Source of the DNA: Thermodesulfovibrionales bacterium
Lineage (GTDB): Bacteria; Nitrospirota; Thermodesulfovibrionia; Thermodesulfovibrionales; JdFR-86
Assembly (NCBI GenBank): GCA_030682405.1
Contig: JAUXOF010000082.1
Span: 1,211 to 65,210 of the forward strand
Length of the DNA: 64,000 bases
Direction of reading: 5' to 3'
Shown: positions 1 through 64,000 of the stretch, piece after piece
Layout of the letters: each line of letters begins with the position of its first letter
Position numbering within the stretch: position 1 is the first letter of the stretch
Made by a program: the position numbers and the translations under genes
The notes under the pieces: generated by a model
What the model was told of the DNA's origin: nothing
What the model saw: only the letters and a program-made list of their open reading frames with translations
Database searches by the model: none

Positions 1-772
1 CCTTGCACAGGCCTCGGGGGCAAAGCTCTATACCGTATTTGCAGCCGAACCGGCCACTTCTCCTTCAGCCCTTAGGCGCGCGGAGGAGGCCATGTCCCGG
101 CTCTTTCAGGCTGCTGCTGAGGCCGGAATCGAGGCCGAGGCCATAACCGGCACCGGGGACCCGGTAAGGAAAATCTGCGGCATAGTAAGGCGCGAGGCCG
201 TAGACATAGTGTTTGCCGCAACCAGAAAGGCCGATGTGGAAAAGAGGTTCTACGCTGGGACCGTCTCAAGAAGGCTTTCGATGAGCCTGCCCTGCTCCTT
301 CGCCCTCGTGAGGGTCGTTCATATCGGAAGGGTCCGGCCTAAGGAAATACTCGTCCCCCTTAAGGCGCGGGTTGACCGCGCGGAGGAAAGGGCTTACTTT
401 GTCTCCAAGCTTGCACAGGCATTTGAAGGCACGGTCATAGTCTTTCATGTTAGGAGGCCGATTTCTAAATTCTTCCACGGAGAGGTCCACCTCACGCCGC
501 TTGAGTGGGAAAAAAGGCTCCCAAAGGACATATCCGGCTTCATGGGACACCTTGGAAGATACGGCATCCCGCACAGGGGAAGCTCTGCAGCCGGAAGCGC
601 GGGCAGGGCGATAACCATAGAGGCGTTCTCTAAAAGGCACGACCTTATCGTAATGGGCGCAAGCCAAAGAAGCCTCCTGAGCCGCATAATCAGGGGAAAC
701 CCTGTTGAGGAACTCTTGAGGGATACGCCGTGCGACCTCATAATCCTACGGCCGCGCCATGAAAATCCATAG
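1..772 (+). CDS. Universal stress protein family (tandem Usp), 5' end probably outside window
   Basis: Reading frame stays open from base 2 up to the ATG at 92. C-terminal Usp signature DLIVMGASQRSLLSRIIRGNPVEELLRDTPCDLIILRP. Confidence 0.7.
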   Translation, partial: LAQASGAKLYTVFAAEPATSPSALRRAEEAMSRLFQAAAEAGIEAEAITGTGDPVRKICGIVRREAVDIVFAATRKADVEKRFYAGTVSRRLSMSLPCSFALVRVVHIGRVRPKEILVPLKARVDRAEERAYFVSKLAQAFEGTVIVFHVRRPISKFFHGEVHLTPLEWEKRLPKDISGFMGHLGRYGIPHRGSSAAGSAGRAITIEAFSKRHDLIVMGASQRSLLSRIIRGNPVEELLRDTPCDLIILRPRHENP

Positions 773-3437
773 CCTTGAGCGCGAGGCCGCGCTTGGAAGC
801 CTCGTCACAAAAGAAACCGGCCTATCCGGAGACGAGGCCGGAAGGCGGCTTTCGGAGTTCGGCCCCAACGAGATAAAAGAGGCTAAGAAAAAAGCCACGG
901 CCTCAAGATTCCTTGCCCATACCACCCATTTCCTTGCGATACTCCTCTGGGTGGCCGCAGGGCTTTCTCTCCTTTCGGAGTACTTAAATCCCGGGGGGGG
1001 GATGTTCACCCTCGGCCTTGCAATAGCAGCGGTGATACTCATAAACGCCGTATTTACGTTCGTTCAGGAGTACAGGGCCGAAATGGCCGTAGAGGAGCTT
1101 AAAAAACTCCTCCCCTATAGCGCAAAGGCATTCAGGGACGGTGCGCTCAAAGAGCTGCCTGCGAGAGAAATCGTGCCCGGGGACGTGCTTCTGCTTTCTC
1201 CGGGGGATAAGATTCCAGCCGACGCCCGCATAATAGAGGCCGCAGGCCTTACGGTAAATAACGCCCCATTGACAGGGGAGTCTGAGCCTGCGCTAAGGGC
1301 ATCCGGGCCTTTTTCCGGAAACTATATAGAAAGCCCGAACATCGCTTTTGCGGGCACGACCGTGCTTTCAGGCAGCGGCAGGGCCGTGGTCTTTGCAACT
1401 GGCATGAGGACTGAGTTCGGAAGGATTGCCCACCTTACAAGCGCTGTGGAGCCGGGCTTAAGCCCGCTTCAGAAGGAGATAGTAAAGATAACGAGAATCG
1501 TTGCATTCATAGCAACGCTTATGGGGGTTGCCTTTTTTTTGATTGGTTATGCCGCAGGGAGGACCTTCTGGGAGAATTCCCTCTTTGCAATCGGCATCAT
1601 CGTGGCAAACGTCCCTGAAGGGCTTCTCCCCACAGTCACCCTTGCCCTTGCCATGGGAAGCCGCAGGATGGCAAAGAGAAACGCCCTGATAAAAACCCTC
1701 ACCGCGGTAGAGACGCTCGGCTCAGTCACCGTAATATGCACGGACAAAACCGGCACTCTAACGCAAAACACAATGAAGGCAAAAGAGGCGTGGCTTAACG
1801 GAGACATCCTGCCCCTGCCCATGAATGAGATAAAAAAACAAGACGCATCCCGGCTCATGGAAATAGCCCTTTTATGCAATAATGCGGTGTTTGCCGGAGG
1901 AAAGTATACCGGAGACCCGACCGAGGCGGCCCTCCTACAGACGGCAAGGGAAAGCATAGGGGAGCTGAAGGCAGAGAGGCTCTTTGAAATCCCATTCGAT
2001 TCCGAAAGAAAAAAAATGACTACTGTAAATTCAATAGCAGGGAAAAACCTCGCACTGACAAAAGGCTCTCCAGAAGGGCTCTTCCCCCTCTGCACGAGAA
2101 TCCTCATGAACGGAGAACCCGCGGCCTTTGACAGCCGCATAAGAAAGAATGCGGATGACGCGTGCCGGGTTTTAATGGACAGGGGACTGAGGGTGCTTGC
2201 CTTTGCCTATAAAGAGGCGGAAGGGGACATGACCGACCCCGCGGATATAGAAAAAAATATGGTGCTCGCAGGGCTTATAGGGCTTGAAGACCCGCCGAGG
2301 CCCGAGGTGCCGGACGCCATAAAAAAATGCGCCGAGGCAGGCATAAGGGTGATTATGATTACAGGGGATGCCACGCGCACCGCCATTGCCGTTGGAAAGG
2401 AGATAGGGCTGCTCGGCAACTCCCCCCTTGCTATAGAGGGAGGCGAGTTTAACGGGCTGAGCGACGGGGAACTCCGGCAGAAGCTCCTGAAGCCGGATGT
2501 GGTATTTACGCGCATGACCCCAAAGCATAAGATGAGGGTGGTAAGCGTCCTTCAGGAGGAGGGCGAAAGGGTTGCGGTCACAGGCGACGGGGTCAACGAC
2601 GCCCCTGCGCTTAAAAAGGCGGATATAGGCATAAGCATGGGCATAACGGGCACGGACGTGGCAAGGGAGGCATCGGACATGGTGCTCCTTGACGACAATT
2701 TCGCCTCTATCGTTAATGCCGTGGAAGAAGGCCGGGCCGTATACGAAAACATAAGAAAATTCATGAGCTATATTTTTTCTTCTAACATCCCGGAGATAGT
2801 CCCGTATCTTGCATTTGTGCTCTTTGAAATCCCGCTTCCCCTTACGATTATCCAGATACTTGCAGTGGACCTCGGCACAGACATGCTGCCCGCCCTTGCG
2901 CTCGGCGCTGAAAGGCCCACCTCTTTGCTTATGAAACAGCCCCCGCGGGGGCCGAAGGAGAGGCTTTTAAACCTCAGACTCCTCGGCAGGGCATATCTCT
3001 TTTTGGGGCCGGTGGAGGCTGCGGCAGGGCTGTTCGGGTTTTTCTACGTGCTGAAGGGAGGGGGCTGGGCCTTCGGAGATATGCCTCCGCCGGATAATCC
3101 CCTTTACATGCAGGCCACTACCGCATGCCTTACCGCGATAGTAATCACACAGATAGGGAACGTGTTTGCCAGCCGCACATGGAAAGAGTCGGTATTCAGC
3201 ATAGGGTTTTTCTCAAACAGGCTTATATTTTGGGGCATTGCCTCGGAGCTTGCGCTACAGTTCTTCATAGTCTATCACCCGTGGGGCAATAAGATATTTT
3301 CCACCTCCCCGATTTCCGCAGGCGTATGGCTTATGCTCATCCCGTTTGCCCTGTTTCTTTTTTCTATAGAAGAGGCAAGGAAATTTGCGGCAAGGAGGAT
3401 TTTTAAAGGCCCGCAGGCTCAAGCCCTATTGCCGTAA
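759..3437 (+). CDS. P-type cation-transporting ATPase (P2-like, E1-E2)
   Basis: 892 aa. Phosphorylation motif [10 protein letters not shown], hinge motif [21 protein letters not shown] loop (PLTGESEP), multiple TM segments. Confidence 0.9.
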
Positions 3438-4280
3438 TGCGGGATCCGGGGTCCTGAGGTGCTCGAGGATTTTAGAGAGGGTGTTTTTCATCTCCTTCCT
3501 TGAGACGACCATGTCTATCAGGCCGTGCTCCAACAGGAATTCCGCCCTCTGGAAGTTATCAGGGAGCTGCTGCTTTATCGTCTGCTCTATAACGCGCGGG
3601 CCGGCAAAGCCTATGAGGCTTCCGGGCTCCGCTATTATCACATCCCCCAGCGTTGCAAAGCTTGCAGTCACTCCCCCGAATGTGGGGTCTGAAAGAATCG
3701 AAATGTAGGGGACTGCGTTTTCCTTGAGCTTCCCGATGGCAGCCGCAACCTTTGCCATCTGCATGAGGGAGAAGATGCCCTCCTGCATCCGCGCCCCCCC
3801 TGAGGAGGAGGCGATGACGAGGGGGAGTTTTTCGTTCAATGCCGTCTCCGCGGCCCTCGTTATCTTCTCGCCCACGGCAGAGCCCATGCTGCCGCCCATG
3901 AAGGAAAAGTCCATTATGACCGCCACTGCCTCGTGGCCGTTTATCCTCGCCCTTCCGGTGATAACCGCCTCTTTAAGCCCGCTCTTTTTCCGGTTCTCTT
4001 TGAGCCTCTCCGCATAAGAAAGGGTGTCTTTGAACTTCAGGGGGTCGGCTGCGGTTATATCGGCGTCTGTCTCTACGAAGCTCCCCTCGTCAACGAGTAG
4101 CCGTATCCTCTCTGCCGCGTTTATCCTGAAATGGTAGTTGCACTTGGGACAGACCTTGAGGTTTCTGTCTATCTCCTTCTTATAGATAATCTCCTTGCAG
4201 CCGTTGCACTTAACCCACAGCCCTTCGGGTATCTTTACCGTCTTTAGGGTCTGGTCTTTTGTCCTTCTAAACCACGCCAT
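3426..4280 (-). CDS. accD: Acetyl-CoA carboxylase carboxyltransferase beta subunit
   Basis: N-terminal zinc ribbon CNGCKEIIY...[10 protein letters not shown] followed by the carboxyltransferase domain ([13 protein letters not shown]). Confidence 0.9.
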
Positions 4281-4334
4281 TTTTATTCCTCATAGAAAAT
4301 TATTTAATGCAATCGCTTCTCATTAAAAATCGTA

Positions 4335-5468
4335 TCATTCGCCACTCTCGGCAACTTGCCGTAACGCAAGAAATGCTTCCTTGAGAGTCTGGCTTACGGA
4401 TGAGTCAGGCTCGTTCAAGACAAGGGTTTGATAAGCATTAAGATAACTGTTACGAATACGGTGAAATAGATGCAAGAAATGCCTCAAAAAACCGATGCAA
4501 TCGAGAACGGCTATCTCAATACCGCCGGTCTCCTCATAAAACTTAGATGCATACGCTGTAACATCCGGGTCTATTTTATCAGTGGTCACAAAGATATAAT
4601 TGTGAATTTGCCCCTTCGTTTTACCTATCTTAGTAATGGCTACATCAATATCATTAACCGTTACTCGTTTCATTTTCATCTCATATACCGTAACTACAGA
4701 ATCGTCACCAATAAGGCATATTTCCACGTCGCCAATTGAGCCTGTTTGCAGGTCTGCCGCGTTGTGAGACTGGAGATATATAAGCCGCTCGCCCAGCCGT
4801 TCCCCCGCGGCTTGATAGGCCGCGGCCACAATCAACACTGGTAAGCGACTTGCATTTTTACAAGCAAGATGTTGGGCGACAAGCGAAACAATAGCCTCAG
4901 ACGAAAGAGGCAATGCTCCTTCTGTGCGTTTTAATGCTTCCAATAGGGACGTCATGCGTGCAAGCTTTTCATCACGCAGTTTCAATAAAACACGCACTGT
5001 TTCTACCAAAAGAGTATCGGCAGAAACTTTATTTTCAGCTACGTCAGTCAAAAGCTGTAATGTTTTTTTGTAGAGTTCACGTGGTCTGCCAACGAGTTCT
5101 CGGTCGGTTGTTAGTGCATGGTCGATATTGCGGAGCGTCGGGGTTAAAAATGCCGTAGTGGGATTACAAGGCAAACGATGTTTATTGATGAAGCCTGTGA
5201 GGTATTGCTCGTCATAGGTTCGTCCGGAAAAACTGTCTTCCGAACCGATTTCCGTATAAGGCTTGCGTGGGTCAACTTTAGGATTATCCAATTTACCGAG
5301 AAGACATGACATGAGTAGACGCACGCCAGCACGATTGCTCATGCACCGACAAACAAAATCGACACGCTCACGGATTGCAACATCACTGATTACCGACTTT
5401 TTAGGATTCGCTAATGCTTGTTTATAAACCTTTTGTAAAATTTGTTCCGGTGCGCTGGGGGTTTTCAT
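4335..5468 (-). CDS. Putative type II restriction endonuclease (PD-(D/E)XK-like), cognate to the adjacent methyltransferase
   Basis: 377 aa. Its start overlaps the stop of the upstream Dam-like MTase. Candidate catalytic motif SIGDVEI ... VYEMKMK (D-Xn-E-X-K). AT-rich relative to flanks. Confidence 0.5.
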   Translation of the reverse strand: MKTPSAPEQILQKVYKQALANPKKSVISDVAIRERVDFVCRCMSNRAGVRLLMSCLLGKLDNPKVDPRKPYTEIGSEDSFSGRTYDEQYLTGFINKHRLPCNPTTAFLTPTLRNIDHALTTDRELVGRPRELYKKTLQLLTDVAENKVSADTLLVETVRVLLKLRDEKLARMTSLLEALKRTEGALPLSSEAIVSLVAQHLACKNASRLPVLIVAAAYQAAGERLGERLIYLQSHNAADLQTGSIGDVEICLIGDDSVVTVYEMKMKRVTVNDIDVAITKIGKTKGQIHNYIFVTTDKIDPDVTAYASKFYEETGGIEIAVLDCIGFLRHFLHLFHRIRNSYLNAYQTLVLNEPDSSVSQTLKEAFLALRQVAESGE

Positions 5469-6406
5469 TCGAATAAACTCTTCTGTTTTTTAGGGTTATA
5501 GTTTGTCCAAAGCACCTCTCTCCGGATGCCTTTGGTAGAATGAATCGTTCTGTCTGCTCCTGAAGTTTTAAACCAGCGCGGAGACGGAAAAAACTTATCC
5601 ATTAGAGGATGAGCGTATCCTGAGACGGCGACCTTACCGCGGCATTCATTAAGCACTTTTGCGAACTCGTAGTACTGTCCTTCATCCATCTCGAAGCTGT
5701 ATGCGTTGGAGTCACCACGTGTAGCGTGGAGATAGGGCGGGTCGCAGTAAAATAACGTTCCGAGGTTGTCATAAAGCCGTATGACGTCTACCGCAGGCCG
5801 ATTCTCTATCTGCACTCGAATAAGACGCTGTGCTATATCGTCAAGCACGCTAACCCCGCCAAGCCAACGCGATACGACGCCAGACATTCCAGATCGACTA
5901 GTGTCTTTACAATTAGCCCAACGTCCGAGTGAAGCAGTTTGGGCAAGTCCAGTGCGCGTTTGGCGGGCGCGTATGTAAAAACGCCTTGCTCGTTCAACGT
6001 CACTGATTCCCTGCATATTGCCATAAATGGCAATGTAATATTCCTCGCGTGAAAAAGGCGTCAAAGCAATAGAACGGATAAGCTCTTCATGTCGGGCACG
6101 TAATACTTTAAAGAAGTTCACCGCATCACCGTCTATATCGTTATATGTTTCTACCGGAGATGGGTCACGATTAAGCAATACAGCCCCCGAGCCAGCAAAA
6201 GGTTCGCAATAGTGGTGGCACTTTGGTAATAATGGAAGCAACCAGGCAAGGTGTGAAAATTTACCACCATACCAACCGAATACAATCCGACGACGACGAT
6301 GTCGGAGATAGATTAAATTTGATTGTTTTGGTGCAAATTCTTCATCCAAATAAATAGGGGAACCGCCCCGCTTATTTTGACTTTCTTTTTGTACCTTGTT
6401 CATCAT
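5465..6406 (-). CDS. D12-class (Dam-like) N6-adenine DNA methyltransferase
   Basis: WYGGK motif near the N-terminus, SAM-binding EPFAGSGAV, catalytic DPPY (FYCDPPYLHATRG). Confidence 0.85.
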   Translation of the reverse strand: MMNKVQKESQNKRGGSPIYLDEEFAPKQSNLIYLRHRRRRIVFGWYGGKFSHLAWLLPLLPKCHHYCEPFAGSGAVLLNRDPSPVETYNDIDGDAVNFFKVLRARHEELIRSIALTPFSREEYYIAIYGNMQGISDVERARRFYIRARQTRTGLAQTASLGRWANCKDTSRSGMSGVVSRWLGGVSVLDDIAQRLIRVQIENRPAVDVIRLYDNLGTLFYCDPPYLHATRGDSNAYSFEMDEGQYYEFAKVLNECRGKVAVSGYAHPLMDKFFPSPRWFKTSGADRTIHSTKGIRREVLWTNYNPKKQKSLFE

Positions 6407-6512
6407 TAAATATCGCCTCTGTCTTCGTCCATTATCTCCGGCCGCCTGGATTACCCGTCACACGAGTTTGCGGCCCGTCACGCTGGCTTTGGTCGCAGCC
6501 CACCGTAACGGG

Positions 6513-7301
6513 CTATATCCTGTGGACTTCGCCGTCGCGAAGTATTGCTATGTTTTTCATACGGAGGCCCGCCACTTCCTTTTTAATCTGCTTAAGATAC
6601 TGGGGCTTGGGGTGTGTAATGAGTATCCTTTCGGGTATGTTCTTCATCTTTTTTATCTCTTCTTTAAGAAGCCCTGCTGTCAGGTGCCCGGTCAAGATGG
6701 CCATCTCCTTCATGCTGTTGGGCATGGAGACCTCGATAATGGCGCAGTGAACCGGGGTTTCGGTCGCATGCCATATCCTCTCCGTAGGCCCGGTGTCCCC
6801 GGTGTAAAGCAGCCTCCTGCCCCCGGCGCTCTCCACAATATAGCCTGCGGCAGGCACGGCATGGTTGACCCTGTATGCTGTGATTTTATAACTGTTGATT
6901 GCGAATGTCTTTTCCGGCCTGATGCTCTTTAGCTTGAGAACCGCACTGTCAATATCGGGTATCACGGTAAAATCCGGCCAGACCTTATCGTTTAAGAGGT
7001 TCCTCTTTATTGTATTCAGCACTGCCGGGATGCCCATGACGGTGACGCTGTGTTTTTTGTTTTTAAGAATTATATTGTCGGCAAGAAACGGTATCCCCTT
7101 TATGTGGTCAAGATGGGCGTGGGTGACGAGCACATGCCGTATCTTCCACTGGGCAGCCTCGCCGAGGACAGCGCCGATTGTGCCGGCATCCAGAAGCAGG
7201 GAGTCGTCTATGAGAAACGCCGGGGAATTAAACCCCGGAAACTCGGCGCCGGATGAACCCAAAACCCTTACCTTCATAGGACTATCTCCCCCTCCTTCCA
7301 T
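6513..7301 (-). CDS. MBL-fold metallo-hydrolase (class II cyclic-nucleotide phosphodiesterase-like)
   Basis: HxHxDH motif (VTHAHLDHIKG). 262 aa. Overlaps the 3' end of the upstream HD-GYP gene by 28 nt. Confidence 0.7.
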   Translation of the reverse strand: MEGGGDSPMKVRVLGSSGAEFPGFNSPAFLIDDSLLLDAGTIGAVLGEAAQWKIRHVLVTHAHLDHIKGIPFLADNIILKNKKHSVTVMGIPAVLNTIKRNLLNDKVWPDFTVIPDIDSAVLKLKSIRPEKTFAINSYKITAYRVNHAVPAAGYIVESAGGRRLLYTGDTGPTERIWHATETPVHCAIIEVSMPNSMKEMAILTGHLTAGLLKEEIKKMKNIPERILITHPKPQYLKQIKKEVAGLRMKNIAILRDGEVHRI

Positions 7302-8395
7302 GCCGTAAAGAACGCCTCTACAATCCCGGGGTCAAACTGCCTTCCTGCATACTTCCTGAGCTCACTAAAAGCGGTCTCCGCACTGAGGGCCTTTCTGTAC
7401 GGCCTGTCCGTTGTCATGGCATCGTATGTGTCGGCCACGGCGATTATCCTTGCAGAAAGATGTATATCCCCGTCCTTGAGCCCGTCGGGATAGCCTGTGC
7501 CGTCATGTTTTTCATGGTGTCCCCTGACCCCGGGGACGATGTCCCTCAGTTGCCTGATGTGCCCGAGTATTTCGGAGCCGTATCCTGGGTGCATTTGCAT
7601 CGCCTTCAGTTCCTCAGGCTCAAGCCTGCCCTCTTTCAGAAGGACGCAGTCTCGGATGCCGATTTTTCCGATGTCATGGAGTATGGCGGAAAGCTTCAGG
7701 TTCTCAAGCTCCGCCCTGCCAAGCCCCATCGAGCGTCCGATTGCAAGGCTGTAGTTCATCACCCTTCTTGTATGGCCTCCTGTATAGGGATCCCTTTTCT
7801 CTATTGTCTCGGCAAGGGCCTGCGCCGTGCCGTAGAATGTCTCTTTAAGCTCCTGATAGAGGTTTGCGTTTTCCACTGCAACAGCCACCTGATTGGAAAG
7901 GGCCTCAAGTATGTCGGCATCCTCGCGGTCGAACTTGCCGCTGCGCTTGTTTATCACCTGAAGGACTCCCAAAATCTTCTCCTTTGTCCTGACCGGCGCG
8001 CATACGAGGTCATGAGTGACGAATTCGCTTTTTTTGTCCGCCCCCTTAAAGAACCTGGGGTCTGACTGCACATCAAGCACGACAACCGTCTCGCCGTGCT
8101 CGGCAACCCAGCCTGCGATGCCCTGCCCCTTCTTGAGCCTTACCTCCTTGAGCTTGTCCCCCTTTTCGCCGAGGGCAACCTCAAAAAAAAGCTCTCCGGT
8201 CTCCTTGTCTATAAGAATAATGCTTCCGGTCTCGGCGCCTGTAAGCCTTGTGGCCGCCTCTATCGCCCGCCTTCTTACCTCGCGCGTCTCAAGCGTGGAG
8301 TTGATAAGTGCGGTCAGCTCTATCAGAGTACTGAGCTGCTCGAGCTTTTTCAGAGACTTATCGTCCATTACTCCCGGCATCTCTAAACCTGTCAC
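7274..8395 (-). CDS. GAF domain / HD-GYP domain protein (putative c-di-GMP phosphodiesterase)
   Basis: GAF-like N-terminal half. HD (ILHDIGK) and HHEKHDGTGYPDGL signature in the C-terminal half. Confidence 0.85.
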   Translation of the reverse strand: MTGLEMPGVMDDKSLKKLEQLSTLIELTALINSTLETREVRRRAIEAATRLTGAETGSIILIDKETGELFFEVALGEKGDKLKEVRLKKGQGIAGWVAEHGETVVVLDVQSDPRFFKGADKKSEFVTHDLVCAPVRTKEKILGVLQVINKRSGKFDREDADILEALSNQVAVAVENANLYQELKETFYGTAQALAETIEKRDPYTGGHTRRVMNYSLAIGRSMGLGRAELENLKLSAILHDIGKIGIRDCVLLKEGRLEPEELKAMQMHPGYGSEILGHIRQLRDIVPGVRGHHEKHDGTGYPDGLKDGDIHLSARIIAVADTYDAMTTDRPYRKALSAETAFSELRKYAGRQFDPGIVEAFFTAWKEGEIVL

Positions 8396-8400
8396 AGCGT

Positions 8401-9183
8401 TCAGACTATTTTATCCCTGAGGCCACTGAGGAATCTCCTCAGCTCCTCCTCAGGCTCGCTAAGCCTCTTTACTATTGCGCTCCCTACGATGACGCCGTCT
8501 GCAAGCGCAGCCACTGCCTTTGCCTCCTCAGGGCTTCCCACCCCGAACCCGACGGCTACGTGCGTCTTGGTAAGGCCGCGCACGCGGGATATGGATTCAG
8601 CCACAGACTCCTCAAGAAGAAGCCTTGCCCCTGTAATCCCGGTTATTGAAACATAGTATATAAAACCCCTCGATGATTTTGCCACTTTTTTTATCCTCTC
8701 AGGCGTGGAGGTGGGGGCAAGCATGAATATCGTGTCCACCCTGTGCTTCCTCGCAACCGGGATGAGGCTTCCGGCCTCGTCAGGCGGAAGGTCGGGTATT
8801 ATCAGGCCGTCCACCCCTGCCTCTGATGCGTCCCTTATAAACGCCTCCTCGCCGTACTTAAAGACCGGATTATAGTAAGTCATTAAGACTATGGGGATTT
8901 TTGAGAAAAGCCGTATCTCCCTTACGAGGGACACTACCTTGCGGAGCGTGACCCCGTTAGCAAGCGCCCTTTCTGCGGCCCTCTGTATGACAGGGCCGTC
9001 GGCAACCGGGTCTGTGAACGGGACCCCAAGCTCGATAATGTCCGCGCCGCACTCCTCAAGAACTTTAATAAGCCCCTTAGTCCTTTCTACGGACGGATCC
9101 CCGGCCATTATGTAAGGTATGAATGCCTTCCGGCCCTGCTTTTTAAGGTTGTTAAATGTTTTTGAGATGTTTGACATCGGCAT
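8401..9183 (-). CDS. trpA: Tryptophan synthase alpha chain
   Basis: 260 aa. Typical TrpA motifs (ELGVPFTDPVADGPVIQ, GFIYYVSITGITG). Confidence 0.9.
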   Translation of the reverse strand: MPMSNISKTFNNLKKQGRKAFIPYIMAGDPSVERTKGLIKVLEECGADIIELGVPFTDPVADGPVIQRAAERALANGVTLRKVVSLVREIRLFSKIPIVLMTYYNPVFKYGEEAFIRDASEAGVDGLIIPDLPPDEAGSLIPVARKHRVDTIFMLAPTSTPERIKKVAKSSRGFIYYVSITGITGARLLLEESVAESISRVRGLTKTHVAVGFGVGSPEEAKAVAALADGVIVGSAIVKRLSEPEEELRRFLSGLRDKIV

Positions 9184-9186
9184 CCA

Positions 9187-10035
9187 TTAAATATGCAACC
9201 GTTTAATAAATTCCTCATGCTTTGTTGTTAAAATAATTTGATTAACTGGATATATCCTATCATTGAATTTGACCTTTACAAGCCAATTGTCCTGATCAAA
9301 TTCGTTTTTAACCTCTGCATATTCAAATTGTCTATGACAATTAGGACACACAACTAAAAGATTTTTCGGATTGTTAGAAAGAAGAGGGTTAATATGATGA
9401 ACTTCAAAATATGGCTCGTTATCTTTTTTAAGAAACCAGAATTCACAAACTTGGCAATGACCTTGATAAATATCACCTAACAAAACCCTTAAATTGTTAG
9501 GCACGCTCTCCTTTGCTTGATTTGAGCGTCTATTTACATAGCGTCTTACCTCTGTTGGTAAGGTATCAACCAGACGAACATATTCGTTGAGAACAACTTG
9601 GCTTCTGTCAATACTTGCCCATTTTGAAAGCTTTAAAATTTCTTCCTTTGCTGAAACGTCATTTTCTGAACTATCAAGACTCTCTTGGAGTTCATGGGTT
9701 TTCAATATGTATTTACTCTCAGGTATTAATCTATAAATAAAATGTTTTTTATCCACCAATTGAACAACAATTTCATCGCCATCTTTAATCTTATTGCGTC
9801 TAAACCATTCCGCCATACCGCCAATTCTGCATTCTCTGGTTTTACTCTCATAAGAAGAATACTTCTTACTTTCAGGGGTGATAGAGTCATCCAAATAAAT
9901 TTGAATTCGAGCATTATGCTCAGGAAACCATTTTATCAAAGATATGGGTATCGCTATTAAGCCCTTATTGATACGGCTTTGCGTTATTTTGATTGTTGCA
10001 TAATTATAGTTAATTGGACTTTTGACTTTAATCAT
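9187..10035 (-). CDS. HNH endonuclease domain protein with N-terminal beta-rich putative DNA-binding domain
   Basis: C-terminal HNH/zinc motif CQVCEFWF...FEVHHINPLLSNNPKNLLVVCPNCHRQFE. AT-rich. Start overlaps the stop of the upstream 55-aa ORF (TAATG). Confidence 0.75.
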   Translation of the reverse strand: MIKVKSPINYNYATIKITQSRINKGLIAIPISLIKWFPEHNARIQIYLDDSITPESKKYSSYESKTRECRIGGMAEWFRRNKIKDGDEIVVQLVDKKHFIYRLIPESKYILKTHELQESLDSSENDVSAKEEILKLSKWASIDRSQVVLNEYVRLVDTLPTEVRRYVNRRSNQAKESVPNNLRVLLGDIYQGHCQVCEFWFLKKDNEPYFEVHHINPLLSNNPKNLLVVCPNCHRQFEYAEVKNEFDQDNWLVKVKFNDRIYPVNQIILTTKHEEFIKRLHI

Positions 10036-10202
10036 TAATCAGGCATTACCTCGTCGCAATCTTTCCATTCTTCTAAAGAGTTTAATATTTGATTATCATC
10101 TATTGGCAAGCTTTTCGCTTTTTCGTATGCAGATTCTTCATCTGCCGCATCTACTTCATAAGAACAAAAACCGGAAAAATATTTCCTCACAATGTATTTC
10201 AT
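10035..10202 (-). CDS. Small acidic protein (55 aa), below the ORF-track cutoff
   Basis: Hand translation: MKYIVRKYFSGFCSYEVDAADEESAYEKAKSLPIDDNQILNSLEEWKDCDEVMPD. ATGA overlap with the upstream gene and TAATG overlap with the downstream HNH gene. Confidence 0.4.
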   Translation of the reverse strand: MKYIVRKYFSGFCSYEVDAADEESAYEKAKSLPIDDNQILNSLEEWKDCDEVMPD

Positions 10203-10816
10203 ATTTCACCTTTGAGGTGGTCAACTTTTGAGTAATAGCTATTTGTGATAGGCGTATTCCCCATGATGATAATCGGTAGTTTTGACGCTTTAGAGCTTGA
10301 GACTCTTATATTTATGCTTTTGCCGATTGCCTTGAGCATTGAATCAGAACGTAAAAGGCCGGGATTCCCTTGATGAGTTCTATAGTCACCAATACAGACT
10401 AATGACTTACTCTTTTGCCGTTCCCAATTCCAGACGATAGACATTTTGACTTCAATTATCGCTGATATGTCTTCTGGATTTTGATTGATATTATTTTGTT
10501 TAGATATAACTACATCGGCAGGAGACATATTAGACAGAGCAATCTCATTACAAATAGCGCCCTTAACTGCGAATAACCCCATATCTTTTACAATCGCCTG
10601 AATTAAGTCAGTAGTCCATTTTTCTGTGAAACTTCCAATTAAAGCATTTCTGCTTTGCAGAGTGCTTTTTTTACCATCATAACCTTTGGGCCAGTAAGCC
10701 AGATACTTGCCAGAGTCAGTGACATAAAATAACTGTTCCGGCGTTGCAAACCGAGTTGACTCTTCAAGGAACTTTTGCTCAACTTGTTTGTTCCACAGTT
10801 TTTCCATTTGAGCCAT
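10199..10816 (-). CDS. Hypothetical protein, candidate PD-(D/E)XK nuclease
   Basis: 205 aa, AT-rich. Candidate motif SPADVVIS ... AIIEVKMS (D-Xn-E-X-K). First gene of a 3-gene coupled cassette between trpB and trpA. Confidence 0.4.
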   Translation of the reverse strand: MAQMEKLWNKQVEQKFLEESTRFATPEQLFYVTDSGKYLAYWPKGYDGKKSTLQSRNALIGSFTEKWTTDLIQAIVKDMGLFAVKGAICNEIALSNMSPADVVISKQNNINQNPEDISAIIEVKMSIVWNWERQKSKSLVCIGDYRTHQGNPGLLRSDSMLKAIGKSINIRVSSSKASKLPIIIMGNTPITNSYYSKVDHLKGEI

Positions 10817-10865
10817 TTTACCCTTTTATTAGCCGAATATGGAAGGTGTTCATTCGATCATCCCC

Positions 10866-12041
10866 TTATAATTCCATCCCCTTAATCCGGGCAACGTGCT
10901 CCACGTCCTTGTCCCCGCGGCCAGAGAGGTTTATGATTATGATTTTATCCTTCGGGAGCGCAGGGGCGAGCTTTGCCGCCTCTGCCACTGCATGGGCGGA
11001 CTCAAGAGCAGGGATTATGCCCTCTGTGCGGGATAAAAGCTCAAATGCAGAGAGGGCCTCGTCATCAGTGGCATATGTGTACCGCACCCTTCCCGTGTCT
11101 TTAAGATATGAATGCTCCGGCCCGACTGAGGCGTAATCAAGCCCTGCCGAGACCGAGTGCGTGCCGAGGACATTTCCGTCTGCGTCTTGAAGGAGATAGC
11201 TCTTTGTGCCCTGAAGCACGCCTACCGAGCCTCCGGCAAAGCGCGCCGCATGCTCGCCGCTTTCTATGCCCCTTCCTCCTGCCTCCACCCCTGTCATCTC
11301 AACGGCATCGTCCAAAAACTCGTAAAAAAGCCCTATGGAGTTGCTCCCGCCGCCAACGCAGGCTATGAGATAATCCGGAAGCCTGCCCTCTGCGCGGAAT
11401 ATCTGTTTTTTGGCCTCCCTGCCTATTACGGATTGAAAGTCCCTTACGAGGGACGGAAAAGGGTGGGGGCCAAAGACAGTGCCTAAAACATAGTGTGTGG
11501 TGCGGACATTTGTTGTCCAGTCGCGGAGGGCCTCGTTTATCGCATCCTTAAGCGTCCTTGAGCCTATGTCCACTTCCCTGACATCCGCGCCCAACAGCCT
11601 CATCCTGACGACATTCAGGGCCTGCCTCTTTACGTCCTCCGTACCCATGTATATGACGCACTCCAGCCCGCAAAGAGCGGCCCCTGTTGCAGTTGCAACG
11701 CCGTGCTGGCCCGCGCCTGTTTCGGCGATTATTCTTTTTTTGCCCATCTTTTTTGCAAGAAGGGACTGTCCGAGCGCGTTATTGATTTTATGAGCGCCTG
11801 TGTGCGCGAGGTCTTCGCGCTTAAGATATATCTTTGCCCCGGCCAAGTTCTCGGTAAGCCTTTTTGCGTGATAAAGCGGGGTGGGCCTTCCTATGTATGT
11901 CTTTTGGAGATGGGTAAGCTCCTCCTGAAAATCCTTGTCGCGCTTGGAGTTAAGATACGCCTCCTCAAGCTCCGCAAGTGCGGGCATGAGGGTCTCCGGC
12001 ACGAACCTGCCGCCGTACTGGCCGAAATAGCCTTTTTTCAT
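10866..12041 (-). CDS. trpB: Tryptophan synthase beta chain
   Basis: 391 aa. PLP-lysine region [24 protein letters not shown] loop. Confidence 0.92.
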
Positions 12042-12123
12042 CTCCTACTCATCGGCTCAATTGTCAATTGCTGACAGGGTTTCTTTTAGATTGCTCATTT
12101 CATGCCCCTTTATTTCTTAAATC

Positions 12124-12363
12124 CTATTTCCTGAATTTTTTACTAATGCCTGTTATTGTTAACCCAACTACTTTTTTGCCTCGGAGTCTCAGAAATACAC
12201 CATTTTCTAATATATCCGTATCAGTTGCCCTTTGAGGACGCTCTAAACTAATATACAGGACATCAGCTTCTTCATCGAAATCAAACCACAGGTGTTTTGC
12301 ACCTACTTTTTTGATATGAGGCAATGCCTCAAATATCTCCTTTATTGCTGTGGTTGCTGCCAT
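12124..12363 (-). CDS. DUF2283-like small protein (putative antitoxin-like partner)
   Basis: 79 aa. Pattern DVLYISLERP...GLTI is typical of DUF2283. Overlaps the upstream 107-aa ORF. Confidence 0.55.
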   Translation of the reverse strand: MAATTAIKEIFEALPHIKKVGAKHLWFDFDEEADVLYISLERPQRATDTDILENGVFLRLRGKKVVGLTITGISKKFRK

Positions 12364-12665
12364 ACTATTTTCCTCCCTTTCGAAAGTTTCTTTATCTTTG
12401 TAGTGACAAACGCTGTGATAATGAAACCGTCTTTCTGTTCTTTCATCTCTTTATAAATTACAAGAAATGCCTTTCTTTGAGAGATAAGTTTTACCGCCCA
12501 GAGATCATCCACATCTCCTTCAATCACCCATGTAGGGCTTGAAACAGCCTCCAAAATATCATAATAGTATCCTGCCATATCATCGTGATTTTCTACAATA
12601 TGACGCCACCTTTCACCTGTTAAGCGAATCGGGACATTATTGACCGATAATGCAAAATCAGTCAT
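12342..12665 (-). CDS. Hypothetical protein, possible BECR-type toxin partner of the DUF2283 protein
   Basis: 107 aa. RWRHIVENHDDM histidine-rich segment. Gene-pair architecture only. Confidence 0.3.
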   Translation of the reverse strand: MTDFALSVNNVPIRLTGERWRHIVENHDDMAGYYYDILEAVSSPTWVIEGDVDDLWAVKLISQRKAFLVIYKEMKEQKDGFIITAFVTTKIKKLSKGRKIVWQQPQQ

Positions 12666-12671
12666 GTTATC

Positions 12672-12902
12672 TTACTTTCCCCTTCCGCAGTTACAGCTTT
12701 TTCCGTGGGTGCAGCCCTCAAACGGGTCTATGACGAGGCCGTGCGGTATGAACTCCCCGCACTTGCAGTCCCATCCCTTTTCAGTCTTTTTTGAGTCCTC
12801 AAGCTCCCTCCCGCAGATAGGGCAAAGAAGAGGGACATCTTCCGGAGAATTGGAGCGGGTCTTTTTGCTCATAAGTTTAGATATTATAACACGCCAAGGC
12901 AT
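12672..12902 (-). CDS. Small cysteine-rich zinc-ribbon protein
   Basis: CPICG ... CKCG ... CTHGKSCNCG cysteine clusters. The start may be the internal Met (MSKKTRS). Confidence 0.4.
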   Translation of the reverse strand: MPWRVIISKLMSKKTRSNSPEDVPLLCPICGRELEDSKKTEKGWDCKCGEFIPHGLVIDPFEGCTHGKSCNCGRGK

Positions 12903-12979
12903 GACCTCTATCCGATGAAACCGGGGATTGCCTATTTTTCAGAAATCTGATATTCTAATTTCAGAAAGGAGTTTTATAT

Positions 12980-13282
12980 ATGCCGTCGCTTAAGGAAAAG
13001 CCGTTGTCCGTCGAGATAAAGGCGAGGGGGCAGGTTACCATTCCAAAAAAGCTGAGGGACAGATTCCACCTGACCGAAGGCACGGAGCTTGCCATCATCC
13101 CGATAGGAGAAGCGCTGCTCCTTGCGTCAAGGCCGCTGCCTCTTGAAGAGGCCCGGAGGAGGCTTAAACAACTCATGAAGGACTCCGGCCTTACCCCTGA
13201 AGAACTCATGAGAGAGTTGTCAAGGGATAGGGAAAAGCTGGCCGCGGAACTTTACGGCAAAGGGCTTTACGGAAAGGGTTGA
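12980..13282 (+). CDS. AbrB/MazE/SpoVT-type antitoxin
   Basis: SpoVT-AbrB signature IKARGQVTIPKKLRDRFHLTEGTELAI. Stop overlaps the start of the PIN gene. Confidence 0.75.
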   Translation: MPSLKEKPLSVEIKARGQVTIPKKLRDRFHLTEGTELAIIPIGEALLLASRPLPLEEARRRLKQLMKDSGLTPEELMRELSRDREKLAAELYGKGLYGKG

Positions 13283-13737
13283 TGCCCCTCAAGGTATATC
13301 TCGACACGAACGTCATCATCTCCGGGCTGCTATCCGAGGAAGGCCCGCCGAGAATCATACTGGATATCCTTTCCCTCTCTCTCCCCGAGTTAAAGGGCGT
13401 GACAGGGGAATTCAACATGCTTGAGCTTAAGGCAAATATAAAGAAAAAACTGCCAAGGCTTGAGAAGCCCTTTTTTGATGCGGCAAAAAAGCTGAACCTT
13501 GAGATAGTCGGTCTTCCGGAAAGCGAGGCGGTAAGCAGGCTGAAAGAGATAATCGCTTTTAAAGACGCGCCTGTCTTGGCCTCGGCGCTTGGCGCGGGGT
13601 GCGATTACCTGATAACCGGGGACAAGCATTTTAGGGCCGAGGGAGTTAAAAAAGCCGGGCTTAAGATAAAAATCGTCTCCCCGGCAGAGTTCGTTGAGGA
13701 AGTGCTGCCGCGGGCGCTTAAAGCGGGGCTTGGTTAG
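13279..13737 (+). CDS. PIN-domain toxin (VapC-like)
   Basis: 152 aa. N-terminal VYLDTNVIISGL, C-terminal DYLITGDKHF. Coupled to the AbrB-type antitoxin. Confidence 0.75.
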   Translation: MMPLKVYLDTNVIISGLLSEEGPPRIILDILSLSLPELKGVTGEFNMLELKANIKKKLPRLEKPFFDAAKKLNLEIVGLPESEAVSRLKEIIAFKDAPVLASALGAGCDYLITGDKHFRAEGVKKAGLKIKIVSPAEFVEEVLPRALKAGLG

Positions 13738-13774
13738 TCAGGAAAGCAGGCGCAATAATATAATCCGCCCTACG

Positions 13775-16219
<2,445 letters not shown>

Positions 16220-16287
16220 TCACTCGTAAAAAATACTATGTTTATTATAACTTCACACGAATGATTTTTGTTGGCAATTTTTTCCTC

Positions 16288-16315
16288 TTGACAATCTTAT
16301 TATATTAAGTATAGT
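16288..16315 (+). promoter_or_regulatory. Near-consensus sigma70-type promoter (TTGACA-N16-TATAGT)
   Basis: TTGACA at 16288-16293 and TATAGT at 16310-16315, upstream of the small ORF and the 531-aa gene. Confidence 0.4.
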
Positions 16316-16442
16316 TTTAATAATGAAGCTATTGTTGCATTTATACCAGCTTCTGTTGTTGAGAGTTATTTCAGCCCCCCCTCTTGACTTAACTTTAAAT
16401 CGTTTGGTAGACTGTCCTAATTTTTTAACGAAAGGGGATCGT

Positions 16443-16607
16443 ATGAAAAAGAATGTGGCTACTTCTTTGAAAATCAAAGGGGGACCTTCAAGCCAATCGC
16501 GTAATCCCTTAAAGGGGCGCAAGACAAAGGATGAAACAAAGCTTCTGTCACTATTAACATCTTGGCATAATAATGCAAACAAGGAGAAATATCTTGTAGC
16601 ACGATAA
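16443..16607 (+). CDS. Small basic ORF (54 aa) with double-glycine-type N-terminus
   Basis: RBS GGGGA 5 nt before the ATG. MKKNVATSLKIKGG|PSSQSRNPLKGRKTKDETKLLSLLTSWHNNANKEKYLVAR. Ends 10 nt before the 531-aa ORF. Confidence 0.3.
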   Translation: MKKNVATSLKIKGGPSSQSRNPLKGRKTKDETKLLSLLTSWHNNANKEKYLVAR

Positions 16608-16617
16608 TAACTGCTTA

Positions 16618-18213
16618 ATGATAAAATTCCCCCTGCGCCAATGGATTCCACTGGAATCAACTTCTCTCTTTCAAATAATTGCTCAGTGCACACATGGTTC
16701 TAACCCGTTAAATAAGCGACCCTTCCACCGTCTTTGTTCTCTCATGAGAAAAATGGGCGCTCAAGCTCTATGGATTGAAAAAGTAAACCCGGCGAACAAT
16801 ACCGACATAGATTATGAGTTTACTTATTTAGGAAAGTTTTTTCCTTCGGTTAATGCAATGGCATACCGCCTTTTTTTTGTGAGAGAAGACATTTCCAAAC
16901 GAAAAAGTTTTGATTTTAATAATTTAACTTTTCTCTCTTGCTCTACCATTATAAACTATACCGCCGGAAGTATTAGTGATTCATATTTGCTCTACTCGAT
17001 TACTGCGACCCCTAAAAAACATAATTATATTCGCCATAGAAAGGGATTGCCTTTAATGAACTATTATTTTCACTCTGTTAAAGATTATCATTTTAATTTT
17101 CCGGCGCCAGATGGTGAAATTAAATTCACAATTCGCGGTGCGCCATTTTTTCAGAGAAATAACAAAACGGCGTTTTGTATGCAATCTGCTCTTGCTACTA
17201 TCCTGAACCATTTAAGTTCTTCTACTGAATTATTATTGCCCAATAAAATTAACACGCTTTGTGGGGGAAATATCGGCAAGGAATTGACATTGGATAAAAA
17301 AAATACTATAGACCTCATAAAAAAAATGGGCTTACACGCTAAACGTTTTGTTTTTAACCAAGAACAAACACAACAAGTCTTTGCAAAAATGCTCAACTTG
17401 CATGATTGCCCGCCTTCTTCTCTCCTTTATCCGTGGATGGAAAGTGGTTTTCCGGGGTTTATTATATTTTATCCTCCAAGCGTAAAAGGGACTGTTGACG
17501 ATGCCCTTCATGTTGTCCCAATAATTGGCCATACCTTAAACACTGACTCTTGGCAACCAGAAGCTGATATTAAATATAGGCGCAGGGTTCGTTTGCATTT
17601 CCGCCCCGTATCAGCGTGGGTAGATAATTTCATTATCCATGATGATAATTTCGGTATGTACCTTTGCTACCCAACTACCAAGCTGGCGGAAAAGAAAAGA
17701 GGTATTGGATATTTGGTTGATTTCGTTCTTTTCCTTACCAAAATGGATATCCCATATCCTCCCGATAAAACTGAAATCGAGCTGATTAGTTTAGTGCGTC
17801 GCTATTTAAAACCGACAGAGGATAATATTTGGATCAACCGATTGGTAGAGGAACCTACTCCACTCGTTTCGCGTACAGTTGCTGCAACAAAAGAAGAATT
17901 TATTCACAGCCTGAGTGATTATGACTCAGAAAAAAATAAAATCCCCCGAAATACAATAGGGCAAATTACCAGACATCTGCCAGAAAATTTTTGGTTAACG
18001 GAAATCACATTACCCGATCTATATATAGCAAATAAAACTGCTCTCATTAGCATTGTAAGCACCTTTGAGACCGGAAATATTTGTTTTATTCGACTCCCAC
18101 GTCTTTGTAGTTATATCAACGGAGGTGACGTTGTAGAGAGCGTGGACTTACCAACAAACGGTCATTATAAAATTTACACTAAAAAAAATGACAACGAAAC
18201 TTTTGATTGGTAA
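16618..18213 (+). CDS. Hypothetical 531-aa protein with candidate papain/C39-like cysteine peptidase core
   Basis: AT-rich, opposite strand to the flanking gyrB and dnaN. Ordered candidate catalytic motifs FFQRNNKTAFCMQSA (Q...C), ALHVVPIIGH (H), FIIHDDNFG (D/N). Confidence 0.45.
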   Translation: MIKFPLRQWIPLESTSLFQIIAQCTHGSNPLNKRPFHRLCSLMRKMGAQALWIEKVNPANNTDIDYEFTYLGKFFPSVNAMAYRLFFVREDISKRKSFDFNNLTFLSCSTIINYTAGSISDSYLLYSITATPKKHNYIRHRKGLPLMNYYFHSVKDYHFNFPAPDGEIKFTIRGAPFFQRNNKTAFCMQSALATILNHLSSSTELLLPNKINTLCGGNIGKELTLDKKNTIDLIKKMGLHAKRFVFNQEQTQQVFAKMLNLHDCPPSSLLYPWMESGFPGFIIFYPPSVKGTVDDALHVVPIIGHTLNTDSWQPEADIKYRRRVRLHFRPVSAWVDNFIIHDDNFGMYLCYPTTKLAEKKRGIGYLVDFVLFLTKMDIPYPPDKTEIELISLVRRYLKPTEDNIWINRLVEEPTPLVSRTVAATKEEFIHSLSDYDSEKNKIPRNTIGQITRHLPENFWLTEITLPDLYIANKTALISIVSTFETGNICFIRLPRLCSYINGGDVVESVDLPTNGHYKIYTKKNDNETFDW

Positions 18214-18299
18214 GAAACTTTCCCCCTCTTACCCCCAAAATATATTGTCGTTTACTTTTTTGAAATAAGTACTATCGCCTCTGAATCCTAAAGGCCTCC

Positions 18300-19400
18300 C
18301 TATATCCTCATGGGCATGATAACGCACCTGTAGTCCCCTGAATCGTCCTTTCTAAGGAGCGTGGGGCTTAGCTGGTCCTGAATCTCAAAGACGACCTTCT
18401 CCGTGGGTATTGCGCCGAGGGCGTCAAGGAGGTATCTTGCATTGAACCCTATGGTAACGGCCTCGCCGCCGTAGTCTATGGCGATTTCGTCCGTGGCCTC
18501 GCCGAGGTCCGGATTTGAGGAGGTAAAGGTTAGAACGCCGTTTGCTATGTCCGCCTTCACTGCGTTAGACCTGTCCCTGCTCATTATCGAGACCCTGCGG
18601 AGCGCCCTTATGAAACTTTCCCTGTCTATGGTGAGCTTCTTTTCATTGGCAGGCGGTATCACCTGCATGTAATTGGGGTATGTCCCCTCTATGAGCCTTG
18701 ATAGGAACTCAACCGCTCCGACCTTAAAGAGTATGTGGTTTTTCCCTATAAGCACAGAGACCTTCCCGTCTTTGTCGAGGAATTTCCTGAGTTCCGAGGC
18801 CGCCTTCCGGGGCAGTATCACCTTCTTTTCCTCTTTAAGGGCGGACGGCGCCTCCTTTGTGATTACGGCCAGCCTGTGGCCGTCCGTGCCAACGACGGTA
18901 AAGCTTTTATTATCGGGAGTTATATGAAGGAGGAGGCCGTTTAGGGTATATCTCGTATCAGACTCTCCTGCCGAATATATGGTCTTCTCTATCATCTCTG
19001 AGAGTTCTGAGGAGTTCATCTCGAACTCGTCCGCCTGCTCCATGGACGGCCATGCCGGGAAGTCTTCGGGTGAAAGACAGGCAAGCCTGAAGTTGCTTGC
19101 CCCGGCCCTGACCCGTATCCACTGCGGGTCGTCGGACTCTATTACGATGTCCCCTTCCACTTCCCTGACTATCTCAAAGAGCTTTCTTGCCGGTATGCAG
19201 AGCCTTCCTTCGTTGTCCGCGGTCAGGGCAAGGGGCTCCCTTATGGCGGTCTCAAGGTCCGTGGCCATGATATGCGCCTCCTCTTTCCCGGCCTCCAGAA
19301 GGAAATGGCTCAAGACGGGCATTGTGTTTCTCTTCTCCACGATATTCTGGATATCGGAAAGTTTCTCCAAAAGCTCCTGCTTTCCTGCTGTAAGCTTCAT
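18300..19400 (-). CDS. dnaN: DNA polymerase III beta sliding clamp
   Basis: 366 aa. Typical DnaN N-terminus (MKLTAGKQELLEKLSDIQNIVEKRNTMPVLSHFLLEA) and C-terminus (VIMPMRI). Confidence 0.95.
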   Translation of the reverse strand: MKLTAGKQELLEKLSDIQNIVEKRNTMPVLSHFLLEAGKEEAHIMATDLETAIREPLALTADNEGRLCIPARKLFEIVREVEGDIVIESDDPQWIRVRAGASNFRLACLSPEDFPAWPSMEQADEFEMNSSELSEMIEKTIYSAGESDTRYTLNGLLLHITPDNKSFTVVGTDGHRLAVITKEAPSALKEEKKVILPRKAASELRKFLDKDGKVSVLIGKNHILFKVGAVEFLSRLIEGTYPNYMQVIPPANEKKLTIDRESFIRALRRVSIMSRDRSNAVKADIANGVLTFTSSNPDLGEATDEIAIDYGGEAVTIGFNARYLLDALGAIPTEKVVFEIQDQLSPTLLRKDDSGDYRCVIMPMRI

Positions 19401-19408
19401 ACCCCCTC

Positions 19409-20758
19409 CTATGGCTTTAGTTTAATGATAAGGTTTTCTATCATCCTGTTGAAGTTTTCGTCCTGCGCCCTTTTGGCCTCCACCTGCTTGCATGCGTAGA
19501 TAACAGTGGCATGGTTCTTTCCGCCCACGCACCTGCCTATCTCGCTCAGGGAGGTCTCCGTAAGCTCCCTTGAAAGGTACATCGCCACCTGTCTGGGGAT
19601 TGCGATGTCCTTAGTGCGCCTCATTGCCCTCATGTCGGTCAGCTTCAGGCCGAAGTACTCGGCCACTGCTTTTGCTATGGCGTCTGCTGTCAGCGCCCTG
19701 TCGTCTTCCTGAATAAAATCCCTGAGTATTGATTTTGCGGCCGGCAGGTCCACAGGGCTTCCGGTCAGGGAGGAGTGGGCGCCGAGCCTGATGAGGCAGC
19801 CTTCAAGGTCCCTTATATTGGACTTCACCTTTGAGGCAAGGAAGTGCACGACATCCCCGGGCAGGGTTATGCGCTCCATCTCCGCCTTCTTCTCTATTAT
19901 CGCTATCTTTGTCTCTATGTCAGGGGGCTGGATGTCCGCTATAAGCCCCATGCCGAAGCGGGAGCGGAGCCTGTCGGTTATGGACTTTATCTCCTTCGGC
20001 GGCCTGTCGCTTGAAAGCACTATCTGCTTCTGCCTCTCGTAAAGCACGTTTAAGGTGTGGAATAGCTCCTCCTGAGTGGCCGTCTTGTTCTCAAGAAGCT
20101 GCACGTCGTCTATGAGGAGGAGGTCGAGGTTCCTGTATTTGCTTTTGAGTTCCTCTGTCTTTGAGTTCCTGAAGGCAAAAACGACCTCGCTCGTAAACTG
20201 CTCTGAGGAAACATAAAGGATATTGCAGTCCGGCCTCTTGTCTGCCACATAGTTGCCCACCGCGCTTATGAGATGGGTCTTCCCAAGCCCCACGCCTCCG
20301 TACACAAAAAGCGGGTTATAGGCAGAACCGGGGGAATCCGCAACCGCCCTTGCCGCGGCCTGAGCGAATTGATTGGAGGGGCCTGCGATGAAGTTCCCAA
20401 AGGTGTATTTCGGGTTCAGGTATATGCCCCTGCCTGCAAGCTTTGTCCTCCTGCTTTCAAGCCGGGCGTCCATCCTCTTTATCCCGGTGGCCTGCTTCTC
20501 CGCTATGTTGTACTTTACCGCCATGTTCATGTTCCGGCCCGCAGATTCGGGCATGAGGCTGCCTATGGTTTCGGATATGAGGGCAGGGTGATAGTCTTCT
20601 ATCCACTCCTTGAAAAACCTGTTAGGCACCTCTATCGTGGCCTGTCCCTCCTTTATCTGTATGAGCCTAATAGGCTTAAACCAGAGCTCGAAAGTGCTTG
20701 CGCCCACCTTCTCCTCTATAGCTGAAAGACTTTTCTGCCAGAGCTTTTCTTCTTCCAT
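19409..20758 (-). CDS. dnaA: Chromosomal replication initiator DnaA
   Basis: 449 aa. Walker A GGVGLGKTHL, DDVQ box, C-terminal DNA-binding signature (IAIPRQVAMYLSRELT). Confidence 0.95.
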   Translation of the reverse strand: MEEEKLWQKSLSAIEEKVGASTFELWFKPIRLIQIKEGQATIEVPNRFFKEWIEDYHPALISETIGSLMPESAGRNMNMAVKYNIAEKQATGIKRMDARLESRRTKLAGRGIYLNPKYTFGNFIAGPSNQFAQAAARAVADSPGSAYNPLFVYGGVGLGKTHLISAVGNYVADKRPDCNILYVSSEQFTSEVVFAFRNSKTEELKSKYRNLDLLLIDDVQLLENKTATQEELFHTLNVLYERQKQIVLSSDRPPKEIKSITDRLRSRFGMGLIADIQPPDIETKIAIIEKKAEMERITLPGDVVHFLASKVKSNIRDLEGCLIRLGAHSSLTGSPVDLPAAKSILRDFIQEDDRALTADAIAKAVAEYFGLKLTDMRAMRRTKDIAIPRQVAMYLSRELTETSLSEIGRCVGGKNHATVIYACKQVEAKRAQDENFNRMIENLIIKLKP

Positions 20759-21074
20759 TAGTCACTTACCAATAAGTTATAAACAATTGTTAGTATCTTC
20801 TCCGGCGGGTCGTTTATTTTTGCCGCCTTATTATAAGCTAATGTCAGCACCTATATCAAGAAACCTTTGTGATTTGTCCGTATCTAAAAACCGGCTATTT
20901 TCCCCACATATTTTTTAAAGCAAAACACTCTTATCCACAATTGATTCAAGCCTATAAACCCTCTGCCTGCGGCCTTCTTCAGGCCTTTTCACTTTTCAAC
21001 ATCCCTTTCTACTACTGTTTAAAGAATATTTAAATTAAAAATAGAATACAAACAGCGTTTAAGTAAAAAGTATA
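20759..21074. other. Candidate oriC (DnaA box plus AT-rich unwinding region)
   Basis: Perfect DnaA box TTATCCACA at 20931-20939. Degenerate boxes TTATAAACA (about 20775) and TTCCCCACA (about 20901). Strongly AT-rich stretch 21020-21074. Lies directly upstream of dnaA. Confidence 0.5.
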
Positions 21075-22197
21075 TTATTTTTTGCCCCCTACGGTCCCCT
21101 TAAGCGCCTCTTTAATGAAAACTCCTATGTTACCGCCAAGCACTGAGTCCACGTCCCCTACCTCAATCCCGGTCCTATGGTCTTTTACAAGCCTGTAGGG
21201 CTGAAGCACATACGAGCGTATCTGGCTTCCCCATGCAATGCCCTTCTTATCCCCGCCCGCGCCCTCAATCTTTTTTTCCTGAGCTCGAAGCCCTATGTCA
21301 TAGAGCCTTGCCCTTATTACCTTCAGGGCAACCTCCTTATTCCTGTGCTGGGAGCGCTCGTTTTGACAGGAGACTACAATGCCGGTGGGCAGATGGGTTA
21401 TCCGCACGGCAGAGGAGGTCTTATTCACATGCTGACCCCCGGCGCCGGAGGCCCTGAAGGTGTCAATTTTTAAATCGTCCTCTTTTAGGTCAACCTCCAC
21501 ATCGTCCTCTATCTCAGGGTAGACGATGACAGCGGAAAAGGAGGTGTGCCTCCTTTTATTGGCGTCAAAAGGGGATATCCTCACAAGCCTGTGCACACCG
21601 CTTTCTGTCCTAAGATGCCCGAAGGCGTAAAGGCCCCTTACCGTAAGGGTTACCCCTTTAATCCCGGCCTCATCCCCGGGCTGCATGTCCACAACCTGTG
21701 TTTCATAGCCGTTAGCCTCGGCCCACCTGAGGTACATCCTCAAGAGCATCTGCGCCCAGTCCTGACTCTCGGTGCCCCCTGCCCCCGGGTGTATGGTAAG
21801 AATCGCATTGCCCCTGTCAAACTCGCCTGAAAGGAGATATCGTATCTCAAGCTCGTCGAGAAGGGACTTGAGTTTTTTTATCCCGGCGGTGAGTTCCTCA
21901 AGGAACATCTCCCCTTCCTCTTCATCAAGCACGCCGACCGAGCCCTTAATGTAGGAAAGCCTGTCTGATGCCGTAGAGAGGGGATTAAGGACATCCTCGT
22001 AAGAGGACTTCTTTTTCCGCAGTTCCTGCATCCTCCGGGGGGACGACCATGTCTCCTCCATGGCAAGCTCCCCCTCGATGCCGGCTATTTCCCGCTTGAG
22101 CCTCTCCGTATCAAAGATAACCTCGGAGGTAGTCTATCTTTTCCTCCAAAAGGATGAGTTCCTTCTGTATATCCTCTTTAAGCACAGCACCCCCCAT
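21075..22197 (-). CDS. prfB: Peptide chain release factor 2, with programmed +1 frameshift
   Basis: Frame-0 leader MGGAVLKEDIQKELILLEEKIDYLRGYL ends at CTT TGA (TGA at 22111-22113). The +1 frame continues DTERLKREIAGIEGELAMEETW... into the 328-aa ORF, which contains SPF and GGQ motifs. Confidence 0.9.
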
Positions 22198-22326
22198 GGT
22201 TGTAAAAAATAAACCGGAATCCGGTTGGCAAAGACAATTCTTCTTATTTTAGCATAAATATCCGGGCCAAATCCAGAGGCAGCGGGTTTCGGCAACCCTG
22301 CTGCGGAAACCCCTCTTAGCACAACT

Positions 22327-22354
22327 TTGACAAACAGGCTGGGACGCATATAAA
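22327..22354 (+). promoter_or_regulatory. Sigma70-like promoter TTGACA-N16-TATAAA, 7 nt before the ATG (possible leaderless mRNA)
   Basis: TTGACA at 22327-22332, TATAAA at 22349-22354, ATG at 22362, with no Shine-Dalgarno sequence between. Confidence 0.35.
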
Positions 22355-22361
22355 ATACGGC

Positions 22362-23045
22362 ATGAAGAAGATACTGATAGTGGACGAGATAAAGTCCGCG
22401 GTGGAGGAGGAGCAGGGCATCCTCAAGAGGGCCGACATTCACATATTCACGGCAGGCACAGGGGATGAGGCCCTAAATGTCCACAGGGCCGAGAAGGTAA
22501 ACCTCATTATAGCCGCGCTGGACATGCCGGGCATGAACGGCGACGAGCTCTGCTGCGCGATAAGAGAGGACGGCGGGCTGAAAAAGGTCTCCGTAATCCT
22601 CGTATGCAACAGGAGGAAGGCGGACATCGAGCGGTGTGCAAACTGCGGCGCCAATTCCTACATAACCCAGCCGATAAACCCCGAAGAGCTAAGGCAGAAG
22701 GTGGGCAAGCTCCTCGACGTCCCCGGCAGGCGGGACCTCAGGGTGCTGATAAAGGCCGAGGTCAAGGGGTACTTTAAGAGCAAGCCGTTTTACTGCACGT
22801 CCGAGAACATCAGCCGGTCGGGCCTCCTCCTTGAGGCAGGCCGCGCTCTGGCAAAGGGGGACAAGGTAAGCTGCTCGTTTTTCATCCCGGACGAGTACCG
22901 CATAATCGCCGACTGCGAGGTCGTGAGGGTAGCAAAGAAGGAGATGAACACCTACTACTACGGCATCAGGTTCACGAACATAGACGAGGGTTATGTGGCG
23001 GCCATAGACCGCTATGTCGAAAAAAGGCTCAGGGGGGAGGCGTGA
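22362..23045 (+). CDS. Response-regulator receiver domain fused to PilZ (c-di-GMP binding) domain
   Basis: REC (KILIVDE...DMPGMNG). PilZ motifs RRDLR (RxxxR) and ENISRSG (D/NxSxxG). Confidence 0.8.
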   Translation: MKKILIVDEIKSAVEEEQGILKRADIHIFTAGTGDEALNVHRAEKVNLIIAALDMPGMNGDELCCAIREDGGLKKVSVILVCNRRKADIERCANCGANSYITQPINPEELRQKVGKLLDVPGRRDLRVLIKAEVKGYFKSKPFYCTSENISRSGLLLEAGRALAKGDKVSCSFFIPDEYRIIADCEVVRVAKKEMNTYYYGIRFTNIDEGYVAAIDRYVEKRLRGEA

Positions 23046-23063
23046 TGTTCCACGTGGAACAAT
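23045..23063. repeat. Left copy of 19-bp inverted repeat containing the 16-bp perfect palindrome TGTTCCACGTGGAACA
   Basis: ATGTTCCACGTGGAACAAT. Exact reverse complement of 24291-24309. Overlaps the REC-PilZ stop codon. Confidence 0.9.
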
Positions 23064-23157
23064 ACCATTGTCCTGTCAGTGACATAGAAGCAAAACACCA
23101 TGAAATGATATAATATTTCCGAATAATTCTATCAACGAAGGAGGGTAGAGACCCAAC

Positions 23158-23358
23158 ATGAAACTTCATGTTCATATAGAGCAAGACGAGGCCGGATATT
23201 TCGTTGCCGAGGTTCCCGCGCTTCCCGGCTGTTTGTCCCAAGGTAAAACGAGGGAAGAGGCCATTAAGAATATTCAGGAGGCGGTAGGGGGCTGGCTTGA
23301 GGTCATGGAGTCCAAACGGAAGTATCCTAAAAAGGAGATGATAGAGGTTTTCATCTGA
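23158..23358 (+). CDS. hicB: HicB-family antitoxin (UPF0150)
   Basis: 66 aa. Pattern EQDEAGYFVAEVPALPGCLSQGKTREEAIKNIQEA is typical of HicB N-terminal domains. RBS GGAGGG. Confidence 0.8.
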   Translation: MKLHVHIEQDEAGYFVAEVPALPGCLSQGKTREEAIKNIQEAVGGWLEVMESKRKYPKKEMIEVFI

Positions 23359-23390
23359 CGGGCGGCGGCCTCAAGTTCTGTTCCGGCGCC

Positions 23391-23579
23391 ATGGCGGTGA
23401 AAAAATTTCAACGGGCTGGCTGGAAGGTAAACCGTCAAAAAGGCTCCCATGTGATGATGACAAAAAAGGGTTATGATTATACCCTCTCCATCCCTCAGCA
23501 TTCCGAGCTCGGCCCGGGCATTCTAAGGAAGCTTATCAAGCAGGCAAACCTGTCCGTAGAGGAGTTTAACGGTTTATGA
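23391..23579 (+). CDS. hicA: HicA-family mRNA interferase toxin
   Basis: KKFQRAGWKVNRQKGSHVMMTK...IPQHSELGPGILRKLIKQANL. The true start may be a non-ATG codon upstream (CTG at 23355), because the frame also encodes SGA before the Met. Confidence 0.8.
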   Translation: MAVKKFQRAGWKVNRQKGSHVMMTKKGYDYTLSIPQHSELGPGILRKLIKQANLSVEEFNGL

Positions 23580-24277
23580 AGGTTTCTGACAATATAGAAA
23601 AGTATTGTTCTTATTTTCAAATTGAACTTGAAAAAATTTCTTCGCTGCAAAGCGAACGCCTCTATAAAAAAATACTTATCATGGCTATGCTTGATACATT
23701 GGCATACGCAAGTTGCCCCTCCGAAGAAAGCAATAAAAAACGCTTTTTAAGTTTCATTGACAACTATGCCGATTGGCCGAAAAAAAATCATGTAAGCCTG
23801 CCCCAGCTTCAGCTATTATTGGCAAATGAGACGTGTCAGAGTAAACTTACGATGAAAATAGCAGAAAGGTTGAAATCTTGGCCATTGGAAACGGGGCCGA
23901 AGGACGACCCGTCGCAGGACGATGAAATTTTCAGTAGCGAGAACCAGCAGGAGAAGAAGTTAAGAGAAGAGGAGAAGAAGTTAAGAGAAAAATCGACATA
24001 TAAGAATTTATTGTATGCTTATCGCAATCACCTTGTTCATGAATTCAGAGAACCCGGCTATGCGATTGAAAGCGATGATGCCGGCGACAAACCTTTTTAT
24101 GCACAGATGCGTCCTATAGAAAGCGGCTTAAAGACGTGGGAGCTTTGTTATCCACTCGGGTTTTTCAAAAAAATTGCAGAGTCTTCGCTTAATAAGCTCA
24201 CTGAATATTTCAGAAAAGGGAATATCGATCCGTATTCGCTCTATAGAGATAAAATCGGCTCTCTTTGGAGGCGGTAG
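23576..24277 (+). CDS. Hypothetical 233-aa protein with HEPN-like RNxxxH motif
   Basis: ATGA overlap with the hicA stop. AT-richer than hicBA. Motif LLYAYRNHLVHEF (R-X4-H). Internal 21-bp tandem duplication (EKKLREE/EKKLREK). Confidence 0.4.
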   Translation: MKVSDNIEKYCSYFQIELEKISSLQSERLYKKILIMAMLDTLAYASCPSEESNKKRFLSFIDNYADWPKKNHVSLPQLQLLLANETCQSKLTMKIAERLKSWPLETGPKDDPSQDDEIFSSENQQEKKLREEEKKLREKSTYKNLLYAYRNHLVHEFREPGYAIESDDAGDKPFYAQMRPIESGLKTWELCYPLGFFKKIAESSLNKLTEYFRKGNIDPYSLYRDKIGSLWRR

Positions 24278-24290
24278 TCTCGATTCCCCG

Positions 24291-24309
24291 ATTGTTCCAC
24301 GTGGAACAT
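24291..24309. repeat. Right copy of 19-bp inverted repeat / 16-bp palindrome
   Basis: ATTGTTCCACGTGGAACAT, 5 nt from the stop of the convergent sigma54 regulator gene. Confidence 0.9.
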
Positions 24310-24314
24310 CCGGC

Positions 24315-25658
24315 TCAGGGCATGTTTATGCCGTAGGCCTTTATCTTCCTGTGGAGGTTGCTCCGCTCAATGCCGACGGCCTCGGCAGTCTTGGATATGT
24401 TCCAGCCGTTTTCCCCGAGCTTCCTGAGGAGATAGTCCCGCTCGAACGCGTCCCTTGCGTCCTTTAGGGCTGAAAGCATGAAGTAGTCCTGCCTGCCGAG
24501 CTCGCTGGAGAACAGATGCCTTGCTTCTATGACCTCGGAGGGCACCATTATGACGAGCCTCTCTATCGTGTTCCTAAGCTCCCGGACATTGCCCGGCCAG
24601 TCCGCCTTAAAGAGGCATTCGACAGCCTCCTCGGTCATGACCTTGGCCGGCCGGCCGTACTCCGAGGCTATGGCCTCAAGGAAGTGCCGGGCAAGCAGCC
24701 TTATATCTTCCTTCCTTTCCCTCAGGGGCGGGATGGTTATAGGTATGACGCTGAGCCTGAAGTAGAGGTCCTCCCTGAATGCGCCCTTCTTTGCCTCCTC
24801 CCTGAGGTCCTTGTTCGTTGCCGCTATGACCCTGAGGTCCACCTTTATGTTTTTGCTTCCGCCCACCCTCTGGAACTCCTGCGTCTCTATGGCCCTCAAG
24901 AGCTTTGACTGTGTGGTAAGGGACATGTCCCCTATCTCGTCCAGAAACAGGGTGCCGGAGTCCGCAAGCTCCAACTTCCCCTTCTTCTGCTCAAATGCGC
25001 CGGTGAAGGAGCCTTTTTCGTGGCCGAAAAGCTCGCTCTCTATAAGCTCCTGAGGTATGGCGGCGCAGTTTACCTCCACAAACGGCATCTTCGCCCGTGG
25101 ACTGAGGTCATGCAGGAGCTTTGCCACAAGCTCCTTTCCGGTGCCAGACTCCCCGTAGACAAGCACCCTGCTTGAGCTCGGCGCTGCCATCTTTATCTGT
25201 TCCATGAGCGCCTGCATGCCGGGGGTCCGGCCTATGAGCCTGGACTTGCGGGAGAGGGTCTCCCTCAGCGCCTTGTTTTCGGTCTCAAGCCTCTTCCTCT
25301 CAAGCGCCCTCCTTGCAGAAAGCACTATCCTGTCAAGCGAAAGGGGCTTTTCAAGGAAGTCGTATGCGCCCATCCGGGTCGCCTTCACAGCCATCTCTAT
25401 ATTGCCGTGGCCGGATATCATGATTACAGGCAGGTCGCTGTGTAATCCGCGTATCTCGCCCAGCGCCTCTATGCCGTCCATCCCCTGAAGCCACACGTCA
25501 AGCATAACAAGGTCTACGGCCTGCTCCTTAAGGGTCTTCACGGCCTCCTCGGCGGAGGCCGCCGTGATGACCGCATAGCCCTCGTCCCTGAATATGTCCG
25601 AAAGGCTCTCCCGTATCCCCTCCTCATCGTCCACCACAAGCACGACCGGCTCTGACAT
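24315..25658 (-). CDS. Sigma-54-dependent response regulator (NtrC/NtrX family)
   Basis: REC domain, AAA+ (GESGTGKE, GSFTGA loop), C-terminal HTH. Confidence 0.9.
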   Translation of the reverse strand: MSEPVVLVVDDEEGIRESLSDIFRDEGYAVITAASAEEAVKTLKEQAVDLVMLDVWLQGMDGIEALGEIRGLHSDLPVIMISGHGNIEMAVKATRMGAYDFLEKPLSLDRIVLSARRALERKRLETENKALRETLSRKSRLIGRTPGMQALMEQIKMAAPSSSRVLVYGESGTGKELVAKLLHDLSPRAKMPFVEVNCAAIPQELIESELFGHEKGSFTGAFEQKKGKLELADSGTLFLDEIGDMSLTTQSKLLRAIETQEFQRVGGSKNIKVDLRVIAATNKDLREEAKKGAFREDLYFRLSVIPITIPPLRERKEDIRLLARHFLEAIASEYGRPAKVMTEEAVECLFKADWPGNVRELRNTIERLVIMVPSEVIEARHLFSSELGRQDYFMLSALKDARDAFERDYLLRKLGENGWNISKTAEAVGIERSNLHRKIKAYGINMP

Positions 25659-27686
25659 CTATCCCTCCTTCATGGGCAGCTCAACGGTAAAGATGCTGCC
25701 GCGCGGTTTATTGTCCATTACCCTGATGTATCCGCCGTGTTCCGCTATTATCCTGTCGGCGATTGCAAGCCCAAGCCCTGTGCCGTGCTTTTTCGTGGAA
25801 AAGTACGGCAGGAAGAGTTTCTCCTTGTCGCTGTCCTTTATGCCCGGGCCGTTGTCCCCTACATCCACGAACAGCCGGTTGGCCTCGTAATCCGGCCGTA
25901 TCCTAACCGTGATGCTGCCGGCCTCTCCAGCTGCGGAAACCGCATTCTCAAAGAGGTTTATGAGCACCCTCTTGAACTGCTCCGCGTCAATGTCAGCGGT
26001 TGCGTCCCCGGGCTCAAGGGTTATGCTCAGGTTTTTATAGGCGCTGTACAGGCTTATTGCCTCCTCTGCCACCGCCCTCACGCCCGTGGGCCTTTTGTTT
26101 ATCTCCGGCATCTTTCCGAAGCGCGAAAACTCATCCACGAGCCTCTGGAGGCTTGCGACCTCCCTTACAATGGCGCTTGTCGAGCGCTCGAATATCTGTT
26201 CGAACTCTCCGTCTTTTTCCTGCCACTTCTTGAGCATCCTCTCTGTGGAGAGCTTGATGGGGGTGAGGGGGTTTTTTATCTCATGGGCTATCCTCCGCGC
26301 CACCTCCTGCCATGCCAGTGCCCGCTGGGCCTTAATGATGTCCGTCAGGTCGTCAAAGACCACAAGGAGGCCGCGGTATCCGCCGGCTGTATTCCTGAGG
26401 CCGGCAATCGAGACCCTCAGGATGACCTTCCTGCCGTCTATCGTCGCTCCGACCTCGGCGTGCTCAACAGCACTAAAGGTCTTGAGGTTTATGTCCTTCA
26501 GGTGCTTAAGGAGCTCCGAAGACTCTATGCCTGAGAGTATAACTCCGTAGTTCTTGCCTACTACGTCTTGGGCAGTAACGCATAGAATCCTGAGGGCTGC
26601 GGAGTTTATCATCATTACATTTCCGGCAGGGTCAAGGGACAGGACTCCGCTTTGGATGTTCTCCACGATATTCTCTATAAAGAGCCTTCTTCTGTCGGAC
26701 TCGGCGTAGGCTGTCTGAAGGAATTCCCTGCCTTCCCGTATCTCCCTCACCATGCGGTTGAAGGACTCTATCAGAAGCCCCATCTCATCCCCGCTCTTTG
26801 CCGCAACGCTTACAGAGAGGTTGCCTTCTGCCACCGCCTCCGTCGCCTCCACAAGTCCCCTTACCGGCTCGGTTATCCTGCCCGCTATCCTCAGGGCGGC
26901 CCACATTGCAAGGGATATGACCATGAGGGCGGCGAAGCCCAGTATCAGGAGAAAGTTGAGCTTAAGCGGGACGCTCCATGCCTCAAGCTTGATATAGTCC
27001 TCGTAGGTCTCTTTTATCTCCTTTACCGAGGCTGTTATGGCAGGAGGCATGATATGCTCCACTACGACGACCCCGGCCTCGGGCGCGACTGCGGGCACTG
27101 CCGCCCTAACAATGTCCCTGCCCTCCTCGGAGATAACCTCCGCGTTCCGGCCTCCCCCGAAGGCGGCCATTACCGCTACAGTGGCGTCATCAGGCATCTC
27201 CGCAAGCCGTATCACATTGTATCCTGAGGGCAGGGCAAGACCGGAGGCTGCGGCTGCGGCAGCCTCAAGGGTCTTTTCCCTTTCCATATTATAGACAACC
27301 TTGGCCACCTCTATGGAGCTTTCAAGCGGCTGCCTGAACTGGGGGCTGAAAAGCCGCTCTATATAATTGCTTCCCAGTCCGAGTGCGGCAACGAGCAGGA
27401 GGCCCGTGGGGATTGCGATGAGCGCTACGAACAGGAGCACCATCTTTGTTTTGAACCTGTAGCCCGGCACCCGGCGCTTTCTTTCGGAATAAAGCACGAG
27501 GAGGTTTTTGGCCACGAAAAATATCAGGACCCCGAGGGCTGCGATATTAAGGTTCAGAAAAAGGAGAAACAGGAGGTTGCCCAGAGGGGTGGAGCCCTCC
27601 ATCCTGAGGAGATTGAACTCTAAGACAGAGGCCGCGACCGCCAGAAGAAGCAGTATTAAGGCCGATATGACGCCTCTTTTTTTCAT
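25659..27686 (-). CDS. Sensor histidine kinase, NtrY-like (multi-TM, HAMP, PAS, HisKA, HATPase)
   Basis: 675 aa. H-box RRIAHEIKNPLTPI, N/G boxes (NLFENAV, DNGPGI, GTGLGLAI). Adjacent to the regulator gene with no intergenic gap (regulator start at 25658, kinase stop at 25659). Confidence 0.85.
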   Translation of the reverse strand: MKKRGVISALILLLLAVAASVLEFNLLRMEGSTPLGNLLFLLFLNLNIAALGVLIFFVAKNLLVLYSERKRRVPGYRFKTKMVLLFVALIAIPTGLLLVAALGLGSNYIERLFSPQFRQPLESSIEVAKVVYNMEREKTLEAAAAAASGLALPSGYNVIRLAEMPDDATVAVMAAFGGGRNAEVISEEGRDIVRAAVPAVAPEAGVVVVEHIMPPAITASVKEIKETYEDYIKLEAWSVPLKLNFLLILGFAALMVISLAMWAALRIAGRITEPVRGLVEATEAVAEGNLSVSVAAKSGDEMGLLIESFNRMVREIREGREFLQTAYAESDRRRLFIENIVENIQSGVLSLDPAGNVMMINSAALRILCVTAQDVVGKNYGVILSGIESSELLKHLKDINLKTFSAVEHAEVGATIDGRKVILRVSIAGLRNTAGGYRGLLVVFDDLTDIIKAQRALAWQEVARRIAHEIKNPLTPIKLSTERMLKKWQEKDGEFEQIFERSTSAIVREVASLQRLVDEFSRFGKMPEINKRPTGVRAVAEEAISLYSAYKNLSITLEPGDATADIDAEQFKRVLINLFENAVSAAGEAGSITVRIRPDYEANRLFVDVGDNGPGIKDSDKEKLFLPYFSTKKHGTGLGLAIADRIIAEHGGYIRVMDNKPRGSIFTVELPMKEG

Positions 27687-28252
27687 TTCCTGCCGCCTGC
27701 CTGAAACCGCTCAGAGTCCTTTGATACGCTGAATTCTTTCTCCCTTACGAAAAAAAGCAGGTGGTTTATGACCGGAGGAAGCCTGCGGAGCCGGGACTCG
27801 GCCGTGACCCTGACGAAGTACAGGTCAGGCGCAAGCTCGGAGACGTTTGTAAGCTTAAACTCCGGAGCCCGGAGCGCCCATGCCGCGAGCGGCTCGCAGC
27901 CCGAAAACCTTTTCTCAGTAAGCGTCATTCCGTCAAACGAGGTGGCGACGTACTCCTTCTTGACCGGGTCGCACCGGAGCGTCTTTGTGAAGGCCGCTCC
28001 CAGAACGAACTCATCAGGCCAGTACGGCCACACCCTGAAGAGGTCAACGTGGAATATTATCTCCTTAGGGATGCCGTTTCTGATGTCCTTAAGCTCGGCC
28101 TCGCTTAAGCTCAACGAGGATGAGACGACAATGCTGTTTTCCTTGAGCGCGACTTCCGGGCCTGCTATCTCCGCGGCCAAGGCGGCCCCTGAAAACAGCA
28201 GGGAAAGGCAGATGCCGAGCACAAGGCATAGGACTGACCGCTCCACTGACAT
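27683..28252 (-). CDS. DUF4390-like periplasmic protein (usual upstream partner of ntrY)
   Basis: Signal peptide. Pattern NGIPKEIIFHVDLFRVWPYWPDEFV. 4-nt overlap with the kinase gene. Confidence 0.55.
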   Translation of the reverse strand: MSVERSVLCLVLGICLSLLFSGAALAAEIAGPEVALKENSIVVSSSLSLSEAELKDIRNGIPKEIIFHVDLFRVWPYWPDEFVLGAAFTKTLRCDPVKKEYVATSFDGMTLTEKRFSGCEPLAAWALRAPEFKLTNVSELAPDLYFVRVTAESRLRRLPPVINHLLFFVREKEFSVSKDSERFQAGGRK

Positions 28253-28430
28253 TTAAGGCTTGACATCTCCTCGGAAATTTATTTTCATTATAGCATAGGC
28301 GGGAGCGCTTCCTTTTATGGCAGGAAGCTCTCTATGAGGGTAAACCGCCCGGAATGACGGCAATAAGGCAGCCTTGCAGAAAGACTATAGGAAATAGCAA
28401 GATTAAGTAAGATTAATTTAGGAGGGGAAT

Positions 28431-28913
28431 ATGGAACTCAAGGCAGTAAGGCTGGAAATGCCGGAAGACTCAAACATCATCTTAGGCCAGACGCATTTCA
28501 TCAAGACTGCGGAAGACCTTTATGAGGCAGTCGCCTGCTCCGTGCCTCAGGCCAAGTTCGGCGTCGCCTTTACAGAGGCCTCAGGCCCTTGTCTTATAAG
28601 AACCGAGGGCAACGACCCTGCCCTTACTGCTGCGTGCGTAAGGAACCTTGAGGCCATAGGCGCGGGCCACGTGTTCTGCATCATACTTAAGGACGCATTT
28701 CCCATAAACGTCCTGAATGCGGTGAAGAACTGCCCGGAGGTGTGCGGGATTTTTGCGGCAACCGCAAACCCCGTTGAGGTCATAGTGGCAGGGACGCCGC
28801 AGGGCAATGCGGTGTTGGGGGTGGTGGACGGTTTTCCGCCCAAGGGGGTTGAGACCGCAGAGGACAAGGCCCAGAGAAGGGAATTCCTGAGAAAAATAGG
28901 GTATAAGCTTTAG
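28431..28913 (+). CDS. Adenosine-specific kinase family protein (PF04008-like)
   Basis: 160 aa. Family recognised from the overall sequence pattern ([12 protein letters not shown]...KFGVAF...[22 protein letters not shown]). Confidence 0.55.
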
Positions 28914-29010
28914 GCGACGGGAAAAATACCTTGATAATTTTCATAAAAGGTAGTATAAACACTGTAGTATAAAAGCAGTAGAACATTAATCAGAAATCAG
29001 AGGGGAAGAC

Positions 29011-30150
29011 ATGAGAGCCAAATATATCCTTATCCGGCTGTTTTTTGTTGCAGTGGGTTTAATTGCTTTTCCGGCGGCCTCTTTTTCCGAGCAGAAGTGT
29101 GTGGATGCCGAGGGCGAGGCCGCGATTGTGCGCGGCGATGTTCCCTCTGCAAAGACCGAGGCTGTCGCAAGGGCAAAGTGGACTGCAATAGAGCAGGCAG
29201 TGGGCGTTGAGGTCAGGGCCGCAAGCGTGGTGCAGAACTTCAGCCTTGTAGATGATGCCGTAATCAAGGGCATAAGGGGGGTAATAGCGGGTTTTAAGAT
29301 ACTTGACGAAAAGAATACGGGAGATACGGTAATCGTCAAGATAAACGCATGCATTGAGCCTTCCAAGGCCGAGGATGCGGTCATGTCGCTTGCGATGAAC
29401 AATTCCCTTGTGGTTTTAATCCCGGCCAAGGACCCGGAGACCGGCCAGTACGAAGAGAGCAACGCGCTTTCGGAGGCCCTGATAAGCAAGCTCATAGACC
29501 ACGGCTATCAGGTCATGGACGCCGCTCCCGGGGATGTAGCGGACGCCGAGATGGTGGAGAAGGCCATGAAGACCGGAAACTACATGACCCTCAGGGCCCT
29601 GCTTTATAAGTATATGTCCAATGTCCTTCTGATAGGGAAGATAGACTACAACATCTCAACGAAAAAGGGCGAGGACGTAGGCTACGGCCTCTCCATGCCC
29701 GTAAACAACGTCACAGTGAGGATGACCTACAGGATGCTCACAAGGGACAAGACCGGCAGAAACGTAATCCTGGCCTCAGGCAGCGACGAGGCCAAGGGCA
29801 TGGCCTTCAGCGTTGAGGACGCAAGGCAGAACGGAATCAAGGCATTAAGGGACAAGGTCACGCCCGCAATCGTTGATGCCATGACCAAGCACCTCAATGC
29901 CGCATCAAAGAAAATATCCCTGAGCGTGCCGGGAGTGGCGGATTTAAACGCCAATTTTGCAGTGAAGGGGAGCTTGCAGAATATCGCATGGGTTACGTCC
30001 GTTGAGGAAAAGGGGCTTGGGGAGTTCATGGTCGGGTATCCGGAAAACATAATCTATCTCTTAAACAGCCTTACGCAGATGGACTACAGGCTCGTAAAGT
30101 TCACGAGCGTCTCGGCCACGGTGGAGCAGACCTCAGGAGGAGGCAATTAG
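29011..30150 (+). CDS. Secreted protein, N-terminal LPP20/FlgT-like fold candidate
   Basis: Signal peptide MRAKYILIRLFFVAVGLIAFPAASF. First gene of a 4-gene secreted-protein cluster. Confidence 0.45.
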   Translation: MRAKYILIRLFFVAVGLIAFPAASFSEQKCVDAEGEAAIVRGDVPSAKTEAVARAKWTAIEQAVGVEVRAASVVQNFSLVDDAVIKGIRGVIAGFKILDEKNTGDTVIVKINACIEPSKAEDAVMSLAMNNSLVVLIPAKDPETGQYEESNALSEALISKLIDHGYQVMDAAPGDVADAEMVEKAMKTGNYMTLRALLYKYMSNVLLIGKIDYNISTKKGEDVGYGLSMPVNNVTVRMTYRMLTRDKTGRNVILASGSDEAKGMAFSVEDARQNGIKALRDKVTPAIVDAMTKHLNAASKKISLSVPGVADLNANFAVKGSLQNIAWVTSVEEKGLGEFMVGYPENIIYLLNSLTQMDYRLVKFTSVSATVEQTSGGGN

Positions 30151-30156
30151 GGGCCG

Positions 30157-30178
30157 GCCGAAGGCTCGTAGAGAGGAT
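30157..30178 (+). repeat. Dispersed short repeat GCCGAAGGCTCGTAGAGAGGAT (copy A)
   Basis: 22/22 identical to the reverse complement of 38885-38906. The 18-nt core is also at 55306-55323 (reverse strand). Confidence 0.85.
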
Positions 30179-30260
30179 TATCCGGGACGGGTTTTGAAAT
30201 AGGGCGGAGGCGGCTGGCCTTTGCCGTGTTGTGGCTTAAAAATATTGTAAGGAGGCTGAT

Positions 30261-31478
30261 ATGAGGAGAAGCATCATTCTGCTGTTGGTACTATCTGTTG
30301 CCGCGCTTATCTTCGCCTCCGGCTGTGCGCCCAAGCAGGTCGCAAGGTGTACGGCTCCGGAGGACAACCCCCAGCATCACTACCTGAGGGGGATGGAGGC
30401 ATTGGAGAAAGGCAAGATTGACACTGCAAAGGAGAAGTTCGAAAGGTCTGTTTACTGCGACGAGAAGTTCCCCCAGGGCTACGGCGGGCTTGCCATCGCT
30501 CAGGCGGAGCGAGCGGCCGGGCAGAAGGATTCAGGGTTCAGGGGCGTTGAGACGACAAGGGCGTTTGAGCATCTGGAGCGGGCTGAGAAGCTTTCCGCAT
30601 CAGACGACGAAAAGTTCGACTACTTTGTAGCGGTCATAAGGGTCAACACTCTCCTTCAGCCCAAGGACTGGCTTGAGGGCGCGGCAAAGGCCTACGGAAA
30701 GATAAGAGACCTCAAGGTAGACGAGAGGAAATTGGTCTACTATCAGGGCACAGAGGCCGCCCAGTACTATATGGGCAACGCCTACCTGTCCGCAAAGGAG
30801 TTCCAGCAGGCAAGGGACATGTACTCCGGCGTGCTGAACGCAAAGAGGGAAGGCAAGTGGCACGAGAAGGCGGACAAGGCATGGAAGAAGGTTGATAAAA
30901 TCGTGCGCGCGATGGCAGGCATCACAGTGGGCGACGTGGGCAAGCAGATTGCGGTCAAGGACGCGGTTACCCGCGGGGACATTGCAGCCCTCTTGATAGA
31001 CGAGCTTAAGATAGACAAGCTCTTTGCGGGCCGCATCCCTGTTCAGTCGCAGGTAGATAAGATGCAGGCCGAGTTCACGCCCGCAGATACCCTGAACTAC
31101 CACTTTAAAGAAGAGGTGCTGACCATTCTTAAGTGGAAGATAAGGGGGCTTGAGCCGAAGTTCGACGAGACCACAAAGGCATATCTCTTTAAGCCCGAGG
31201 ATTCCGTAAGGAGGGGGGAGATGGCCTTCATACTGGAGGACGTCCTTATGAAGCTCACCGGTGACGAGAAGCTTGCGACCGCATACTTCGGGCAGGAACG
31301 CTCTCCGTTCCCGGATGTAAAGCCCACTTCTCTTTTTTATAATGCGGTCATGAACATGACCACGCGGGGGATTATGGAGGGAGAGCTCTCAGGGGAGTTC
31401 AGGATAGATGCGCCCGTGGACGGCGCAGAGGCGCTCCTTGCCTTAAGGGTGCTCAAACAGAAGATGAACATTTATTAA
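30261..31478 (+). CDS. Lipoprotein with TPR-like N-terminal region and SLH-like C-terminal repeats
   Basis: Lipobox LIFASGC. Helical repeat region. C-terminal segments resembling S-layer homology motifs (VTRGDIAALL, VRRGEMAFIL, DGAEALLAL). Confidence 0.45.
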   Translation: MRRSIILLLVLSVAALIFASGCAPKQVARCTAPEDNPQHHYLRGMEALEKGKIDTAKEKFERSVYCDEKFPQGYGGLAIAQAERAAGQKDSGFRGVETTRAFEHLERAEKLSASDDEKFDYFVAVIRVNTLLQPKDWLEGAAKAYGKIRDLKVDERKLVYYQGTEAAQYYMGNAYLSAKEFQQARDMYSGVLNAKREGKWHEKADKAWKKVDKIVRAMAGITVGDVGKQIAVKDAVTRGDIAALLIDELKIDKLFAGRIPVQSQVDKMQAEFTPADTLNYHFKEEVLTILKWKIRGLEPKFDETTKAYLFKPEDSVRRGEMAFILEDVLMKLTGDEKLATAYFGQERSPFPDVKPTSLFYNAVMNMTTRGIMEGELSGEFRIDAPVDGAEALLALRVLKQKMNIY

Positions 31479-31510
31479 GGGTCTAAGACCCGTTTAACGG
31501 AGGCTGAAAG

Positions 31511-32437
31511 ATGACAAGGAAAATACTTATTTCAATGCTTTTGGTTTTTGCTCTTGCCGGCTATGCGATGGCCGAGGAGGGCATGTCGCCCGCTAAGGCG
31601 GCGCAGATAGACGATACCTTCTCCAGGGCCACCCAGTGGCTCAAGCAGGAGAACCTTTCGGTAACCACTTCGCCGGAGCAGGCCTTCATAGGCGACTACA
31701 TACTCGTGATAGGCGAGGGGCTTCCCTCTGCCTCCTCAAAGAGCCCGGCACAGAAAAGGCTTACGGCAGAGAGGGCCGCAACCGCGATAGCCTATAGGGC
31801 GCTCGCCGAGATGCTTGAGGGCGTTGCCGTTGTCGGAGACACCCTCGTTAAGGACGCGGAGCTTCAGTACGACGTAGTAAGAACCGCGGTCGCGGGTTTC
31901 GTAAAAGGGGCGCAGACGGTTTACAAGGATTACAACAAGGAAGAGGAAACAGCGCTCGTTGTAGTCAAGATAGGCATGAGCGGGCCTCAGGGCTTTGCCA
32001 AAACGATGTACGAAAAGCTGATAGGGGACCCCGCGATAAAGAAGACCGTTGTAGCGCCCAAGCCGGAGTTTACAGCCACTCCCGTGGCGCTTGAGGAGAA
32101 GTACGACGGCCTGATAATAGACGCCACAGAGTATACCTTCAGGCCCGCGCTCATAAACAGGATATTCACCCCCAAGGGCGAGGTCATCTACGACCCATCG
32201 AGGATAAGCCAGAAGGTGCTCGTGGAGCAGGGCTGCGGGGACTACACAAACAGTGTGGACAAGGCAAAGGCCGCTCTTTCCTCAAGGGGGGCGAAGAACC
32301 CCTTGGTGGTAAAGGCAGCCGCCTCGGTCAACCCGTCAGACCTTCAGGTCTCGGACAACGATTCCATAAGAATATTTTCAGCCAACCAAAAGACGGCCTT
32401 TCTTGCCGAGGCAAAGGTCGCCTTTGTGCTGAAATAA
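31511..32437 (+). CDS. Secreted LPP20-like protein
   Basis: Signal peptide. Segment KRLTAERAATAIAYRALAEMLEGV is typical of the LPP20 lipoprotein family. Confidence 0.5.
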   Translation: MTRKILISMLLVFALAGYAMAEEGMSPAKAAQIDDTFSRATQWLKQENLSVTTSPEQAFIGDYILVIGEGLPSASSKSPAQKRLTAERAATAIAYRALAEMLEGVAVVGDTLVKDAELQYDVVRTAVAGFVKGAQTVYKDYNKEEETALVVVKIGMSGPQGFAKTMYEKLIGDPAIKKTVVAPKPEFTATPVALEEKYDGLIIDATEYTFRPALINRIFTPKGEVIYDPSRISQKVLVEQGCGDYTNSVDKAKAALSSRGAKNPLVVKAAASVNPSDLQVSDNDSIRIFSANQKTAFLAEAKVAFVLK

Positions 32438-32521
32438 TGTGCTGAAATAAGTTGATTGCCTTTCCTTTTTGCCCCTCCCTGCCAAAGCAGGGAGGGGCAA
32501 AAGGTGTGAGGCGGCTTCAAA

Positions 32522-34282
32522 ATGAAAAGAAGGCATTGTGTAGTGTTTTTTTTAATGGCCGCGCTCCTGCTTCAGCAGCCGATCCAGTCAGAGGCAAAGA
32601 CCCTGATACTGGAGGGCGGGCTTCAAAGCAGGATACAGGCGGTTCAGAGGGTTAATTTCTCCGTGTCCAAAGAGGTGCGGAGCATGACCTTCAGGTTCGC
32701 CATCCCCGCGACCTTTTCAAACAAGGGAACGTCTCAGAAGGTCGAGGGCCTTGAAATACAGTTTGCGCCCAAGCCCGCATCAGTTACCGACGAGACGGAC
32801 TCCTTTGGAAACACCTTTAAGAAGGCCAAGTGGGAGGACGTAAGCAGGGACATCGCAGTCACAATATCTTACAGGGCTTCCATAGAGTCAAGGCTTAGGC
32901 CTATGCAGAGCGCTGCCGCTCTTCCCCTTAAGGACATACCAAGAGAAGACGCCGTGTTTCTTCAGCCCACATCCATGGTGCAGAGCGAAGACAAGGAGAT
33001 TCTATCCCTCTCAAGGGAGCTTACTGACGGCGCATTGACCGAGTACGAGGCTGTGGAGGGCATCCTCAACTGGGTTTCGGACAATGTGAAATATACCTAT
33101 AACCCGCCCAAGTACGATGCGCTTTATACCATGAAGACCGGAAGCGGCAACTGCCAGAACTTCGCCCACCTCTCTATGGCCCTTCTTCGCGCCTCAGGCA
33201 TACCCTCAAGGATAGTCGGAGGCGTGAGCCTCAAGAGGCAGTGGAAGGTGCCGGTTGAAAACGGCTATCTCGTTCAGGACATGGGGCAGGGCGGGCATGC
33301 GTGGATGGAGATATATTTCCCTGACCTCGGATGGCTCTCCTACGACCCGCAGCAGTCAAGGCAGTTCACCTCCACGAGGCACATAAAGCAGACCCACGGG
33401 CTTGATTCAAAGGACATAAACGACTCATGGTCTGCTGCGCCGTACCTGCCGGAATACGGCGAGAGCATAAGTGCGGATTTTGAGGTTGACGAGACGGACA
33501 TAAGGCTTGACGAATCAAAAGATGCCCCGAGGGCATACATAATCAGCAACAACTTTGCGGCAAAGGCTGCTGCTGCGCCGGCGCCGGTTGTCGCCGTGAT
33601 TCCTATGCCCGCGCCGGAGGGGATTCCCCTGACAGTCCCTGAGCCTTTGCCTGAGCCGAAACCTCAGGAGCTTTCAAAGCCCGCTCCCGAAGAAATTAAA
33701 AAGGAGCCCAAGCCCGCACCGAAGCCCAAGCCCGCGCCAAGGCTTGCCAAGGGGCCTGTTGAGTTAGGCAACATGGAGTTCCCCCATCTCGTTGACGTTT
33801 ATCGGGCAACAGGCAACGAGGCCACAAGGATTCTCGATAAGGAGACTGCGGAGTATGCGACCTCAAAATATGTATATGCACAGGCATTTGAGATAGAAGA
33901 CGCCCTGTCCCTTGAGGGCGTTTCTTTGGCAATGCGCAAGTTCGGGGGCGACGGCTCGCTCTATGCGGACGTGGTTATGGACGAAAACGGGAAGCCGGGC
34001 TTATCAGGAGCAAGGTCTATGCCCGTGCCCCTTTCGGACATAAAATTCCAGCCCGGATACTACTGGGTTGACTTCTCGTTTCCGGGAATAAAAGGGGTTA
34101 TGCCCCCGGGCAGGTACTGGATAATCCTCAGGCATTCGGGCGAGGCCATAGCTAACTGGTTCTATATCCCCGGCAACCCGTACGGAGACGGCGATGACAC
34201 GCGCTCCACGGTAAAGGGCTATAAGTGGGAGGATATTCTTAACTACGACTTTGTGTTCAAGGTAAAAGGGATAATCAAATAA
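32522..34282 (+). CDS. Secreted transglutaminase-like cysteine protease-fold protein with Pro/Lys-rich linker
   Basis: Cys-His-Asp core (GSGNCQNFAHL, GGHAWMEIY, LSYDPQ). PAPEPKP-type linker at about aa 345-405. Confidence 0.8.
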   Translation: MKRRHCVVFFLMAALLLQQPIQSEAKTLILEGGLQSRIQAVQRVNFSVSKEVRSMTFRFAIPATFSNKGTSQKVEGLEIQFAPKPASVTDETDSFGNTFKKAKWEDVSRDIAVTISYRASIESRLRPMQSAAALPLKDIPREDAVFLQPTSMVQSEDKEILSLSRELTDGALTEYEAVEGILNWVSDNVKYTYNPPKYDALYTMKTGSGNCQNFAHLSMALLRASGIPSRIVGGVSLKRQWKVPVENGYLVQDMGQGGHAWMEIYFPDLGWLSYDPQQSRQFTSTRHIKQTHGLDSKDINDSWSAAPYLPEYGESISADFEVDETDIRLDESKDAPRAYIISNNFAAKAAAAPAPVVAVIPMPAPEGIPLTVPEPLPEPKPQELSKPAPEEIKKEPKPAPKPKPAPRLAKGPVELGNMEFPHLVDVYRATGNEATRILDKETAEYATSKYVYAQAFEIEDALSLEGVSLAMRKFGGDGSLYADVVMDENGKPGLSGARSMPVPLSDIKFQPGYYWVDFSFPGIKGVMPPGRYWIILRHSGEAIANWFYIPGNPYGDGDDTRSTVKGYKWEDILNYDFVFKVKGIIK

Positions 34283-34357
34283 GGCGGCTGTATATCGCCG
34301 GATTCTTTCGATGTCATGGTATAATCTCTAAAAATAACTTCGCTCAAGGAGGGCGCT

Positions 34358-34714
34358 ATGGGCTTTTGGGAGAACGTAAAGAAGGACGTGCAAAAGGGGC
34401 TGAAGGAAGGACAGAAGGAGCTGATGGAGGGCTACAAGGCTGTGAAGGTAAAAGCCGGGGAGATATCCGAGGAAGGCAAAAGGAGATACAATGTCTTTGA
34501 TTTAAAGACCAAGGTGCAGAAGGAGATAGCAGAACTCGGGGGCGCGGTCTACGGCCTGAGCGCCATGGATAGAAACCCTCTGCTCGATGCAAAGGTCAAG
34601 GCTCTGATATCAAAGATACAGAAGCTTGAGGCGCAGATATCAAGGCTTGAGGCCGCGCCGAATGCCCCGGCAAAAAAGAAGGCGGCAAAAACAAAAAGTG
34701 ATGCCCGGGCTTAA
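34358..34714 (+). CDS. Hypothetical coiled-coil protein with Lys/Ala-rich tail
   Basis: 118 aa. RBS AAGGAGG. No recognisable motif. Confidence 0.4.
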
Positions 34715-35024
34715 GTTTGACGAAAAGGGCCTCATCCCCGCGGTTGTGCAGGAGGCCCGGACCGGCGAGGTGCTGATGGTCGCTTACATGGACATTGCCG
34801 CGCTTGAAATGACGCTTCAAAGCGGGTACACGCACTTTTGGTCGCGCTCAAGGGGAAAATACTGGAAAAAGGGCGAGACTTCGGGGTGCGTGCAGGAAGT
34901 CAAGGAGGTTCTCTACGACTGCGACGGCGACACCGTTCTTGTCAAAGTCATCCAGCACGGCAAGGGCGCTTGCCACACAGGCGAGAGGACATGCTTTTAT
35001 AGGAAGATAGAGAAGCCGGAATAG
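34701..35024 (+). CDS. hisI: Phosphoribosyl-AMP cyclohydrolase
   Basis: [30 protein letters not shown]...[17 protein letters not shown]...DCDGD...[10 protein letters not shown]. Start set at the ATG at 34701, not the ORF-track start at 34626. Confidence 0.9.
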
Positions 35025-35030
35025 GGAAAA

Positions 35031-35372
35031 GTGGACTGTCTTTTCTGTAAAATCGCCCAGAAAAAGATTCCCGCTAAGATTATCTACGAAGACGAGCATG
35101 CTGTGGCGTTTGAGGACATAAACCCTCAGGCCCCGGTGCATGCGCTTATAATCCCCAAAAAACACATCTCAACCGGGCTTGACCTCAAAGAGGAGGACAA
35201 CGCCCTCGTCGGGCATCTCTTTCAGGTGGCAAGCAGGATAGCTCGCGAAAAGGGCATAGCAGAGCGGGGCTTCAGGCTTGTAACCAACACCAACGCCGAA
35301 TCAGGCCAGTCGGTCTTCCACATCCACATCCACCTGCTCGGCGGAAGGCGCATGCACTGGCCACCGGGATGA
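35031..35372 (+). CDS. HIT-family (histidine triad) nucleotide hydrolase
   Basis: CLFCKI N-terminus and HIHIHLLGG histidine triad. GTG start. Confidence 0.9.
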   Translation: MDCLFCKIAQKKIPAKIIYEDEHAVAFEDINPQAPVHALIIPKKHISTGLDLKEEDNALVGHLFQVASRIAREKGIAERGFRLVTNTNAESGQSVFHIHIHLLGGRRMHWPPG

Positions 35373-35392
35373 GGAGGCGGGCATGTTCGCCA

Positions 35393-35500
35393 CTACCCCC
35401 CGAAGACACTCTCAAATATGTAGTCCACATGCTTAGGGTTTCTCTTGTGCGGCATGGCGGATGAGCCTTTCTGCCCTGCTGCAAACGGCTTAATTTTCAT
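35393..35500 (-). pseudogene. Isolated fragment carrying the adenylosuccinate lyase (PurB) active-site signature
   Basis: Hand translation MKIKPFAAGQKGSSAMPHKRNPKHVDYIFESVFGG*. The fumarate-lyase signature GSSAMPHKRNP is present, but the flanking sequence is unrelated to PurB. Confidence 0.5.
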
Positions 35501-35829
35501 CCCCTCTTTCTCCTTAATATTATGAAGGCCGTTGCCGACAGCGCGCCTAAGGTGTTTGCCGCCTCGTCAAGGAGCGAGAAACTCCTCGTTGCCGTAAGCC
35601 CCTGCAGGCCTTCCATCAAAAGGCCGTAGCCTGCGGAAAGGGCAAATGACGCTGCTAAGGCCGTCCAAAAGGGCTTCTTTTTTGCAATCACAGTAAAGAG
35701 CAGGACGCATGTTATGGCGTATATGATGAAATGGAGGATTTTATCCGAATGCTGAACCTTTGAGCTTGCTTCAAGGGGCAAGACGGAAAGTGCAAATACG
35801 ACAACCAACCACACGATTACTGTTTTCAT
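35497..35829 (-). CDS. VanZ-like membrane protein
   Basis: 110 aa, 4 TM, DKILHFIIY motif. Confidence 0.65.
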   Translation of the reverse strand: MKTVIVWLVVVFALSVLPLEASSKVQHSDKILHFIIYAITCVLLFTVIAKKKPFWTALAASFALSAGYGLLMEGLQGLTATRSFSLLDEAANTLGALSATAFIILRRKRG

Positions 35830-36650
35830 GTTGCAAGGCTCCGTTCATAAAGCTCTTTTTTGCTGAGGCCGTACTCCTCTGCAACCGTTTTCACGGCCTC
35901 TTTTCTGCCTCTGCCTTTCCTGATGAGCAGCAGCACTTCCTCAAGGGCCTCCTCAAACGAGCCCTGCTGCCTCTTTTTTCCCTCAACGACTATAACATAC
36001 TCCCCGGCAGTAGTACTTTCCTCAAGGAGCGAGATTATATCAGGGATGCTTCCCCTCAGGGCCTCCTCATGGACCTTCGTAATCTCCTTTATGACGCAGG
36101 CCCTGCGGCTGCCTAATATCTCCTCCATGTCGGCAAGGCTCTCAAAGAGCCTGTGCGGGGCCTCGTAAAAGAGGAGAGTCCTTTGTTCGAGGCTCAGTCC
36201 CTTGAGGGCCTTTTGCCTCTGGGCGCTTTTTGCCGGAAGAAAGCCTATGAATGTGAATTCCTCTGTCGGAAGCCCTGATACTGACAGGGCGGCTATGAGG
36301 GCCGAAGGCCCGGGTATGGGGATGATATTAATGCCGGCTGCGAGGGCCTCGCGGATGAGCACGGAGCCGGGGTCTGATATGCCGGGCGTGCCTGCATCCG
36401 ATATGAGGGCCACGGACTGGCCTTCCATGAGCTTTTTAAGAACCGCATCTGATTTGACCTTTTCTCTTTCCCCCCAGTAGCTTATGAGGGGCTTTGATAT
36501 GCCGTAGCGGTTGAGGAGCTTCAGGGAATGCCTTGTGTCCTCAGCCGCGATGATGTCAACCTCTTTTAGGACATTGAGGGCCCTTATCGTTATGTCATCG
36601 AGGTTGCCTATGGGGGTGGCGACTATGTAGAGGGTGCCCTTCAGTGTCAG
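35826..36650 (-). CDS. rsmI: 16S rRNA (cytidine1402-2'-O)-methyltransferase
   Basis: The ORF-track 200 aa extends upstream in frame as (L)TLKGTLYIVATPIGNLDDITIRALNVLKEVDIIAAEDTRH... No ATG is available, so a CTG start at 36650 or 36644 is inferred. Confidence 0.8.
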   Translation of the reverse strand: MTLKGTLYIVATPIGNLDDITIRALNVLKEVDIIAAEDTRHSLKLLNRYGISKPLISYWGEREKVKSDAVLKKLMEGQSVALISDAGTPGISDPGSVLIREALAAGINIIPIPGPSALIAALSVSGLPTEEFTFIGFLPAKSAQRQKALKGLSLEQRTLLFYEAPHRLFESLADMEEILGSRRACVIKEITKVHEEALRGSIPDIISLLEESTTAGEYVIVVEGKKRQQGSFEEALEEVLLLIRKGRGRKEAVKTVAEEYGLSKKELYERSLAT

Positions 36651-36740
36651 TCCCCGATGTTTCCCTTGAATTCATGTAGCCACTTGTTCCGCATAAACCC
36701 TCCTTTGGCGCATGTTTAAATAGTATTATATCATTACTTT

Positions 36741-37043
36741 TCAGTTGCCCCTTGCGGACTGAAGTATGGAATATGCCGTAAGCCCGATGCTTACTGCCGC
36801 GGTTATCCACAATATCCTTTTGCTCCACGGGCTTATGTTCCCCTTGCCCGAATAAGTCCTGTAGAAGGCCAGTCCCAACAGCGACATCGTTGCCGCTATA
36901 AAGAAAGGCCTGTAGTTGTTAATCCACGCGCCGAATGTGACGCTTGCCAGCCCCAAACTGGCCAGCACGATGTTTATCTGTCATATGAAAGCAGACAAGA
37001 AGGCCGAGGTCAGCGCTCCGCCCTTCAGGGACGAGCATCTCAT
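36741..37043 (-). CDS. MerT-like small membrane protein with in-frame TGA (candidate selenocysteine at codon 21)
   Basis: ATG at 37043 preceded by GAGGG. MRCSSLKGGALTSAFLSAFI-TGA(36981-36983)-QINIVLASLGLASVTFGAWINNYRPFFIAATMSLLGLAFYRTY... is continuous in one frame. Resembles MerT TM1-TM2, with the TGA at the Cys-Cys position. Confidence 0.55.
36942..36966 (-). promoter_or_regulatory. SECIS-like hairpin downstream of the in-frame UGA
   Basis: mRNA GCUGGCCAG-UUUGGGG-CUGGCAAGC (9-bp stem with one mismatch, G-rich 7-nt loop), starting 14 nt after the UGA. Confidence 0.4.
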
Positions 37044-37053
37044 CTTAAAGCCC

Positions 37054-37695
37054 TCATATAGTCATCACCCGTCTTGCCGTTCTCATTCCGTCCATGAGCA
37101 CGGCCATTCCGCCGGCCTGACCTACCCTGAGCCTGTCCTCAAGGCCGAAGTGCTTAAGGCATGTGCTGCAGGTGTATATCTCCGCGCCTTTAGATTCAAA
37201 CTCCTTAAGCAGGGAGACGGTCTCGTCGGACTCGGTTGTGAGCATCACGCCTGAGTTCATGAAAAACATAAATGCAGGGATGTCGTCCGTAACCTTCATT
37301 GTCTCAAGGAACGCCTTAATAAGCAGCTTCCCCAAATCCCCTTCTTTGCCGAAGGTGTCCCTTGAGACAACTATCGCCATGTCCCCAAGCCCTTCGGCCT
37401 CAGGCTTATGCCTGAAGGCGTTCAGCATCCGCTTTAAGACGCCCTCCTTTGGGGGTCTGCTGTGGGGCGTCTTTACAATCCTGAGTTCCCAGTGATTATC
37501 CTGTTTTTTCTGCTCGAACCACAGGCCGGATTTCTTCGCAAGCCTCTCTATGTTCCAGTTGGATGGGCTTTCCACAAGAACGACGAGCGCTCCCTCCTTT
37601 ATGAGGTCAAGCTCCTCCTGCGTCTTTTTAAGCGGCTCCGGGCATCTAAGCCCCCTCAGGTCCAATATTTTAGGTTCCATAGGTCCCCCCCCCAT
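37054..37695 (-). CDS. yedF: YedF-like sulfurtransferase-type selenium metabolism protein (TusA/SirA domain + DsrE-like domain)
   Basis: TusA motif LDLRGLRCPEPLKK. C-terminal CxxC (YTCSTCLKHFG). About 200 aa, matching the YedF family description. Confidence 0.75.
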   Translation of the reverse strand: MGGGPMEPKILDLRGLRCPEPLKKTQEELDLIKEGALVVLVESPSNWNIERLAKKSGLWFEQKKQDNHWELRIVKTPHSRPPKEGVLKRMLNAFRHKPEAEGLGDMAIVVSRDTFGKEGDLGKLLIKAFLETMKVTDDIPAFMFFMNSGVMLTTESDETVSLLKEFESKGAEIYTCSTCLKHFGLEDRLRVGQAGGMAVLMDGMRTARRVMTI

Positions 37696-37728
37696 AATCT
37701 AATATACCATCGGCTTATTCTGTCCTGC

Positions 37729-38445
37729 TTATTCTTCCTTCAGTATAACGACCTCTATTTTCCCTTCAAGCGCCTTTTTGAACTGCTTTGCGTCGTCCGC
37801 CGAGCCGACGATTGAGGCGTAGTGCATTGGGATTGCCGCCTTGGGCATTATGTCGAGTGCGGCGTGTGCGGCCTCATCAGCAGTCATCACGTATGTGCCT
37901 GAGACCGGAAGGAGCGCAATGTCGCACTTGATGTCTTTCATTTCAGGTATGTGGTCCGTATCCCCTGCAAGGTAAATCCTCTGTCCCCCTGCCGTGAATA
38001 TAAACCCCACCCAGCCCTTTTCCTTCGGATGGAACTTCTTGTTTGTGTTATACGAGGGCGCTGCTTCTATGTCCATGCCCATAACGTTTATCCTGTCCCC
38101 CGGCTTTACGGTCTTTATATTGCCGGTAAGCCTTGGGGCGCAGTCGGCAACCGTGACTATCACGGTGTCAGGCCCCTGTAACTTCTTTACGTCCTCAGGG
38201 GAGCAGTGGTCGTAGTGCTCGTGCGTGATGAGGATTATGTCCGCCCTGTCTTTTTTCTTAATCTTAAACGGGTCGGTGTAGATGACCTTGTCGCCGGTTA
38301 TCTTAAATGTGTCGTGTCCGAGCCAGTGAATGTCCTTGACCATGGCGTCCTCCTTTTGGCCTGCCGATAAGAGCGCAGTCGCCGCAAGAACTAAAAAGGC
38401 TATTGCAAATCCTTTCATAAATTCCTTTATATCAGGGATAAACAA
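37729..38445 (-). CDS. Secreted MBL-fold metallo-hydrolase
   Basis: Signal peptide. HxHxDH (ITHEHYDHC). Confidence 0.75.
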   Translation of the reverse strand: MFIPDIKEFMKGFAIAFLVLAATALLSAGQKEDAMVKDIHWLGHDTFKITGDKVIYTDPFKIKKKDRADIILITHEHYDHCSPEDVKKLQGPDTVIVTVADCAPRLTGNIKTVKPGDRINVMGMDIEAAPSYNTNKKFHPKEKGWVGFIFTAGGQRIYLAGDTDHIPEMKDIKCDIALLPVSGTYVMTADEAAHAALDIMPKAAIPMHYASIVGSADDAKQFKKALEGKIEVVILKEE

Positions 38446-38848
38446 AGGGGCTGCCTTTGAGAATGCGGTTGAGCTTAAGGGGCTTGCCTAAAAGTTCAAA
38501 CACGGCCATGCCCTTCTCCTCAAAGATATTGCCTTTAAGCGTCCACCTGCCTTCCCACGATACGTTAAGCGTCACCTTGGAGTCCTCTATCTGGACCAGC
38601 CGTGGAGTGAACTTAAGCTCCGCACTGTCGAATTCCCTCAGCCCGGGCCCTATCTCCCCGTACCCGGTTTCCGTGGAAAGGTCTTTTATTGCATCGAAAT
38701 CCCTGTTCACATAATATGACTTTATGGAGTCGGCAAGCTTAAACGACTCAAGGGCAAGCTCCGAGTCCTCGCTCCGGGGCTTGACCTCGTCCTTGCCGCA
38801 GGCGGCAAGCAGGAAGGCAAGGGCAAAGACAAAAAAGAGCTTTTTCAT
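38432..38848 (-). CDS. Hypothetical lipoprotein
   Basis: Start reassigned to MKKLFFVFALAFLLAACG (lipobox) at 38848. Confidence 0.5.
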   Translation of the reverse strand: MKKLFFVFALAFLLAACGKDEVKPRSEDSELALESFKLADSIKSYYVNRDFDAIKDLSTETGYGEIGPGLREFDSAELKFTPRLVQIEDSKVTLNVSWEGRWTLKGNIFEEKGMAVFELLGKPLKLNRILKGSPFVYP

Positions 38849-38884
38849 AGAATTTAGAATAACATAACAGGGCATCTGAAATTC

Positions 38885-38906
38885 ATCCTCTCTACGAGCC
38901 TTCGGC
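38885..38906 (-). repeat. Dispersed short repeat GCCGAAGGCTCGTAGAGAGGAT (copy B)
   Basis: Reverse complement identical to 30157-30178. Also preceded by GGCAATT and a gene ending in GGN-stop, as in copy A. Confidence 0.85.
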
Positions 38907-38912
38907 AGGGAT

Positions 38913-39536
38913 TCAATTGCCGCCGGGCCTGTCGAACATCTCATCCGCTGCGTTTTCAATCTTCTGATTTCTTTGTTCCGCCCGTTCTTTTATCTCCTCC
39001 GCATCTTTTTTCATCTCTAAAAAAGAAGAGACCGTTACTTTCATATAAGAGCTGAAAAGGTATGCGAGCACAAAGAGCGCAAGCGCTATGCGAAGGACAT
39101 TGCCTATCTGCCTCATCCCCAGGGCGCGGCTTGCCTTGCCGATGGCGATGAACCCGACGACAATGCCCGCAAGCCCGGCGATTATCTTAAAAACAGGATT
39201 CTTGCCGAAATCCTTGTTTGCGATAATCTTTTCCTTTGCGAAATCCGACCAACCCCTCTTTTGGGCCTCCTCAGGGGCCTCCGGGGCAGTCATTGGGGCG
39301 GCCATGTTTAATATCCCAGAGCGCGGCTCCTTCTCTTCAGGCTGCCTGCTTATGAGCACGGCCTTTTTCCTGTATTTTAGAGGTATGGAGTCAAGGTCGT
39401 CCGTATAGCATTCGGTGCCTGATTTATCCGTATACCTGTAGATATCGGCAGCACTCCAAGAGGCAAAGATAAAACACTCAATGCCGGCAAGAAAAAGCAG
39501 CATGATTGAAGCATTTCTTAGTTCGGTCATGTTCAT
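38913..39536 (-). CDS. DUF4124-like protein with C-terminal TM region
   Basis: Signal/TM, then ADIYRYTDKSGTECYTDD (DUF4124 pattern). Start probably the internal Met at 39536 or 39530. Confidence 0.5.
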   Translation of the reverse strand: MNMTELRNASIMLLFLAGIECFIFASWSAADIYRYTDKSGTECYTDDLDSIPLKYRKKAVLISRQPEEKEPRSGILNMAAPMTAPEAPEEAQKRGWSDFAKEKIIANKDFGKNPVFKIIAGLAGIVVGFIAIGKASRALGMRQIGNVLRIALALFVLAYLFSSYMKVTVSSFLEMKKDAEEIKERAEQRNQKIENAADEMFDRPGGN

Positions 39537-39704
39537 GAGATACTTGCCTTTAAATATAATCACGGCACCCCGCTGTGTCAATCTTTAATCCGGCTATAGG
39601 AACCGTAAAGCAATCCCGCCATTCTGAGGGGGGCGCATAAAACTTTACACAGTTTCAGCCGTATGATAATATAAGGGATACTTCCTTTATGAGACCTTAA
39701 TGTT

Positions 39705-40634
39705 ATGTTAAAAGACAAAGCCATAGGAATAGATGTAGGCGGCACGAACCTGCGGGCAGCTCTTGTCTCCGCTGACGGCGCTATAATAAAGAAGCTCAAG
39801 GAAACCACCACGGGAAACGTGATGGATGCGCTCAAGATGGCCATCGAGAGCCTCATGGACGACAGCGTCGTGGGCATAGGCATGGGGGTGGCCGGCCTTA
39901 TCAATAGGAAAGAAAAGAAGGTGATTATCTCGCCCAACATCCCTGCCATAAACGGTCAGGACTTCGGCGGCCTCGGCGGCGGAGTTCCCGTGTTCATAGA
40001 AAACGACGCCAGCACGGCTGCGCTCGGAGAAATGTGGATGGGCGCAGGCAGGGACTTTGAGAGCTTCGTCCTCCTTACCCTCGGCACCGGCATAGGCGGG
40101 GGTTTCATCCACAAGGGCAAGCTCCTTGACGTAGCGGCCGAGGCGGGCCACATGAGCATAGAGCAGGGCGGGAGGAAATGCCCCTGCGGCAGTTACGGAT
40201 GCCTTGAGACTTACGCCTCCGCAAGGGCGATAACCGGCGCCGTCACAAAGGCGATAGAAAACGGCGCTGAAAGCGCCGTGTTTAAGGATTACGCCGGAGG
40301 CAACATCTATAAGCTCACGCCGGAGGACATATACAGGGCCGCCTTTGACGGCGACAACCTCGCAAGGGAGGCGTTAAAGGACGCCGGCAAATACCTCGGC
40401 ATCGGCATTGCAAACCTGATAAACATCATGAGCCCCGAGGCCGTCATACTGGCCGGCGGGCTTATCGGCGCATGGGACATATACATAAACGAGGCCGTCA
40501 AGGAAGCCTCAAAAAGGGCGTTCAAGAGCCTTTCTGAGAATATAAAGATATTGCCTGCATCAAGGGGAGACGACGCCGGCGTCCTCGGTGCGGCCCATCT
40601 GGTTTTCCATGGAGAAAAAGCCTATACCTGCTGA
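39705..40634 (+). CDS. ROK-family glucokinase
   Basis: GIDVGGTN N-terminus. ROK zinc motif [25 protein letters not shown]. Confidence 0.85.
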
Positions 40635-42435
40635 ACGCGATACAAGCCCTAAAAGAATCAGGAACTTCTCGATAATCGCCCACATAGACCACGGCAAGTC
40701 CACCCTTGCCGACAGGCTTCTTGAGCGCACGGGCGCGGTCAGCCGCTCAAAGATGACTGAGCAGATGCTGGACTCCATGGACCTTGAGAGGGAGAGGGGC
40801 ATAACCATCAAGGCCCATGCCGTGAGGCTCGACTACAGGGCCGAAGACGGCAGCGATTATATCCTCAACCTGATAGACACGCCCGGGCACGTGGACTTCT
40901 CCTACGAGGTCTCGCGGAGCCTTGCCTCGTGCGAGGGCGCTCTCCTCTTGGTGGATGCGGCACAGGGGCTTCAGGCCCAGAGCTTTGCAAACGCATACCT
41001 TGCAATAGACAACAACCTTGAGATAATACCGGTGATAAACAAAATAGACCTGCCGTCCGCCGACCCGGAGCGGGTGAGGGAGCAGATAGAAAATGCCCTT
41101 CCCCTCAAGGGCTCGGAGATACTGCTTACGAGCGCCAAGGAGGGCACTGGAATCAATGAGATTATCGAGGCGATAGTCGCAAGGATACCCCCGCCCTCGG
41201 GCAGGGACGAAAACCCGCTTAAGGCCCTGATATTCGATTCGTGGTTTGACAACTACCGCGGGGTCGTAGTGCTCGTGAGGGTGTTTGACGGCATAGTGAG
41301 GCCGGGGATGAAAATCAGGCTCATGGGTTCGGGCAAGGAATTAGATGTGGCCGAGGTCGGCTACTTCAGGCCCAAGATTAGTCCTGCCGAAGCGCTGTCT
41401 TCAGGAGAGGTCGGCTATGTAATAGCAGGGATTAAGACTATCACCGACACAAAAGTAGGGGACACGATAACCAATGCCGCAAGGCCTGCGTCCGAGCCGT
41501 GCCCCGGGTACAAGGAAGTAAAACCCATGGTATTTTGCGGCCTGTACCCCACAGAGACCGGGCAGTTTGAGGCACTCAAGGATGCAGTGGAGAAACTGAG
41601 GCTCAACGACTCCTCGTTCAGCTACGAGCCGGAGACCTCCTTGGCGTTGGGATTCGGCTTCAGGTGCGGGTTTCTGGGGCTACTGCATATGGACATCATC
41701 AGGGAAAGGCTTGAGAGGGAGTTTCGTCTCTCCCTCATATGCACCCCCCCCACCGTCACTTACAAGGTGACAGGGCATAAGGGGGACGTCAGTCTTATCC
41801 ACAACCCCAACCTGCTTTCCGGAAAGACGATTTCAGTGGAGGAGCCTTATGTCAGGGCCGTGATATTCGTGCCGCAGACCTTCGTAGGCCCGGTGCTTGA
41901 CCTCTGCCAGCAAAAAAGAGGGGCTCAGACGGAATTCAACTTCATAAGCGCCGACAGGATAATGCTCGCCTATGAGCTTCCCCTCGGCGAGATACTGTGG
42001 GATTTCTTTGATAAGCTTAAGTCCGTCACAAAGGGCTACGCCTCGCTGGATTACGAGTTTATAGGCTGGCGCGAGGGCGATGTGGTCAGGCTCGACATAC
42101 TCCTTAACGGCGAGCCTGTGGATGCCCTGTCCTTGATTGTTCACAGGGATAAGGCTTATCATAAAGGCCGTCAGGTCGTGGACAAGCTCCGCGAGGTAAT
42201 CCCGAGGCAGCTCTTCGAGGTGGTCATTCAGGCCGCCATAGGCGGCAAGGTCATCGCGCGGCAGAGCGTGAAGGCCATGAGGAAGGACGTCATCGCAAAG
42301 TGCTACGGCGGAGACATAACGAGGAAAAGGAAGCTCCTTGAGAAACAAAGAGAAGGCAAAAAGAGGATGAAGCAGGTCGGAAGGATAGACATCCCGCAGG
42401 AGGCGTTCCTTGCCGCCTTGAGCACGGAGGGATAG
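40609..42435 (+). CDS. lepA: Elongation factor 4
   Basis: [35 protein letters not shown]. Start reassigned to the ATG at 40609. Confidence 0.95.
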
Positions 42436-42441
42436 GCCGGC

Positions 42442-43065
42442 ATGGTAAAGCTGAAGAGGAGCAAAAAGAGGCTCGTATGGGAGTACATCGAGGCCATAGT
42501 CACCGCGCTTCTGCTCGCCCTCCTTATCAGGGCGTATGTGGTTCAGGCATTTAAGATACCCACTGGCTCTATGATACCTACCCTGCTTGTAGGAGACCAC
42601 ATACTCGTCAACAAGTTCATCTACGGGGTTAAGCTCCCGTTCAGCGACAGGCGCGTCCTTGACTTCAAAAAGCCCCGGAGGGGCGACATCGTAGTCTTTA
42701 AATACCCCGAAGACCCTGACAGGGATTTCATAAAAAGGATAGCCGCCGCACCCGGGGATGTGATAGAATCAAAGGACAAGACGATATACGTAAACGGGCA
42801 GCCCGTAAGCGAGCCGTACGCAAGGCATACGGACGAGGATGTGAAGCCCTCGGGCATAGAGCCGAGGGACAATTTCGGGCCGCTAATAGTCCCTAAGGAC
42901 AAGTATTTTACAATGGGCGACAACCGGGACCAGAGCTATGACAGCAGGTACTGGGGGTATGTGCAGGCGAAAGACATAAAAGGCAAGGCATTCATAATCT
43001 ACTGGTCGTGGAACAGCGAAGAGCGCCTGCCGAGAATGGGCAGGCTTGCCCATCTGGTGCGCTGA
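42442..43065 (+). CDS. lepB: Signal peptidase I
   Basis: SGSMIPTL catalytic Ser box, GDHILVNKF, GDNRDQSYDSRYWG. Confidence 0.9.
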   Translation: MVKLKRSKKRLVWEYIEAIVTALLLALLIRAYVVQAFKIPTGSMIPTLLVGDHILVNKFIYGVKLPFSDRRVLDFKKPRRGDIVVFKYPEDPDRDFIKRIAAAPGDVIESKDKTIYVNGQPVSEPYARHTDEDVKPSGIEPRDNFGPLIVPKDKYFTMGDNRDQSYDSRYWGYVQAKDIKGKAFIIYWSWNSEERLPRMGRLAHLVR

Positions 43066-43403
43066 TGTTTAGCTGGAAAACCATAAAGTCGCTGCTATGG
43101 CTCGCGCTGTTTGCGCTCTTGGTGTACTCTGCAGCCATGTTTTCAATGCCCTACTACAGGCATTACGCCCTTGAGGCGGACCTCAAAGACATAATCACCT
43201 ACCACTTCGACCCGCCCGAGCTCAAGGCGCTGATACTTGAGCAGGTGGAGAAGAGCGACGCACCCATCAACCCTTCGGACGTGGCGATAGTGTTCGGAGA
43301 AAAAGGGAGCGTTGTACTGAAGATAACGTGGTCTGAGACCGTCAACATCCTTGACCTCTACTCAAGGAAAATAGACTTTAAAATCGAGTTGAACAAAATC
43401 TGA
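43065..43403 (+). CDS. Hypothetical membrane-anchored protein
   Basis: Start ATG overlaps the lepB stop. N-terminal TM helix (LLWLALFALLVYSAAMF). Confidence 0.4.
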   Translation: MFSWKTIKSLLWLALFALLVYSAAMFSMPYYRHYALEADLKDIITYHFDPPELKALILEQVEKSDAPINPSDVAIVFGEKGSVVLKITWSETVNILDLYSRKIDFKIELNKI

Positions 43404-44050
43404 TGTTTACCGGCCTTGTGGCGGAGATGGGCACTGTGGTCTCCCTGAGGAGAAAAGGCGCGGCTGCCGTGCTTTCGGTCTCGGCCCCTCTCGTGGGCGT
43501 AAAAATCGGAGACAGCATCTCTGTAAGCGGCGCATGCCTTACCGTGACCTCCTCAGACAGCGGGATACTGCACTTTGACCTTTCGGACGAGACGCTAAGG
43601 AGCACGAACCTTGTTGAACTTAAGGCGGGAGGCAGGGTGAATCTTGAGCCCTCATTAAGGGCGGACGGAAGGCTCGGCGGGCACTTTGTGACAGGGCATG
43701 TGGATGCAGTGGGGAGCATCAGGAAAAAGACAAAGGAGGGGGGCATGCTTAAGTTTGAAATCAGCGCCCCGCCTCATGTGATGGAACTCCTCGTGCCCAA
43801 AGGCTCGGTTGCCTTGGACGGCATAAGCCTCACAGTGGTGGACGTCTTAGAGGACGGCTTTACAATTGTCATAATACCCCATACCGCGGTGGTTACGACC
43901 ATCGGCTCTAAATCGCCCGGAGACGGCGTAAACATAGAGACGGACATAATAGGCAAATACGTATACAGAATCCTCGGGAGGGGGGAGTACAAAGGAGTCC
44001 ACGGGGGTTCCGGCCTTATGGGAAAACTTAAGGAAGAGGGGTTTTTATAA
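43403..44050 (+). CDS. ribE: Riboflavin synthase alpha chain
   Basis: MFTGLV start. Duplicated lumazine-binding repeats ([13 protein letters not shown] / [12 protein letters not shown]). Confidence 0.9.
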
Positions 44051-45261
44051 TGCAAAAATACAAATTCGATGCCATAGAGGAAGCGCTTCGGGACATGGCC
44101 GAAGGCAGGATGGTCATACTCGTTGACGACGAGGACAGGGAAAACGAGGGAGACCTCTGCATGGCTGCTGAAAAGGTCACGCCAGAGGCGGTAAACTTCA
44201 TGGCCAAATACGGCAGGGGGCTTATCTGCCTGTCCCTTACGCTGGAACGCATAGAGGCCCTGAAGCTCCCCATGATGACAGATGAAAACACATCCCAGTT
44301 CGGCACTGCATTTACAGTATCCATAGAGGCCAAAAAGGGCGTGACCACCGGCATCTCGGCTCACGACAGGGCAAGGACGGTTCTCACCGCCATAGCGCCG
44401 GAGACCGGGCCGGAGGACCTTGCAAGGCCGGGCCATGTATTCCCCCTGAGGGCAAAGCCCGGGGGGGTGCTTCAGAGGGCCGGACAGACGGAAGGCTCCG
44501 TAGACCTTGCAAGGCTTTCAGGACTGTATCCCGCAGGCGTCATATGCGAGATAATGAGCGATGACGGCACAATGGCAAGGGTCCCTGAGCTTCAGGAGTT
44601 TGCAAGGAGGCACGGCCTGAAGATAGTCACGATAAAAGACCTTATCAACTACAGGATGCGCTCCGAGATGTTCGTAAACAGGATAGCGGACGTGACCCTG
44701 CCCACGGACTACGGCGAGTTCAGGGCAGTGGCTTATTCAAACGACGTTGACGCCAACATCCACATAGCGCTCATAAAGGGAGAGATAAACCACAGGGACA
44801 AGGTCCTCGTCAGGGTCCATTCGGAGTGCCTCACAGGCGATGTGTTCGGCTCAAAAAGGTGCGACTGCGGCCCACAGCTCCATAAGGCCATGCAGATTAT
44901 AGAGCAGGAGGGAAAGGGCGTTGTCCTTTACATGAGGCAGGAGGGAAGGGGCATAGGAATCGCCAACAAGCTCAGGGCCTACGAGCTTCAGGACGGGGGG
45001 CTTGACACTGTGGAGGCCAACATAAAGTTAGGCTTTAAGCCGGACCTCAGGGACTACGGCATAGGCGCACAGATACTCGTTGATTTAGGAGTAAGGCAGA
45101 TGAGGCTCATGACGAATAACCCCAAAAAGATAATCGGGCTTGAGGGCTATGGCCTTAAGATGGTAGAGAGGGTGCCGATAGAGTCCAAGCCCCACGAAAA
45201 GAACATCGCCTACCTTAAGGCCAAGAAGAAAAAACTCGGGCATATGCTGGAGAGCGTCTAA
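44050..45261 (+). CDS. ribBA: Bifunctional 3,4-dihydroxy-2-butanone-4-phosphate synthase / GTP cyclohydrolase II
   Basis: [11 protein letters not shown], and [22 protein letters not shown] zinc site. Confidence 0.95.
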
Positions 45262-45433
45262 GGCCCCATCCCTCTGCCCGCATTTATTGCGCCCCTTCGC
45301 AAAAAACCGTTTCACTTTTGGCCATATCCTTTCCATGAAAAAGTGTCTAATTCGTCATTAACAGACTTTTTCAGGGGTCTCATATTGATAAGAAAGAGAA
45401 TTTAGGATTACCCGAATTCTTTGTAAGGTTTCT

Positions 45434-45775
45434 CTAAAGCTCCAGGAGTTCCTTCAGTGCGGCATTAAGAGAACTCAAGTCGTCAAGAGAAAGCGCTCCC
45501 AGCTTCTTTAAGACCAATGCCTGCTCAATAGACGATACGGCAGGTTTTATTGCAGAGGGTTTCAATAGATTGGCTTCTTTCCAGTCCTTGATAAGGCACG
45601 AGCCAACATCAAAGGACTTCCCTATCTGACTCGTAACAGCCATGATAATTATGTCTTTTGAGACGGTATTATAGCGAGATGAACTGATTACTACTGCCGG
45701 GCGCTTTTTGGTGGTCGTCTGGTCGCTAAAGGGGAAGGGAACGAGGACTATATCTCCTCGTTTATAGACTGTCAT
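45434..45775 (-). CDS. MazF/PemK-family toxin
   Basis: MTVYKRGDIVLVPFPFSDQTTTKKRPAVVIS. Start reassigned to 45775. Confidence 0.8.
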   Translation of the reverse strand: MTVYKRGDIVLVPFPFSDQTTTKKRPAVVISSSRYNTVSKDIIIMAVTSQIGKSFDVGSCLIKDWKEANLLKPSAIKPAVSSIEQALVLKKLGALSLDDLSSLNAALKELLEL

Positions 45776-45959
45776 AGACGGCGTCCTCTTCGTTATCCCA
45801 GACCTTCTCAAAGGATTTGCGGGACAACTCATGGGATGCCCTTATAAGCCGCTCTTTTTCTTCTTTTATTTCCAGAAATTGGATAAAATCATAAACCTCC
45901 AGAAGAAAACTCTCCGGCATTTTCTCTATCTCAATTTTAATCAATTCTTTTACTGACAT
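45762..45959 (-). CDS. Putative antitoxin (DUF2281-like) of the MazF-family toxin
   Basis: 65 aa. MSVKELIKIEIEKMPESFLLEVYDFIQFLE. Overlaps the toxin start. Confidence 0.5.
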   Translation of the reverse strand: MSVKELIKIEIEKMPESFLLEVYDFIQFLEIKEEKERLIRASHELSRKSFEKVWDNEEDAVYDSL

Positions 45960-46165
45960 AGCATACCTCCTTCTTAAACAAATTATACATGAACATGATG
46001 TTTTTTTCATTCCGTGTTTCCGCGGGCAACAGGATAGGATAGAAGAACGCTCCCAAATAACCCCCTATTTTTAAAGGGTTTTTGCTTTCTTTAATGCCCA
46101 CTTTAATGTAGAATTAAGGCCCGATAATATGGTAAAATAAACGGTTTAAAGAGGGGGATTGATTC

Positions 46166-48577
46166 ATGCCTTATTTGCCCGTAAGCATAGAAGCCGAGAT
46201 GAAGGTTTCCTATCTTGATTACGCTATGAGCGTAATCATAGGGAGGGCCTTGCCCGAGGTAAGGGATGGGCTTAAGCCTGTCCAGAGGAGGATACTCTAT
46301 GCGATGTTGAAAGAAGGGCTTGTGCCCGGCAAAAAGCACTCAAAGTGCGCCGGAGTCGTGGGAGAGGTCTTAAAGAAATACCACCCCCACGGCGACACCG
46401 CTGTCTACGACGCCCTTGTGAGACTGGCTCAGAACTTCAACATGCGCTACCCCCTGATAGACGGGCAGGGCAATTTCGGCACGCTCGAAGACCCGCCCGC
46501 TGCATACAGGTACACCGAGGCGCGGCTGACAAAGATAGCCGAGGATATGCTTGCGGACATAGACAAAGAGACCGTTGACTTCGTGTCCAACTTCGATGAG
46601 ACAGCGGAGGAGCCGGTCGTCCTGCCGTCGAGGGTCCCCAACCTTCTCGTAAACGGCTCCACAGGCATTGCTGTCGGCATGGCCACGAACATCCCGCCCC
46701 ATAATCTTGGCGAGGTCGTAGACGGCCTCGTGATGCTCCTTGACAGCCCTGATGCGACGATTAATGACCTCATGGGGGTCGTAAAAGGCCCTGACTTTCC
46801 GACAGGCGGGTTTATTCACGGCACCGAGGGCATAGTCTCCGCATACACCAACGGCAGGGGACTCATAAGGGTGAGGGCAAGGGCAAAGGTCGAGCGCGAG
46901 CACAAGGGAGGCGAAAACATAATAATCACGGAGTTTCCCTATCAGGTGAGCAAGGCGCGGGTGATAGAGAAGATAGTAGAGCTCCTCCGCGACAAGCGCA
47001 TAGAGGGCATATCCGAGATACGGGACGAATCCGACAGGGACGGCACAAGGGTCGTCATCGAGCTTAAGCGGGGGGAGTCTGCCGAGGTGCTCCTCAACAA
47101 CCTCTATAAGCACACACAGCTTGAGTCCACCTTCGGCGTAATAATGCTCACTATTGTCGGAGGCCAGCCCCGCATACTGAAACTCAAGGAGCTTCTCAGC
47201 TATTTCCTCCAGCACAGAAGGGACGTTGTTTTAAGGAGAACCCGGTTTGAACTGAGGAAGGCGGAGCAGAGGGCCCACATCCTTGAGGGGCTTAAGATTG
47301 CGCTTGATTACCTCGACGCTGTCATAGCCTTCATCAGGCAGGCCAAGACCCCGGATGACGCAAGGGAAGGGCTGATGATGAGCTACGGCCTCACCCAGAT
47401 ACAGGCTCAGGCCATACTGGATATGAAGCTCCAGAGGCTCACCGGGCTTGAGAGGGAAAAGATAATAGAGGAGTACAAAGAAACCATTAAAGAGATGGAA
47501 AGACTGAGGGCCATTCTGGGGAGCGAGGCCATAGTCTCAAAGATAATCAAGGACGAGCTGCTTGAGCTCCGCGGCAAATACGCGGACGAAAGAAGGACGG
47601 AGATTTCCGAGGAGACAAAGGAAATAAACATAGAGGACCTCATAACAGAGGAAGAAATGATCATCACGGTTTCCCATCAGGGCTATATAAAGAGAAACCC
47701 GTCTTCCGCCTACAGAAGCCAGAGGAGGGGGGGCAAGGGATTGATAGGGATGGAGACGAGGGAGGAGGACTTCGTAGAACAGCTCTTCACAGGCTCGACC
47801 CACGACTACATACTGTTTTTCAGCAACATGGGCCGTCTTTACTGGCTCAAGATATACCAGATACCGGAGGCGGGCCGCGCGGCAAAGGGAAAGGCCATGG
47901 TCAACCTGCTTCAACTGTCCGAGGGGGAGAGGATTACCACGGCCCTGCCTGTCAAGGACTTTAAGGAAGGTTTTCTTGTGATGTTCACCAAAAACGGCCT
48001 TGTGAAAAAGACCCGGCTTGAGGAATATTCAAACCCCCGCGGCAAGGGCATAATAGCCGCCTCTCTTAACAAAGGGGACGAACTCATAGCGGTCAGAAAA
48101 ACCGACGGCAGGAGCGACCTCTTGATAGGCACGGCAAAAGGCTTTGCCATAAGGTTCAACGAGGAGGACGCAAGGACGGTCGGCAGGACGGGAAAAGGGG
48201 TCAAAGGAATAAAACTCAGGAGCGGCGACGGGATAGTCTCGGCAGAGGTGATAAAGGAGAAAACGACCCTTCTTACCGTCACTGAAAATGGCATAGGCAA
48301 GAGGTCCAAGATAGAGGAATACCCTGTTCAGGGCAGGGGCGGGATGGGGGTCATCTCCATAAAGCTCACGCCCAAGGGCGGCAAGGCCTTGGGCCTGATG
48401 CAGGTTAGGGACGAGGACGAGGTCGTCATGATAACGAACTCGGGCAAGCTCATCATGACCAAGGCGGGCAACATCTCACTGCTGGGGAGAAGCACGCAGG
48501 GCGTAAGGCTTATGGACGTCGATGCCGACGACAAGATAGTGAGCATAGGCAAAGCAGAGAAGGACGTGCCGGTTTAG
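46166..48577 (+). CDS. gyrA: DNA gyrase subunit A
   Basis: 803 aa. [12 protein letters not shown], active-site [11 protein letters not shown]-terminal beta-pinwheel repeats. Confidence 0.95.
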
Positions 48578-48655
48578 CGCTAATTCCCCGCCTGTCTTGC
48601 CCGCACGGCATCTCTTATGGCAATATATGACATACAACTTTACGGAGGTCTTCAA

Positions 48656-49564
48656 ATGAAGCTTTCAAAAGCCGCATTAAATGTCTTCTGTCTCTCTATG
48701 GCTCTCGGCATGCTGTTTTTAGGGGGATGCAGGAAAAAGCCCGCGGCAGTGGTAGACGGAGATGCTATAACAAAGGCGATGGTTGACCGGGCGCTGAAGG
48801 AGAGGCTTGCGGAGCACAAGATTCAGGGACTTACAGTAGCCGGCGAGGCCATGCGGCAGGCCGTGCTTGAGCAGATTATCGCCCAGAGGCTGATGCTTCA
48901 GGCCGCAAAGGAGCTGAAGATTACGGCTACGGATGAGGAGACGGCCATGGAGATTGACTTCCAGAAAAAAAGCGCTGGCGAGGAGGCGTTTAACAAAGAC
49001 CTGAAGGAAAAAGGGCTTTTGATAAACGATTTGAGGCAGCAGGTGAAGGAAAAAATCACAATCGCCAAATTCATGGAAAACCTCGTGCCGGACGGCTCGG
49101 TTACGGAAGAAGAGATACGGGAGTACTACAAGGCAAGCCCGATGCCCTTCCTTATGCCCGAGAGTCTCCTACTGAGGTTCATCCAGACCGGCACCGAGGC
49201 CCAGGCAAAGGCTGTGCTTGCCGAGATGAAGGATACGGGGATTTCATTTGACAAGATGGCGGATACGCTCGGCAAGGGAAAAAGGGCTATAGTCAGCGAC
49301 TACGGCTGGACAGGATATGAGGCGTTCGGCCCTGAAATAAAGTCCGCGCTCAAAAAGCTCAAGGCCGGCTCGCACGGCGGGCCGTATAAGGGTGCGGGGG
49401 GCATTTACCTGCTGCGCATCAAGGAAAGGCAGACGCAGAGGCCTGAGACCCTTGAAGAGGCAAAAGACAAAATAAAGGCAATCCTCCTTGACAACAAGCG
49501 GCAGGCGGCTGTTGCCCACTGGGTTGCGGACAGAAGGGGCAAGGCGAAAGTCGCAATCAACTGA
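48656..49564 (+). CDS. PpiC/parvulin-type peptidyl-prolyl isomerase lipoprotein (PrsA/SurA-like)
   Basis: Start reassigned to the ATG at 48656 (RBS GGAGG). Lipobox FLGGC. Rotamase-like C-terminal part. Confidence 0.65.
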   Translation: MKLSKAALNVFCLSMALGMLFLGGCRKKPAAVVDGDAITKAMVDRALKERLAEHKIQGLTVAGEAMRQAVLEQIIAQRLMLQAAKELKITATDEETAMEIDFQKKSAGEEAFNKDLKEKGLLINDLRQQVKEKITIAKFMENLVPDGSVTEEEIREYYKASPMPFLMPESLLLRFIQTGTEAQAKAVLAEMKDTGISFDKMADTLGKGKRAIVSDYGWTGYEAFGPEIKSALKKLKAGSHGGPYKGAGGIYLLRIKERQTQRPETLEEAKDKIKAILLDNKRQAAVAHWVADRRGKAKVAIN

Positions 49565-49592
49565 ACCGGGATATGCCGGAGGAGGAAGGCCG

Positions 49593-50033
49593 ATGGCCTC
49601 TAAAGACAGGGATAAGGTTGTGATACGGTTAAAAGACGGCACAACGGTCAGGGGTTACCTTGAAAGCTTCTCGGACGAATCAAAAAGCGTCGCCATTGAG
49701 GAATCAGGCGAGGCCGACGGCAGAAAAATCCCCACCGACGAGTTGAAGGCGATATTTTTCGTGAGGTCCTTTGAGGGGGACAGCAAGCACCGGGAGGAGA
49801 AGTCTTACGGCAAAGGGCAAAAAAGGGGCAGAAAAATCTATGTCCGATTTCATGACAACGAGTCTCTCATGGGCTATCTTGAAAGCGAGATGTCCCGGCA
49901 GAAGGGATTCTATCTTTCCAAGCCTAACGACAAAAAAACAGGGTTTTTCGTCCTGCCCGTTGACAGCGGGGGGAATAACATACGCGTTTATGTCTTTCAT
50001 TCCGCAGTCAAAGACGTCGCTTCTATAGGTTAG
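49593..50033 (+). CDS. Hypothetical protein with internal duplication (two GYLES-containing halves)
   Basis: Start at 49593 after GGAGGAGGAAGG. Halves VVIRLKDGTTVRGYLESF... and IYVRFHDNESLMGYLESE... Confidence 0.4.
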   Translation: MASKDRDKVVIRLKDGTTVRGYLESFSDESKSVAIEESGEADGRKIPTDELKAIFFVRSFEGDSKHREEKSYGKGQKRGRKIYVRFHDNESLMGYLESEMSRQKGFYLSKPNDKKTGFFVLPVDSGGNNIRVYVFHSAVKDVASIG

Positions 50034-50037
50034 CCCG

Positions 50038-50961
50038 GTGCTGAGATACCTCATACAGGCATTGCTTCTTCTTTGCTGCCTTCCGGCTGCTGCTCAGGAG
50101 TTTGCCCCGCAGGACCTCGACAGGGTCGCGGCAGTGGTAAACAAAGAAGTCATAACATGGCTGGAGCTTTATAAGGCCATGGGGCTTGAACTTGACCGCG
50201 GCGCGGCGCCGATGGCCGACAAGGAAAAATTAAAGGTCTTCAAGGACAACGAGGCCTCGTTCCTAGAGGAAATGATAAATGCGAAGCTGCAGCTTCAGGA
50301 GGCCCGCAGGTTCGGCATCGGGGCCGGAGACAGGGAAGTGGAGTCAGCCATAAACAACATAAGAAAATCCTATTCCATGAATGCCGATGAATTCGCTAAG
50401 GCAGTGGAAAAAGAGGGGTTCACACTCGAAGAATACAGGAAAAGACTTTCAGATGAGATTATTTTCAGCAAGGTAATAGACCGCGAGGTCAGAAGCAAGG
50501 TAACCGTTACCGAGGAGGAAATCAACCGCTATCTGGAGGAAATCGGCAGGAGGCAGGGCGAAACATACAGGATACGGCAGATTTTTCTCCGGGACGGCGG
50601 GGACGTGAAGGAGCGGACAGGCGAGGTGCTCGAAAGGCTCAGGGCCGGAGAGGACTTTCAGGCCCTTGCAGCCGAGTACTCCGATGACCCCTCGGGCAAA
50701 AGGGGCGGCGACCTTGGTTCCGTTACATTGGACGACCTTGCCCCCGAATTTCAGGAGGCCTTAAGGACGCTGAAGCCCGGCGAGGTAAGCGCTCCGTTTA
50801 AGACCGCGCCCGGAACGCATATCATAAAACTCGAGGAACTGAAAAGAAGCGCTTACGACGAAGAGGCAAGGAAGGCGCTTTTGGAGAAGAAGTTCCCGGA
50901 AGAATATAAAAGATGGCTAAAACATCTCAGGGGAAAGTCCTTCGTAGAAATAAGGCTTTAG
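50038..50961 (+). CDS. SurA-like periplasmic chaperone / parvulin PPIase
   Basis: Signal peptide. SurA N-domain pattern (VAAVVNKEVITWLEL). Rotamase domain (DDPSGKRGGDLG...GEVSAPFKTAPGTHIIKL). Confidence 0.8.
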   Translation: MLRYLIQALLLLCCLPAAAQEFAPQDLDRVAAVVNKEVITWLELYKAMGLELDRGAAPMADKEKLKVFKDNEASFLEEMINAKLQLQEARRFGIGAGDREVESAINNIRKSYSMNADEFAKAVEKEGFTLEEYRKRLSDEIIFSKVIDREVRSKVTVTEEEINRYLEEIGRRQGETYRIRQIFLRDGGDVKERTGEVLERLRAGEDFQALAAEYSDDPSGKRGGDLGSVTLDDLAPEFQEALRTLKPGEVSAPFKTAPGTHIIKLEELKRSAYDEEARKALLEKKFPEEYKRWLKHLRGKSFVEIRL

Positions 50962-50973
50962 CCCTTAAGCTGC

Positions 50974-51237
50974 TTATTTTTCGTCGCTACAGAACCATCC
51001 GACAGGGATGCCTTTTGAGCGGCGGCGCTCGACACCGACGCTCTGGTCAGACGCCCTCCTGTCTATGAGAATCTTTGCGTTTGAAAACTCGCCGCCCAGA
51101 GAGAGCATCTTGGGGTTTATTATTAATACCTTCTGCCGGTTGCAGTGCGGGCATCCCTCTATATTCCTGTGGGCCGAATAAGACATTCTACCGCATCCGT
51201 TGCAATGGAACGTTTCCAAAATAAATTCCCTCCTCAA
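50974..51237 (-). CDS. Small zinc-ribbon protein
   Basis: CNGCG...CPHCN. TTG start. An alternative TTG at 51222 has a better RBS (GAGGAGG). Confidence 0.35.
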   Translation of the reverse strand: MRREFILETFHCNGCGRMSYSAHRNIEGCPHCNRQKVLIINPKMLSLGGEFSNAKILIDRRASDQSVGVERRRSKGIPVGWFCSDEK

Positions 51238-51290
51238 GCCGAAGTGAAGGCAGGGGAGAACCCCCTGCCTTCGGAAAATTTCAACAGCTA

Positions 51291-51668
51291 TCAGTAGCCG
51301 CCTGCATCTTTCTTAGGAGACGTAGGAGCCGCATCTTTCTTATGACACTTTGCGCAATTTGCCGCATCCTGGTCAAATGCCTTTTTGCCGTCATGACATA
51401 TGCCGCAAAACTCTCCTGCCACATGCTCGCCACCCTTCATCGGTGCCTTCATCTTTTCTTTATGCGGTGACATTGGGCCGAATGTCTTCGGATGGCAGTC
51501 AGGACACTTACCTGCCTTCTGATGGGTTGTGCCGTCAAAAATAACTTTTCCCTGAGTCCCCCCGGTATACTCAACGGTTTTCTTGGTACCTACTGCCATA
51601 GCGCTCCCGACAAACGCAATAGCGATGATAACTGCTAATATCACTGTCATTTTCCTCATGTTGTTCAC
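51291..51668 (-). CDS. Triheme c-type cytochrome (c7/c3 family)
   Basis: Signal peptide. Three CxxCH motifs (CPDCH, CGICH, CAKCH). Confidence 0.8.
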   Translation of the reverse strand: MNNMRKMTVILAVIIAIAFVGSAMAVGTKKTVEYTGGTQGKVIFDGTTHQKAGKCPDCHPKTFGPMSPHKEKMKAPMKGGEHVAGEFCGICHDGKKAFDQDAANCAKCHKKDAAPTSPKKDAGGY

Positions 51669-51680
51669 CTCCTTTCAATT

Positions 51681-51723
51681 ATCGGACTTAGATATCTATC
51701 GGACTTAGATATCGGACTTAAAC
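51681..51723. repeat. Three direct copies of ATCGGACTTA in the cytochrome gene leader/promoter
   Basis: ATCGGACTTAGAT at 51681 and 51698, ATCGGACTTAAAC at 51711. Begins 13 nt upstream of the cytochrome start codon. Confidence 0.8.
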
Positions 51724-51806
51724 CCCTATTTATAGCAAAACTAACCCCAAATATTAGTCTAATATCCGAACCTCTGTCAAGTGCCCCCCCCCTATTTTGT
51801 CCCCCC

Positions 51807-53003
51807 CTATTTCCCACTTCTGCTGCCAAGGTAGAGTTCATACTCAAGCAGCCTGCACTCTATGTTGGAGTTGAAAAACGGGATTCTCCTTTTTGCCCTC
51901 AGACCCACCTTTTTGGCCAGTTCGGGGTTGCCGGTGAATATATATCCTGAATAGCCCATGCACTTGTGCTTGAAAAAATCACCTATGCCCTTATAAGTCT
52001 CCTCAAGCTCCTTTATCCTACCCATTCTCATGCCGTACTCCGGGTTAAGCATTATAACCCCCTTGTTTTCGCCCTCTCCGGCATCAGGCACAGGGGTATC
52101 CTGATAATCGCATACGGCAAACTCAATCAGGCGCTCAATGCCTGCTGTTTTGGCATTCTGCTTTGAGGCGGAGACTGCCTCAGGGTTTATGTCCGTTGCG
52201 ATGATTCTCCCCTTGAATGTCTTTTCCGAGGCCTTTTTTGCCTCTGTCCTCAATCCCTCCCACAGTCCCCTGTCAAACCCCTTGAGGTGCATGAAGCCGA
52301 AGTTGCTCCTCAGAAGCCCCGGGGCTTTTTTAAGGGCCAAAAGAGCGGCCTCTATGGCAAGCGTCCCGCTTCCGCACATGGGATTTATAAAGTGGGGATT
52401 TCTAAAGTGCGGGTTCAGGAAGTTTCCGCTCCCTTCAAAGCCGCTTGCCATGACGAGCGCTGCCGCAAGCGTCTCCTGCATTGGCGCTTCACCGGGAATT
52501 TTTCTATAGCCCCGCTTGGACAGAGGCTCGCCAGAGGTGTCAAGATATATCGAGCACCGGGAGCCCTTCCAGTAAAGAAATACCACAGTCCTGTCCCTCA
52601 GCGGGCCGGAGTCCGGACGCCTCCCGCGCTTGTCCCTGATGCGGTCCACTATAGCGTCCTTGCATCTGAGGTTTGCAAACCGGGAATCCGAAATAGAGGG
52701 GTTTTCAACATGAGCGGTCACGCACAGATAGCCGTCCTCAGGGATGTAATCCTCCCAGTTAATCTTGACAAGCCCTGAGTAAAGCCCTTCGGCGTCCTCT
52801 GAGCGGAAGTCCTCAAGGAGCAAAAGCACGCGGTGGCCCGTGCGTAAAAAGAGATTAAGCCTCATCGCGTCCCCCAAAGAGCCTTCGGTCTGAACCCCTG
52901 AGACGCTCTCTTCTATTACAGGGAGGCCGAGGCCGGCAACCTCGTCTTTTAAATAAGGGGCAAGCCCCTTGGGGCAGGTAATCAGTATTGCGCTTTTTTT
53001 CAT
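51807..53003 (-). CDS. THUMP-domain class I SAM-dependent RNA methyltransferase (RlmL/YpsC-like)
   Basis: THUMP-like N-terminal half. SAM motif DPMCGSGT-like (NPMCGSGTLAIEA). NPEYG catalytic motif. Start set at 53003 (RBS GAGGGA). Confidence 0.8.
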   Translation of the reverse strand: MKKSAILITCPKGLAPYLKDEVAGLGLPVIEESVSGVQTEGSLGDAMRLNLFLRTGHRVLLLLEDFRSEDAEGLYSGLVKINWEDYIPEDGYLCVTAHVENPSISDSRFANLRCKDAIVDRIRDKRGRRPDSGPLRDRTVVFLYWKGSRCSIYLDTSGEPLSKRGYRKIPGEAPMQETLAAALVMASGFEGSGNFLNPHFRNPHFINPMCGSGTLAIEAALLALKKAPGLLRSNFGFMHLKGFDRGLWEGLRTEAKKASEKTFKGRIIATDINPEAVSASKQNAKTAGIERLIEFAVCDYQDTPVPDAGEGENKGVIMLNPEYGMRMGRIKELEETYKGIGDFFKHKCMGYSGYIFTGNPELAKKVGLRAKRRIPFFNSNIECRLLEYELYLGSRSGK

Positions 53004-53408
53004 GTCAGCATCCCTCATTGAACCGGCACCCCTTTTAGATAACCTTTCATCCATTTTTCTGCTGCGCTTTTTACCCTCCTTGCTTTATAAAACAGGGGGA
53101 GGGGGGGTATGGCCAAGTGGTTGATTTTTAAGGAAACCATGTCCAGAAATGGTTTAAATGTAAAGCATTTGTAAAGCATTTCCATCCTGCCTTCCTCCAT
53201 TCCCGTGTCATTCCCGCCCTATGGGTCGGAGCCAACGGGTCATAGACTTGTCGGGAATCCTTCTTTTTCTACCTCTGCGGTTAATATATTACAGGGGGAC
53301 TGAACTGGTCAACCCGAACCGGTTCGGTCAAACGAGGACAGTGCCGCCCTCTTAAGGGCCGAGAGGAAGTTCAGGCCTGCCTGTGCGGGCAAGCCGCACG
53401 CAGACAGG

Positions 53409-53475
53409 CTTCAACGAAAAAAAAGAGACAACATCGATGGCGTGGATGGGAAGAATGGATATTTGATATACTTAA
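53409..53475 (+). mobile_element. Short degenerate remnant similar to the IS30-like transposase 3' fragment at 55381-55414 (inverted)
   Basis: CTTCAACGAAAAAAAAGAGACAACATCGATGGCGTGG versus the reverse complement CTTCAACGAAAGGAAGGGACAACATCGTGGCAATGG, aligned by eye. Confidence 0.35.
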
Positions 53476-53492
53476 GTCATAGAGGATTGTAA

Positions 53493-53783
53493 TTGAAATT
53501 CGAGTGGGACACAGAAAAGGAAAAGACAAACAGGAAAAAACACGGGGTAGCCTTTCAAGAGGCTTGTTATGTGTTTGCCGATAAATTCATGTTGACACTT
53601 TATGACGAAAGACATTCGGATGCTGAGGACAGGTGGATTACTATCGGACAGTCATTGAATAATAGAGTAATAGTGGTAATCCATACCCACAGGAAAACAA
53701 ACGATAAAGACGCCGTAAGGATAATATCGGCAAGGAAGGCCACAAAACATGAAGAAAAACAATACCTCAAAAGGAGGGGCTGA
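53493..53783 (+). CDS. brnT: BrnT-family (DUF497) toxin
   Basis: MKFEWDTEKEKTNRKKHGVAFQEA...RIISARKAT. Confidence 0.8.
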   Translation: MKFEWDTEKEKTNRKKHGVAFQEACYVFADKFMLTLYDERHSDAEDRWITIGQSLNNRVIVVIHTHRKTNDKDAVRIISARKATKHEEKQYLKRRG

Positions 53784-53787
53784 GACC

Positions 53788-53991
53788 ATGAAGAAAGAGT
53801 ATGACTTTTCGAAGGGCGAACAAGGCAAGTTCTATAGACCGATTGAAAAACTGGATATCCCCGTATATCTTGACAAGGAGGTCAAGGAATTTTTCGGCAA
53901 GACGGCATCAAGGAAGAAGATGGGGATAGATAAGGTCGTTAACACCATCCTGCGTAAAGAGATGGAAATGCTTAAAGCCCTTGGAGTTTAA
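53788..53991 (+). CDS. brnA: BrnA-like antitoxin
   Basis: MKKEYDFSKGEQGKFY. Start at 53788 after AGGAGG. Directly downstream of brnT. Confidence 0.7.
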   Translation: MKKEYDFSKGEQGKFYRPIEKLDIPVYLDKEVKEFFGKTASRKKMGIDKVVNTILRKEMEMLKALGV

Positions 53992-54035
53992 ACGGTTCAT
54001 GCCCTAACAGCTTTTAATAAGCCCGATGTCCTTGA

Positions 54036-54297
54036 TGTCTGAGCGGCAAAAGGGATGAAGTGTTGGGAGAGGAGTTTATAAAGAAAATGGGGAAGAAGCT
54101 CGGGAGGCGGTTTATACTGGAGTCGCAAGCAACAGGCACGGGCGGAGGTGCTGTTTACAATAGAGACCGTGCTTGATGAAATGCTGCCTGACCCACCATA
54201 TAGCAAGGAAGCGTACGAAGAGAAATGCAATGTTATCTACCAACACATTTATGATTCGTACGATGGTGGGGCAGGGAAAAGTGGTTATGCTCATTAG
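54036..54297 (+). pseudogene. Frameshifted C-terminal remnant of a type I restriction enzyme R subunit (HsdR, DUF3387-like tail)
   Basis: Two frames read EVLGEEFIKKMGKKLG... then ...LYWSRKQQARAEVLFTIETVLDEMLPDPPYSKEAYEEKCNVIYQHIYDSY. No upstream helicase or nuclease part is present. Confidence 0.45.
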
Positions 54298-54305
54298 GCG
54301 GGATA

Positions 54306-55247
54306 ATGAACCCTAAAGTTTTTATAAGCCACGCCAGTGAAGATAAACAAAGATTTGTCCTCGATTTTGCTACCAAGCTACGCTCTAAAGGAATAGATGC
54401 CTGGATAGATAGATGGGAGATGCTTCCTGGTGATAGTCTCGTAGATAAGGTATTTGAAGAAGGCATTAAAAATGCTCAGGCTGTAATAGTAGTGCTCTCA
54501 AAGAATAGTGTTAATAAGAAATGGGTTCGTGAAGAATTAAACGCAAGCATGGTTAAAAGGATTAATAAAGGAAGTAAGCTTATCCCTGTGGTTATAGACG
54601 ATTGTGAAGTTCCTGAGTGCCTGGAATCAACTGTATGGGAAAAAATAGACGATTTAAATAATTATGCAACTGAACTGAATCGAATAGTGATGTCAATATA
54701 TGGGCAGACCGAAAAACCGCCCTTGGGTAACCCTCCTGCATATACCGAAACCATAATTGATACTCTGCCAAATCTTACCAATATAGATAACATAATTCTT
54801 AAACATGCTTGTGAAAAGGCAGTTGAAAGTGGTATGCCATCTATTGAGACCGAAAGTATTTTAGGTGATATAAAATCACAGGACATACCAGAAGATGAAC
54901 TTATAGTTTCGCTCGAAGTGCTAGACAAAAATGGATACATCGAAATTCACGGAGATTCGGGAGGTGGAATACCATACTTTAACATCTCGCTATACGGATT
55001 TTATGAATATGCAAAAAAGTATATCCCCGATTACAACAAAATTGTTGATTCAGTTGCCTTCCAAATTGTTAATCTGAACATGGAGGATAATAAATCTATT
55101 TCAGCATCTTTAAATCAACCTCAAATGATTGTTGACCATATCTTAGATTTACTGGAAAGTAAAGGCTATATTACTCTTGCTAAAACCTTTGGATTAACTC
55201 ATATAGTTAGAGTTTTTCCAACTTTAGAACGCATATTGAAAGAATAA
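54306..55247 (+). CDS. TIR-domain protein with uncharacterised C-terminal half
   Basis: N-terminal TIR pattern KVFISHASEDKQRFV...GIDAWIDRWEMLPGDSL...AVIVVLSKNSVNKKWVREEL. AT-rich. C-terminal half has two similar segments (LDKNGYIEI..., LESKGYITL...). Confidence 0.85.
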   Translation: MNPKVFISHASEDKQRFVLDFATKLRSKGIDAWIDRWEMLPGDSLVDKVFEEGIKNAQAVIVVLSKNSVNKKWVREELNASMVKRINKGSKLIPVVIDDCEVPECLESTVWEKIDDLNNYATELNRIVMSIYGQTEKPPLGNPPAYTETIIDTLPNLTNIDNIILKHACEKAVESGMPSIETESILGDIKSQDIPEDELIVSLEVLDKNGYIEIHGDSGGGIPYFNISLYGFYEYAKKYIPDYNKIVDSVAFQIVNLNMEDNKSISASLNQPQMIVDHILDLLESKGYITLAKTFGLTHIVRVFPTLERILKE

Positions 55248-55308
55248 AATACATAACTAAATAAAACATCCTACATTTAACCTCGAAGTGCAACAGCAAC
55301 GACTTCTC

Positions 55309-55437
55309 TACGAGCCTTCGGCAATGGGCGTTTTTCTGCCTAGGCATTTTCTGGGCCTTGTGTTAATCAATGATTCCACCATTGCCACGATGTTGTCCCT
55401 TCCTTTCGTTGAAGTAGGAAGGACTCCGGTTGCATTA
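55309..55437 (-). pseudogene. C-terminal remnant of an IS30-family transposase
   Basis: Hand translation NATGVLPTSTKGRDNIVAMVESLINTRPRKCLGRKTPIAEGS*. LNxRPRKxLGxKTP is the IS30-family C-terminal hallmark. No catalytic domain upstream. The end overlaps dispersed repeat copy C (55306-55323). Confidence 0.5.
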
Positions 55438-55614
55438 TACTAAGCCTCCTCCTCCTTTCTGTCAAGATTTTTCTGCCCTAAGGCAACAAGGAGTTTCGGG
55501 ATTTCCCGATAAAGCTCAGGATAAAGCATCCTCTACGTCATGAAATCACCCCTACAGGCAGGCGCGGGTTTAGAGGGCAGGAGAAAAAAGGGGGCTTGTG
55601 TTAAATTATTGCCA

Positions 55615-56631
55615 GTGAAAAAAAAGATAGCCATAACAATGGGAGACCCCGGAGGAATCGGCCCTGAGGTAGTAATCAAGGCCGTTGCCTCGGCAGGGGT
55701 GCAGGATGTCTCTATCCCGATTGTGATAGGCAGCCTTGCCGTCATGGAGGAGGCAATGAGGCTGCTTAAGCCCCCCCTGACCATTAGGACAATAGAGTCT
55801 CCGCTCCGGTTGAGGCACAGGCCGGGGGTTATCGATCTGATAGACGTAGGAGGGCATGAGGGGGTTAAAAGGGGAATGCCCTCTGCCGAAGGGGGGCAGG
55901 CGTCCTTTTCATTCATCAAGAAAGCGGTAGAACTTGCCCTATCCAAAGAGGTGGATGCCGTATGCACCGCTCCCATATCAAAGGAGTCGTTAAGGCTTGC
56001 GGGTCTTCCATGGCCCGGGCATACGGAGATGCTTGCCGAGCTTACTCTAACGAAAGACTATGCCATGATGCTTGCAGGCGGAGGGCTGAGGGTGATACTT
56101 GCAACAATACACACGGCCCTAAGAGACGTCCCAGTGATGATAACAAAGGAGAGGGTCTTAAAGACCATTCTTATGGCAGGCACGGCATGCAGGATGCTTA
56201 ACCTCCAAAACCCGGTGATAGCGGTTGCAGGGCTTAACCCCCATGCAGGCGAGGCAGGGATGTTCGGCAGCGAAGAGGCCGGCGCAATAGCGCCTGCGGT
56301 AGAGGAGGCAAGGGGCATGGGGATTGACGCACGCGGCCCTTATCCGCCTGATACGGTTTTTTTCAGGGCACTGAAAGGCGAATTCGCCATGGTTGTTTGC
56401 ATGTACCACGACCAAGGGCTAATCCCGCTTAAGCTCCTTGCCTTTGACAAGGGCGTCAACGTAACAGTAGGGCTTCCGATAATCCGCACATCCCCAGACC
56501 ACGGAACTGCATACGACATAGCATGGAAGGGACTGGCAAACCCCTCAAGCATGATTGAGGCCATAAAGCTCGCCTCAGGGTTACGAACCCCGCGGCAAGA
56601 TAGCTGCCCCTATTTTTTCTTGTTGATGTAG
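55615..56631 (+). CDS. pdxA: 4-hydroxythreonine-4-phosphate dehydrogenase
   Basis: KKIAITMGDPGGIGPEV, GHTEMLA, NPHAGE, SPDHGTA motifs. GTG start at 55615 inferred. Confidence 0.85.
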   Translation: MKKKIAITMGDPGGIGPEVVIKAVASAGVQDVSIPIVIGSLAVMEEAMRLLKPPLTIRTIESPLRLRHRPGVIDLIDVGGHEGVKRGMPSAEGGQASFSFIKKAVELALSKEVDAVCTAPISKESLRLAGLPWPGHTEMLAELTLTKDYAMMLAGGGLRVILATIHTALRDVPVMITKERVLKTILMAGTACRMLNLQNPVIAVAGLNPHAGEAGMFGSEEAGAIAPAVEEARGMGIDARGPYPPDTVFFRALKGEFAMVVCMYHDQGLIPLKLLAFDKGVNVTVGLPIIRTSPDHGTAYDIAWKGLANPSSMIEAIKLASGLRTPRQDSCPYFFLLM

Positions 56632-58139
56632 AACTGCTGGGCTATGGAGAGGATGTTGTTTACGAGCCAGTAGAGCACAAGGCCCGATGCAAAGCTCAGA
56701 AACATGAATGTAAATATCACAGGCATGAACATCATGAGCTTCTGCTGCTTTGGGTCTCCTGTTGAGGGCGTCATCTTCTGCTGCAGAACCATGGTTATGC
56801 CCATCACAATGGGAAGCACATAGTAAGGGTCTTTCTGCGAAAGGTCGGTAACCCACAGCATGAAGGGCGCGCCCCTCAGCTCTATGGATATCAAAAGCAC
56901 TTTATAAAGGGCAAAGAACACGGGTATCTGAAGGAGCATGGGGAGGCAGCCGCCCATGGGGTTTACCTTGTGCTTTTTGTAAAGCCCCGCCATCTCGGCC
57001 TGCATCTTCTGCGGGTCTTTTTTATACTTTTCCTTTATCTCCTGCATGCGGGGCTGAAGCTCCTGAAGCCTCTTCATCGCCCTCTGCCCCTTGTTCACAA
57101 TAGGGATGAAAGGGATTCTTATCACTATTGTAAGGATGACTATGGCCCATCCCCAGTTTCCGACGAACCTGTGGAGGAACTTAAGAAACCAAAAGAGAGG
57201 CCGCGCAATTATCGAGAAGAACCCGAAATCCACAATGTGCTCAAGCCCCGCCCCGAGTTCGCTGAGCTTGTCGTGCTCCTTTGGGCCGGCGTATATCAGG
57301 AAGCTGTTGTCCGCGCGGCCGTCCTTGAGGCTGCTGTTAAGAGTGACTACTTCGGCGCCTCCGGAGACCCACGCCCTCGCCTCTTCCATCGGCGTCTGCG
57401 GGGCTATCGCGGCAAAGAAGTACTTGTCCTCCTGCGCAATCCATTTGAGCGCGCCTGTGAAGGTCTTTGCCTCCTTGAGCTTTTTTGCCGTAAGCTCCGT
57501 CCTGTTGGTGTCCGCAAGAATTACAGGGCCTGAGTGAGTGCCTACTTCCTCCTCCTTTGAGGAAAGCCCGAAGCCTGTGCCGAGGGTTATGGCATATGCT
57601 GGGAAGCCCGCAACCTCGTCCCTGAGGTCGAATTTGTAATTGCCGCCGTAAAACGTGTATGTCCTTCTGATGGAATACCGCTCTCCCGCGTAATCAAAGA
57701 CCAGCGTGCCGGTTTGCCCGTCCGAAAGGTTCATGTTCCTGCCCATGAGACTGAAGTTCTCCCCTGAGACGGAGAAATCGTCCCTTGAGCCTATGCCGAG
57801 CGCGGGATATGCCCCGCCTTCGGCAAGGAGACTTATCATCAGGCCGTTCTTGTCAGCGTATTTTTTAAGCTGGAAGGACTTCAGCGTCCCGCCTTTTGAG
57901 GTGAACACTGCCGCGTATAAGTCAGTCTCCACCTTTACGAACTGCTCCCCAAGCGCGGGGGGAACCGGCATTACAGGCTTGACAGGCTCTGCCCCGACGG
58001 GCGGCCCGGCCTCTGTGGGCGCAGTTGCATTTACCCCGGCAGGCGCCTTCTGGGGCGGCACAGGCTTTACAAAGAAATACTGGTAACCCATCAGTATCGC
58101 AATGGAAAGGACGATCGCTATTATTGTTCTTTTTTCCAT
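56610..58139 (-). CDS. yidC: Membrane protein insertase YidC
   Basis: 509 aa. Periplasmic P1 domain plus the conserved 5-TM core (GWAIVILTIVIR, GGCLPMLLQIPVFFALY). Confidence 0.95.
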   Translation of the reverse strand: MEKRTIIAIVLSIAILMGYQYFFVKPVPPQKAPAGVNATAPTEAGPPVGAEPVKPVMPVPPALGEQFVKVETDLYAAVFTSKGGTLKSFQLKKYADKNGLMISLLAEGGAYPALGIGSRDDFSVSGENFSLMGRNMNLSDGQTGTLVFDYAGERYSIRRTYTFYGGNYKFDLRDEVAGFPAYAITLGTGFGLSSKEEEVGTHSGPVILADTNRTELTAKKLKEAKTFTGALKWIAQEDKYFFAAIAPQTPMEEARAWVSGGAEVVTLNSSLKDGRADNSFLIYAGPKEHDKLSELGAGLEHIVDFGFFSIIARPLFWFLKFLHRFVGNWGWAIVILTIVIRIPFIPIVNKGQRAMKRLQELQPRMQEIKEKYKKDPQKMQAEMAGLYKKHKVNPMGGCLPMLLQIPVFFALYKVLLISIELRGAPFMLWVTDLSQKDPYYVLPIVMGITMVLQQKMTPSTGDPKQQKLMMFMPVIFTFMFLSFASGLVLYWLVNNILSIAQQFYINKKK

Positions 58140-58163
58140 TATCCTGCCCTGTTCATCTCACGA

Positions 58164-58385
58164 TTATTTTACCGGGTCGTACCCGCCCGGATGGAAGGGA
58201 TGGCACTTAAAAACCCTTTTTGCCGAGAGTAACAGGCCCTTGACAGCGCCGTACTTCTGGAGGGCCTCTTTGGAGTAGGCGGAGCAGGAAGGTTGAAACC
58301 TGCACGAAGAGGGTAGAAAAGGCGACACCGCGGCCCTATATACGTCTATGGCAAGGACTATTATCTTTTTGATTACAAACCCCAT
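58164..58385 (-). CDS. yidD: Membrane protein insertion efficiency factor YidD
   Basis: [19 protein letters not shown] signature. Confidence 0.9.
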
Positions 58386-58409
58386 AGACTCCGGAGAACG
58401 CAGTCTCCG

Positions 58410-58550
58410 TCAAACGGCAAGCCTTTTCCGGCCCTTTGCCCTTCTCCTTTGAAGCACCCTGCGACCGCCCTTTGAGCTCATCCTTTCGAGAAAGCCGTGG
58501 GACCGCCTGCGTTTTATCTTATGAGGGTGGTATGTTGTGTAAGTTCCCAT
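58410..58550 (-). CDS. rpmH: 50S ribosomal protein L34 (below ORF-track cutoff)
   Basis: Hand translation [46 protein letters not shown]. Confidence 0.9.
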
Positions 58551-58701
58551 AACTTATTAATATAATCTTCCTTGCCGATAAAGTCAAGGTTTTGGAGTTT
58601 CCCAAAAATAGCGATAGAAATCTTCTTGTCCGGACCCGCGGAGTATGTGTATAATGGCACATCCCTAAAATTGCCATTGCCAAAAAGAAGGAGGACATAA
58701 G

Positions 58702-59757
58702 ATGGGAGAAGCGCCATTAAAGGAAGTGAATTTTTCAGGCAAACTGTCCCTTACGTGCAAGTACGGAGAAAACGGCTATCAGGTGCCTGCTGCACTTTAT
58801 GCCTCAGGCTCGGACGACCCGCTTTCCCTTGATAAGTTTACGATTGTGGCGGGCACGGAGCCCAGTTACAACAACCTCTGCGACCTCGACCGCCTGCTTC
58901 AGACGGTAACGCACATTGCCGCCTCCTTTGAGGTCAACAGGGGCCGTGTGCCGTTTATCTCGGTGGGAGTAAAACACGGAAACCCCTGCGGGGCCGCAAT
59001 CTCGTACGACAATGCCATTGATGTCGCACAGAAGATGATAATGGGCGACCCGCTTGCCATATTCGGCGGCCTTATAATGCTGAATTTCCCGGTAAGCGAG
59101 GAGATTGCCGAGGTGCTTTCCACCCACGGCGTGCCCGAAGGCCAGAGAAGGCCGCTTGACGGCATTATCGCCCCTGAGTTTCACGAAGGCGCTGTCGGCA
59201 TGTTCAAGCGCAAGGGAGACAAGTGCAGGCTGATTATAAACCCGCATCTTCAGGGTCTGGGGCTTCGGAGCCTCGACAGTGCGCTGCGTTTCCGCCATGT
59301 GAGGGGGGGCATCCTTGCCCAGCCCAACTATACGTTTGTTTTGGACCTGAAGGACCCGGAGCTGAAAAAATACGGGCAGGCCGCGGCAGGGCAGGAAGAC
59401 GACATGCTTTTGGCAAAGGCCATAGGAGACACAAGCAACTCTAACACGATTACGATAGTCCGCCACGGCCAGCTCATAGCAAACGGCGTGGGCCAGCAGG
59501 CAAGGGTGAGAGGGGCCAATCTTGCGGTAAACCTTGTGTCGTATTCCGACCACGAGTCCGAAGGCGCCTCGGCCTCAAGCGACAGCTTCTTCCCGTTTAT
59601 AGACGGCATAGAGGTGCTCCAGAAGGCCGGCATCAAGGCGATTATAGGTACGAGCGGCTCGGTCAAAGACCCGGAGGTCGTCAATTACTGCGAGGACAAG
59701 GGCATAGTCCTCTACCATATTCCGGATAAAAAGGCGCGGGGTTTCTTCGGACATTAG
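58702..59757 (+). CDS. purH: AICAR transformylase domain protein (PurH-like, no MGS/IMP cyclohydrolase domain)
   Basis: VKHGNPCGAA, and C-terminal SDSFFPF..DGIE...AGIKAIIGTSGSVKD...RGFFGH. Only 351 aa. Confidence 0.75.
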   Translation: MGEAPLKEVNFSGKLSLTCKYGENGYQVPAALYASGSDDPLSLDKFTIVAGTEPSYNNLCDLDRLLQTVTHIAASFEVNRGRVPFISVGVKHGNPCGAAISYDNAIDVAQKMIMGDPLAIFGGLIMLNFPVSEEIAEVLSTHGVPEGQRRPLDGIIAPEFHEGAVGMFKRKGDKCRLIINPHLQGLGLRSLDSALRFRHVRGGILAQPNYTFVLDLKDPELKKYGQAAAGQEDDMLLAKAIGDTSNSNTITIVRHGQLIANGVGQQARVRGANLAVNLVSYSDHESEGASASSDSFFPFIDGIEVLQKAGIKAIIGTSGSVKDPEVVNYCEDKGIVLYHIPDKKARGFFGH

Positions 59758-59788
59758 ATAAAAGGCGGGGCGGTGAAAGCGCCAAAGG

Positions 59789-61966
59789 TCAGTACCACAT
59801 CCTCGCCTCAAAGTCGGCAGTAGGCACGGTAAGGCTTATTAAGCCCCGCCAAGGGCAGCGCTCAACCTGCAGCGAATCCCTGTTGACGGTTACGCATATG
59901 TTAAGCTCATCGCCGCCCTCCGCCTTTATAAGGGAAAACGGTATGCCGGCTTCAAGTATCTCGCCCACGGCGAAGTCCATGCCGTCAGCCCTTTTAATCC
60001 ATTCCTTGCCCGACCTCTCAAACAGTCCGGCCCCGTGTTGCTTCGTAATCGGCATTTCGAGCCTGAACTCATGAGGCCTTATTATGTTTATGCAGATTGC
60101 CGAGTCTTCCGGGAACTCGGCGTAAGGGATTTTCGGGTCAACCCTGATATAGAGGTTTTGGGCGTCAAATCCGTAATGTATTTCCGAGATAAGGCTCTCC
60201 GCCTTGTGCATCGAGCCGCCGGATTCCCCGACGCTCAGGGACGCCGCCTGATACCACTCGAAATATCCTGTGACCTGACCGTCCATCTTCGGGGTTATGA
60301 ACCCCCGTATCTCTTTTTGCGGGGCCACCACCCTGTCCTCCCTCGCTATCGGCACATAGAGGCGCTGGGGCGGTTTTTCCCCTATAGAATCGTAGACCTT
60401 AAGGAGATTTGACCTGTAAAGCTCGTCGAACTCCTTCTGCATCTCGGTTACGTGCTCGTCCCCGTACCACCAGTTCCAGTCGCTTCCCTCGGCAATGTAT
60501 ATGGAGCGCCATGCGCTGCCGGTGTCCGCGCCGGGGTTGCGGGAGGAGAACTCGGAGAGGGCATCCCTTGCGTCTTTAAGATAGTCCCACGACAGGTTGT
60601 CCTCCTTGTGCCCTATCCATGTGCTGAAATTCGCATAAATCCATGAGCCTGAATGAAGCCTCTTAAGCCCCTCGGCCTCCGGGTTTTCCCTGAGGTGTTC
60701 GGAGACGGTCACCGTCCTAAGACGCTCCTCCTTTGAGAGCCCCTCGTAGAGGTGCATAAGGAAATCCCTGCCGTCGTTCCTGTAGTGTTCCCATGCGTTT
60801 TCGCCGTCCAATATTATGGGGACGATGTAGCCGCCCTTTTTTGGGGGGAGGCTCTTTCTTATGCCAATGAGGTTGTCTATCATGTTTTTAGCCGCTTCCT
60901 TCGGCTGCCACCCGGAATATACAAAGCCTATGAGGTCCGAAAGCCCGTGGTCCCTGAAGATGATGTTGACGCCTGAAAACTCATATGCCCTGTAGAGGGT
61001 TTCAGGCTCGGCAATATGCCCTGTTTTGTTTCTCAGGACCCTTCCGAGCGACGCCCCGAGGACTTCTTCGTCCGTTGCCGCCCACCGTATCCCTTCCTCT
61101 TTCATAAGCGCAAGCACGGCCTCGGATACTGAGCCTTCGGAGGGCCACATCCCCTCCGGCCTCCGGCCAAATGTCTTCTGGAAGTAATCCAGCCCCATGC
61201 GTATCTGCGCTGCGGCGTCTTCGGGATGCCGGAACCTTTCCCTTGGAAGGCGTGCATCGGGCATGGCCTCCTTTGCGGAATGAGTGTCCGCAAGGAGAGG
61301 AAGTATGGGGTGATAAAAAGGGGATGTGGAAAGCTCTATCTGCCCTGCGTCCCAGAGTTCCCGATACTCAGGCACTATCTTCCTGATTATCTCGGTATGT
61401 TTTTCAATGACCACGGCCTTTTCCTCTTCGGTAAAGCCGCGGCCTTTTTTTATCAGTTCCGAGAGGGCGGGGTCGTTTTGCCTCAGATGGGGGTCTATCC
61501 ATGCGAGGTTGAACAGCACCTGAAGGTCGTGGAAATCGGTTTCAGTGAAATACCTTGCGCGGTTTCTTATTTCACCCCTCGGGGTTCTGAGTCCCCTTTT
61601 TTCGAGGAGTTCGCAGTAGCGCGGAAGTGGCCTTATCATCATGTCCCAGTTTGCGAAGAAGAAGTTCTCAAGCAGGAATGCCCTGTCGTCCTCGGACAGG
61701 GACGCCGCCGGCTTTTTGGTCATCTCAAGGAAGGAGTCCCTTACGTTGTTTTCAGCATAGTCCTGAAGCTGCTCAAGGAGCGAGGGGACGAGATTGAAGG
61801 TCTGCCTTACGGCGGGGAATTCCCTCAGCACCGCCGCCATGTCCAGATAGTCTTTTGTGCCGTGAAGCCTTACCCACGGGAGCCTGTAGTCCCCTGTAAA
61901 TGGGTCTTTGTAATACGGCTGGTGCATGTGCCAGATGAAAGCGACATTAAGCGGGCTATCTGTCAT
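59789..61966 (-). CDS. Glycoside hydrolase family 57 protein (alpha-amylase / branching-enzyme-like)
   Basis: N-terminal FIWHMHQPYY, and EGSVS...W.ATDE pattern typical of GH57. 725 aa. Confidence 0.8.
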   Translation of the reverse strand: MTDSPLNVAFIWHMHQPYYKDPFTGDYRLPWVRLHGTKDYLDMAAVLREFPAVRQTFNLVPSLLEQLQDYAENNVRDSFLEMTKKPAASLSEDDRAFLLENFFFANWDMMIRPLPRYCELLEKRGLRTPRGEIRNRARYFTETDFHDLQVLFNLAWIDPHLRQNDPALSELIKKGRGFTEEEKAVVIEKHTEIIRKIVPEYRELWDAGQIELSTSPFYHPILPLLADTHSAKEAMPDARLPRERFRHPEDAAAQIRMGLDYFQKTFGRRPEGMWPSEGSVSEAVLALMKEEGIRWAATDEEVLGASLGRVLRNKTGHIAEPETLYRAYEFSGVNIIFRDHGLSDLIGFVYSGWQPKEAAKNMIDNLIGIRKSLPPKKGGYIVPIILDGENAWEHYRNDGRDFLMHLYEGLSKEERLRTVTVSEHLRENPEAEGLKRLHSGSWIYANFSTWIGHKEDNLSWDYLKDARDALSEFSSRNPGADTGSAWRSIYIAEGSDWNWWYGDEHVTEMQKEFDELYRSNLLKVYDSIGEKPPQRLYVPIAREDRVVAPQKEIRGFITPKMDGQVTGYFEWYQAASLSVGESGGSMHKAESLISEIHYGFDAQNLYIRVDPKIPYAEFPEDSAICINIIRPHEFRLEMPITKQHGAGLFERSGKEWIKRADGMDFAVGEILEAGIPFSLIKAEGGDELNICVTVNRDSLQVERCPWRGLISLTVPTADFEARMWY

Positions 61967-62282
61967 AAAGGAAGATATACTCGTCAGGCCTTGAGAGGCC
62001 GAAGTCTTCCCTTGAATATTTCTCCATCAGGAAGTCGTTTTCCTTGTAGGACTTTATAGAGGCCCTGAGCCTGGTGTTTTCCTCGCCCATCCGGCGCACC
62101 TCCTGCCGGAGTTCAGCCTGCCTTCCGAGGAGCTTCTTGTATCTGAGCCAGCCGGTGTCGCTGAAGAGAAGGTTTGCCGCTATGTAAAGCAGGCTCAAGA
62201 GCAATGATGTCAGTATGACGTAGCGTCTTTTTTTCAGCTCCGCCCTGACCTGCTTCCCCAAACGGTTATTTGAGTCCATCAC
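61956..62282 (-). CDS. ftsB: Septum formation initiator (FtsB/DivIC family)
   Basis: N-terminal TM, coiled coil, and the usual position directly downstream of eno. Confidence 0.7.
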   Translation of the reverse strand: MMDSNNRLGKQVRAELKKRRYVILTSLLLSLLYIAANLLFSDTGWLRYKKLLGRQAELRQEVRRMGEENTRLRASIKSYKENDFLMEKYSREDFGLSRPDEYIFLYDR

Positions 62283-62288
62283 CTCGGA

Positions 62289-63575
<1,287 letters not shown>

Positions 63576-63600
63576 TCAAGTGTTTGTCGGGCCGCATAAT

Positions 63601-64000
63601 TCAACCCTCGGTGTACTGCCTTATGACCGCCTTTGCCTTTTCAACGTCAATCGGCCTGTCTGCAAGCTCGGACCTGCTTTGGAGGTGCCTCAGTGTGGTC
63701 TCAAGGTATATCCTGAAATGCCGGCATTTCTCCAGCGTCGCCTCGTCTTCGTCTTGGGCTATGTCCTCGGGCCGGACCTTTGCCATCTCGTTAAAGAACG
63801 CTGAGAACTCCTCATAGTCGTCGTGCCTGAGGAGCTTAAACGTGAAGCTCTCAAAGTATGCCATGAAGCTCTTAATAGAGGCGAATGCTCGGGCCTGCCC
63901 CGTGCTGAGAGGAGGGCTTTCCTGAAACTCCGAGATGAGCCTCTCAAAGGTATATATGTCCTGCCTGAGCTTAAGCGACTGTTCGAGCTTTGTCACAAAG
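63601..64000 (-). CDS. Hypothetical protein, N-terminus possibly beyond the window
   Basis: Open frame to the window edge. No recognisable motif. Confidence 0.3.
   Translation of the reverse strand, partial: FVTKLEQSLKLRQDIYTFERLISEFQESPPLSTGQARAFASIKSFMAYFESFTFKLLRHDDYEEFSAFFNEMAKVRPEDIAQDEDEATLEKCRHFRIYLETTLRHLQSRSELADRPIDVEKAKAVIRQYTEG

Follow-up and report, generated by a model that had tools for sequence, protein, structure and literature searches.

Background

Among described systems, the free-standing HNH homing endonuclease genes of T4-like phages, such as mobE between nrdA and nrdB, are among the closest to the locus analyzed here, and their mode of spread has been termed 'intronless homing' (PMC2790892). 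For type II restriction-modification (R-M) units, mobility by insertion into operon-like gene clusters has in turn been described (Furuta, Abe and Kobayashi 2010, PMC2853133).

The window (the whole 64-kb stretch of DNA that was analyzed) carries between trpB and trpA a putative restriction-gene remnant followed by a small ORF and an HNH nuclease gene, the latter two hereafter called the cassette. Like mobE, the HNH gene is free-standing and lies in the narrow interval separating two conserved genes that are transcribed together and contribute to a single enzyme or pathway. Other features shared with the free-standing HNH genes of T4 are a presence/absence polymorphism at the same site, a genealogy uncoupled from that of the flanks, and a flank identity that falls with distance in a manner resembling co-conversion. 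Unlike mobE, the cassette lies in a bacterial chromosome and no viral relatives were found. It also differs from the T4 genes in its predicted DNA-binding module, which is B3-like and not of the I-HmuI or I-TevI type, in its small companion ORF, and in having replaced about 480 bp of an R-M junction where intronless homing gives a clean insertion; its cleavage activity and its homing are putative. With the mobile R-M units, the locus shares a compact organisation at a gene boundary within an operon-like structure, both flanking genes being intact, and a left boundary common to copies at unrelated sites. In contrast to those units, the one in the window is no longer an R-M system, its restriction gene (R) being truncated and its methyltransferase gene (M) gone, and no flanking target duplication is detectable.

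At the protein level, the 282-aa HNH nuclease is predicted to share with BfiI, the N-terminal domain of EcoRII, LlaJI.R1 and NgoAVII the fusion of a pseudobarrel recognition domain to a non-specific nuclease domain. In BfiI, EcoRII and LlaJI.R1 the B3-like fold reads unmodified sequence, not modified bases. Unlike these enzymes, the 282-aa protein has as its catalytic part an HNH domain of the McrA/TagI clade, not a PLD, a PD-(D/E)XK domain or an AAA+ motor, and it does not depend on a linked methyltransferase. The best sequence matches of the HNH core are EcoKMcrA (6ghc), TagI (6ghs) and ScoMcrA (5zmm), and the order of a reader domain followed by a C-terminal HNH domain is that of McrA-type enzymes. 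McrA-type type IV HNH enzymes are usually encoded by solitary genes, and so is the B3-HNH protein. It differs from them in its reader domain, which is not of the SRA, SBD or McrA N-terminal type, and in that some copies adjoin an apparently intact methyltransferase. To our knowledge no B3-HNH enzyme has been characterised, and our literature searches on B3-HNH enzymes and on homing endonucleases inside R-M systems returned no direct match.

Results

Organisation of the trpB-trpA junction

The elements of the locus are listed below with their positions in the window; all lie on the minus strand.

8401-9183, minus strand: trpA (tryptophan synthase alpha), PF00290 (Trp_syntA) 1.1e-93
9185-9189, minus strand: TAATG at the HNH stop, in which the stop codon overlaps the apparent vestigial start codon of a lost methyltransferase remnant
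9187-10035, minus strand: 282-aa B3-HNH endonuclease, second cassette gene, PF01844 2.6e-6
9316-9468, minus strand: HNH/zinc nuclease core, C194-x2-C197, H213-H214, N225, C230-x2-C233-H234
9721-10002, minus strand: predicted B3-like DNA-binding pseudobarrel domain, residues ~12-105 of the HNH protein
10035-10202, minus strand: 55-aa acidic ORF, first cassette gene, its start overlapping the R' stop (ATGA)
10199-10816, minus strand: R' (205-aa ORF), truncated restriction-endonuclease-like gene, residues 1 to ~199 of 288
10207-10211, minus strand: left junction of the cassette, from blastn break points
10817-10865, minus strand: 49-nt spacer from the trpB stop to the first ATG of R'
10866-12041, minus strand: trpB (tryptophan synthase beta), PF00291 (PALP) 6.6e-39, upstream border of the insert

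An earlier note on this DNA had described three coupled ORFs wedged between trpB and trpA on the same strand; their coordinates were confirmed, as were the ATGA and TAATG stop/start overlaps that chain them. The description of the insert as foreign and AT-rich also holds, its GC content being 0.30-0.40 (about 35% for the ORFs) against 0.52-0.58 in the flanks. The window trpB is 75-84% identical to the trpB of related Nitrospirota. As the note had assumed, the two trp genes are normally adjacent: in about 50 of 62 related genomes they overlap (GTGA) or lie at most 30 nt apart. Since the junction is thus empty in most relatives, the 1.7-kb stretch is an insertion.

The distance of 3 nt previously given between the HNH stop codon and trpA applies to the first trpA ATG, at 9183; a start at 9177 is also compatible with the alignment to relatives, so that the HNH stop lies 3-9 nt upstream of trpA. 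Given this proximity, trpA must be transcribed through the insert. Transcription presumably enters the insert from trpB by read-through, and no terminator-like site was found on the minus strand from trpB to trpA. In relatives with an empty site trpA is coupled to trpB through the GTGA overlap; in the window its translation is probably coupled to that of the HNH gene. No target-site duplication was found when the spacer after trpB was compared with the start of trpA, the best local alignment having a score of 16 that 33% of shuffles also reached. In other genomes the trpB-trpA junction holds further cargo, namely toxin-antitoxin (TA) genes (HEPN/MNT pairs) and methyltransferases, and TA-like pairs also flank trpB within the window.

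A truncated restriction-like gene

The 205-aa ORF has more than 3000 homologues, which shows that it did not arise by chance, and matched no profile in Pfam, NCBIfam, PADLOC or PDB. Its identity with the N-terminal 198 aa of proteins of 288-289 aa is 84-87%. The alignment diverges after ...VDHLK, and the C-terminus of R' consists of the cassette-derived residues G-E-I followed by the stop. The 'GEI*' ending recurs on R' in related locus L007; L005 encodes these junction residues too, in another frame. Translation likely starts at the second ATG, at 10807 (202 aa), which is the start used in homologues and in the NCBI record. The D...EVK motif pointed out in the earlier note (P96-A-D98...E119-V-K121) is invariant in the family; the view of the 205-aa product as a stand-alone protein was abandoned, as it is truncated from 288 aa. 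The motif sits on predicted consecutive strands in an AlphaFold2 model with a pLDDT of only 47.6, and a Foldseek search for a PD-(D/E)XK fold with this poor model gave no meaningful match.

An intact 288-aa gene followed by an overlapping N6_N4 methyltransferase gene was found in two different alleles. From its gene context and motif, the 288-aa family appears restriction-enzyme-like. Because the intact form always precedes an overlapping N6/N4 DNA methyltransferase, the two genes are, as judged by sequence, a type II R-M unit. Whereas the intact ancestral form has both components, R in the window lacks its last ~90 codons and no methyltransferase is encoded in the 64 kb. The remnant measures 65, 97, 158 or about 200 aa in sister loci, or is frameshifted.

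On its left side the R-M unit includes the last ~11-16 nt of the 49-nt spacer, which are common to other copies: blastn homology to L001, L004, L005 and L007 begins at window positions 10822-10827, and the same boundary, ~11-16 nt before the R start, is found in copies at unrelated genomic sites. On the right, homology of the window to sister loci ends at 9184/9185 and trpA comes next. The left end of the R-M unit in the trpB-trpA junction is thus observed in the sequence, and its right end is what we infer.

Loss of the methyltransferase

The earlier note had remarked that no methyltransferase is present, and no homologue is encoded anywhere in the 64-kb window. The TAATG at the HNH stop is the same as that which starts a methyltransferase of 249-250 aa in L005 and L089. 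In L004 and L005 the methyltransferase downstream of the HNH gene corresponds to the intact enzyme of 314 aa without its first ~53-72 residues, and the conserved core that it shares with other family models starts near residue 65. Across related loci this remnant, M', ranges from nearly complete to absent, with catalytic-motif mutants and truncated forms in between: the TSPPY motif is kept in about 7 loci, mutated in 4 and deleted in 11, and most of the others, many of which lie on short contigs, have no M'. Because sister loci that carry both the cassette and the restriction remnant also keep a downstream methyltransferase or a fragment of it, its absence from the window is best read as a secondary loss and not as a design feature.

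The B3-HNH endonuclease

Homologues of the 282-aa ORF number 491, so that it too is a genuine gene. Its classical HNH/zinc motif, already recognised from the sequence, belongs to the HNH superfamily (PF01844, 2.6e-6, above the cut-off), and the eight residues C194, C197, H213, H214, N225, C230, C233 and H234 are invariant in all 75 intact relatives compared. Among PDB sequences E. coli McrA (6ghc, 5e-7) matches best; the core is closest to McrA, TagI and ScoMcrA, and the PADLOC type IV model mREase_IV matched at 2e-7. The beta-rich domain noted upstream of the HNH motif is predicted to adopt a B3-like DNA-binding fold. The AlphaFold2 model has a pLDDT of 84.7 overall and of about 90 over residues 12-105, and Foldseek aligned this domain to several B3 domains with a probability of 1.00, E-values of 3e-5 to 1e-3 and target-normalised TM-scores of 0.55-0.68. 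Matches in the PDB comprised FUS3 (6j9b, 3e-5), the N-terminal domain of LlaJI.R1 (6c5d, 4e-4) and the C-terminal domain of BfiI (3zi5, 0.05); the Pfam B3 sequence match was weak (0.097). The protein thus combines a core resembling type IV enzymes with a reader domain of a B3-like type, which is not a known reader of modified bases. One homologue carries, in one source, the annotation 'predicted HNH restriction endonuclease'.

The HNH gene is intact in 75 of 76 cases, a proportion biased upward because the locus search was seeded on catalytic-motif peptides, which favours intact genes. It is under purifying selection, with dN/dS values of 0.1-0.35, also where the methyltransferase is missing, and with dS reaching 0.8 within one locus type. 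Its GC content is 0.32-0.41 in hosts of 0.41-0.58. No carriers of the family were found in the phage and plasmid collections IMG/VR, INPHARED and PLSDB. In some loci the HNH gene has as neighbours HEPN/MNT genes, a set made of HTH, HATPase_c_3 and DUF6946 genes, or RNase H.

The 55-aa acidic ORF

The small ORF proposed in the earlier note is found conserved at 13 loci. For most pairs compared, dN/dS lies at 0.05-0.2; higher values of 0.4-0.7 come from two nearly identical pairs that differ by very few changes. The ORF encodes a real protein and is the first gene of the cassette. We found 18 called homologues, several of them on contigs equal in size to those of HNH matches, and no match in Pfam, NCBIfam or PADLOC. 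In sister lineages its place is taken by a 75-aa zinc-ribbon ORF; homology between the two was rejected (hhalign probability 0.5%). Neither small ORF was detected upstream of the HNH gene in several loci, for instance L135 and L152. The constant cognate small antitoxin of a type II TA pair is therefore not found here, since two unrelated small-ORF families occur and several loci have none.

Separate histories of the cassette and its flanks

By comparison with intact units and with other occupied ones, the cassette (55-aa ORF plus HNH) replaces the last ~90 codons of R and the first ~53-72 codons of the methyltransferase, a stretch of about 480 bp. The break points fall at R residues 192-200 and M residues 53-77 in all loci with the 288-aa type of R. 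In sister loci a second, unrelated restriction gene is truncated likewise; it belongs to the ThaI family (PF15514, profile positions 1-106 of 203, 4e-49). ThaI-family enzymes cut CGCG, and the observed/expected ratio of CGCG in the host, 0.87, is uninformative on avoidance. Across more than 80 related loci, the HNH gene is intact while the restriction and methyltransferase remnants vary.

At positions 10207-10211 homology to intact R genes ends, and identity to cassette-bearing loci rises from 76-78% to 95-97%. Between the window and L005 the cassette is 95.3% identical at the nucleotide level (dS 0.13) and R' 76-77%; with L169 the corresponding values are 97.5% and 78%. The reverse pattern is seen between L005 and L094, with R' 95% identical and an HNH dS of 1.7. 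In L098, L100 and L110 the cassettes are 97-100% identical while the sequence beyond the unit is unrelated, and the identity of the R' flank drops from 0.98 beside the junction to 0.82-0.9 distally. At proB-proA in five closely related genomes, the HNH dS is 0.06-0.23 against 0.37-0.9 for the flanking genes. This pattern of a cassette younger than its flanks is not universal, the HNH dS at leuC-leuD loci being equal to or larger than that of the flanks.

Sister cassettes occupy the proB-proA, leuC-leuD and ispG-dxr junctions, and the copies in proB-proA and beside leuC, ispG-dxr and proS have no methyltransferase within their sequenced flanks. Occupied and intact alleles occur together in metagenome ERZ1286166. 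The cassette is thus polymorphic for presence and absence at one homologous site with identical junctions, as homing genes are. Horizontal spread by gene conversion that takes in adjacent flank is compatible with the gradients of identity and the contrasts in dS, and ordinary recombination would give the same pattern.

The combination of a remnant of about 200 aa, a small ORF and the HNH gene recurs in at least 5 other loci (L004, L098, L100, L110 and, with a shorter remnant, L099), all of which still carry a methyltransferase or a fragment of it. The earlier note counted a failure of the trio to co-occur elsewhere against its interpretation; the trio does co-occur, as a wrecked R-M unit with a cassette and not as a functional triad. 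Taken together, the sequence comparisons indicate that the insert is a composite of a restriction-gene remnant and a mobile two-gene nuclease cassette; they do not support a single three-protein system.

Discussion

A proposed history of the locus

We are highly confident of the composite origin, that is, of an R-M unit, its replacement by the cassette, its decay and the cassette as the selected part. A type II R-M unit made of the 288-aa R and the overlapping N6/N4 methyltransferase would have occupied the trpB-trpA junction, now or formerly. The 55-aa and B3-HNH cassette has overwritten the 3' end of R and the 5' end of the methyltransferase gene, killing the restriction gene and at first leaving a methyltransferase that can be translated. 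An R-M unit would be safely disarmed only in this order, with R lost before the methyltransferase. Both remnants, being unneeded, decay, the window keeping ~200 aa of R' and the methyltransferase being deleted down to its start codon. The small ORF and the HNH gene are the part under selection, remaining intact, low in GC in every host and uncoupled in genealogy from the flanks. In the window the cassette, with no evident promoter or terminator of its own, would be transcribed with trpB and trpA, and this, with the probable coupling of trpA to HNH, would entrench the insert.

As a whole, a selfish, recombination-spread, homing-like cassette in a decaying R-M unit, read through from trpB, is our best explanation, and our confidence in it stands midway between acceptance and doubt. 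Of the three readings offered by the earlier note, it is the selfish homing-type element that fits best. For the endonuclease-driven homing step itself our confidence falls just short of that midpoint. In this scheme the B3 domain would bind a target site in alleles that lack the cassette and the HNH domain would cleave there; the break would be repaired on a cassette-bearing template, which would bring in the cassette and co-convert the adjacent flank. The identity gradients could also arise by ordinary homologous recombination together with selection for a useful gene, endonuclease drive not being required, and the long purifying selection on HNH exceeds what a purely parasitic homing gene usually shows, which counts against homing.

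Alternative explanations

That selection is among the reasons for considering the small ORF and the B3-HNH gene as a solitary defence nuclease beneficial to the host, either type IV-like or sequence-specific and checked by the small protein. Its distribution would then reflect horizontal turnover in hot spots of defence and selfish genes, R-M wrecks and operon junctions being merely the places where such genes accumulate. The similarity of the HNH core to McrA, TagI, ScoMcrA and mREase_IV points the same way, as do the many loci, the majority, in which no methyltransferase adjoins the gene, as is usual for type IV enzymes, the HEPN/MNT, HTH-HATPase_c_3-DUF6946 and RNase H neighbours, and the TA and methyltransferase cargo of the trpB-trpA junction in other genomes. 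We nevertheless rate this reading as rather unlikely. The B3-like reader is of a fold that in BfiI, EcoRII and LlaJI.R1 reads unmodified sequence, which argues against it, and so do about 7 loci in which an apparently intact methyltransferase gene directly follows the HNH gene and is coupled to it, since an HNH enzyme reading that methyl mark would harm its own host. No PADLOC system model matched beyond the HNH domain, and solitary defence leaves unexplained the recurrent replacement of the same R/M junction in two unrelated R families. A second alternative is that B3-HNH is an ordinary type II enzyme swapped in for R and partnered by the downstream methyltransferase; protection in the window would then come from a same-specificity methyltransferase encoded at another place in the genome. 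In its favour, the HNH gene immediately precedes a methyltransferase with motifs IV and I, overlapping it by TAATG in L005, L089 and L169, the 249-aa form may be complete, its conserved core beginning at about residue 65, a recognition domain joined to a cleavage domain is a known restriction-enzyme layout, and the annotation of one homologue as a restriction endonuclease agrees. Against such swapping, loss of TSPPY, truncation or absence of the methyltransferase leaves HNH intact and under purifying selection in at least 15 clear cases, in most other loci (some on short contigs) and in the window; no homologous methyltransferase is present in the 64 kb, nor in the sequenced flanks of the proB-proA, leuC, ispG-dxr and proS copies. 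We regard this explanation as improbable.

Were the two genes a TA-like addiction pair, the nuclease would be held in check by the acidic 55-aa protein and cells that lost the pair would die, hence its persistence in essential operons. A small upstream ORF translationally coupled to a nuclease follows the order of many type II TA pairs, and this one is strongly acidic and co-inherited with HNH; HEPN/MNT pairs at trpB-trpA in other genomes and the TA-like pairs flanking trpB in the window are also in keeping with it. The small ORF is however not constant, being replaced by an unrelated zinc-ribbon ORF in sister lineages and missing with it from loci such as L135 and L152, and no TA family model matched, which makes an addiction pair very improbable. 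The interpretation put forward in the earlier note, a novel restriction or immunity system that has no methylase and joins all three proteins, two of them nucleases and the third an inhibitor, we can scarcely credit. It draws on the chaining of the three ORFs by overlaps, on the recurrence of the remnant, small ORF and HNH arrangement, and on the low dN/dS between remnants. The first protein is however a truncation of a 288-aa protein and is shorter or frameshifted in sister loci where the other two genes are unaffected, a variability that by itself goes most of the way to refuting the interpretation, and all the other loci with the trio arrangement still hold a methyltransferase or fragment. 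The low dN/dS was set aside as evidence of function: pair by pair, dS is far larger for R' than for the cassette (0.41 against 0.05 in one pair), so that most of the divergence predates the entry of the cassette and the ratio is uninformative.

Returning to the selfish homing-like cassette, we propose tentatively, with doubt prevailing, that B3-HNH and its small ORF represent an undescribed class of chromosomal homing element that targets the R/M junction of type II units. Such a parasite of R-M systems would knock out R, transiently spare the methyltransferase, and then outlive the unit in the junctions of coupled biosynthetic genes (trpB-trpA, proB-proA, leuC-leuD).

Implications

Even on a conservative reading, '205-aa nuclease' and 'methylase-free two-nuclease system' are wrong annotations, and the locus is a wrecked R-M unit with a mobile cassette. 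If the homing reading is true, selfish endonuclease genes prey on chromosomal R-M units, disarming R first and M later, which would add a new layer to the conflicts among mobile defence genes. The B3-HNH architecture would then join the programmable-looking enzymes made of a recognition domain and a nuclease domain, and the junctions of translationally coupled housekeeping genes would be refuges for selfish genes, from which clean deletion is hard.

Insertion into the trpB-trpA pair

In the window, trpB and trpA are separated by a 1.68-kb insert of three ORFs connected with one another by ATGA and TAATG overlaps, and 3 nt separate the final stop of the insert from the first ATG of trpA. The coordinates given in an earlier note were correct on re-check, and the five genes lie as follows:

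10866-12041, minus strand, trpB, upstream border of the insert
10199-10816, minus strand (as trpB and trpA), 205-aa ORF, putative restriction-gene remnant
10035-10202, minus strand (as trpB and trpA), 55-aa ORF
9187-10035, minus strand (as trpB and trpA), 282-aa HNH ORF
8401-9183, minus strand, trpA, downstream border of the insert

The GC content is 0.30-0.40 in the insert versus 0.52-0.58 outside, and the insert is without evident terminator, no terminator-like site being detected on its coding strand. The junction was inspected for an empty site in 80 related Nitrospirota/Thermodesulfovibrionales genomes retrieved via trpA. It is closed in about 50 of the 62 having both genes, trpB and trpA overlapping (GTGA) or lying at most ~30 nt apart. 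The window, part of a Thermodesulfovibrionales metagenome-assembled genome, therefore bears an insertion that separates two genes which are normally coupled.

A second AT-rich patch (GC 0.37-0.39) lies directly upstream of trpB, at 12124-12665 (minus strand) and 12980-13737 (plus strand). Here a 79-aa DUF2283 protein overlaps an ORF of 107 aa; a Cys-rich ORF of 76 aa and a MazE/AbrB-type antitoxin paired with a PIN-domain protein are also present, with gyrB beyond. Addiction-type modules thus lie on either side of trpBA. In the window outside 9184-10865, GATC occurs 13 times versus 178 expected and CTAG 4 times versus 75, a very strong avoidance suggesting long exposure to GATC-specific restriction; no avoidance of CGCG was seen there (observed/expected 0.87).

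A probable restriction-gene remnant and a replaced junction

More than 3000 homologues of the 205-aa protein were found, almost all of 288-289 aa. The window protein is 84-87% identical to their first ~198 residues and diverges after ...SKVDHLK. The intact 288-289-aa gene (R) is followed by an N6_N4 DNA methyltransferase (M, 309-314 aa) whose start overlaps the R stop; two different alleles, located at different genomic sites, both show this arrangement. Judged from these comparisons, the intact pair is built like a type II restriction-modification (R-M) unit and the window protein is a truncated remnant of the restriction gene. A P-A-D98...E119-V-K121 motif, invariant in the 205/288-aa family, sits on consecutive predicted strands, a placement compatible with PD-(D/E)XK. 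The AF2 model of the restriction-like protein is poor (pLDDT 47.6) and profile and fold searches with it gave no supporting match, so that the protein is assigned as a restriction enzyme from its gene context and the motif.

In the sister loci (L-numbers), which carry a related HNH gene in other genomes or metagenomes, the gene order is R remnant, small ORF, HNH and methyltransferase, the latter being intact M without its first ~53-72 residues. In every locus with an R of the 288-aa type, the break points relative to the intact unit fall at R residues 192-200 and M residues 53-77. These junctions indicate that the 55-aa ORF and the HNH gene together make up one cassette, which took the place of the R/M junction. 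The 'G-E-I-stop' closing the R remnant in the window and L007 comes from the left end of the cassette; L005 has the identical left-junction sequence, but out of frame. Homology of the window to the sister loci spans 10827 to 9184/9185 and stops at TAATG; in L005 and L089 this is where the stop of the HNH gene overlaps the start of the methyltransferase gene. The M remnant would thus have been deleted to its start codon, and no methyltransferase homologue was found anywhere in the 64-kb window.

Decay of the remnants and conservation of the cassette

We surveyed 80 metagenomic loci and five others. The HNH is full length in essentially all of them, and its eight zinc/catalytic residues are invariant in 75/75 intact genes. 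Two upstream types were observed. In one, the 55-aa ORF is preceded by a piece of the 288-aa gene, 65, 97, 158 or ~195-200 aa long and in L094 frameshifted; in the other, a 75-aa zinc-ribbon ORF is preceded by a piece of a ThaI-family restriction gene that is unrelated to the 288-aa gene (PF15514, profile positions 1-106 of 203, 4e-49). The two small ORFs are unrelated when compared; L153 (212-617) carries both types in tandem upstream of the HNH and perhaps represents a transitional form linking the two kinds of cassette. Downstream, the M remnant retains motifs IV (TSPPY) and I in ~7 loci, has TSPPY changed to PMFSY or LMFSY in four (L106, L108, L113, L114), has lost the motif IV region in 11, and is missing in most of the others, many of which lie on short contigs. 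The four mutated remnants still have a reading frame of ~240 aa, and could be dead enzymes awaiting deletion or proteins reused otherwise.

HNH dN/dS is 0.1-0.35, loci without methyltransferase included, so the HNH appears independent of the adjacent methyltransferase. For the 55-aa ORF, dN/dS is 0.05-0.2 in most compared pairs. Across these loci only the cassette is conserved while the R-M remnants decay, so the trio is not a functional triad. The three-component system proposed in the earlier note is contradicted by R remnants that vary from 65 to ~200 aa or are frameshifted beside a full-length HNH.

Genealogy of the cassette

Between the window and L005, nucleotide identity is 95.3% in the cassette (HNH dS 0.13) and 76-77% in the R remnant; for L169 the values are 97.5% and 78%. 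The identity break is sharp, at ~10207-10211 in the window. These three near-identical cassettes occupy three sites: trpB-trpA, ilvD-ilvBN and beside an Fe-S protein gene. L005 and L094 exhibit the reverse pattern, with R remnants 95% identical and an HNH dS of 1.7. In L098, L100 and L110 the cassettes are 97-100% identical, identity in the R remnant is 0.98 next to the junction but drops to 0.82-0.9 farther away, and the sequence outside the unit is unrelated. Within one pair, dS is 0.41 for the R remnant versus 0.05 for the cassette; the low dN/dS between R remnants would arise because their divergence predates cassette entry.

At proB-proA in five closely related genomes, dS is 0.06-0.23 for the HNH, 0.37-0.61 for proB and 0.55-0.90 for proA (third-position identity 0.93 for HNH versus 0.69 for proB). 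At leuC-leuD, HNH dS equals or exceeds flank dS, and the decoupling therefore runs both ways. The HNH GC content is 0.32-0.41 in hosts of 0.41-0.58, and one metagenome contains both occupied and intact units. The cassette genealogy is thus decoupled from its flanks. Of the earlier proposals, the selfish, homing-like one fits.

Nature and spread of the HNH gene

In the AF2 model of the HNH protein (pLDDT 84.7), residues 12-105 form a B3-like DNA-binding pseudobarrel, matched by Foldseek to FUS3 (3e-5), the LlaJI.R1 N-terminal domain (4e-4) and the BfiI C-terminal domain (0.05). A helical linker, the HNH core and a small terminal beta domain follow. The protein is thus a predicted 'recognition domain plus nuclease domain' enzyme; no description of the B3-HNH architecture, nor of the apparent targeting of R/M junctions, was found in the literature searched. 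Free-standing HNH genes of the homing type are already known, as are mobile R-M units within operons.

The comparisons show a composite origin of the insert, with replacement junctions and remnant decay, and purifying selection on the HNH and the small ORF. We tentatively favour homing, to which we give nearly an even chance: the HNH would cut cassette-free alleles site-specifically and repair-mediated copying would spread the cassette. Because the methyltransferase would be spared at first, invasion of the R-M unit would be survivable; translation of trpA may be coupled to that of the HNH.

The core, closest to McrA, TagI and ScoMcrA and also to the PADLOC model mREase_IV, could instead belong to a beneficial solitary or type IV-like defence nuclease, which we consider rather unlikely. 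That the HNH is a swapped-in type II enzyme is improbable; of the rivals this one loses most ground, as many HNH genes are intact where the adjacent methyltransferase is dead or missing. The 55-aa ORF occurs only beside this HNH lineage; a TA-like pair of small ORF and HNH is nevertheless a shade more doubtful still.

Operon junctions as insertion sites

Other selfish cargo recurs at the trpB-trpA junction. In other genomes (L025 2092-3909, L046 3018-3771, L027 2211-3996, L081 2803-4004) it holds HEPN+MNT pairs, an N6/N4-type methyltransferase of 506 aa together with a 93-aa ORF, the same methyltransferase in truncated form accompanied by a 246-aa protein, or an FkbM-like methyltransferase; in most cases the start of the cargo overlaps the trpB stop as ATGA or GTGA. 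Unknown genes between trpB and trpA have precedent (PMC2395257), as have R-M units inserted in operon-like structures (PMC2853133).

One lineage has a larger island at leuC-leuD (L142/L143, 2151-6568), comprising an HTH protein (236 aa), a HATPase_c_3 protein (591 aa), the zinc-ribbon ORF, the HNH and a DUF6946 protein (239 aa); these genes may together form a cluster with a defensive or selfish role. Downstream of the occupied unit of L004, at 4083-5949, a second N6_N4 methyltransferase (269 aa) overlaps a 357-aa protein with no family match, and the two are probably another type II R-M pair.

Sister cassettes were found at proB-proA, leuC-leuD and ispG-dxr, and before proS. R-M remnants persist at some of these junctions: L119, before proA, still has a methyltransferase remnant and L148, at leuC-leuD, a ThaI remnant. 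These remnants point to the R-M unit as the means by which the cassette reached such junctions, the unit itself eroding later.

Follow-up and report, generated by a model that had tools for sequence, protein, structure and literature searches.

The window, a 64,000-nt stretch of a Thermodesulfovibrionales genome (contig JAUXOF010000082.1), carries a two-gene cassette between gyrB and dnaN. At this point 2.1 kb of low-GC DNA splits the two genes and encodes open reading frames of 54 and 531 aa, both on the plus strand and at the positions given in the initial annotation. The features of the locus, with the evidence for each in brackets, are:

16190–18299, no strand: inserted low-GC DNA (about 2.1 kb) with the whole cassette inside (GC drop; empty site in relatives)
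13775–16189, minus strand: gyrB, host flank, 804-aa ORF divergent from the cassette (ORF list; full-length alignment)
18300–19400, minus strand: dnaN, host flank, 366-aa ORF convergent with the cassette (ORF list; DnaN identity)
19409–20758, minus strand: dnaA (ORF list)
16288–16315, plus strand: candidate distal promoter-like site TTGACA-N16-TATAGT (11 of 12 consensus positions)
16384–16413, plus strand: proximal promoter-like site TTGACT-N18-TAGACT, its -10 box preceded by TG (9 of 12 with TG)
16432–16437, plus strand: ribosome-binding site AAGGGG of the small ORF (read from sequence, 5 nt before the ATG)
16443–16607, plus strand: small partner gene, 54 aa (homologous ORF upstream of the peptidase at 45/46 loci that could be assessed)
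16618–18213, plus strand: 531-aa peptidase gene, predicted cytoplasmic, new family (homologues; AlphaFold2 model)
16618–17112, plus strand: N-terminal alpha/beta domain, about aa 1–165 (predicted secondary structure; conserved motif)
17113–17742, plus strand: papain-like catalytic core, about aa 166–375 (conservation; Foldseek)
17152–17154 (Gln179), 17176–17178 (Cys187), 17509–17511 (His298) and 17641–17649 (Asp342/Asp343/Asn344), plus strand: predicted catalytic residues
17743–18210, plus strand: C-terminal alpha/beta domain, about aa 376–531 (model; conservation)

GC content is 0.34–0.40 over 16250–18250 compared with 0.51–0.56 in both flanks, which confirms the AT-rich, opposite-strand insert described initially. 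The window GyrB can be aligned from end to end with the GyrB found beside dnaN in relatives, and the window DnaN is 53–67% identical to the DnaN of 80 related metagenome contigs. These 80 contigs were the sample for the comparison of the junction that the initial annotation had called for, and 74 of them had enough sequence. The site is empty in all 74, with gyrB directly after dnaN at a gap of 4–422 nt; the remaining six contigs stop within 227 nt of dnaN. Because dnaN abuts gyrB in 74/74 relatives, the 2.1-kb DNA is an insertion. Neither recF nor the cassette was found at the dnaN-gyrB junction in any of the 80 contigs. Both the split and the missing recF had been considered noteworthy: the split is indeed unusual, but the lack of recF is normal for the lineage since the relatives also lack it at the junction, and the insert is the anomaly. 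Flanking repeats, tRNA genes and known RNAs were searched for around the insert and none were found. The cassette is foreign DNA, acquired horizontally and inserted into the dnaN-gyrB spacer of this Thermodesulfovibrionales genome.

The cassette is predicted to be transcribed from its own promoter or promoters on the basis of conserved promoter-like boxes. The distal site is present as first reported, and its TTGACA box is aligned in 8 of the 9 close-clade loci, mostly 127–145 nt upstream of the small ORF. A second conserved box (cTTGAYtt...cTGGTA) lies about 30–60 nt before the start codon in most of these nine loci. Promoter-like sites are not above chance in the window region overall (8 found vs 6.6 expected). 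Upstream of the cassette, boxes scoring at least 10/12 were seen in 18 of 41 loci against 2.8 expected, and this conservation in homologous loci favors the own-promoter module proposed at the outset. The small ORF has the good ribosome-binding site credited to it, and a purine-rich GGAGG-like block is aligned before the ORF in all close homologues. Translation of the two ORFs is probably coupled, as the 531-aa ORF lacks its own Shine-Dalgarno sequence and the partner stop codon lies 10 nt before its start.

The 531-aa protein is 100% identical to a hypothetical protein of a Thermodesulfovibrionales MAG, and 112 homologues were found. Its AlphaFold2 model (pLDDT 85, pTM 0.86) was compared with the PDB using Foldseek, and the top seven matches were all papain-fold peptidases with probabilities of 0.93–1.0: staphopains A, B and C, the PCAT1 peptidase domain (7n87) and LahT150 (6mpz), with TM scores of 0.52–0.66 to compact protease domains. 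The two C39 domains (LahT150 and PCAT1) gave a probability of 1.0 and TM scores of 0.58–0.66, and the staphopains (1cv8, 1x9y, 8oig, 1pxv, 1y4h), with E-values of 1e-3 to 2e-2, are the best structural matches. Since the model matches papain-fold peptidases only, the papain/C39-like assignment made earlier from motifs gains support. The Gln-x7-Cys, His and Asp/Asn residues singled out at that time are near-invariant and, in the order Gln179-x7-Cys187, His298, Asp342-Asp343-Asn344, show the highest conservation in the family. Cys187 is retained in 216 of 217 members, His298 in 217, Asp342 in 217, Asp343 in 215 and Gln179 in 206. The protein is, as predicted from the model, a papain-fold (clan CA), C39-like cysteine peptidase, with Gln179, Cys187, His298 and probably Asp342 as its active site.

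Placement within known families is less direct at the profile level. The window protein has no Pfam match at E<=10, and neither Peptidase C39 (PF03412) nor the staphopain family (PF05543) matched it or any of 40 homologues. The weak Pfam matches of family members are to Peptidase_C39_2, Phytochelatin and C70; those to Peptidase_C39_2 reach E<=1 in 7/40 members, and those to Phytochelatin synthase, below threshold, occur in 6/40. One homologue, P0083, scores 26.8 bits against Peptidase_C39_2 (PF13529, gathering threshold 24 bits) over residues 169–288 and profile positions 5–134 of 143, an alignment that takes in the Gln/Cys motif and reaches the His motif. C39_2, Phytochelatin and C70 belong to a related papain subcluster, which includes transferases (PMC10318531). 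The peptidase family is a distant unannotated branch of the C39_2/C39/C47 subcluster and is not a recognised PF13529 member. The N-terminal domain carries the helix motif HRLCSLMRKM (aa 37–46), with His37 in 165 and Arg38 in 177 of the 183 members where it is present, and it has no structural match in the PDB. In the C-terminal domain, for which no structural or sequence match was found, Arg419 is invariant and Glu462, Asn472 and His516 are near-invariant. There is no hydrophobic segment in the 531-aa protein, N-terminus included (maximum KD19 1.3), and no signal peptide or membrane segment in either the peptidase or the partner.

At 45/46 assessable loci the small partner is on the same strand as the peptidase, with a spacing of between -4 and about 125 nt, and its dN/dS of 0.07–0.14 indicates purifying selection. 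Judged by this conservation, the small ORF is a real gene. Partner sizes across the family are 54–83 aa, typically about 55–70 aa. Searches of Pfam and the PDB with the partner returned no match, and no DNA-binding fold (RHH, HTH, AbrB, Phd) was detected. The window partner is predicted by AlphaFold2 to form one long helix (residues 29–53, pLDDT about 77–87) and to be otherwise disordered, with pLDDT <50 at residues 1–3 and 12–21. The helix has an amphipathic pattern, W-x3-S-x-K/R, and the tail of most partners consists of three hydrophobic residues, Gly-x-Pro-hydrophobic and then 0–8 residues. A helix, a hydrophobic-Gly tail and a short, poorly conserved C-terminal extension are present in 38/41 partners, and the helix and Gly-x-Pro tail are common to clades whose peptidases share only 25–30% identity. 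The residue right after the conserved Gly is variable (G/E/Q/K/R/S); the Pro two residues past the Gly is conserved. The partners of the window and of locus L001 lack the conserved tail Gly, with both cassette genes intact, and the partner dN/dS for L001 vs L004, the estimable comparison for these Gly-less copies, is 0.14. Two departures from the usual arrangement were also seen: at L139 the partner module is the C-terminal end of a longer protein of 216 aa, and an orphan partner gene without any peptidase is found at L134–L137.

The small ORF had originally been read as a double-glycine-type peptide, with an IKGG leader end at residues 11–14 followed by a 40-aa cationic core. The presence of a small ORF upstream of homologues holds (45/46 loci), but its Gly-Gly motif does not: IKGG is found in 2/9 close homologues, where the others have IKDG, IKAG, IKHG, IKDD or IKGR, and it is absent from distant-clade partners. 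The motif lies in the segment predicted to be disordered. The part after it is the most conserved stretch of the partner, the opposite of a leader/core pattern, and cationic character is not a family trait of the partner, with pI values of 4.4–11.3 family-wide and about 10–11 in the close clade.

The two-gene system is new, widespread and unannotated. The peptidase family comprises at least 648 clusters at 50% identity, and the cassette is spread over at least nine bacterial phyla, with different neighbors each time; its GC content is below that of the flank or host in 39/41 loci. In PADLOC-DB v2, Pfam and NCBIfam, neither protein corresponds to a described toxin-antitoxin or defence family (in PADLOC-DB, none at E<=10 for either protein), in agreement with the initial view that the pair fits no described system. 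Neither a conserved third gene nor a transporter was found in the cassette across loci, and no ABC family is among the recurrent families of the 142 immediate neighbors at 41 loci. Immunity genes and modification enzymes are absent from every locus, and no biosynthetic or cell-wall genes were found to co-occur with the peptidase. Some neighborhoods contain restriction-modification, KAP NTPase, NACHT, Ymh or Bil/Bub-type operons, and further neighbors at some loci are toxin-antitoxin pairs, integrases and IS elements. The defence-island enrichment is modest, each neighboring family recurring in at most about 2–4 of the 142 neighbors. At three distant loci (L006-8, L037, L138) the cassette adjoins Ubl/E2/JAB/E1 operons; E1, E2 or other conjugation enzymes are absent in the window and in 44/47 loci.

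Our preferred reading, to which we assign a probability of roughly 40%, is that of a mobile two-gene cassette with its own promoter, in which the partner is the cognate inhibitor of a cytoplasmic peptidase, following a toxin-antitoxin or defence logic. The partner helix would dock on the peptidase, and its Gly tail could be laid into the active-site cleft such that the peptidase is kept silent, by analogy with staphostatin on staphopain. The peptidase is assumed here to be potentially harmful to the cell. If the labile partner were lost or displaced, as might happen during phage infection or upon loss of the cassette, the peptidase would be freed and the cassette could act as an addiction or abortive-infection module. 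We infer this binding, the inhibition and the biological role from several features that favor an inhibitor over a substrate. The small gene comes first and is tightly coupled to the second, as in type II toxin-antitoxin systems. The conserved Gly is followed by a variable residue and then Pro, unlike a double-glycine site. The Gly has been lost in the window and L001 while both genes remained intact and the partner stayed under the selection noted above. Orphan partner genes point the same way, as orphan antitoxins are common, and so do the defence-type and mobile-element neighbors at some loci. The staphopains, the nearest structural relatives, have co-encoded inhibitors, to which the title of one Foldseek match, 1pxv, also points. 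From the work of Filipek and colleagues in 2003, staphostatin reportedly stretches across the staphopain cleft in the same direction as a substrate, placing a conserved Gly at P1. Overall, the cassette resembles a toxin-antitoxin or defence module more than a bacteriocin-type peptide system. Counting against an inhibitor are the lack of a DNA-binding fold in the partner, unlike classical type II antitoxins, the fact that C39 peptidases recognise their substrates by just such a helix with a Gly motif behind it, the modest enrichment of defence neighbors and the lack of a PADLOC model for either protein.

It is possible, if on the unlikely side, that the partner is a substrate. The helix would be recognised, the chain cut at the C-terminal Gly and a tail of 2–8 residues removed to leave an active, Gly-ended product, resembling the maturation of Ubl precursors by papain-fold proteases or the removal of double-glycine leaders. 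The nearest enzymes in fold and sequence, C39 and C39_2, bind leaders that are helical and cleave them behind a Gly motif, and the helix and hydrophobic-Gly tail with its short variable extension in 38/41 partners would suit such an enzyme. The position of the module at the C-terminus of the L139 protein is expected if the tail is a processing site, and the Ubl/E2/JAB/E1 operons beside three distant cassettes are consistent with it. However, a second Gly is not conserved and the Pro at +2 is, which is unusual for a C39- or deubiquitinase-type scissile site, and the Gly is missing from two partners whose genes are intact. The partner is a single helix rather than a beta-grasp, conjugation enzymes are lacking at 44/47 loci, and an orphan partner without a peptidase is also difficult to reconcile with this role.

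An accessory role off the active site, as adaptor, activator, chaperone or transcriptional regulator, is unlikely. Here the partner would bind the N- or C-terminal domain or DNA, and the targets of the peptidase would be other proteins of the cell or of phages. Invariant residues in the non-catalytic domains (the HRLCSLMRKM helix, Arg419, Glu462, His516), the basic partner of the close clade and a Gly tail that is dispensable in the window/L001 lineage all fit such a role. The partner charge varies across the family, however, no DNA-binding fold was detected, and the hydrophobic-Gly-x-Pro tail is most simply explained as a protease-cleft ligand.

We consider it improbable that the enzyme is a papain-fold transferase or amidase, akin to phytochelatin synthase, BtrH or the C39_2 cell-wall amidases, with a small-molecule or peptidoglycan-derived substrate. 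The Phytochelatin-synthase matches point in this direction, as do fold matches in BFVD to phage 'lysozyme/peptidase' proteins, the occurrence of PF13529 domains in endolysins and the transferases of the subcluster. All of these matches are weak (E about 0.004–0.01), the protein is predicted to be cytoplasmic with no export signal and no biosynthetic or cell-wall neighbors, and the strict conservation of a protein partner speaks for a ligand that is itself a protein.

More doubtful still is an ATP-independent protein tagging system, in which the enzyme would be sortase- or asparaginyl-ligase-like and the partner would be transferred onto a target amine. The helix and the hydrophobic-Gly|x-Pro-hydrophobic tail would be recognised, a Gly-thioester would form on Cys187 with release of the short tail, and the ~6-kDa helical partner would be moved to an amine of the target, for instance a phage protein. 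A conserved prime-side Pro-hydrophobic pair and a short dispensable tail are hallmarks of transpeptidase signals, phytochelatin synthase and BtrH of the same subcluster are transferases, and three distant loci lie beside Ubl-conjugation operons. In a weaker version of this novelty, the cassette could represent a wholly new family of abortive-infection or toxin-antitoxin systems, with a cytoplasmic C39-like peptidase as the toxin.

A bacteriocin- or RiPP-type precursor, with a leader ending at IKGG and a cationic core freed by a stand-alone C39 peptidase, is barely credible and is largely refuted by the conservation pattern of the partner, for although the peptidase is C39-like and IKGG in the window and L001 resembles the ends of competence-peptide and bacteriocin leaders, the 14-residue leader would have no helical recognition element and no ABC transporter, immunity gene, modification enzyme or export signal accompanies it.

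The system offers a testable handle in its invariant Cys/His/Asp site and in a co-evolving partner whose helix and Gly-x-Pro tail are conserved. Should the partner prove to be an inhibitor, no earlier toxin-antitoxin or abortive-infection family would have a cytoplasmic C39-like peptidase at its core. Should it prove to be a substrate, the cassette would represent a stand-alone system for Gly-directed maturation, perhaps even for conjugation, that needs neither a transporter nor an E1. Either outcome would assign a role to hundreds of proteins now labelled 'hypothetical' and widen the repertoire of the C39/staphopain branch. The cassette is also able to split the otherwise invariant dnaA-dnaN-gyrB block beside the replication origin.

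Among known systems, PF13529 and C39 peptidases share with the window family the papain fold, the order Gln-x7-Cys ... His ... Asp and a co-encoded small protein with a helix and then a Gly motif. Unlike C39 peptidases, the family has no ABC exporter as fusion or neighbor and no PF03412 match, and it contains two extra conserved domains (about 540 aa vs about 140–150). The Gly motif of its partner is C-terminal, reads G-x-P rather than G-G and is followed by no core peptide. Phytochelatin synthase (C83) and the BtrH_N acyltransferases are of the same papain subcluster, a scaffold that can resolve the acyl-enzyme by transfer, but matches to them are far below threshold, there is no glutathione or aminoglycoside context and the window enzyme has a conserved protein partner.

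Atg8 and UFM1, which are matured by the papain-fold proteases Atg4 and UfSP (deubiquitinases being further enzymes of this kind), have a conserved hydrophobic-Gly and then a short variable tail. The partner resembles these Ubl precursors and BubA in the hydrophobic-Gly and short tail of 38/41 family members, a Gly that the window and L001 copies lack, and differs from them in that it is not a beta-grasp, its Pro at +2 is conserved and E1/E2 are lacking in 44/47 loci. BubA is cleaved after a conserved Gly, and the peptidases of the Bil/Bub pathways are of JAB or DUF6527 type and do not have the papain fold (10.1101/2024.11.21.623953).

Type II toxin-antitoxin and two-gene abortive-infection systems have in common with the cassette a first gene that is small and labile-looking, a larger second gene for an enzyme and close or overlapping ORFs. 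To these can be added a predicted promoter of its own, low GC, a patchy distribution over phyla, insertion at variable sites, first genes that are occasionally orphaned, and neighbors of defence type, toxin-antitoxin and restriction-modification genes among them. The cassette departs from them in a partner with no DNA-binding domain and in a 61-kDa three-domain peptidase, an atypical toxin. No sequence similarity to staphopain or staphostatin was detected. Staphopains are secreted pro-enzymes, whereas the window peptidase has no signal peptide, and staphostatins are beta-barrels of about 105–110 aa encoded downstream, whereas the partner here is helical and upstream; the analogy is one of mechanism only. 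In pairing a cysteine peptidase with a co-encoded, dedicated small protein, the staphopain/staphostatin (C47) system is nevertheless the closest mechanistic analogue for an inhibitor acting through a Gly tail.

The interval between gyrB and dnaN is 2,110 nt long and holds two plus-strand ORFs, and the coordinates and layout in the initial annotation were correct:

13775-16189, minus strand: gyrB (ORF call)
16443-16607, plus strand: partner ORF of 54 aa, with AAGGGG 5 nt ahead of its ATG
16618-18213, plus strand: peptidase ORF of 531 aa, beginning 10 nt past the partner stop and lacking a Shine-Dalgarno sequence of its own
18300-19400, minus strand: dnaN (ORF call)
19409-20758, minus strand: dnaA (ORF call)

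The GC content of the insert is 0.34-0.40 against 0.51-0.56 in both flanks. Among 80 metagenome contigs encoding a DnaN 53-67% identical to that of the window, dnaA precedes dnaN throughout and gyrB lies 3′ of dnaN on the same strand, after a gap of 4-422 nt, in 74; the remaining six stop within 227 nt of dnaN. Neither recF nor the cassette occurs at the dnaN-gyrB position in any of the 80. Since 74 relatives have gyrB directly after dnaN, the ground state of the lineage is an uninterrupted dnaA-dnaN-gyrB. Both the split and the absence of recF had been considered unusual; the split is, while the absence of recF is ordinary in this lineage. Thus, the anomaly of this locus is the 2.1-kb insert, not a missing recF. 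That the inserted DNA is a foreign cassette is firmly supported. A search of the insert ends found no convincing or significant terminal repeats as hallmarks of a mobile element, no tRNA and no Rfam RNA family. The insertion severs gyrB from dnaN-driven transcription, and a promoter is needed within the ~100-250 nt that gyrB and the divergent cassette have in common (16190-16290), where a simple scan detected no minus-strand sigma-70-like site for gyrB.

The origin-proximal region of the window (12124-13737 and 23158-23579) also contains several small toxin-antitoxin-type pairs, and two further genes lie beyond dnaA:

12124-12665: DUF2283 protein and, overlapping it, a 107-aa ORF
12980-13737: MazE/AbrB-like protein with PIN
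21075-22180, minus strand: prfB, release factor 2, with PCRF and RF-1 domains
22362-23045, plus strand: fusion of response-regulator receiver and PilZ, just past prfB, probably a c-di-GMP-linked regulator
23158-23579: HicB-like protein with HicA

A programmed +1 frameshift, a classical feature of prfB, is present here as the site CTT TGA at 22116-22111 (..GGT TAT CTT TGA T..), with the downstream frame running into a 328-aa ORF.

Upstream of the cassette, the putative promoter TTGACA-N16-TATAGT at 16288-16315 is indeed present and matches the consensus at 11 of 12 positions. The total number of promoter-like sites in this region is no higher than chance; in the 200 nt preceding the partner gene, sites of at least 10/12 were found at 18 of 41 loci, with 2.8 expected from shuffles. 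In the close clade, here meaning loci with a peptidase identity >45%, two upstream boxes are aligned. The distal one is the TTGACA box, and the proximal one is TTGAYT-N17-TGgTAnnnT, aligned at window 16384-16413 (TTGACT-N18-TAGACT with TG). They may be tandem promoters, or one of them may be an operator.

Searches of Pfam, NCBIfam, PADLOC and PDB sequences with both cassette proteins returned no matches, and PDB profile searches with alignments of both gave nothing meaningful. A Thermodesulfovibrionales MAG encodes a hypothetical protein identical to the 531-aa protein, whose 112 word-indexed homologues are all without a name. HMMER against 1.84 billion cluster representatives retrieved 648 clusters of the family at E<=1e-3 (456 at E<=1e-10), with genome matches spanning at least nine phyla and including Nitrospirota, Planctomycetota, Omnitrophota, Thermodesulfobacteriota, Latescibacterota, Verrucomicrobiota, Chloroflexota, Calescamantes and Alphaproteobacteria (among them the isolate Sphingomonas formosensis). 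Over 217 near-full-length members, His298, Gly304, Trp312 and Asp342 are invariant, and Cys187 (216, the sole exception being Ser), Asp343 (215), Asn181 (213) and Gln179 (206) are nearly so. The Gln-x7-Cys, His and HDDN motifs picked out in the initial annotation are exactly these positions. Weak matches to Peptidase_C39_2 were seen in seven of 40 members, weak Phytochelatin-synthase matches in six and Peptidase_C70 in one; the homologue P0083 reaches 26.8 bits against PF13529 (gathering threshold 24) over an alignment that extends from the Gln/Cys motif to the His motif. C47, C39, C39_2, C70, BtrH_N and phytochelatin synthase form one closely related papain subcluster (PMC10318531), and the family is placed there because its matches go there. 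BFVD returned only weak phage lysozyme/peptidase matches, which do not establish a link to a phage protein family.

The AlphaFold2 model of the peptidase, built from a 40-sequence alignment, is confident (pLDDT 85.2, pTM 0.86) and has three domains. Its top seven Foldseek matches in the PDB are all papain-fold cysteine peptidases, namely staphopains A, B and C, including staphostatin complexes, the PCAT1 peptidase domain and the leader-bound double-glycine protease LahT150 (probability 0.93-1.0; TM 0.52-0.66 to compact protease domains; ~200 columns aligned). The N- and C-terminal domains had no PDB match in Foldseek. With papain-fold proteins as the best matches of the model and near-invariant catalytic residues, the papain/C39-type assignment proposed earlier appears sound. 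Neither cassette protein carries a hydrophobic segment, so both are taken to be cytoplasmic. We consider it firmly supported that the larger cassette gene specifies a cytoplasmic Cys/His enzyme with a papain fold, on the C39_2/C39/C47 branch.

Recurrence of the small ORF upstream of homologues had been set as a check, and it does recur. Of the 42 loci in the first set that could be assessed, 41 have a small same-strand ORF directly upstream of the peptidase gene, at a gap of -4 to about 125 nt, and so do four further loci (45/46 in total). As dN/dS is also 0.07-0.14 for pairs with unsaturated synonymous sites, the partner is a real gene under purifying selection. That this enzyme comes with a small partner of its own, inherited together with it, is firmly supported. 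No relatives of the partner family were found in Pfam or the PDB, and none of 246 family proteins is a natural partner-peptidase fusion (Rosetta stone). The close-clade consensus is MSKK..LKIK[GDAH]G..SS..R..KG.KT.EE...LS.LT.WHNNAKKKKDF[AG]G[IV]L[RK]. IKGG itself occurs only in the window and at locus L001 within this clade, the others having IKDG, IKAG, IKHG, IKDD or IKGR. In distant clades only the C-terminal half can be aligned (for example ...DLWAWQRESLRSAIVLGGPISG), the N-terminal half being unrelated. The aligned half is made up of an amphipathic helix, ..E-E/Q-K/R...W-x3-S-x-K/R, and a tail in which three hydrophobic residues precede a conserved Gly; after the Gly come a variable position (G/E/Q/K/R/S), Pro, a hydrophobic residue and 0-8 more residues. 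The tail Gly is kept in 38 of 41 partners and lost in those of the window (..KEKYLVAR) and L001 (..KDKYLEVVLR). For the window partner AlphaFold2 predicts a disordered N-terminus, with pLDDT <50 over residues 12-21, which cover most of IKGG, and a single helix at residues 29-53. Partner pI ranges from 4.4 to 11.3 across the family.

A third conserved gene was sought by comparing 573 neighbour ORFs with one another in BLAST and by scanning the 142 immediate neighbours against Pfam and PADLOC. No transporter was seen, and lineage synteny within Latescibacterota was all that emerged. There, ORFs of ~460 and ~515 aa lie downstream on the same strand at six of six loci (L035, L036, L040, L043, L044 and L048), and are probably lineage synteny and not system components. 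Neighbours vary by locus and occasionally include type III restriction-modification (L001), a Ymh protein (L005), KAP NTPases, NACHT, IetA, integrases, IS21 and TniQ. Cassette GC is below flank GC at 39 of 41 loci. Variable neighbours, low GC and conserved promoter boxes indicate a self-contained, horizontally moving two-gene unit with its own promoter.

At three phylogenetically distant loci (of about 47) the cassette directly adjoins a ubiquitination-like operon:

L006-L008, 3415-5482: operon upstream of the cassette (5633-7641)
L037, 9056-11317: operon convergent with the cassette (7046-9047)
L138, 1137-3832, with HTH/M78 at 4025-5214: operon beside the cassette (5716-7695)

These operons encode Multi_ubiq/Prok-E2_E/JAB/ThiF or BilD_N-ThiF, with an HTH or HTH+Peptidase_M78 regulator. 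The adjacency could reflect defence-island clustering or a functional link. Bil and Bub pathways possess their own JAB or DUF6527 peptidases, and for this reason, as well as the small number of adjacent loci, the adjacency is noted here without being used to explain the cassette.

Two variants are informative. At L139 a 216-aa protein (5307-5957) ends in the helix-plus-tail module of the partner, preceded by an unrelated, unannotated N-terminal region of ~160 aa, and in the adjoining peptidase P0047 (6001-7632) the nucleophilic Cys is replaced by Ser. On contigs L134-L137 a canonical partner (..WDWQRQSLESERVLGGPIEEYNAFT) of 67 aa (for example L134 5001-5204, canonical tail ...VLGGPIEEYNAFT) stands alone, with no peptidase homologue on the contig; the gene 76 nt downstream of it codes for an Lhr-type DEAD-box helicase of 883 aa.

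The reading we tentatively favour, at a probability of about 0.4, is that the partner would hold the peptidase in check, much as an antitoxin does its toxin, by serving as its cognate inhibitor. The two genes are ordered and closely coupled as in type II toxin-antitoxin modules. The tail is G-x-P and not G-G, with a conserved Pro, which fits a ligand that fills the cleft better than a cleavage site. In the lineage of the window and L001 the Gly is gone, yet both genes are intact (partner dN/dS 0.14 for L001 versus L004), and a partner also occurs as an orphan. Staphopains, structurally the closest relatives, are controlled by proteins encoded alongside them, which pass a conserved Gly through the active site in the direction of a substrate. 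The chief alternative, which we consider rather less probable, is that the partner is processed as a substrate at its Gly, as leaders or Ubl precursors are. Consistent with it are the combination of helix and Gly, the fusion at L139 and the neighbouring Ubl operons; the G-x-P tail and the loss of Gly speak for the inhibitor. A role as adaptor or regulator seems slightly less likely again. It is improbable, though this overlaps with the other readings, that the enzyme is a non-peptidase transferase or amidase. The leader-IKGG-core model of the initial annotation is very unlikely; its double-glycine leader was rejected on the conservation pattern, predicted disorder and charge.

In its predicted working the enzyme resembles a C39/staphopain-type peptidase. 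It differs from C39 proper in having no PF03412 match, no ABC exporter in the cassette and no partner with an N-terminal GG leader followed by a core, and from C47 in that it is not secreted and its cassette has no beta-barrel inhibitor. With respect to PF13529 it is a distant outlier at most. The cassette shares the architecture of toxin-antitoxin or defence pairs but matches no described family, and a literature search found no description of a papain-like toxin or small-partner system like it. The novelty lies in a papain-clan family and a dedicated type of partner, both new, which are widespread, unannotated and directly testable.

Follow-up and report, generated by a model that had tools for sequence, protein, structure and literature searches.

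Genes and palindromes at the locus

The locus described here lies within the window, that is, the whole stretch of 64 kb that was analysed, which comes from an uncultured Thermodesulfovibrionales MAG. A cassette of three genes (hicB, hicA and ORF3) sits there between a REC-PilZ response-regulator gene and a convergent sigma54-dependent response-regulator gene, with one copy of a short palindrome at each end. The features, in order of position, are the following.

18300..19400, following dnaA: dnaN (Pfam DNA_pol3_beta domains)
19409..20758, minus strand: dnaA (Pfam Bac_DnaA; Walker motif)
20759..21074, no strand: candidate oriC, AT-rich (about 35% GC) and intergenic; a consensus DnaA box lies at 20931
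22362..23045, plus strand: REC-PilZ response-regulator gene; in five lineages a parS comes after the orthologue, and in three parAB is adjacent to it
23044..23063, no strand: left arm of a 20-nt inverted identity, GATGTTCCACGTGGAACAAT, made up of the palindrome and 2 flanking nt on each side
23046..23061, no strand: left putative parS (parS-left), TGTTCCACGTGGAACA, abutting the REC-PilZ TGA stop (23043-23045)
23158..23358, plus strand: hicB-like antitoxin gene, 66 aa (Pfam HicB_lk_antitox, 43.2 bits, cut-off 27)
23391..23579, plus strand: hicA toxin gene, 62 aa (Pfam HicA_toxin, 56.2 bits, cut-off 27)
23576..24277, plus strand: ORF3, 233 aa, of an uncharacterised family, with a start that overlaps the hicA stop and no Pfam match
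24291..24310, no strand: right arm of the 20-nt inverted identity, ATTGTTCCACGTGGAACATC
24293..24308, no strand: right putative parS (parS-right), an exact copy of TGTTCCACGTGGAACA, ending 6 nt short of the stop (24315-24317) with which the convergent sigma54 regulator gene closes
24315..25658, minus strand: sigma54-dependent response-regulator gene, convergent
25659-27686, after the sigma54 regulator gene: histidine kinase gene
27683-28252, after the histidine kinase gene: DUF4390 gene

The 16-bp palindrome is perfect and occurs exactly twice in the 64-kb window, and these remain its only two matches when up to 3 mismatches are allowed, where shuffled sequences lead one to expect 0.13. The initial annotation of this DNA had described two copies bracketing hicB, hicA and a third ORF, and both the arrangement and the positions are borne out. 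The reverse-complement identity that it gave as 19 nt is right and extends to 20 nt, and its distance of 5 nt between the right copy and the stop of the sigma54 regulator gene holds when counted from that 19-mer. Measured from the start of dnaA, the two copies are 2.3 kb and 3.5 kb away (2.3-5 kb for dnaA and dnaN together), and both gene orientation and GC skew change sign at about 22-28 kb. From its composition and its DnaA box, the AT-rich region at 20759-21074 would be the candidate replication origin.

Between the two copies, only hicB, hicA and ORF3 are found, and the neighbouring genes are response regulators, so that the cassette lacks any integrase or transposase, as had been stated. 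A sigma70-like promoter match (23100-23127) and a ribosome-binding site precede hicB. The GC content amounts to 48-52% in hicBA and 39-42% in ORF3, the lowest of the region, compared with 56-60% in the flanking genes. None of the three genes was present in the five relatives of the locus that were examined, and none of the retrieved loci contained homologues of the hicA or hicB of the cassette. On account of its lower GC and its absence from the five relatives, the cassette is probably horizontally acquired DNA. It resembles HicAB type II toxin-antitoxin modules in its adjacent hicB-like and hicA genes, both of them above the Pfam cut-offs, but differs from these modules in that the antitoxin gene comes first, encodes a protein of 66 aa only, without a recognisable DNA-binding domain, and is accompanied by a third, uncharacterised gene translationally coupled to hicA.

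The third gene had been labelled HEPN-like. Ten homologues, 33-47% identical to ORF3, have in common the YRNHLVHEFREPG segment with its Rx4H motif, located in a predicted helix (motif YRNHLVHEF); all of them have R150, and 9 of the 10 retain H155. The AlphaFold model of ORF3 is mainly helical with a beta-hairpin (pLDDT 81, pTM 0.81). Searches of Pfam, PADLOC, the PDB (by sequence profile or Foldseek) and BFVD returned no significant match, so that the label is carried by the motif: the Rx4-6H pattern is indeed present, although neither sequence nor fold homology to the HEPN family was detected. As regards their genomic setting, the homologues lie upstream of thiD at the eight loci whose contigs are long enough to show neighbours, and tenA precedes the homologue at the three loci in which the upstream side is present.

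Identity of the palindrome

In the ParABS model of chromosome segregation, ParB dimers bind the 16-bp parS and, as CTP-dependent clamps, spread into the kilobases on either side; the partition complex formed in this way is segregated by ParA and loads the SMC condensin. Perfect palindromy and the presence of several nearby copies are normal for parS. Several lines of comparison identify the two palindromes of the window, with high confidence, as origin-proximal chromosomal parS, putative loading sites for the ParB (Spo0J) CTPase clamp. The first line is sequence identity. The parS2 and parS3 sites of P. aeruginosa are a perfect palindrome, TGTTCCAC/GTGGAACA, with the highest-affinity ParB binding (Jecz et al. 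2015), and the 16-mer of the window is identical to these experimentally validated sites. A review table gives TGTTNCACGTGAAACA as the general chromosomal parS, which both window copies satisfy, and TGTTCCACGTGGAACA as the parS of P. putida, and its entries for P. aeruginosa and Myxococcus xanthus are nearly the same. In the literature searched, the nine papers found to carry the 16-mer string all deal with ParB and parS.

The second line is the distribution of the motif. Genomes were scanned with WTGTTCCACGTGGAACAW, at one genome per species, and the context was read within 8 kb of each site. Among the matches listed, WTGTTCCACGTGGAACAW is found in Bacteroidota, Acidobacteriota, Nitrospirota, Planctomycetota, Verrucomicrobiota, Patescibacteria, Proteobacteria, Actinomycetota and Firmicutes, and viral contigs also appear among the matches listed for the 16-mer in a separate scan. 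One or more of mnmG, rsmG, parA, parB, dnaA and dnaN lie within 8 kb of the site in 85 of the 120 exact-site genomic loci among the matches listed. Clusters of 2-5 copies within a few kilobases are present in 42 of 240 loci, genomic and viral taken together and likewise among the matches listed.

These comparisons rest on sequence, and at that level the identity to validated parS, the location near the origin and the conservation of site position in relatives (described below) are firm. Like the chromosomal parS of B. subtilis (the Spo0J sites), P. aeruginosa (parS1-4) and M. xanthus (a cluster), the window sites are origin-proximal, recur within a few kilobases and lie in intergenic DNA or at gene ends. 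They differ from these known examples in their host, an uncultured Thermodesulfovibrionales MAG in which ParB binding is putative, and in that parAB does not stand beside them, whereas it is adjacent in related Nitrospiraceae MAGs. A motif search and tblastn with ParA, ParB and RsmG of Nitrospirales found no parA, parB or rsmG in the 64-kb window. The missing parAB speaks against the assignment, as do two of the relatives described below, L241 with no parS at this junction and L321 with one only. A cognate ParB is assumed to be encoded in the host genome by analogy with the relatives, which encode parAB beside the orthologous locus, and we infer that it binds both sites. The pair of palindromes is thus a genuine feature of known identity, ordinary and of low interest as a discovery.

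The junction in relatives

Exact-protein look-ups of the REC-PilZ regulator and of ORF3 from the window, aimed at strain variants that have or lack the cassette, found nothing on record. The closest REC-PilZ homologue is 68% identical and lies on a contig of 1.2 kb, and the relatives compared at the junction are 49-56% identical in this protein. In L321, a Nitrospiraceae MAG (REC-PilZ 55%), parB-parA and REC-PilZ are followed by an intergenic region of 141 bp with one parS and then by the convergent sigma54 regulator gene; the site lies 10 nt past the REC-PilZ stop and has the form AAATT-core-AATTT. In L337/L338 (51%), parB-parA and REC-PilZ are followed by a parS 6 nt past the stop, a spacer of 580 bp and a second parS. 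The latter overlaps the 3' end of the sigma54 regulator gene, behind which the histidine kinase and DUF4390 genes form the same operon as in the window, and the 580-bp spacer contains no called gene and has no Rfam match. L334 (53%) carries parBA, REC-PilZ and one parS, while L242 (49%) shows REC-PilZ, a parS, DUF362 and Slp lipoprotein genes, another parS and then rpsF-ssb-rpsR. The order dnaN-dnaA-prfB-REC-PilZ is syntenic in L241 (56%), where no parS is found at the junction and the operon of histidine kinase and regulator is inverted.

A parS downstream of the REC-PilZ orthologue is therefore present in L321, L334, L337/L338 and L242, and absent in L241, L324, L332 and L336; parA-parB stand immediately upstream of REC-PilZ in L321, L334 and L338. 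Because these relatives share it, a parS placed at the REC-PilZ 3' end is, as judged by this comparison, old and conserved; what varies is whether one site or two are present, and which DNA separates them. Comparison by blastn of the cassette with the corresponding spacers of L337, L334, L321 and L242 gave chance hits of 15 nt or less only, and from one of these lineages to the next the DNA between or past the sites is dissimilar. Two sites need no cassette of this kind, since L337 has both of them at the same gene ends around its gene-free spacer.

Pairs of parS also surround other genes. The order mnmG-parS-rsmG-parS-parA-parB, in which rsmG is bracketed, is found in two Nitrospirota genomes (L029 and L004), and pairs bracket parA-parB at two loci (L050 and L062) and mnmG at two others (L037 and L097). 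Since parS pairs thus flank housekeeping genes, bracketing by parS is, as a general rule, no sign of insertion. Pairs about 620 bp apart occur after dnaN at four further loci (L065, L084, L088 and L096). A first impression that these were non-coding was set aside; from their position, the pairs probably lie in and just past the next gene downstream of dnaN, which we take to be recF by the usual gene order. With regard to structured RNA, Rfam gave no match for positions 20000-25000 of the window, for L337 or for four other loci with parS pairs.

Origin of the paired sites and significance

How the cassette came to be bracketed can be read in more than one way. According to the initial annotation, the repeats look like the footprint of a site-specific insertion into a palindrome, either as a duplicated target or as an att-like core. 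Part of this stands: the cassette looks acquired, and L321 offers a single-copy empty site. The att-like core or duplicated target does not stand, since the palindrome is read as parS. Insertion had also been set against the case of a palindrome scattered at many sites unrelated to insertions, and a common functional element at many sites is, in essence, what it turned out to be. A related proposal is that the cassette entered one ancestral parS and duplicated it, leaving copies that are hybrids of the attL/attR type, either through recombination of the chromosomal parS with a parS-like palindrome on incoming circular DNA or through repair at the palindrome. This is unlikely, although it has the best prospects among the alternatives to two parS sites that owe nothing to the cassette. 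In its favour, a single parS separates the orthologous convergent genes of L321, and the cassette, of lower GC, is missing from relatives. In the window, moreover, each pair of flanks, the outer (GA...TC) and the inner (AT...AT), is mutually symmetric, as would be expected had two symmetric sites recombined within the core.

The weight of this flank symmetry can be estimated. Site flanks elsewhere are biased towards A and T, with symmetrised frequencies at position -1 of 48% for A and 34% for T (about 82% for either) and of 49% for A at position -2, and given this bias the chance of 4 extra matching flank bases is about 0.016. A common origin of both copies fits these four shared bases, in inverted orientation, better than full independence does. 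As evidence for insertion they are weak: of 54 pairs of neighbouring sites, 3 show the same flank pattern, one of them the L029 pair around the housekeeping gene rsmG. Against duplication by the cassette there also stand the lack of a recombinase or transposase and the two sites of L337, which occupy the same gene ends with no cassette between them. That locus equally limits the empty-site comparison, in which one palindrome lies between the orthologous convergent genes of L321 but two are present without a cassette in L337, among relatives that are only 49-56% identical in REC-PilZ; with all relatives examined so distant, the ancestral state is not reconstructable.

Other cargo flanked by the same repeat, which would be expected of a mobile unit, did not emerge. 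The cassette genes were found nowhere else with the palindrome, and no parS was found near the ten ORF3 homologues at up to 3 mismatches, which counts against duplication too. By these comparisons, the cassette is not a mobile element defined by the palindrome. It recalls att sites, integron boundaries of the attC type and target-site duplications in that a short repeat bounds a small accessory block and a single copy is present at the same junction in L321. It differs from all of them in having no recombinase, in being bounded by a centromere motif of the host that is common whether or not anything has inserted, and in that its genes were found with this repeat at no other locus.

A broader version, for which the prospects are poorer still, holds that parS palindromes serve as entry points for foreign DNA, with recombination or repair at short palindromes regenerating a functional parS on each side. 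If this were true, the DNA past REC-PilZ would consist of 'parS-X-parS' units, X being hicBA-ORF3 in the window, the 580-bp spacer in L337 and DUF362 with Slp in L242, and genes would be acquired at the centromere with no need of an integrase, the number of parS sites rising at the same time.

It is very improbable that the palindrome is a bidirectional intrinsic terminator of the two convergent genes, as had been considered at the outset, or a repeat of the REP/MITE type. The copies are located at the 3' ends of convergent genes, a stem of 6 bp with a 4-nt loop is possible, and the folding energies predicted with flanks are -9.3 and -13.5 kcal/mol. Such a hairpin would nevertheless be without a T-tract, as no T-run follows either copy, and a terminator scan reports nothing at either of them. 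Exact conservation over 16-18 nt across phyla, beside par and origin genes, is not the behaviour of a terminator, and a dispersed REP element should show more copies than the two found in the 64 kb at up to 3 mismatches. Operators bound by a cassette-encoded regulator such as HicB are the least credible reading of all, for although antitoxins often bind palindromic operators near their own promoters and the left copy lies about 95 nt upstream of hicB, the 66-aa HicB covers just the N-terminal half of HicB_lk_antitox (3-62 of 123) with no DNA-binding domain detected, the right copy is found only past the end of the operon, and the identical palindrome occurs at hundreds of loci without hicAB.

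If the palindromes are parS, as preferred here, ParB dimers of the host would load at each 16-bp copy and then spread over the neighbouring DNA. Spreading would form a partition complex that is moved by ParA and recruits SMC. The hicBA-ORF3 cassette, with its own promoter-like site, would be a passenger inside this ParB-coated centromere region, having probably arrived as acquired DNA between the centromere sites. As to the order of events, it may have entered between or next to parS sites that already existed.

The main value of this assignment is corrective, in that a striking palindrome around a cassette would be the universal bacterial centromere. For annotation, its recognition as parS shows that the contig belongs to the origin of replication in an uncultured Thermodesulfovibrionales genome, and the sites may be used to mark both origin and centromere in this MAG. 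At this junction, every relative examined has different DNA between neighbouring parS sites, which suggests that acquired genes, a toxin-antitoxin module among them, are tolerated in the centromere region. Finally, linkage of a REC-PilZ regulator of the c-di-GMP type with parAB and parS recurs in Nitrospirota, and this could hint at a regulatory connection.

Candidate origin and the prfB frameshift

The interval between dnaA and prfB, together with prfB itself, contains two features of the window:

20759-21074, intergenic, candidate oriC in the dnaA/prfB interval, 35% GC
21075-22200, - strand, prfB (release factor 2)

Inside the candidate oriC lies a consensus DnaA box, TTATCCACA, at 20931, and no second perfect box was found within 20759-21074. 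The window prfB carries the classical programmed +1 frameshift, in which the upstream frame ends in ...GGT TAT CTT TGA at about 22116 and the +1 frame continues as the main ORF.

The ORF3 family

The third gene of the hicB-hicA-ORF3 cassette is represented by the following features:

23576-24277, ORF3, member of an uncharacterised family
23949-23989, perfect 20-nt tandem duplication within ORF3, AGGAGAAGAAGTTAAGAGAA (two copies, 21-nt period)

The YRNHLVHEFREPG motif is invariant across the family, and the predicted fold of ORF3, a confident model, has no match in PDB or BFVD. On other metagenomic contigs (L325-L331, L339), ORF3 homologues are flanked by the thiamine-salvage genes tenA and thiD, not by hicAB, with thiD downstream in all and tenA upstream in the three whose contigs extend to that side (L325, L326 and L339). 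Through the tandem duplication, the EKKLRE segment is repeated in the window ORF3, while the homologues are devoid of this repeat.

The parS palindrome in genes, viral contigs and partition loci

Translated from either strand, ATGTTCCACGTGGAACAT reads Met-Phe-His-Val-Glu-His (many loci). In the Nitrospirota genome L004 (3734-3751) the rsmG ORF, as listed, opens with these codons, its annotated start being a TTG one base upstream, so parS (the 16-bp ParB-binding centromere palindrome) can be embedded in coding sequence. The exact 16-mer also occurs in more than 120 IMG/VR viral contigs; among the matches listed (L121-L240), no mnmG, rsmG, parAB or dnaAN was present in the fetched flanks. These could be centromeres of phages or plasmids, or else pieces of host DNA.

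In the relative L241, which is otherwise syntenic with the window, the histidine kinase/sigma54 regulator operon (7777-11215, versus 24315-27686 in the window) is inverted relative to the REC-PilZ gene, an adenosine-kinase gene is present, and parS is absent from the junction. In five lineages, parS follows the REC-PilZ gene (L321, L334, L338, L242 and the window, 22362-23045), and in three Nitrospiraceae MAGs (L321, L334, L338) parA-parB directly adjoins this response-regulator gene. The association between the PilZ-type regulator and the partition locus is a recurrent link.

Follow-up and report, generated by a model that had tools for sequence, protein, structure and literature searches.

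An in-frame UGA in a MerT-like gene downstream of yedF is very probably decoded as selenocysteine

A gene for a small MerT-like membrane protein that directly follows yedF very probably encodes a true selenoprotein, with an in-frame UGA that is decoded as selenocysteine (Sec). The gene lies in the window, that is, the whole 64-kb stretch of DNA analysed here. We consider it likely that yedF and the MerT-like gene make up a two-gene cassette, in which UGA specifies Sec21 of an inner-membrane protein and the most likely activity of the pair is a relay of selenium to YedF. The two genes are probably co-translated. We take the significance of the TGA to come from the comparative evidence and not from the single sequence. 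A loose scan of the window yielded 102 ORF pairs bridged by a TGA, of which only the MerT-like one is convincing, and a single sequence therefore proves little.

36741..37043, minus strand: full coding sequence of the proposed MerT-like selenoprotein (100 codons including Sec21; terminal TGA at 36743-36741)
36981..36983, minus strand: in-frame TGA, the proposed Sec21, where hydropathy in TM1 peaks (codon invariant in 7/7 loci)
37035..37037, minus strand: codon for Cys3, in the N-terminal motif M-[KR]-C-S (TGC or TGT in 7/7 loci)
37051..37055, minus strand: Shine-Dalgarno sequence GAGGG of the MerT-like gene, 7 nt before the ATG and overlapping the yedF stop (37056-37054)
36741..36968, minus strand: 75-aa GTG-started ORF of the mechanical ORF list, a putative gene-caller truncation artefact of the full gene
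36945..36967, minus strand: candidate bacterial SECIS hairpin UGCUGGCC-AGUUUGG-GGCUGGCA, 21 nt from UGA to loop
37054..37695, minus strand: yedF, with a TusA domain (Cys of the CPEP motif) and a DsrE-like domain (CxxC); 151.1 bits against TIGR03527 (cut-off 110), with matches to the TusA and DsrE Pfam families

A reading frame bridged by TGA

On the minus strand, the frame of the MerT-like gene runs from an ATG at 37043-37041 through 20 sense codons, the TGA at 36983-36981 and 79 more sense codons to its stop. The joined product is MRCSSLKGGALTSAFLSAFI-U-QINIVLASLGLASVTFGAWINNYRPFF..., and the residues across Sec21 read LSAFI-U-QINIVLASLGLASVTFGAW. The original prediction had described the bridged frame, the joined product, the Shine-Dalgarno sequence and the 75-aa ORF, and all four are present in the sequence as it described them. 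Topology prediction gives three hydrophobic segments, and hydropathy places Sec21 at the hydrophobic centre of the first (TM1). Six basic residues are predicted inside and two outside, and because of this distribution of charge the N-terminus is predicted to be cytoplasmic. The gap between yedF and the MerT-like gene is 10 nt in the window. One related locus (L001) has an ATGA overlap of the two genes in place of a gap, and in the remaining loci the gap is 9-47 nt.

If the TGA were a true stop, the same DNA would encode a 20-codon leader ORF followed by an independently initiated, two-helix membrane protein of 66-79 residues. Gene callers and database entries do give the downstream piece only, and codon +5 is a conserved GTG. 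However, the close database homologues (all 66-75 aa) have inconsistent start positions, no purine-rich ribosome-binding site was seen in the sequence upstream of the GTG of the 75-aa ORF, and initiation at this GTG would halve TM1. The invariance of the GTG also extends to the next two codons, which fits the arm of the candidate hairpin described below. The two pieces are in one frame in 7/7 loci, even in L008, where an in-frame insertion of 12 nt (4 codons) precedes the TGA, and the homology to TM1 of MerT is continuous across the TGA. Nor do the homologues lack TM1, an outcome that the original prediction had named as counting against it: their DNA has the same upstream ORF and TGA, and thus the database proteins that start after the TGA appear to be gene-caller truncations. 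We consider a true stop very unlikely.

Comparative evidence for recoding

The TGA is kept at one alignment column in 7/7 independent assemblies (the window, L001, L003, L006, L007, L008 and L009). These assemblies represent five lineages at 59-97% identity and come from different projects, although the clade has few members (seven contigs, with two GTDB species representatives in a scan of genome contigs, both of them Nitrospirota MAGs), which makes its lineages less than fully independent. All seven loci have the layout ATG...TGA...stop, and M[KR]CS...AF[IL]-TGA-Q[IV]NIVLA is conserved. The 20 codons upstream of the TGA evolve as protein-coding sequence, with many synonymous changes. For example, L006 and L007 have five synonymous and no non-synonymous differences in these codons, and other pairs of loci differ at 4-9 codons, synonymously only. 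Synonymous sites are saturated among the seven loci: 22 of the 23 degenerate columns with an invariant residue vary. The TGA and codons +5 to +7 (GTG CTG GCC) never change at the nucleotide level. Neither a protein-pattern scan of metagenome contigs nor a degenerate DNA scan of them that allowed TGA, TGC or TGT found a further member of the clade, and no Cys-form orthologue inside the YedF-linked clade was found among the seven loci or in the scans of genome and metagenome contigs. All copies in the clade carry the context UGA-C. This is a leaky context for termination, and low-level readthrough that does not insert Sec is compatible with the sequence.

The conservation of the TGA also bears on whether it could be an artefact or a sign of decay, namely a sequencing error for TGC or TGT, a pseudogene, or a TGA reassigned to Trp or Gly. 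The neighbouring rsmI gene of the window may contain an indel error, and in two relatives the JGI translation has W in place of the TGA. However, an error for TGC or TGT, which the original prediction had allowed for, does not fit a TGA found in seven independent assemblies from different projects, and the signature of purifying selection on both sides of the TGA does not fit a pseudogene. The window contains a prfB (RF2) gene with a CTT-TGA frameshift site, and 16 of its 41 supported genes, including yedF and the MerT-like gene, stop at TGA. TGA is thus a normal stop here and appears not to be reassigned. We rejected all three possibilities on these grounds, and think the chance that any of them holds is extremely small.

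Downstream of the UGA is a GC-rich hairpin, a candidate bacterial SECIS element. In the window its loop is AGUUUGG, its stem 8 bp, its spacing from the UGA 21 nt and its energy -11 kcal/mol. A hairpin is present in 13/13 Sec-type loci examined, with the loop starting 21-27 nt after the UGA and a G within the first two loop positions in every case (13/13). Within the clade, loops are 6-7 nt long and start with A-G-U, and stems are 4-8 bp. The stem alone has an energy of -6 to -11 kcal/mol, and 49-nt segments have energies of -10.5 to -17 kcal/mol. The hairpin agrees with the published consensus for bacterial SECIS elements (PMC13188914). In the seven loci its 5' arm comprises three codons that are invariant at the nucleotide level. 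A more distant relative, L017, has a wholly different stem (GCAUCGCUC/GAGCGGUGU) and the loop GGUCU, and the hairpin is retained.

Statistical support for the hairpin is modest. Codon shuffling gave a hairpin equal to or better than that of the window in 11 of 1000 shuffles (1-13% across sequences), and the RNA-fold z-score is -1.35 for the window and -0.1 to -2.5 across sequences. RNAalifold found no compensatory pairs in the YedF-linked clade (seven segments of TGA+60). There was no match to an Rfam family, in which bacterial SECIS elements are poorly covered, in the window at the gathering threshold or in a 211-nt region at E <= 10.

Relation to MerT and to known selenoproteins of its family

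Judged by its sequence, the MerT-like protein is a member of the MerT superfamily in which the Sec column corresponds by homology to the second TM1 Cys of MerT. With U replaced by C for scoring, the protein matches Pfam MerT (PF02411) over residues 6-66 (E=3.9e-5; 24.1 bits against a curated cut-off of 32.9) and NCBIfam merT_RC607 (NF033560) over residues 10-94 (E=2.8e-8; 34 bits against 130), and both matches cross the TGA. The score against PRK13751 is likewise below the cut-off (20.4 vs 150), and 10/10 Sec-type relatives match merT_RC607 weakly. The curated MerT families used for comparison were PF02411, NF010314 and NF033560. The original prediction had aligned the TGA with the second cysteine of the MerT CC pair, and real sequences bear this out. 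An exhaustive phmmer search with the 79 residues that follow the TGA finds Cys-type MerT-like proteins with CC here, and in P0018, P0023 and P0024, as well as in P0037 and P0039-41, the second of the two cysteines aligns with Sec.

The protein resembles MerT in its length of about 100 residues, its three TM helices and its predicted inside N-terminus. Sequence features shared by the two are G-A-L/V-x-S-A in TM1, a reactive chalcogen where the second residue of the CC pair stands, L-A-x-L-G-L after this residue, and a TM2 that opens with Y-R-P. The reactive residue of the MerT-like protein is located exactly at the Hg(II)-binding position of MerT. In contrast to MerT, the first CC position is Ile or Leu in 7/7 loci, so that the vicinal pair is missing; the loop between TM2 and TM3 is shortened to Y-S/T-G-K/R-G-N-x-S-P, and the cytoplasmic Cys pair is gone; the positively charged N-terminus has an invariant Cys3; Sec replaces Cys; and there is no mer operon context. 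What holds of the earlier label MerT-like is the homology and the position of Sec at the second CC Cys, whereas the scores under the Pfam and NCBIfam cut-offs, the absent first Cys and the absent cytoplasmic pair set the protein apart from MerT proper. We found no solved structure of MerT for comparison.

Selenoproteins of the MerT family are already in the literature, and the idea is less new than the original prediction implied. We found no published description of a YedF-coupled MerT-like clade and no link in the literature between MerT and YedF. The present clade shares with the known proteins the superfamily and a Sec in the TM1 metal-binding site. It differs from them in having [I/L]-U instead of C-U or C/SxxU, in lacking a fusion to CopZ/HMA (11.6 bits against NF045683, MerT_CopZ_Se, with a cut-off of 375), in being paired with yedF and not with mer, ars or HMA genes, and in having homologues that are stored as truncated hypothetical proteins without a family name. 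The known MerT selenoproteins ABB16073.1 and WP_250634603.1 were set apart from the clade by description. We regard the YedF-coupled clade, whose sequences combine [I/L]-U and a conserved Cys3 with a loop free of cysteines, as a subfamily of a known kind of selenoprotein.

Two other groups of Sec-type relatives have the hairpin. Relatives of the CU type (L012, L015 and L017) form separate clades with 34-45% identity to the MerT-like protein, and have the TGA at the identical column and the hairpin in the same place. C-TGA is thus at the Sec column in MerT-like genes outside the YedF-linked clade, one of them within a mer operon. A sister clade with [L]-U (P0009 and P0027-P0036; L013 and L018; also L014) includes one member from a Nitrospirota MAG. 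It resembles the YedF-linked clade in sequence (41-52% identity), in the Leu before Sec, in having a hairpin, GGCC-GGUCUU-GGCC, at the same distance, and in the truncation of its entries. It differs in having no adjacent yedF, a longer N-terminal region and other placement of Cys. One sister locus (L018) is flanked by a LysR_Sec_metab regulator (252.8 bits against a cut-off of 250), a fragment of the selenoprotein MbdU, and methyltransferase and double-cubane reductase/activase genes.

All database copies of the YedF-linked clade and of the sister clades are truncated at the UGA and unnamed, and small Sec-containing MerT-like proteins are therefore systematically under-annotated. A family model in which the Sec column is marked would fix dozens of entries and give better counts of the selenoproteome in Nitrospirota and other anaerobes.

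The kinship with MerT raises the possibility that the same selenoprotein is a MerT-type importer or chelator of a soft metal (Hg(II), Au, Cd, Cu(I) or As), in which Sec would confer higher affinity and the role of MerA/NmerA as thiol acceptor in the cytoplasm would fall to YedF. All of the nearest families that have a name are mercuric transporters, and the CU-type gene of L017 is in a mer operon with genes for MerB, MerA, MerT and an HMA protein, while that of L015 adjoins ArsR/PadR and chromate-transporter genes. In addition, most Sec-containing transporters have been assigned to metal or metalloid resistance in reviews (PMC13188914). However, merR, merA, merP, HMA or arsR genes are nearby in none of the seven YedF-linked loci (0/7; the window and L001-L009), and no mer gene was found among the ~60 scanned ORFs of the window, whose neighbourhood is one of housekeeping genes and not a resistance island. 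The MerT-like protein also has neither the first CC cysteine nor the two cytoplasmic cysteines through which MerT hands over Hg(II), and no metal role is known for YedF. A role in metal transport seems unlikely to us.

Coupling to yedF and a possible selenium relay

The upstream neighbour had been called YedF-type, and its score above the TIGR03527 cut-off and its TusA and DsrE domains bear this out. The true start of yedF is probably the ATG at 37680, because homologues begin MEPK. Cys18, Cys177 and Cys180 of YedF (alignment numbering) are invariant across the loci, as are the motifs CPEP and C-[SG]-[TA]-C. yedF is directly upstream of the MerT-like gene wherever the upstream flank is readable, and this is the only conserved gene neighbourhood.

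Few genomic markers of selenium use in bacteria are as good as YedF. We know of no established biochemical role for YedF, and of no established mechanism for the passage of selenium across the membrane or for its route to SelD. YedF has been linked to genomes that contain SelD (PMC5322559). The window contains none of selA, selB, selC and selD (~60 ORFs scanned for domains, with no tRNA and no Rfam match); selB and selC have been reported in Nitrospirae (PMC13188914).

The pair resembles two known systems, YedE/YedF (FdhT/FdhU) and YeeE/YeeD (TsuA/TsuB), each of which combines a membrane protein that has a reactive Cys or Sec with an adjacently encoded cytoplasmic partner of the TusA fold. In YedE/YedF, the partner is of the same family as the YedF described here (TIGR03527). 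The YedE/YeeE family has Sec-containing members with the motif GUxSG (PMC13188914), and the pairs have been tied to biogenesis of selenium-dependent formate dehydrogenase and to SelD genomes (PMC5322559). In contrast to YedE/YeeE proteins, which have ~10 TM helices (PF04143), the membrane partner here is a MerT-like protein of 3 TM helices and 100 residues. It has no match to PF04143 at E <= 1, and no YedE was found among the ~60 scanned ORFs of the window.

From the analogy with MerT, YedE/YedF and YeeE/YeeD, we infer that the pair functions in import or relay, with Sec21 capturing a thiophilic species inside the membrane. MerT relays Hg(II) from its two TM1 cysteines to cysteines on the cytoplasmic side, and from these to a soluble acceptor. 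The species captured by Sec21 would most likely be selenium, because YedF is genomically linked to selenium use; it might be selenide or an adduct of Se and S, bound in the form of a selenenyl-sulfide or diselenide intermediate. From Sec21 this species would then move to Cys3 at the cytoplasmic face, and Cys3 would pass it to the Cys of the TusA-type CPEP motif of YedF or to its DsrE-type CxxC. The small selenoprotein would thus fill the place that the 10-TM YedE has beside YedF in other bacteria.

The relayed species could also be sulfur. The same selenoprotein might import sulfur from persulfide, polysulfide or thiosulfate, or transfer it to the TusA and DsrE domains of YedF, in the manner of YeeE/YeeD with thiosulfate, and such a relay would serve the sulfur metabolism of the Nitrospirota organism. 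Both domains of YedF are sulfur-relay folds, two rhodanese genes lie ~4 kb downstream in L001, DsrAB-like NIR_SIR genes are nearby in L018, and annotation describes members of the YedE/YeeE family as transporters of sulfur or thiosulfate (PMC5322559, PMC13188914). However, the neighbour scores as YedF, above the cut-off of the selenium-specific equivalog model, and not as TusA or DsrE, the sister clade adjoins a LysR regulator of selenium metabolism, and dsr, sox and hdr genes are not conserved around the pair. We give a sulfur relay a low probability and favor a relay of selenium to YedF.

The 100-residue membrane selenoprotein directly after yedF is thus a candidate for the missing membrane step of selenium supply. 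We speculate, tentatively, that the pair could be a minimal and self-contained system for both acquisition and relay of selenium that replaces YedE-YedF in some Nitrospirota, with transfer from Sec21 to Cys3 to YedF to SelD. If so, this importer of selenium would itself depend on selenium, and would provide the first mechanistic handle on how YedF acts. In L001, a gene for an AhpC/TSA-like selenoprotein with the motif W-U-x-x-C lies directly upstream of yedF.

The in-frame TGA and its conservation

The MerT-like gene runs through a single in-frame TGA at codon 21, and its joined product is MRCSSLKGGALTSAFLSAFI-U-QINIVLASLGLASVTFGAWINNYRPFFIAATMSLLGLAFYRTYSGKGNISPWSKRILWITAAVSIGLTAYSILQSARGN. 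The gene and its upstream neighbor are laid out as follows.

37054-37695, minus strand: yedF
37055-37051, minus strand: GAGGG motif, 7 nt 5' of the ATG and overlapping the stop codon of yedF
37043-37041, minus strand: ATG start of the MerT-like ORF, leading into 20 sense codons
36983-36981, minus strand: in-frame TGA, then 79 sense codons
36743-36741, minus strand: terminal TGA of the MerT-like gene

Mechanical ORF finding on the window recovers just a 75-aa GTG-started piece of this gene (36741-36968). When the frame was re-read, the original prediction proved accurate in its description of the ATG, the TGA bridge, the GAGGG and the GTG-started piece. A loose scan of the window for ORF pairs joined through one TGA gave 102 pairs, and one sequence is insufficient to decide whether a TGA-bridged ORF exceeds chance. 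That question is decided, at the level of sequence, by comparative evidence.

Among 5.8 billion proteins searched there were only six relatives, each of 66-75 aa, whose called starts all differ and all lie just downstream of the TGA column. We fetched their contigs and read upstream in frame. All seven distinct assemblies (the window and contigs L001, L003, L006, L007, L008 and L009, here the YedF-linked clade; five lineages, identity 59-97%) read from an ATG through M-[KR]-C-S and a conserved hydrophobic stretch closing with A-F-[IL] to a TGA, always in the same column, and on to Q-[IV]-N-I-V-L-A. Within the 20 upstream codons, L006 and L007 have 5 synonymous and 0 non-synonymous codon differences, other pairs have 4-9 differences that are synonymous only, and L008 has a 12-nt insertion that is in frame. 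Judging from this pattern, the 20 codons 5' of the TGA are evolving as coding sequence. At degenerate columns of invariant residues, codons vary in 22 of 23 cases downstream and 4 of 4 upstream of the TGA; because synonymous sites are otherwise saturated, retention of the TGA does not come from a short divergence time. The original prediction had named homologues lacking the first transmembrane segment (TM1) as an observation that would count against it. The upstream DNA of the homologues does encode TM1, and it was the gene callers that cut it off. Agreement of the seven assemblies also excludes a sequencing error at the TGA.

In the organism of the window, TGA is read as a stop by release factor RF2. 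Its gene, prfB (21075-22200, minus strand), has the classical programmed +1 frameshift site TAT CTT TGA, with CTT-TGA at 22116-22111, and TGA terminates 16 of the 41 family-supported genes in the window, yedF and the MerT-like gene among them. Together these exclude reassignment of the TGA codon. The ORF list of the window gives prfB only after the frameshift.

Relation to MerT and a candidate SECIS element

With Cys put in place of selenocysteine (Sec), residues 6-66 of the product align to Pfam MerT (E=3.9e-5) and residues 10-94 to NCBIfam merT_RC607 (E=2.8e-8); the TGA lies inside both alignments, and both score under the curated cut-offs. Exhaustive phmmer with the 79 residues after the TGA against 1.8 billion representatives returned 18 proteins, among them three full-length Cys-type MerT-like proteins (P0018, P0023 and P0024). 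In these three the second Cys of the TM1 "CC" pair occupies the Sec column, which is among the few invariant columns of the alignment; the MerT alignment of the original prediction is thereby confirmed. Whereas MerT has Cys first in that pair, the YedF-linked clade has Ile or Leu; the Cys pair of the MerT cytoplasmic loop is deleted; and, unlike MerT, the clade has an invariant Cys at position 3. Hydropathy indicates three transmembrane segments; the first peaks at Sec21, which puts this residue mid-membrane, and basic residues are split 6 to 2, favoring N-in. This predicted topology agrees with the accepted MerT model; there is no solved MerT structure. We consider it very likely that this is a genuine Sec-encoding gene of the MerT superfamily.

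A hairpin could provide the signal for Sec insertion.

36967-36945, minus strand: candidate SECIS hairpin, 21 nt after the UGA; UGCUGGCC-AGUUUGG-GGCUGGCA, 8 bp, -11 kcal/mol

The published bacterial consensus (PMC13188914) calls for an apical loop of 3-9 nt whose first two positions are G, usually with G or U next, for a 4-16 bp upper stem at 16-37 nt from the UGA, and for a minimum free energy no higher than -7.5 kcal/mol; the candidate falls within it. Other members of the clade have a GGCC/GGCC upper stem, a loop [A/G]GUUU[A/G] and a short lower stem. The 5'-arm codons GTG CTG GCC (Val, Leu, Ala) are nucleotide-invariant in all seven sequences, a signature of overlapping RNA constraint. A compliant hairpin occurs in all 13 Sec-type MerT-like loci examined, its loop beginning 21-27 nt past the UGA; in L017, a Chloroflexota contig, the stem is of unrelated sequence (GCAUCGCUC/GAGCGGUGU) and the loop is GGUCU. 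Codon shuffles match or beat the hairpin in 1-13% of cases, the local RNA fold in the window is unremarkable (z-score -1.35; -0.1 to -2.5 across sequences), no compensatory covariation was found within the YedF-linked clade, and an Rfam search gave no match for the window or the TGA region.

Other Sec-type MerT-like genes have the TGA at the same column. C-U forms are found in L012/P0010, P0025, L015 and L017, the last within a Chloroflexota mer operon that also encodes MerB, MerA, MerT and an HMA protein. JGI protein records of P0010 (L012 5001-5287) and P0025 print W at the TGA (YTFC-TGA-QLPLVLAG), so that the protein-database entries disguise their Sec codons as tryptophan. In L017 (1-4249; MAG GCA_004297765.1), MerB is itself broken by an in-frame TGA (IVGCT-U-PLINFFC), and the CU-type gene (ASIC-U-LGPLVFASLGL) follows MerA, MerT, LGT and the HMA protein; both are truncated in the database. 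A second clade, with [L]-U, is represented by L013, L014 and L018. In L018 (a Nitrospirota MAG; P0036) the gene, 7857-8243 through the TGA, directly follows a LysR_Sec_metab regulator that matches the selenium metabolism-associated LysR model NF040786 (252.8 bits against a cut-off of 250), and a fragment of the double selenoprotein MbdU lies nearby upstream. After the [L]-U gene come a 34-aa transmembrane ORF, a DVU_1556/ArsM-like methyltransferase, three double-cubane/HGD-D proteins and an activase; this stretch (5784-13938) may form a cluster for the processing of selenium or metalloids.

Partnership with YedF and possible function

The upstream neighbor, predicted to be of YedF type, is a bona fide YedF (TIGR03527, 151 bits against a cut-off of 110; TusA and DsrE Pfam domains). 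Across the fetched loci yedF is the sole conserved neighbor of the clade, overlapping the MerT-like gene by ATGA in L001 and lying 9-47 nt from it in the others, and both the CPEP cysteine and the CxxC motif are retained in its products. L001, a 105-kb JGI contig, has an AhpC/TSA-like (thioredoxin-fold) UxxC selenoprotein gene directly upstream of yedF (4804-5319, plus strand), continuous through a TGA at FFASW-U-IRC and called as two genes; its organism thus decodes Sec.

In MerT, the route runs from the TM1 cysteines to cytoplasmic cysteines and on to a soluble acceptor. By analogy with MerT, YedE/YedF and YeeE/YeeD, we postulate that Sec21 would capture a thiophilic species inside the membrane and pass it to Cys3, predicted to be cytoplasmic, and then to a YedF cysteine. 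The original interpretation, a Sec-containing MerT-like transporter coupled to YedF, is supported overall; that the pair serves as a selenium relay is a tentative suggestion drawn from the same analogies. Selenium is favored as the substrate because YedF shows a statistical association with genomes that contain SelD and with maturation of selenium-dependent formate dehydrogenase (PMC5322559), because the sister clade adjoins the selenium LysR regulator, and because no metal-resistance genes accompany the pair. This last point counts against soft-metal transport, which we regard as unlikely; a sulfur relay by the same two proteins seems roughly as improbable.

A "putative mercuric transport protein" is among the known selenoprotein families (PMC1976440; PMC9312934), with the motif C/SxxU and ABB16073.1 as an example (PMC13188914), and Haft described "a small set" of CU-motif selenoproteins in the MerT family (bioRxiv 10.1101/2022.07.06.499078). 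The NCBIfam model for the MerT/CopZ fusion selenoprotein does not match our protein (11.6 bits vs 375), no curated model covers the YedF-linked clade, and our literature search found no paper tying a MerT-like protein to YedF. Thus, the superfamily and the Sec position were already known, the cysteine architecture is distinct, and the invariant YedF partnership is new. Copies of the clade in NCBI, JGI and ENA are truncated, those with names being hypothetical proteins, which shows that annotation systematically misses small membrane selenoproteins. The pair is experimentally tractable and gives a clean starting point for studying what YedF does and how selenium is trafficked.

Neighboring genes and assembly

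Only two GTDB species representatives have the clade, both Nitrospirota MAGs. The window is an origin-proximal housekeeping region (dnaA, dnaN, gyrB, gyrA, yidC, prfB, lepA and rib genes), with no tRNA gene in its 64 kb and no sel, yedE or mer gene among about 60 of its ORFs scanned. The listed yedF ORF begins MGGGPMEPK (37680-37695 region, minus strand) and all homologues begin MEPK or MESK; the true start is probably the ATG at 37680, behind a G-rich ribosome-binding site. In L004 (5288-5912) and L005 (3820-4444), an A-run frameshift (ILKK|IVNT) splits yedF into two called genes of 85 and 108 aa; this is probably an assembly error, as the near-identical L003 is intact.

Directly downstream of the MerT-like gene, rsmI (35826-36713, minus strand) is a 281-codon frame in which the first 81 codons include no ATG, GTG or TTG. 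At ~36694, behind a ribosome-binding site (AAGGAGGGTTTATG), an ATG opens another frame that stops after 15 codons, and one added G in a GGGG run (~36650-36700) would join the frames into MRNKWLHEFKGNIGGLTLKGTLYIVATPIGNL. A homopolymer indel introduced during assembly is the probable cause; the alternatives are a genuine frameshift and an atypical start. Elsewhere in the window, a 313-aa TIR-domain protein (TIR_2, ThsB-like match; 54306-55247, plus strand) lies amid housekeeping genes, and a D12-class adenine methyltransferase adjoins a 377-aa ORF that has no Pfam match (4335-6406, minus strand); these two may be a restriction-modification or defense pair.
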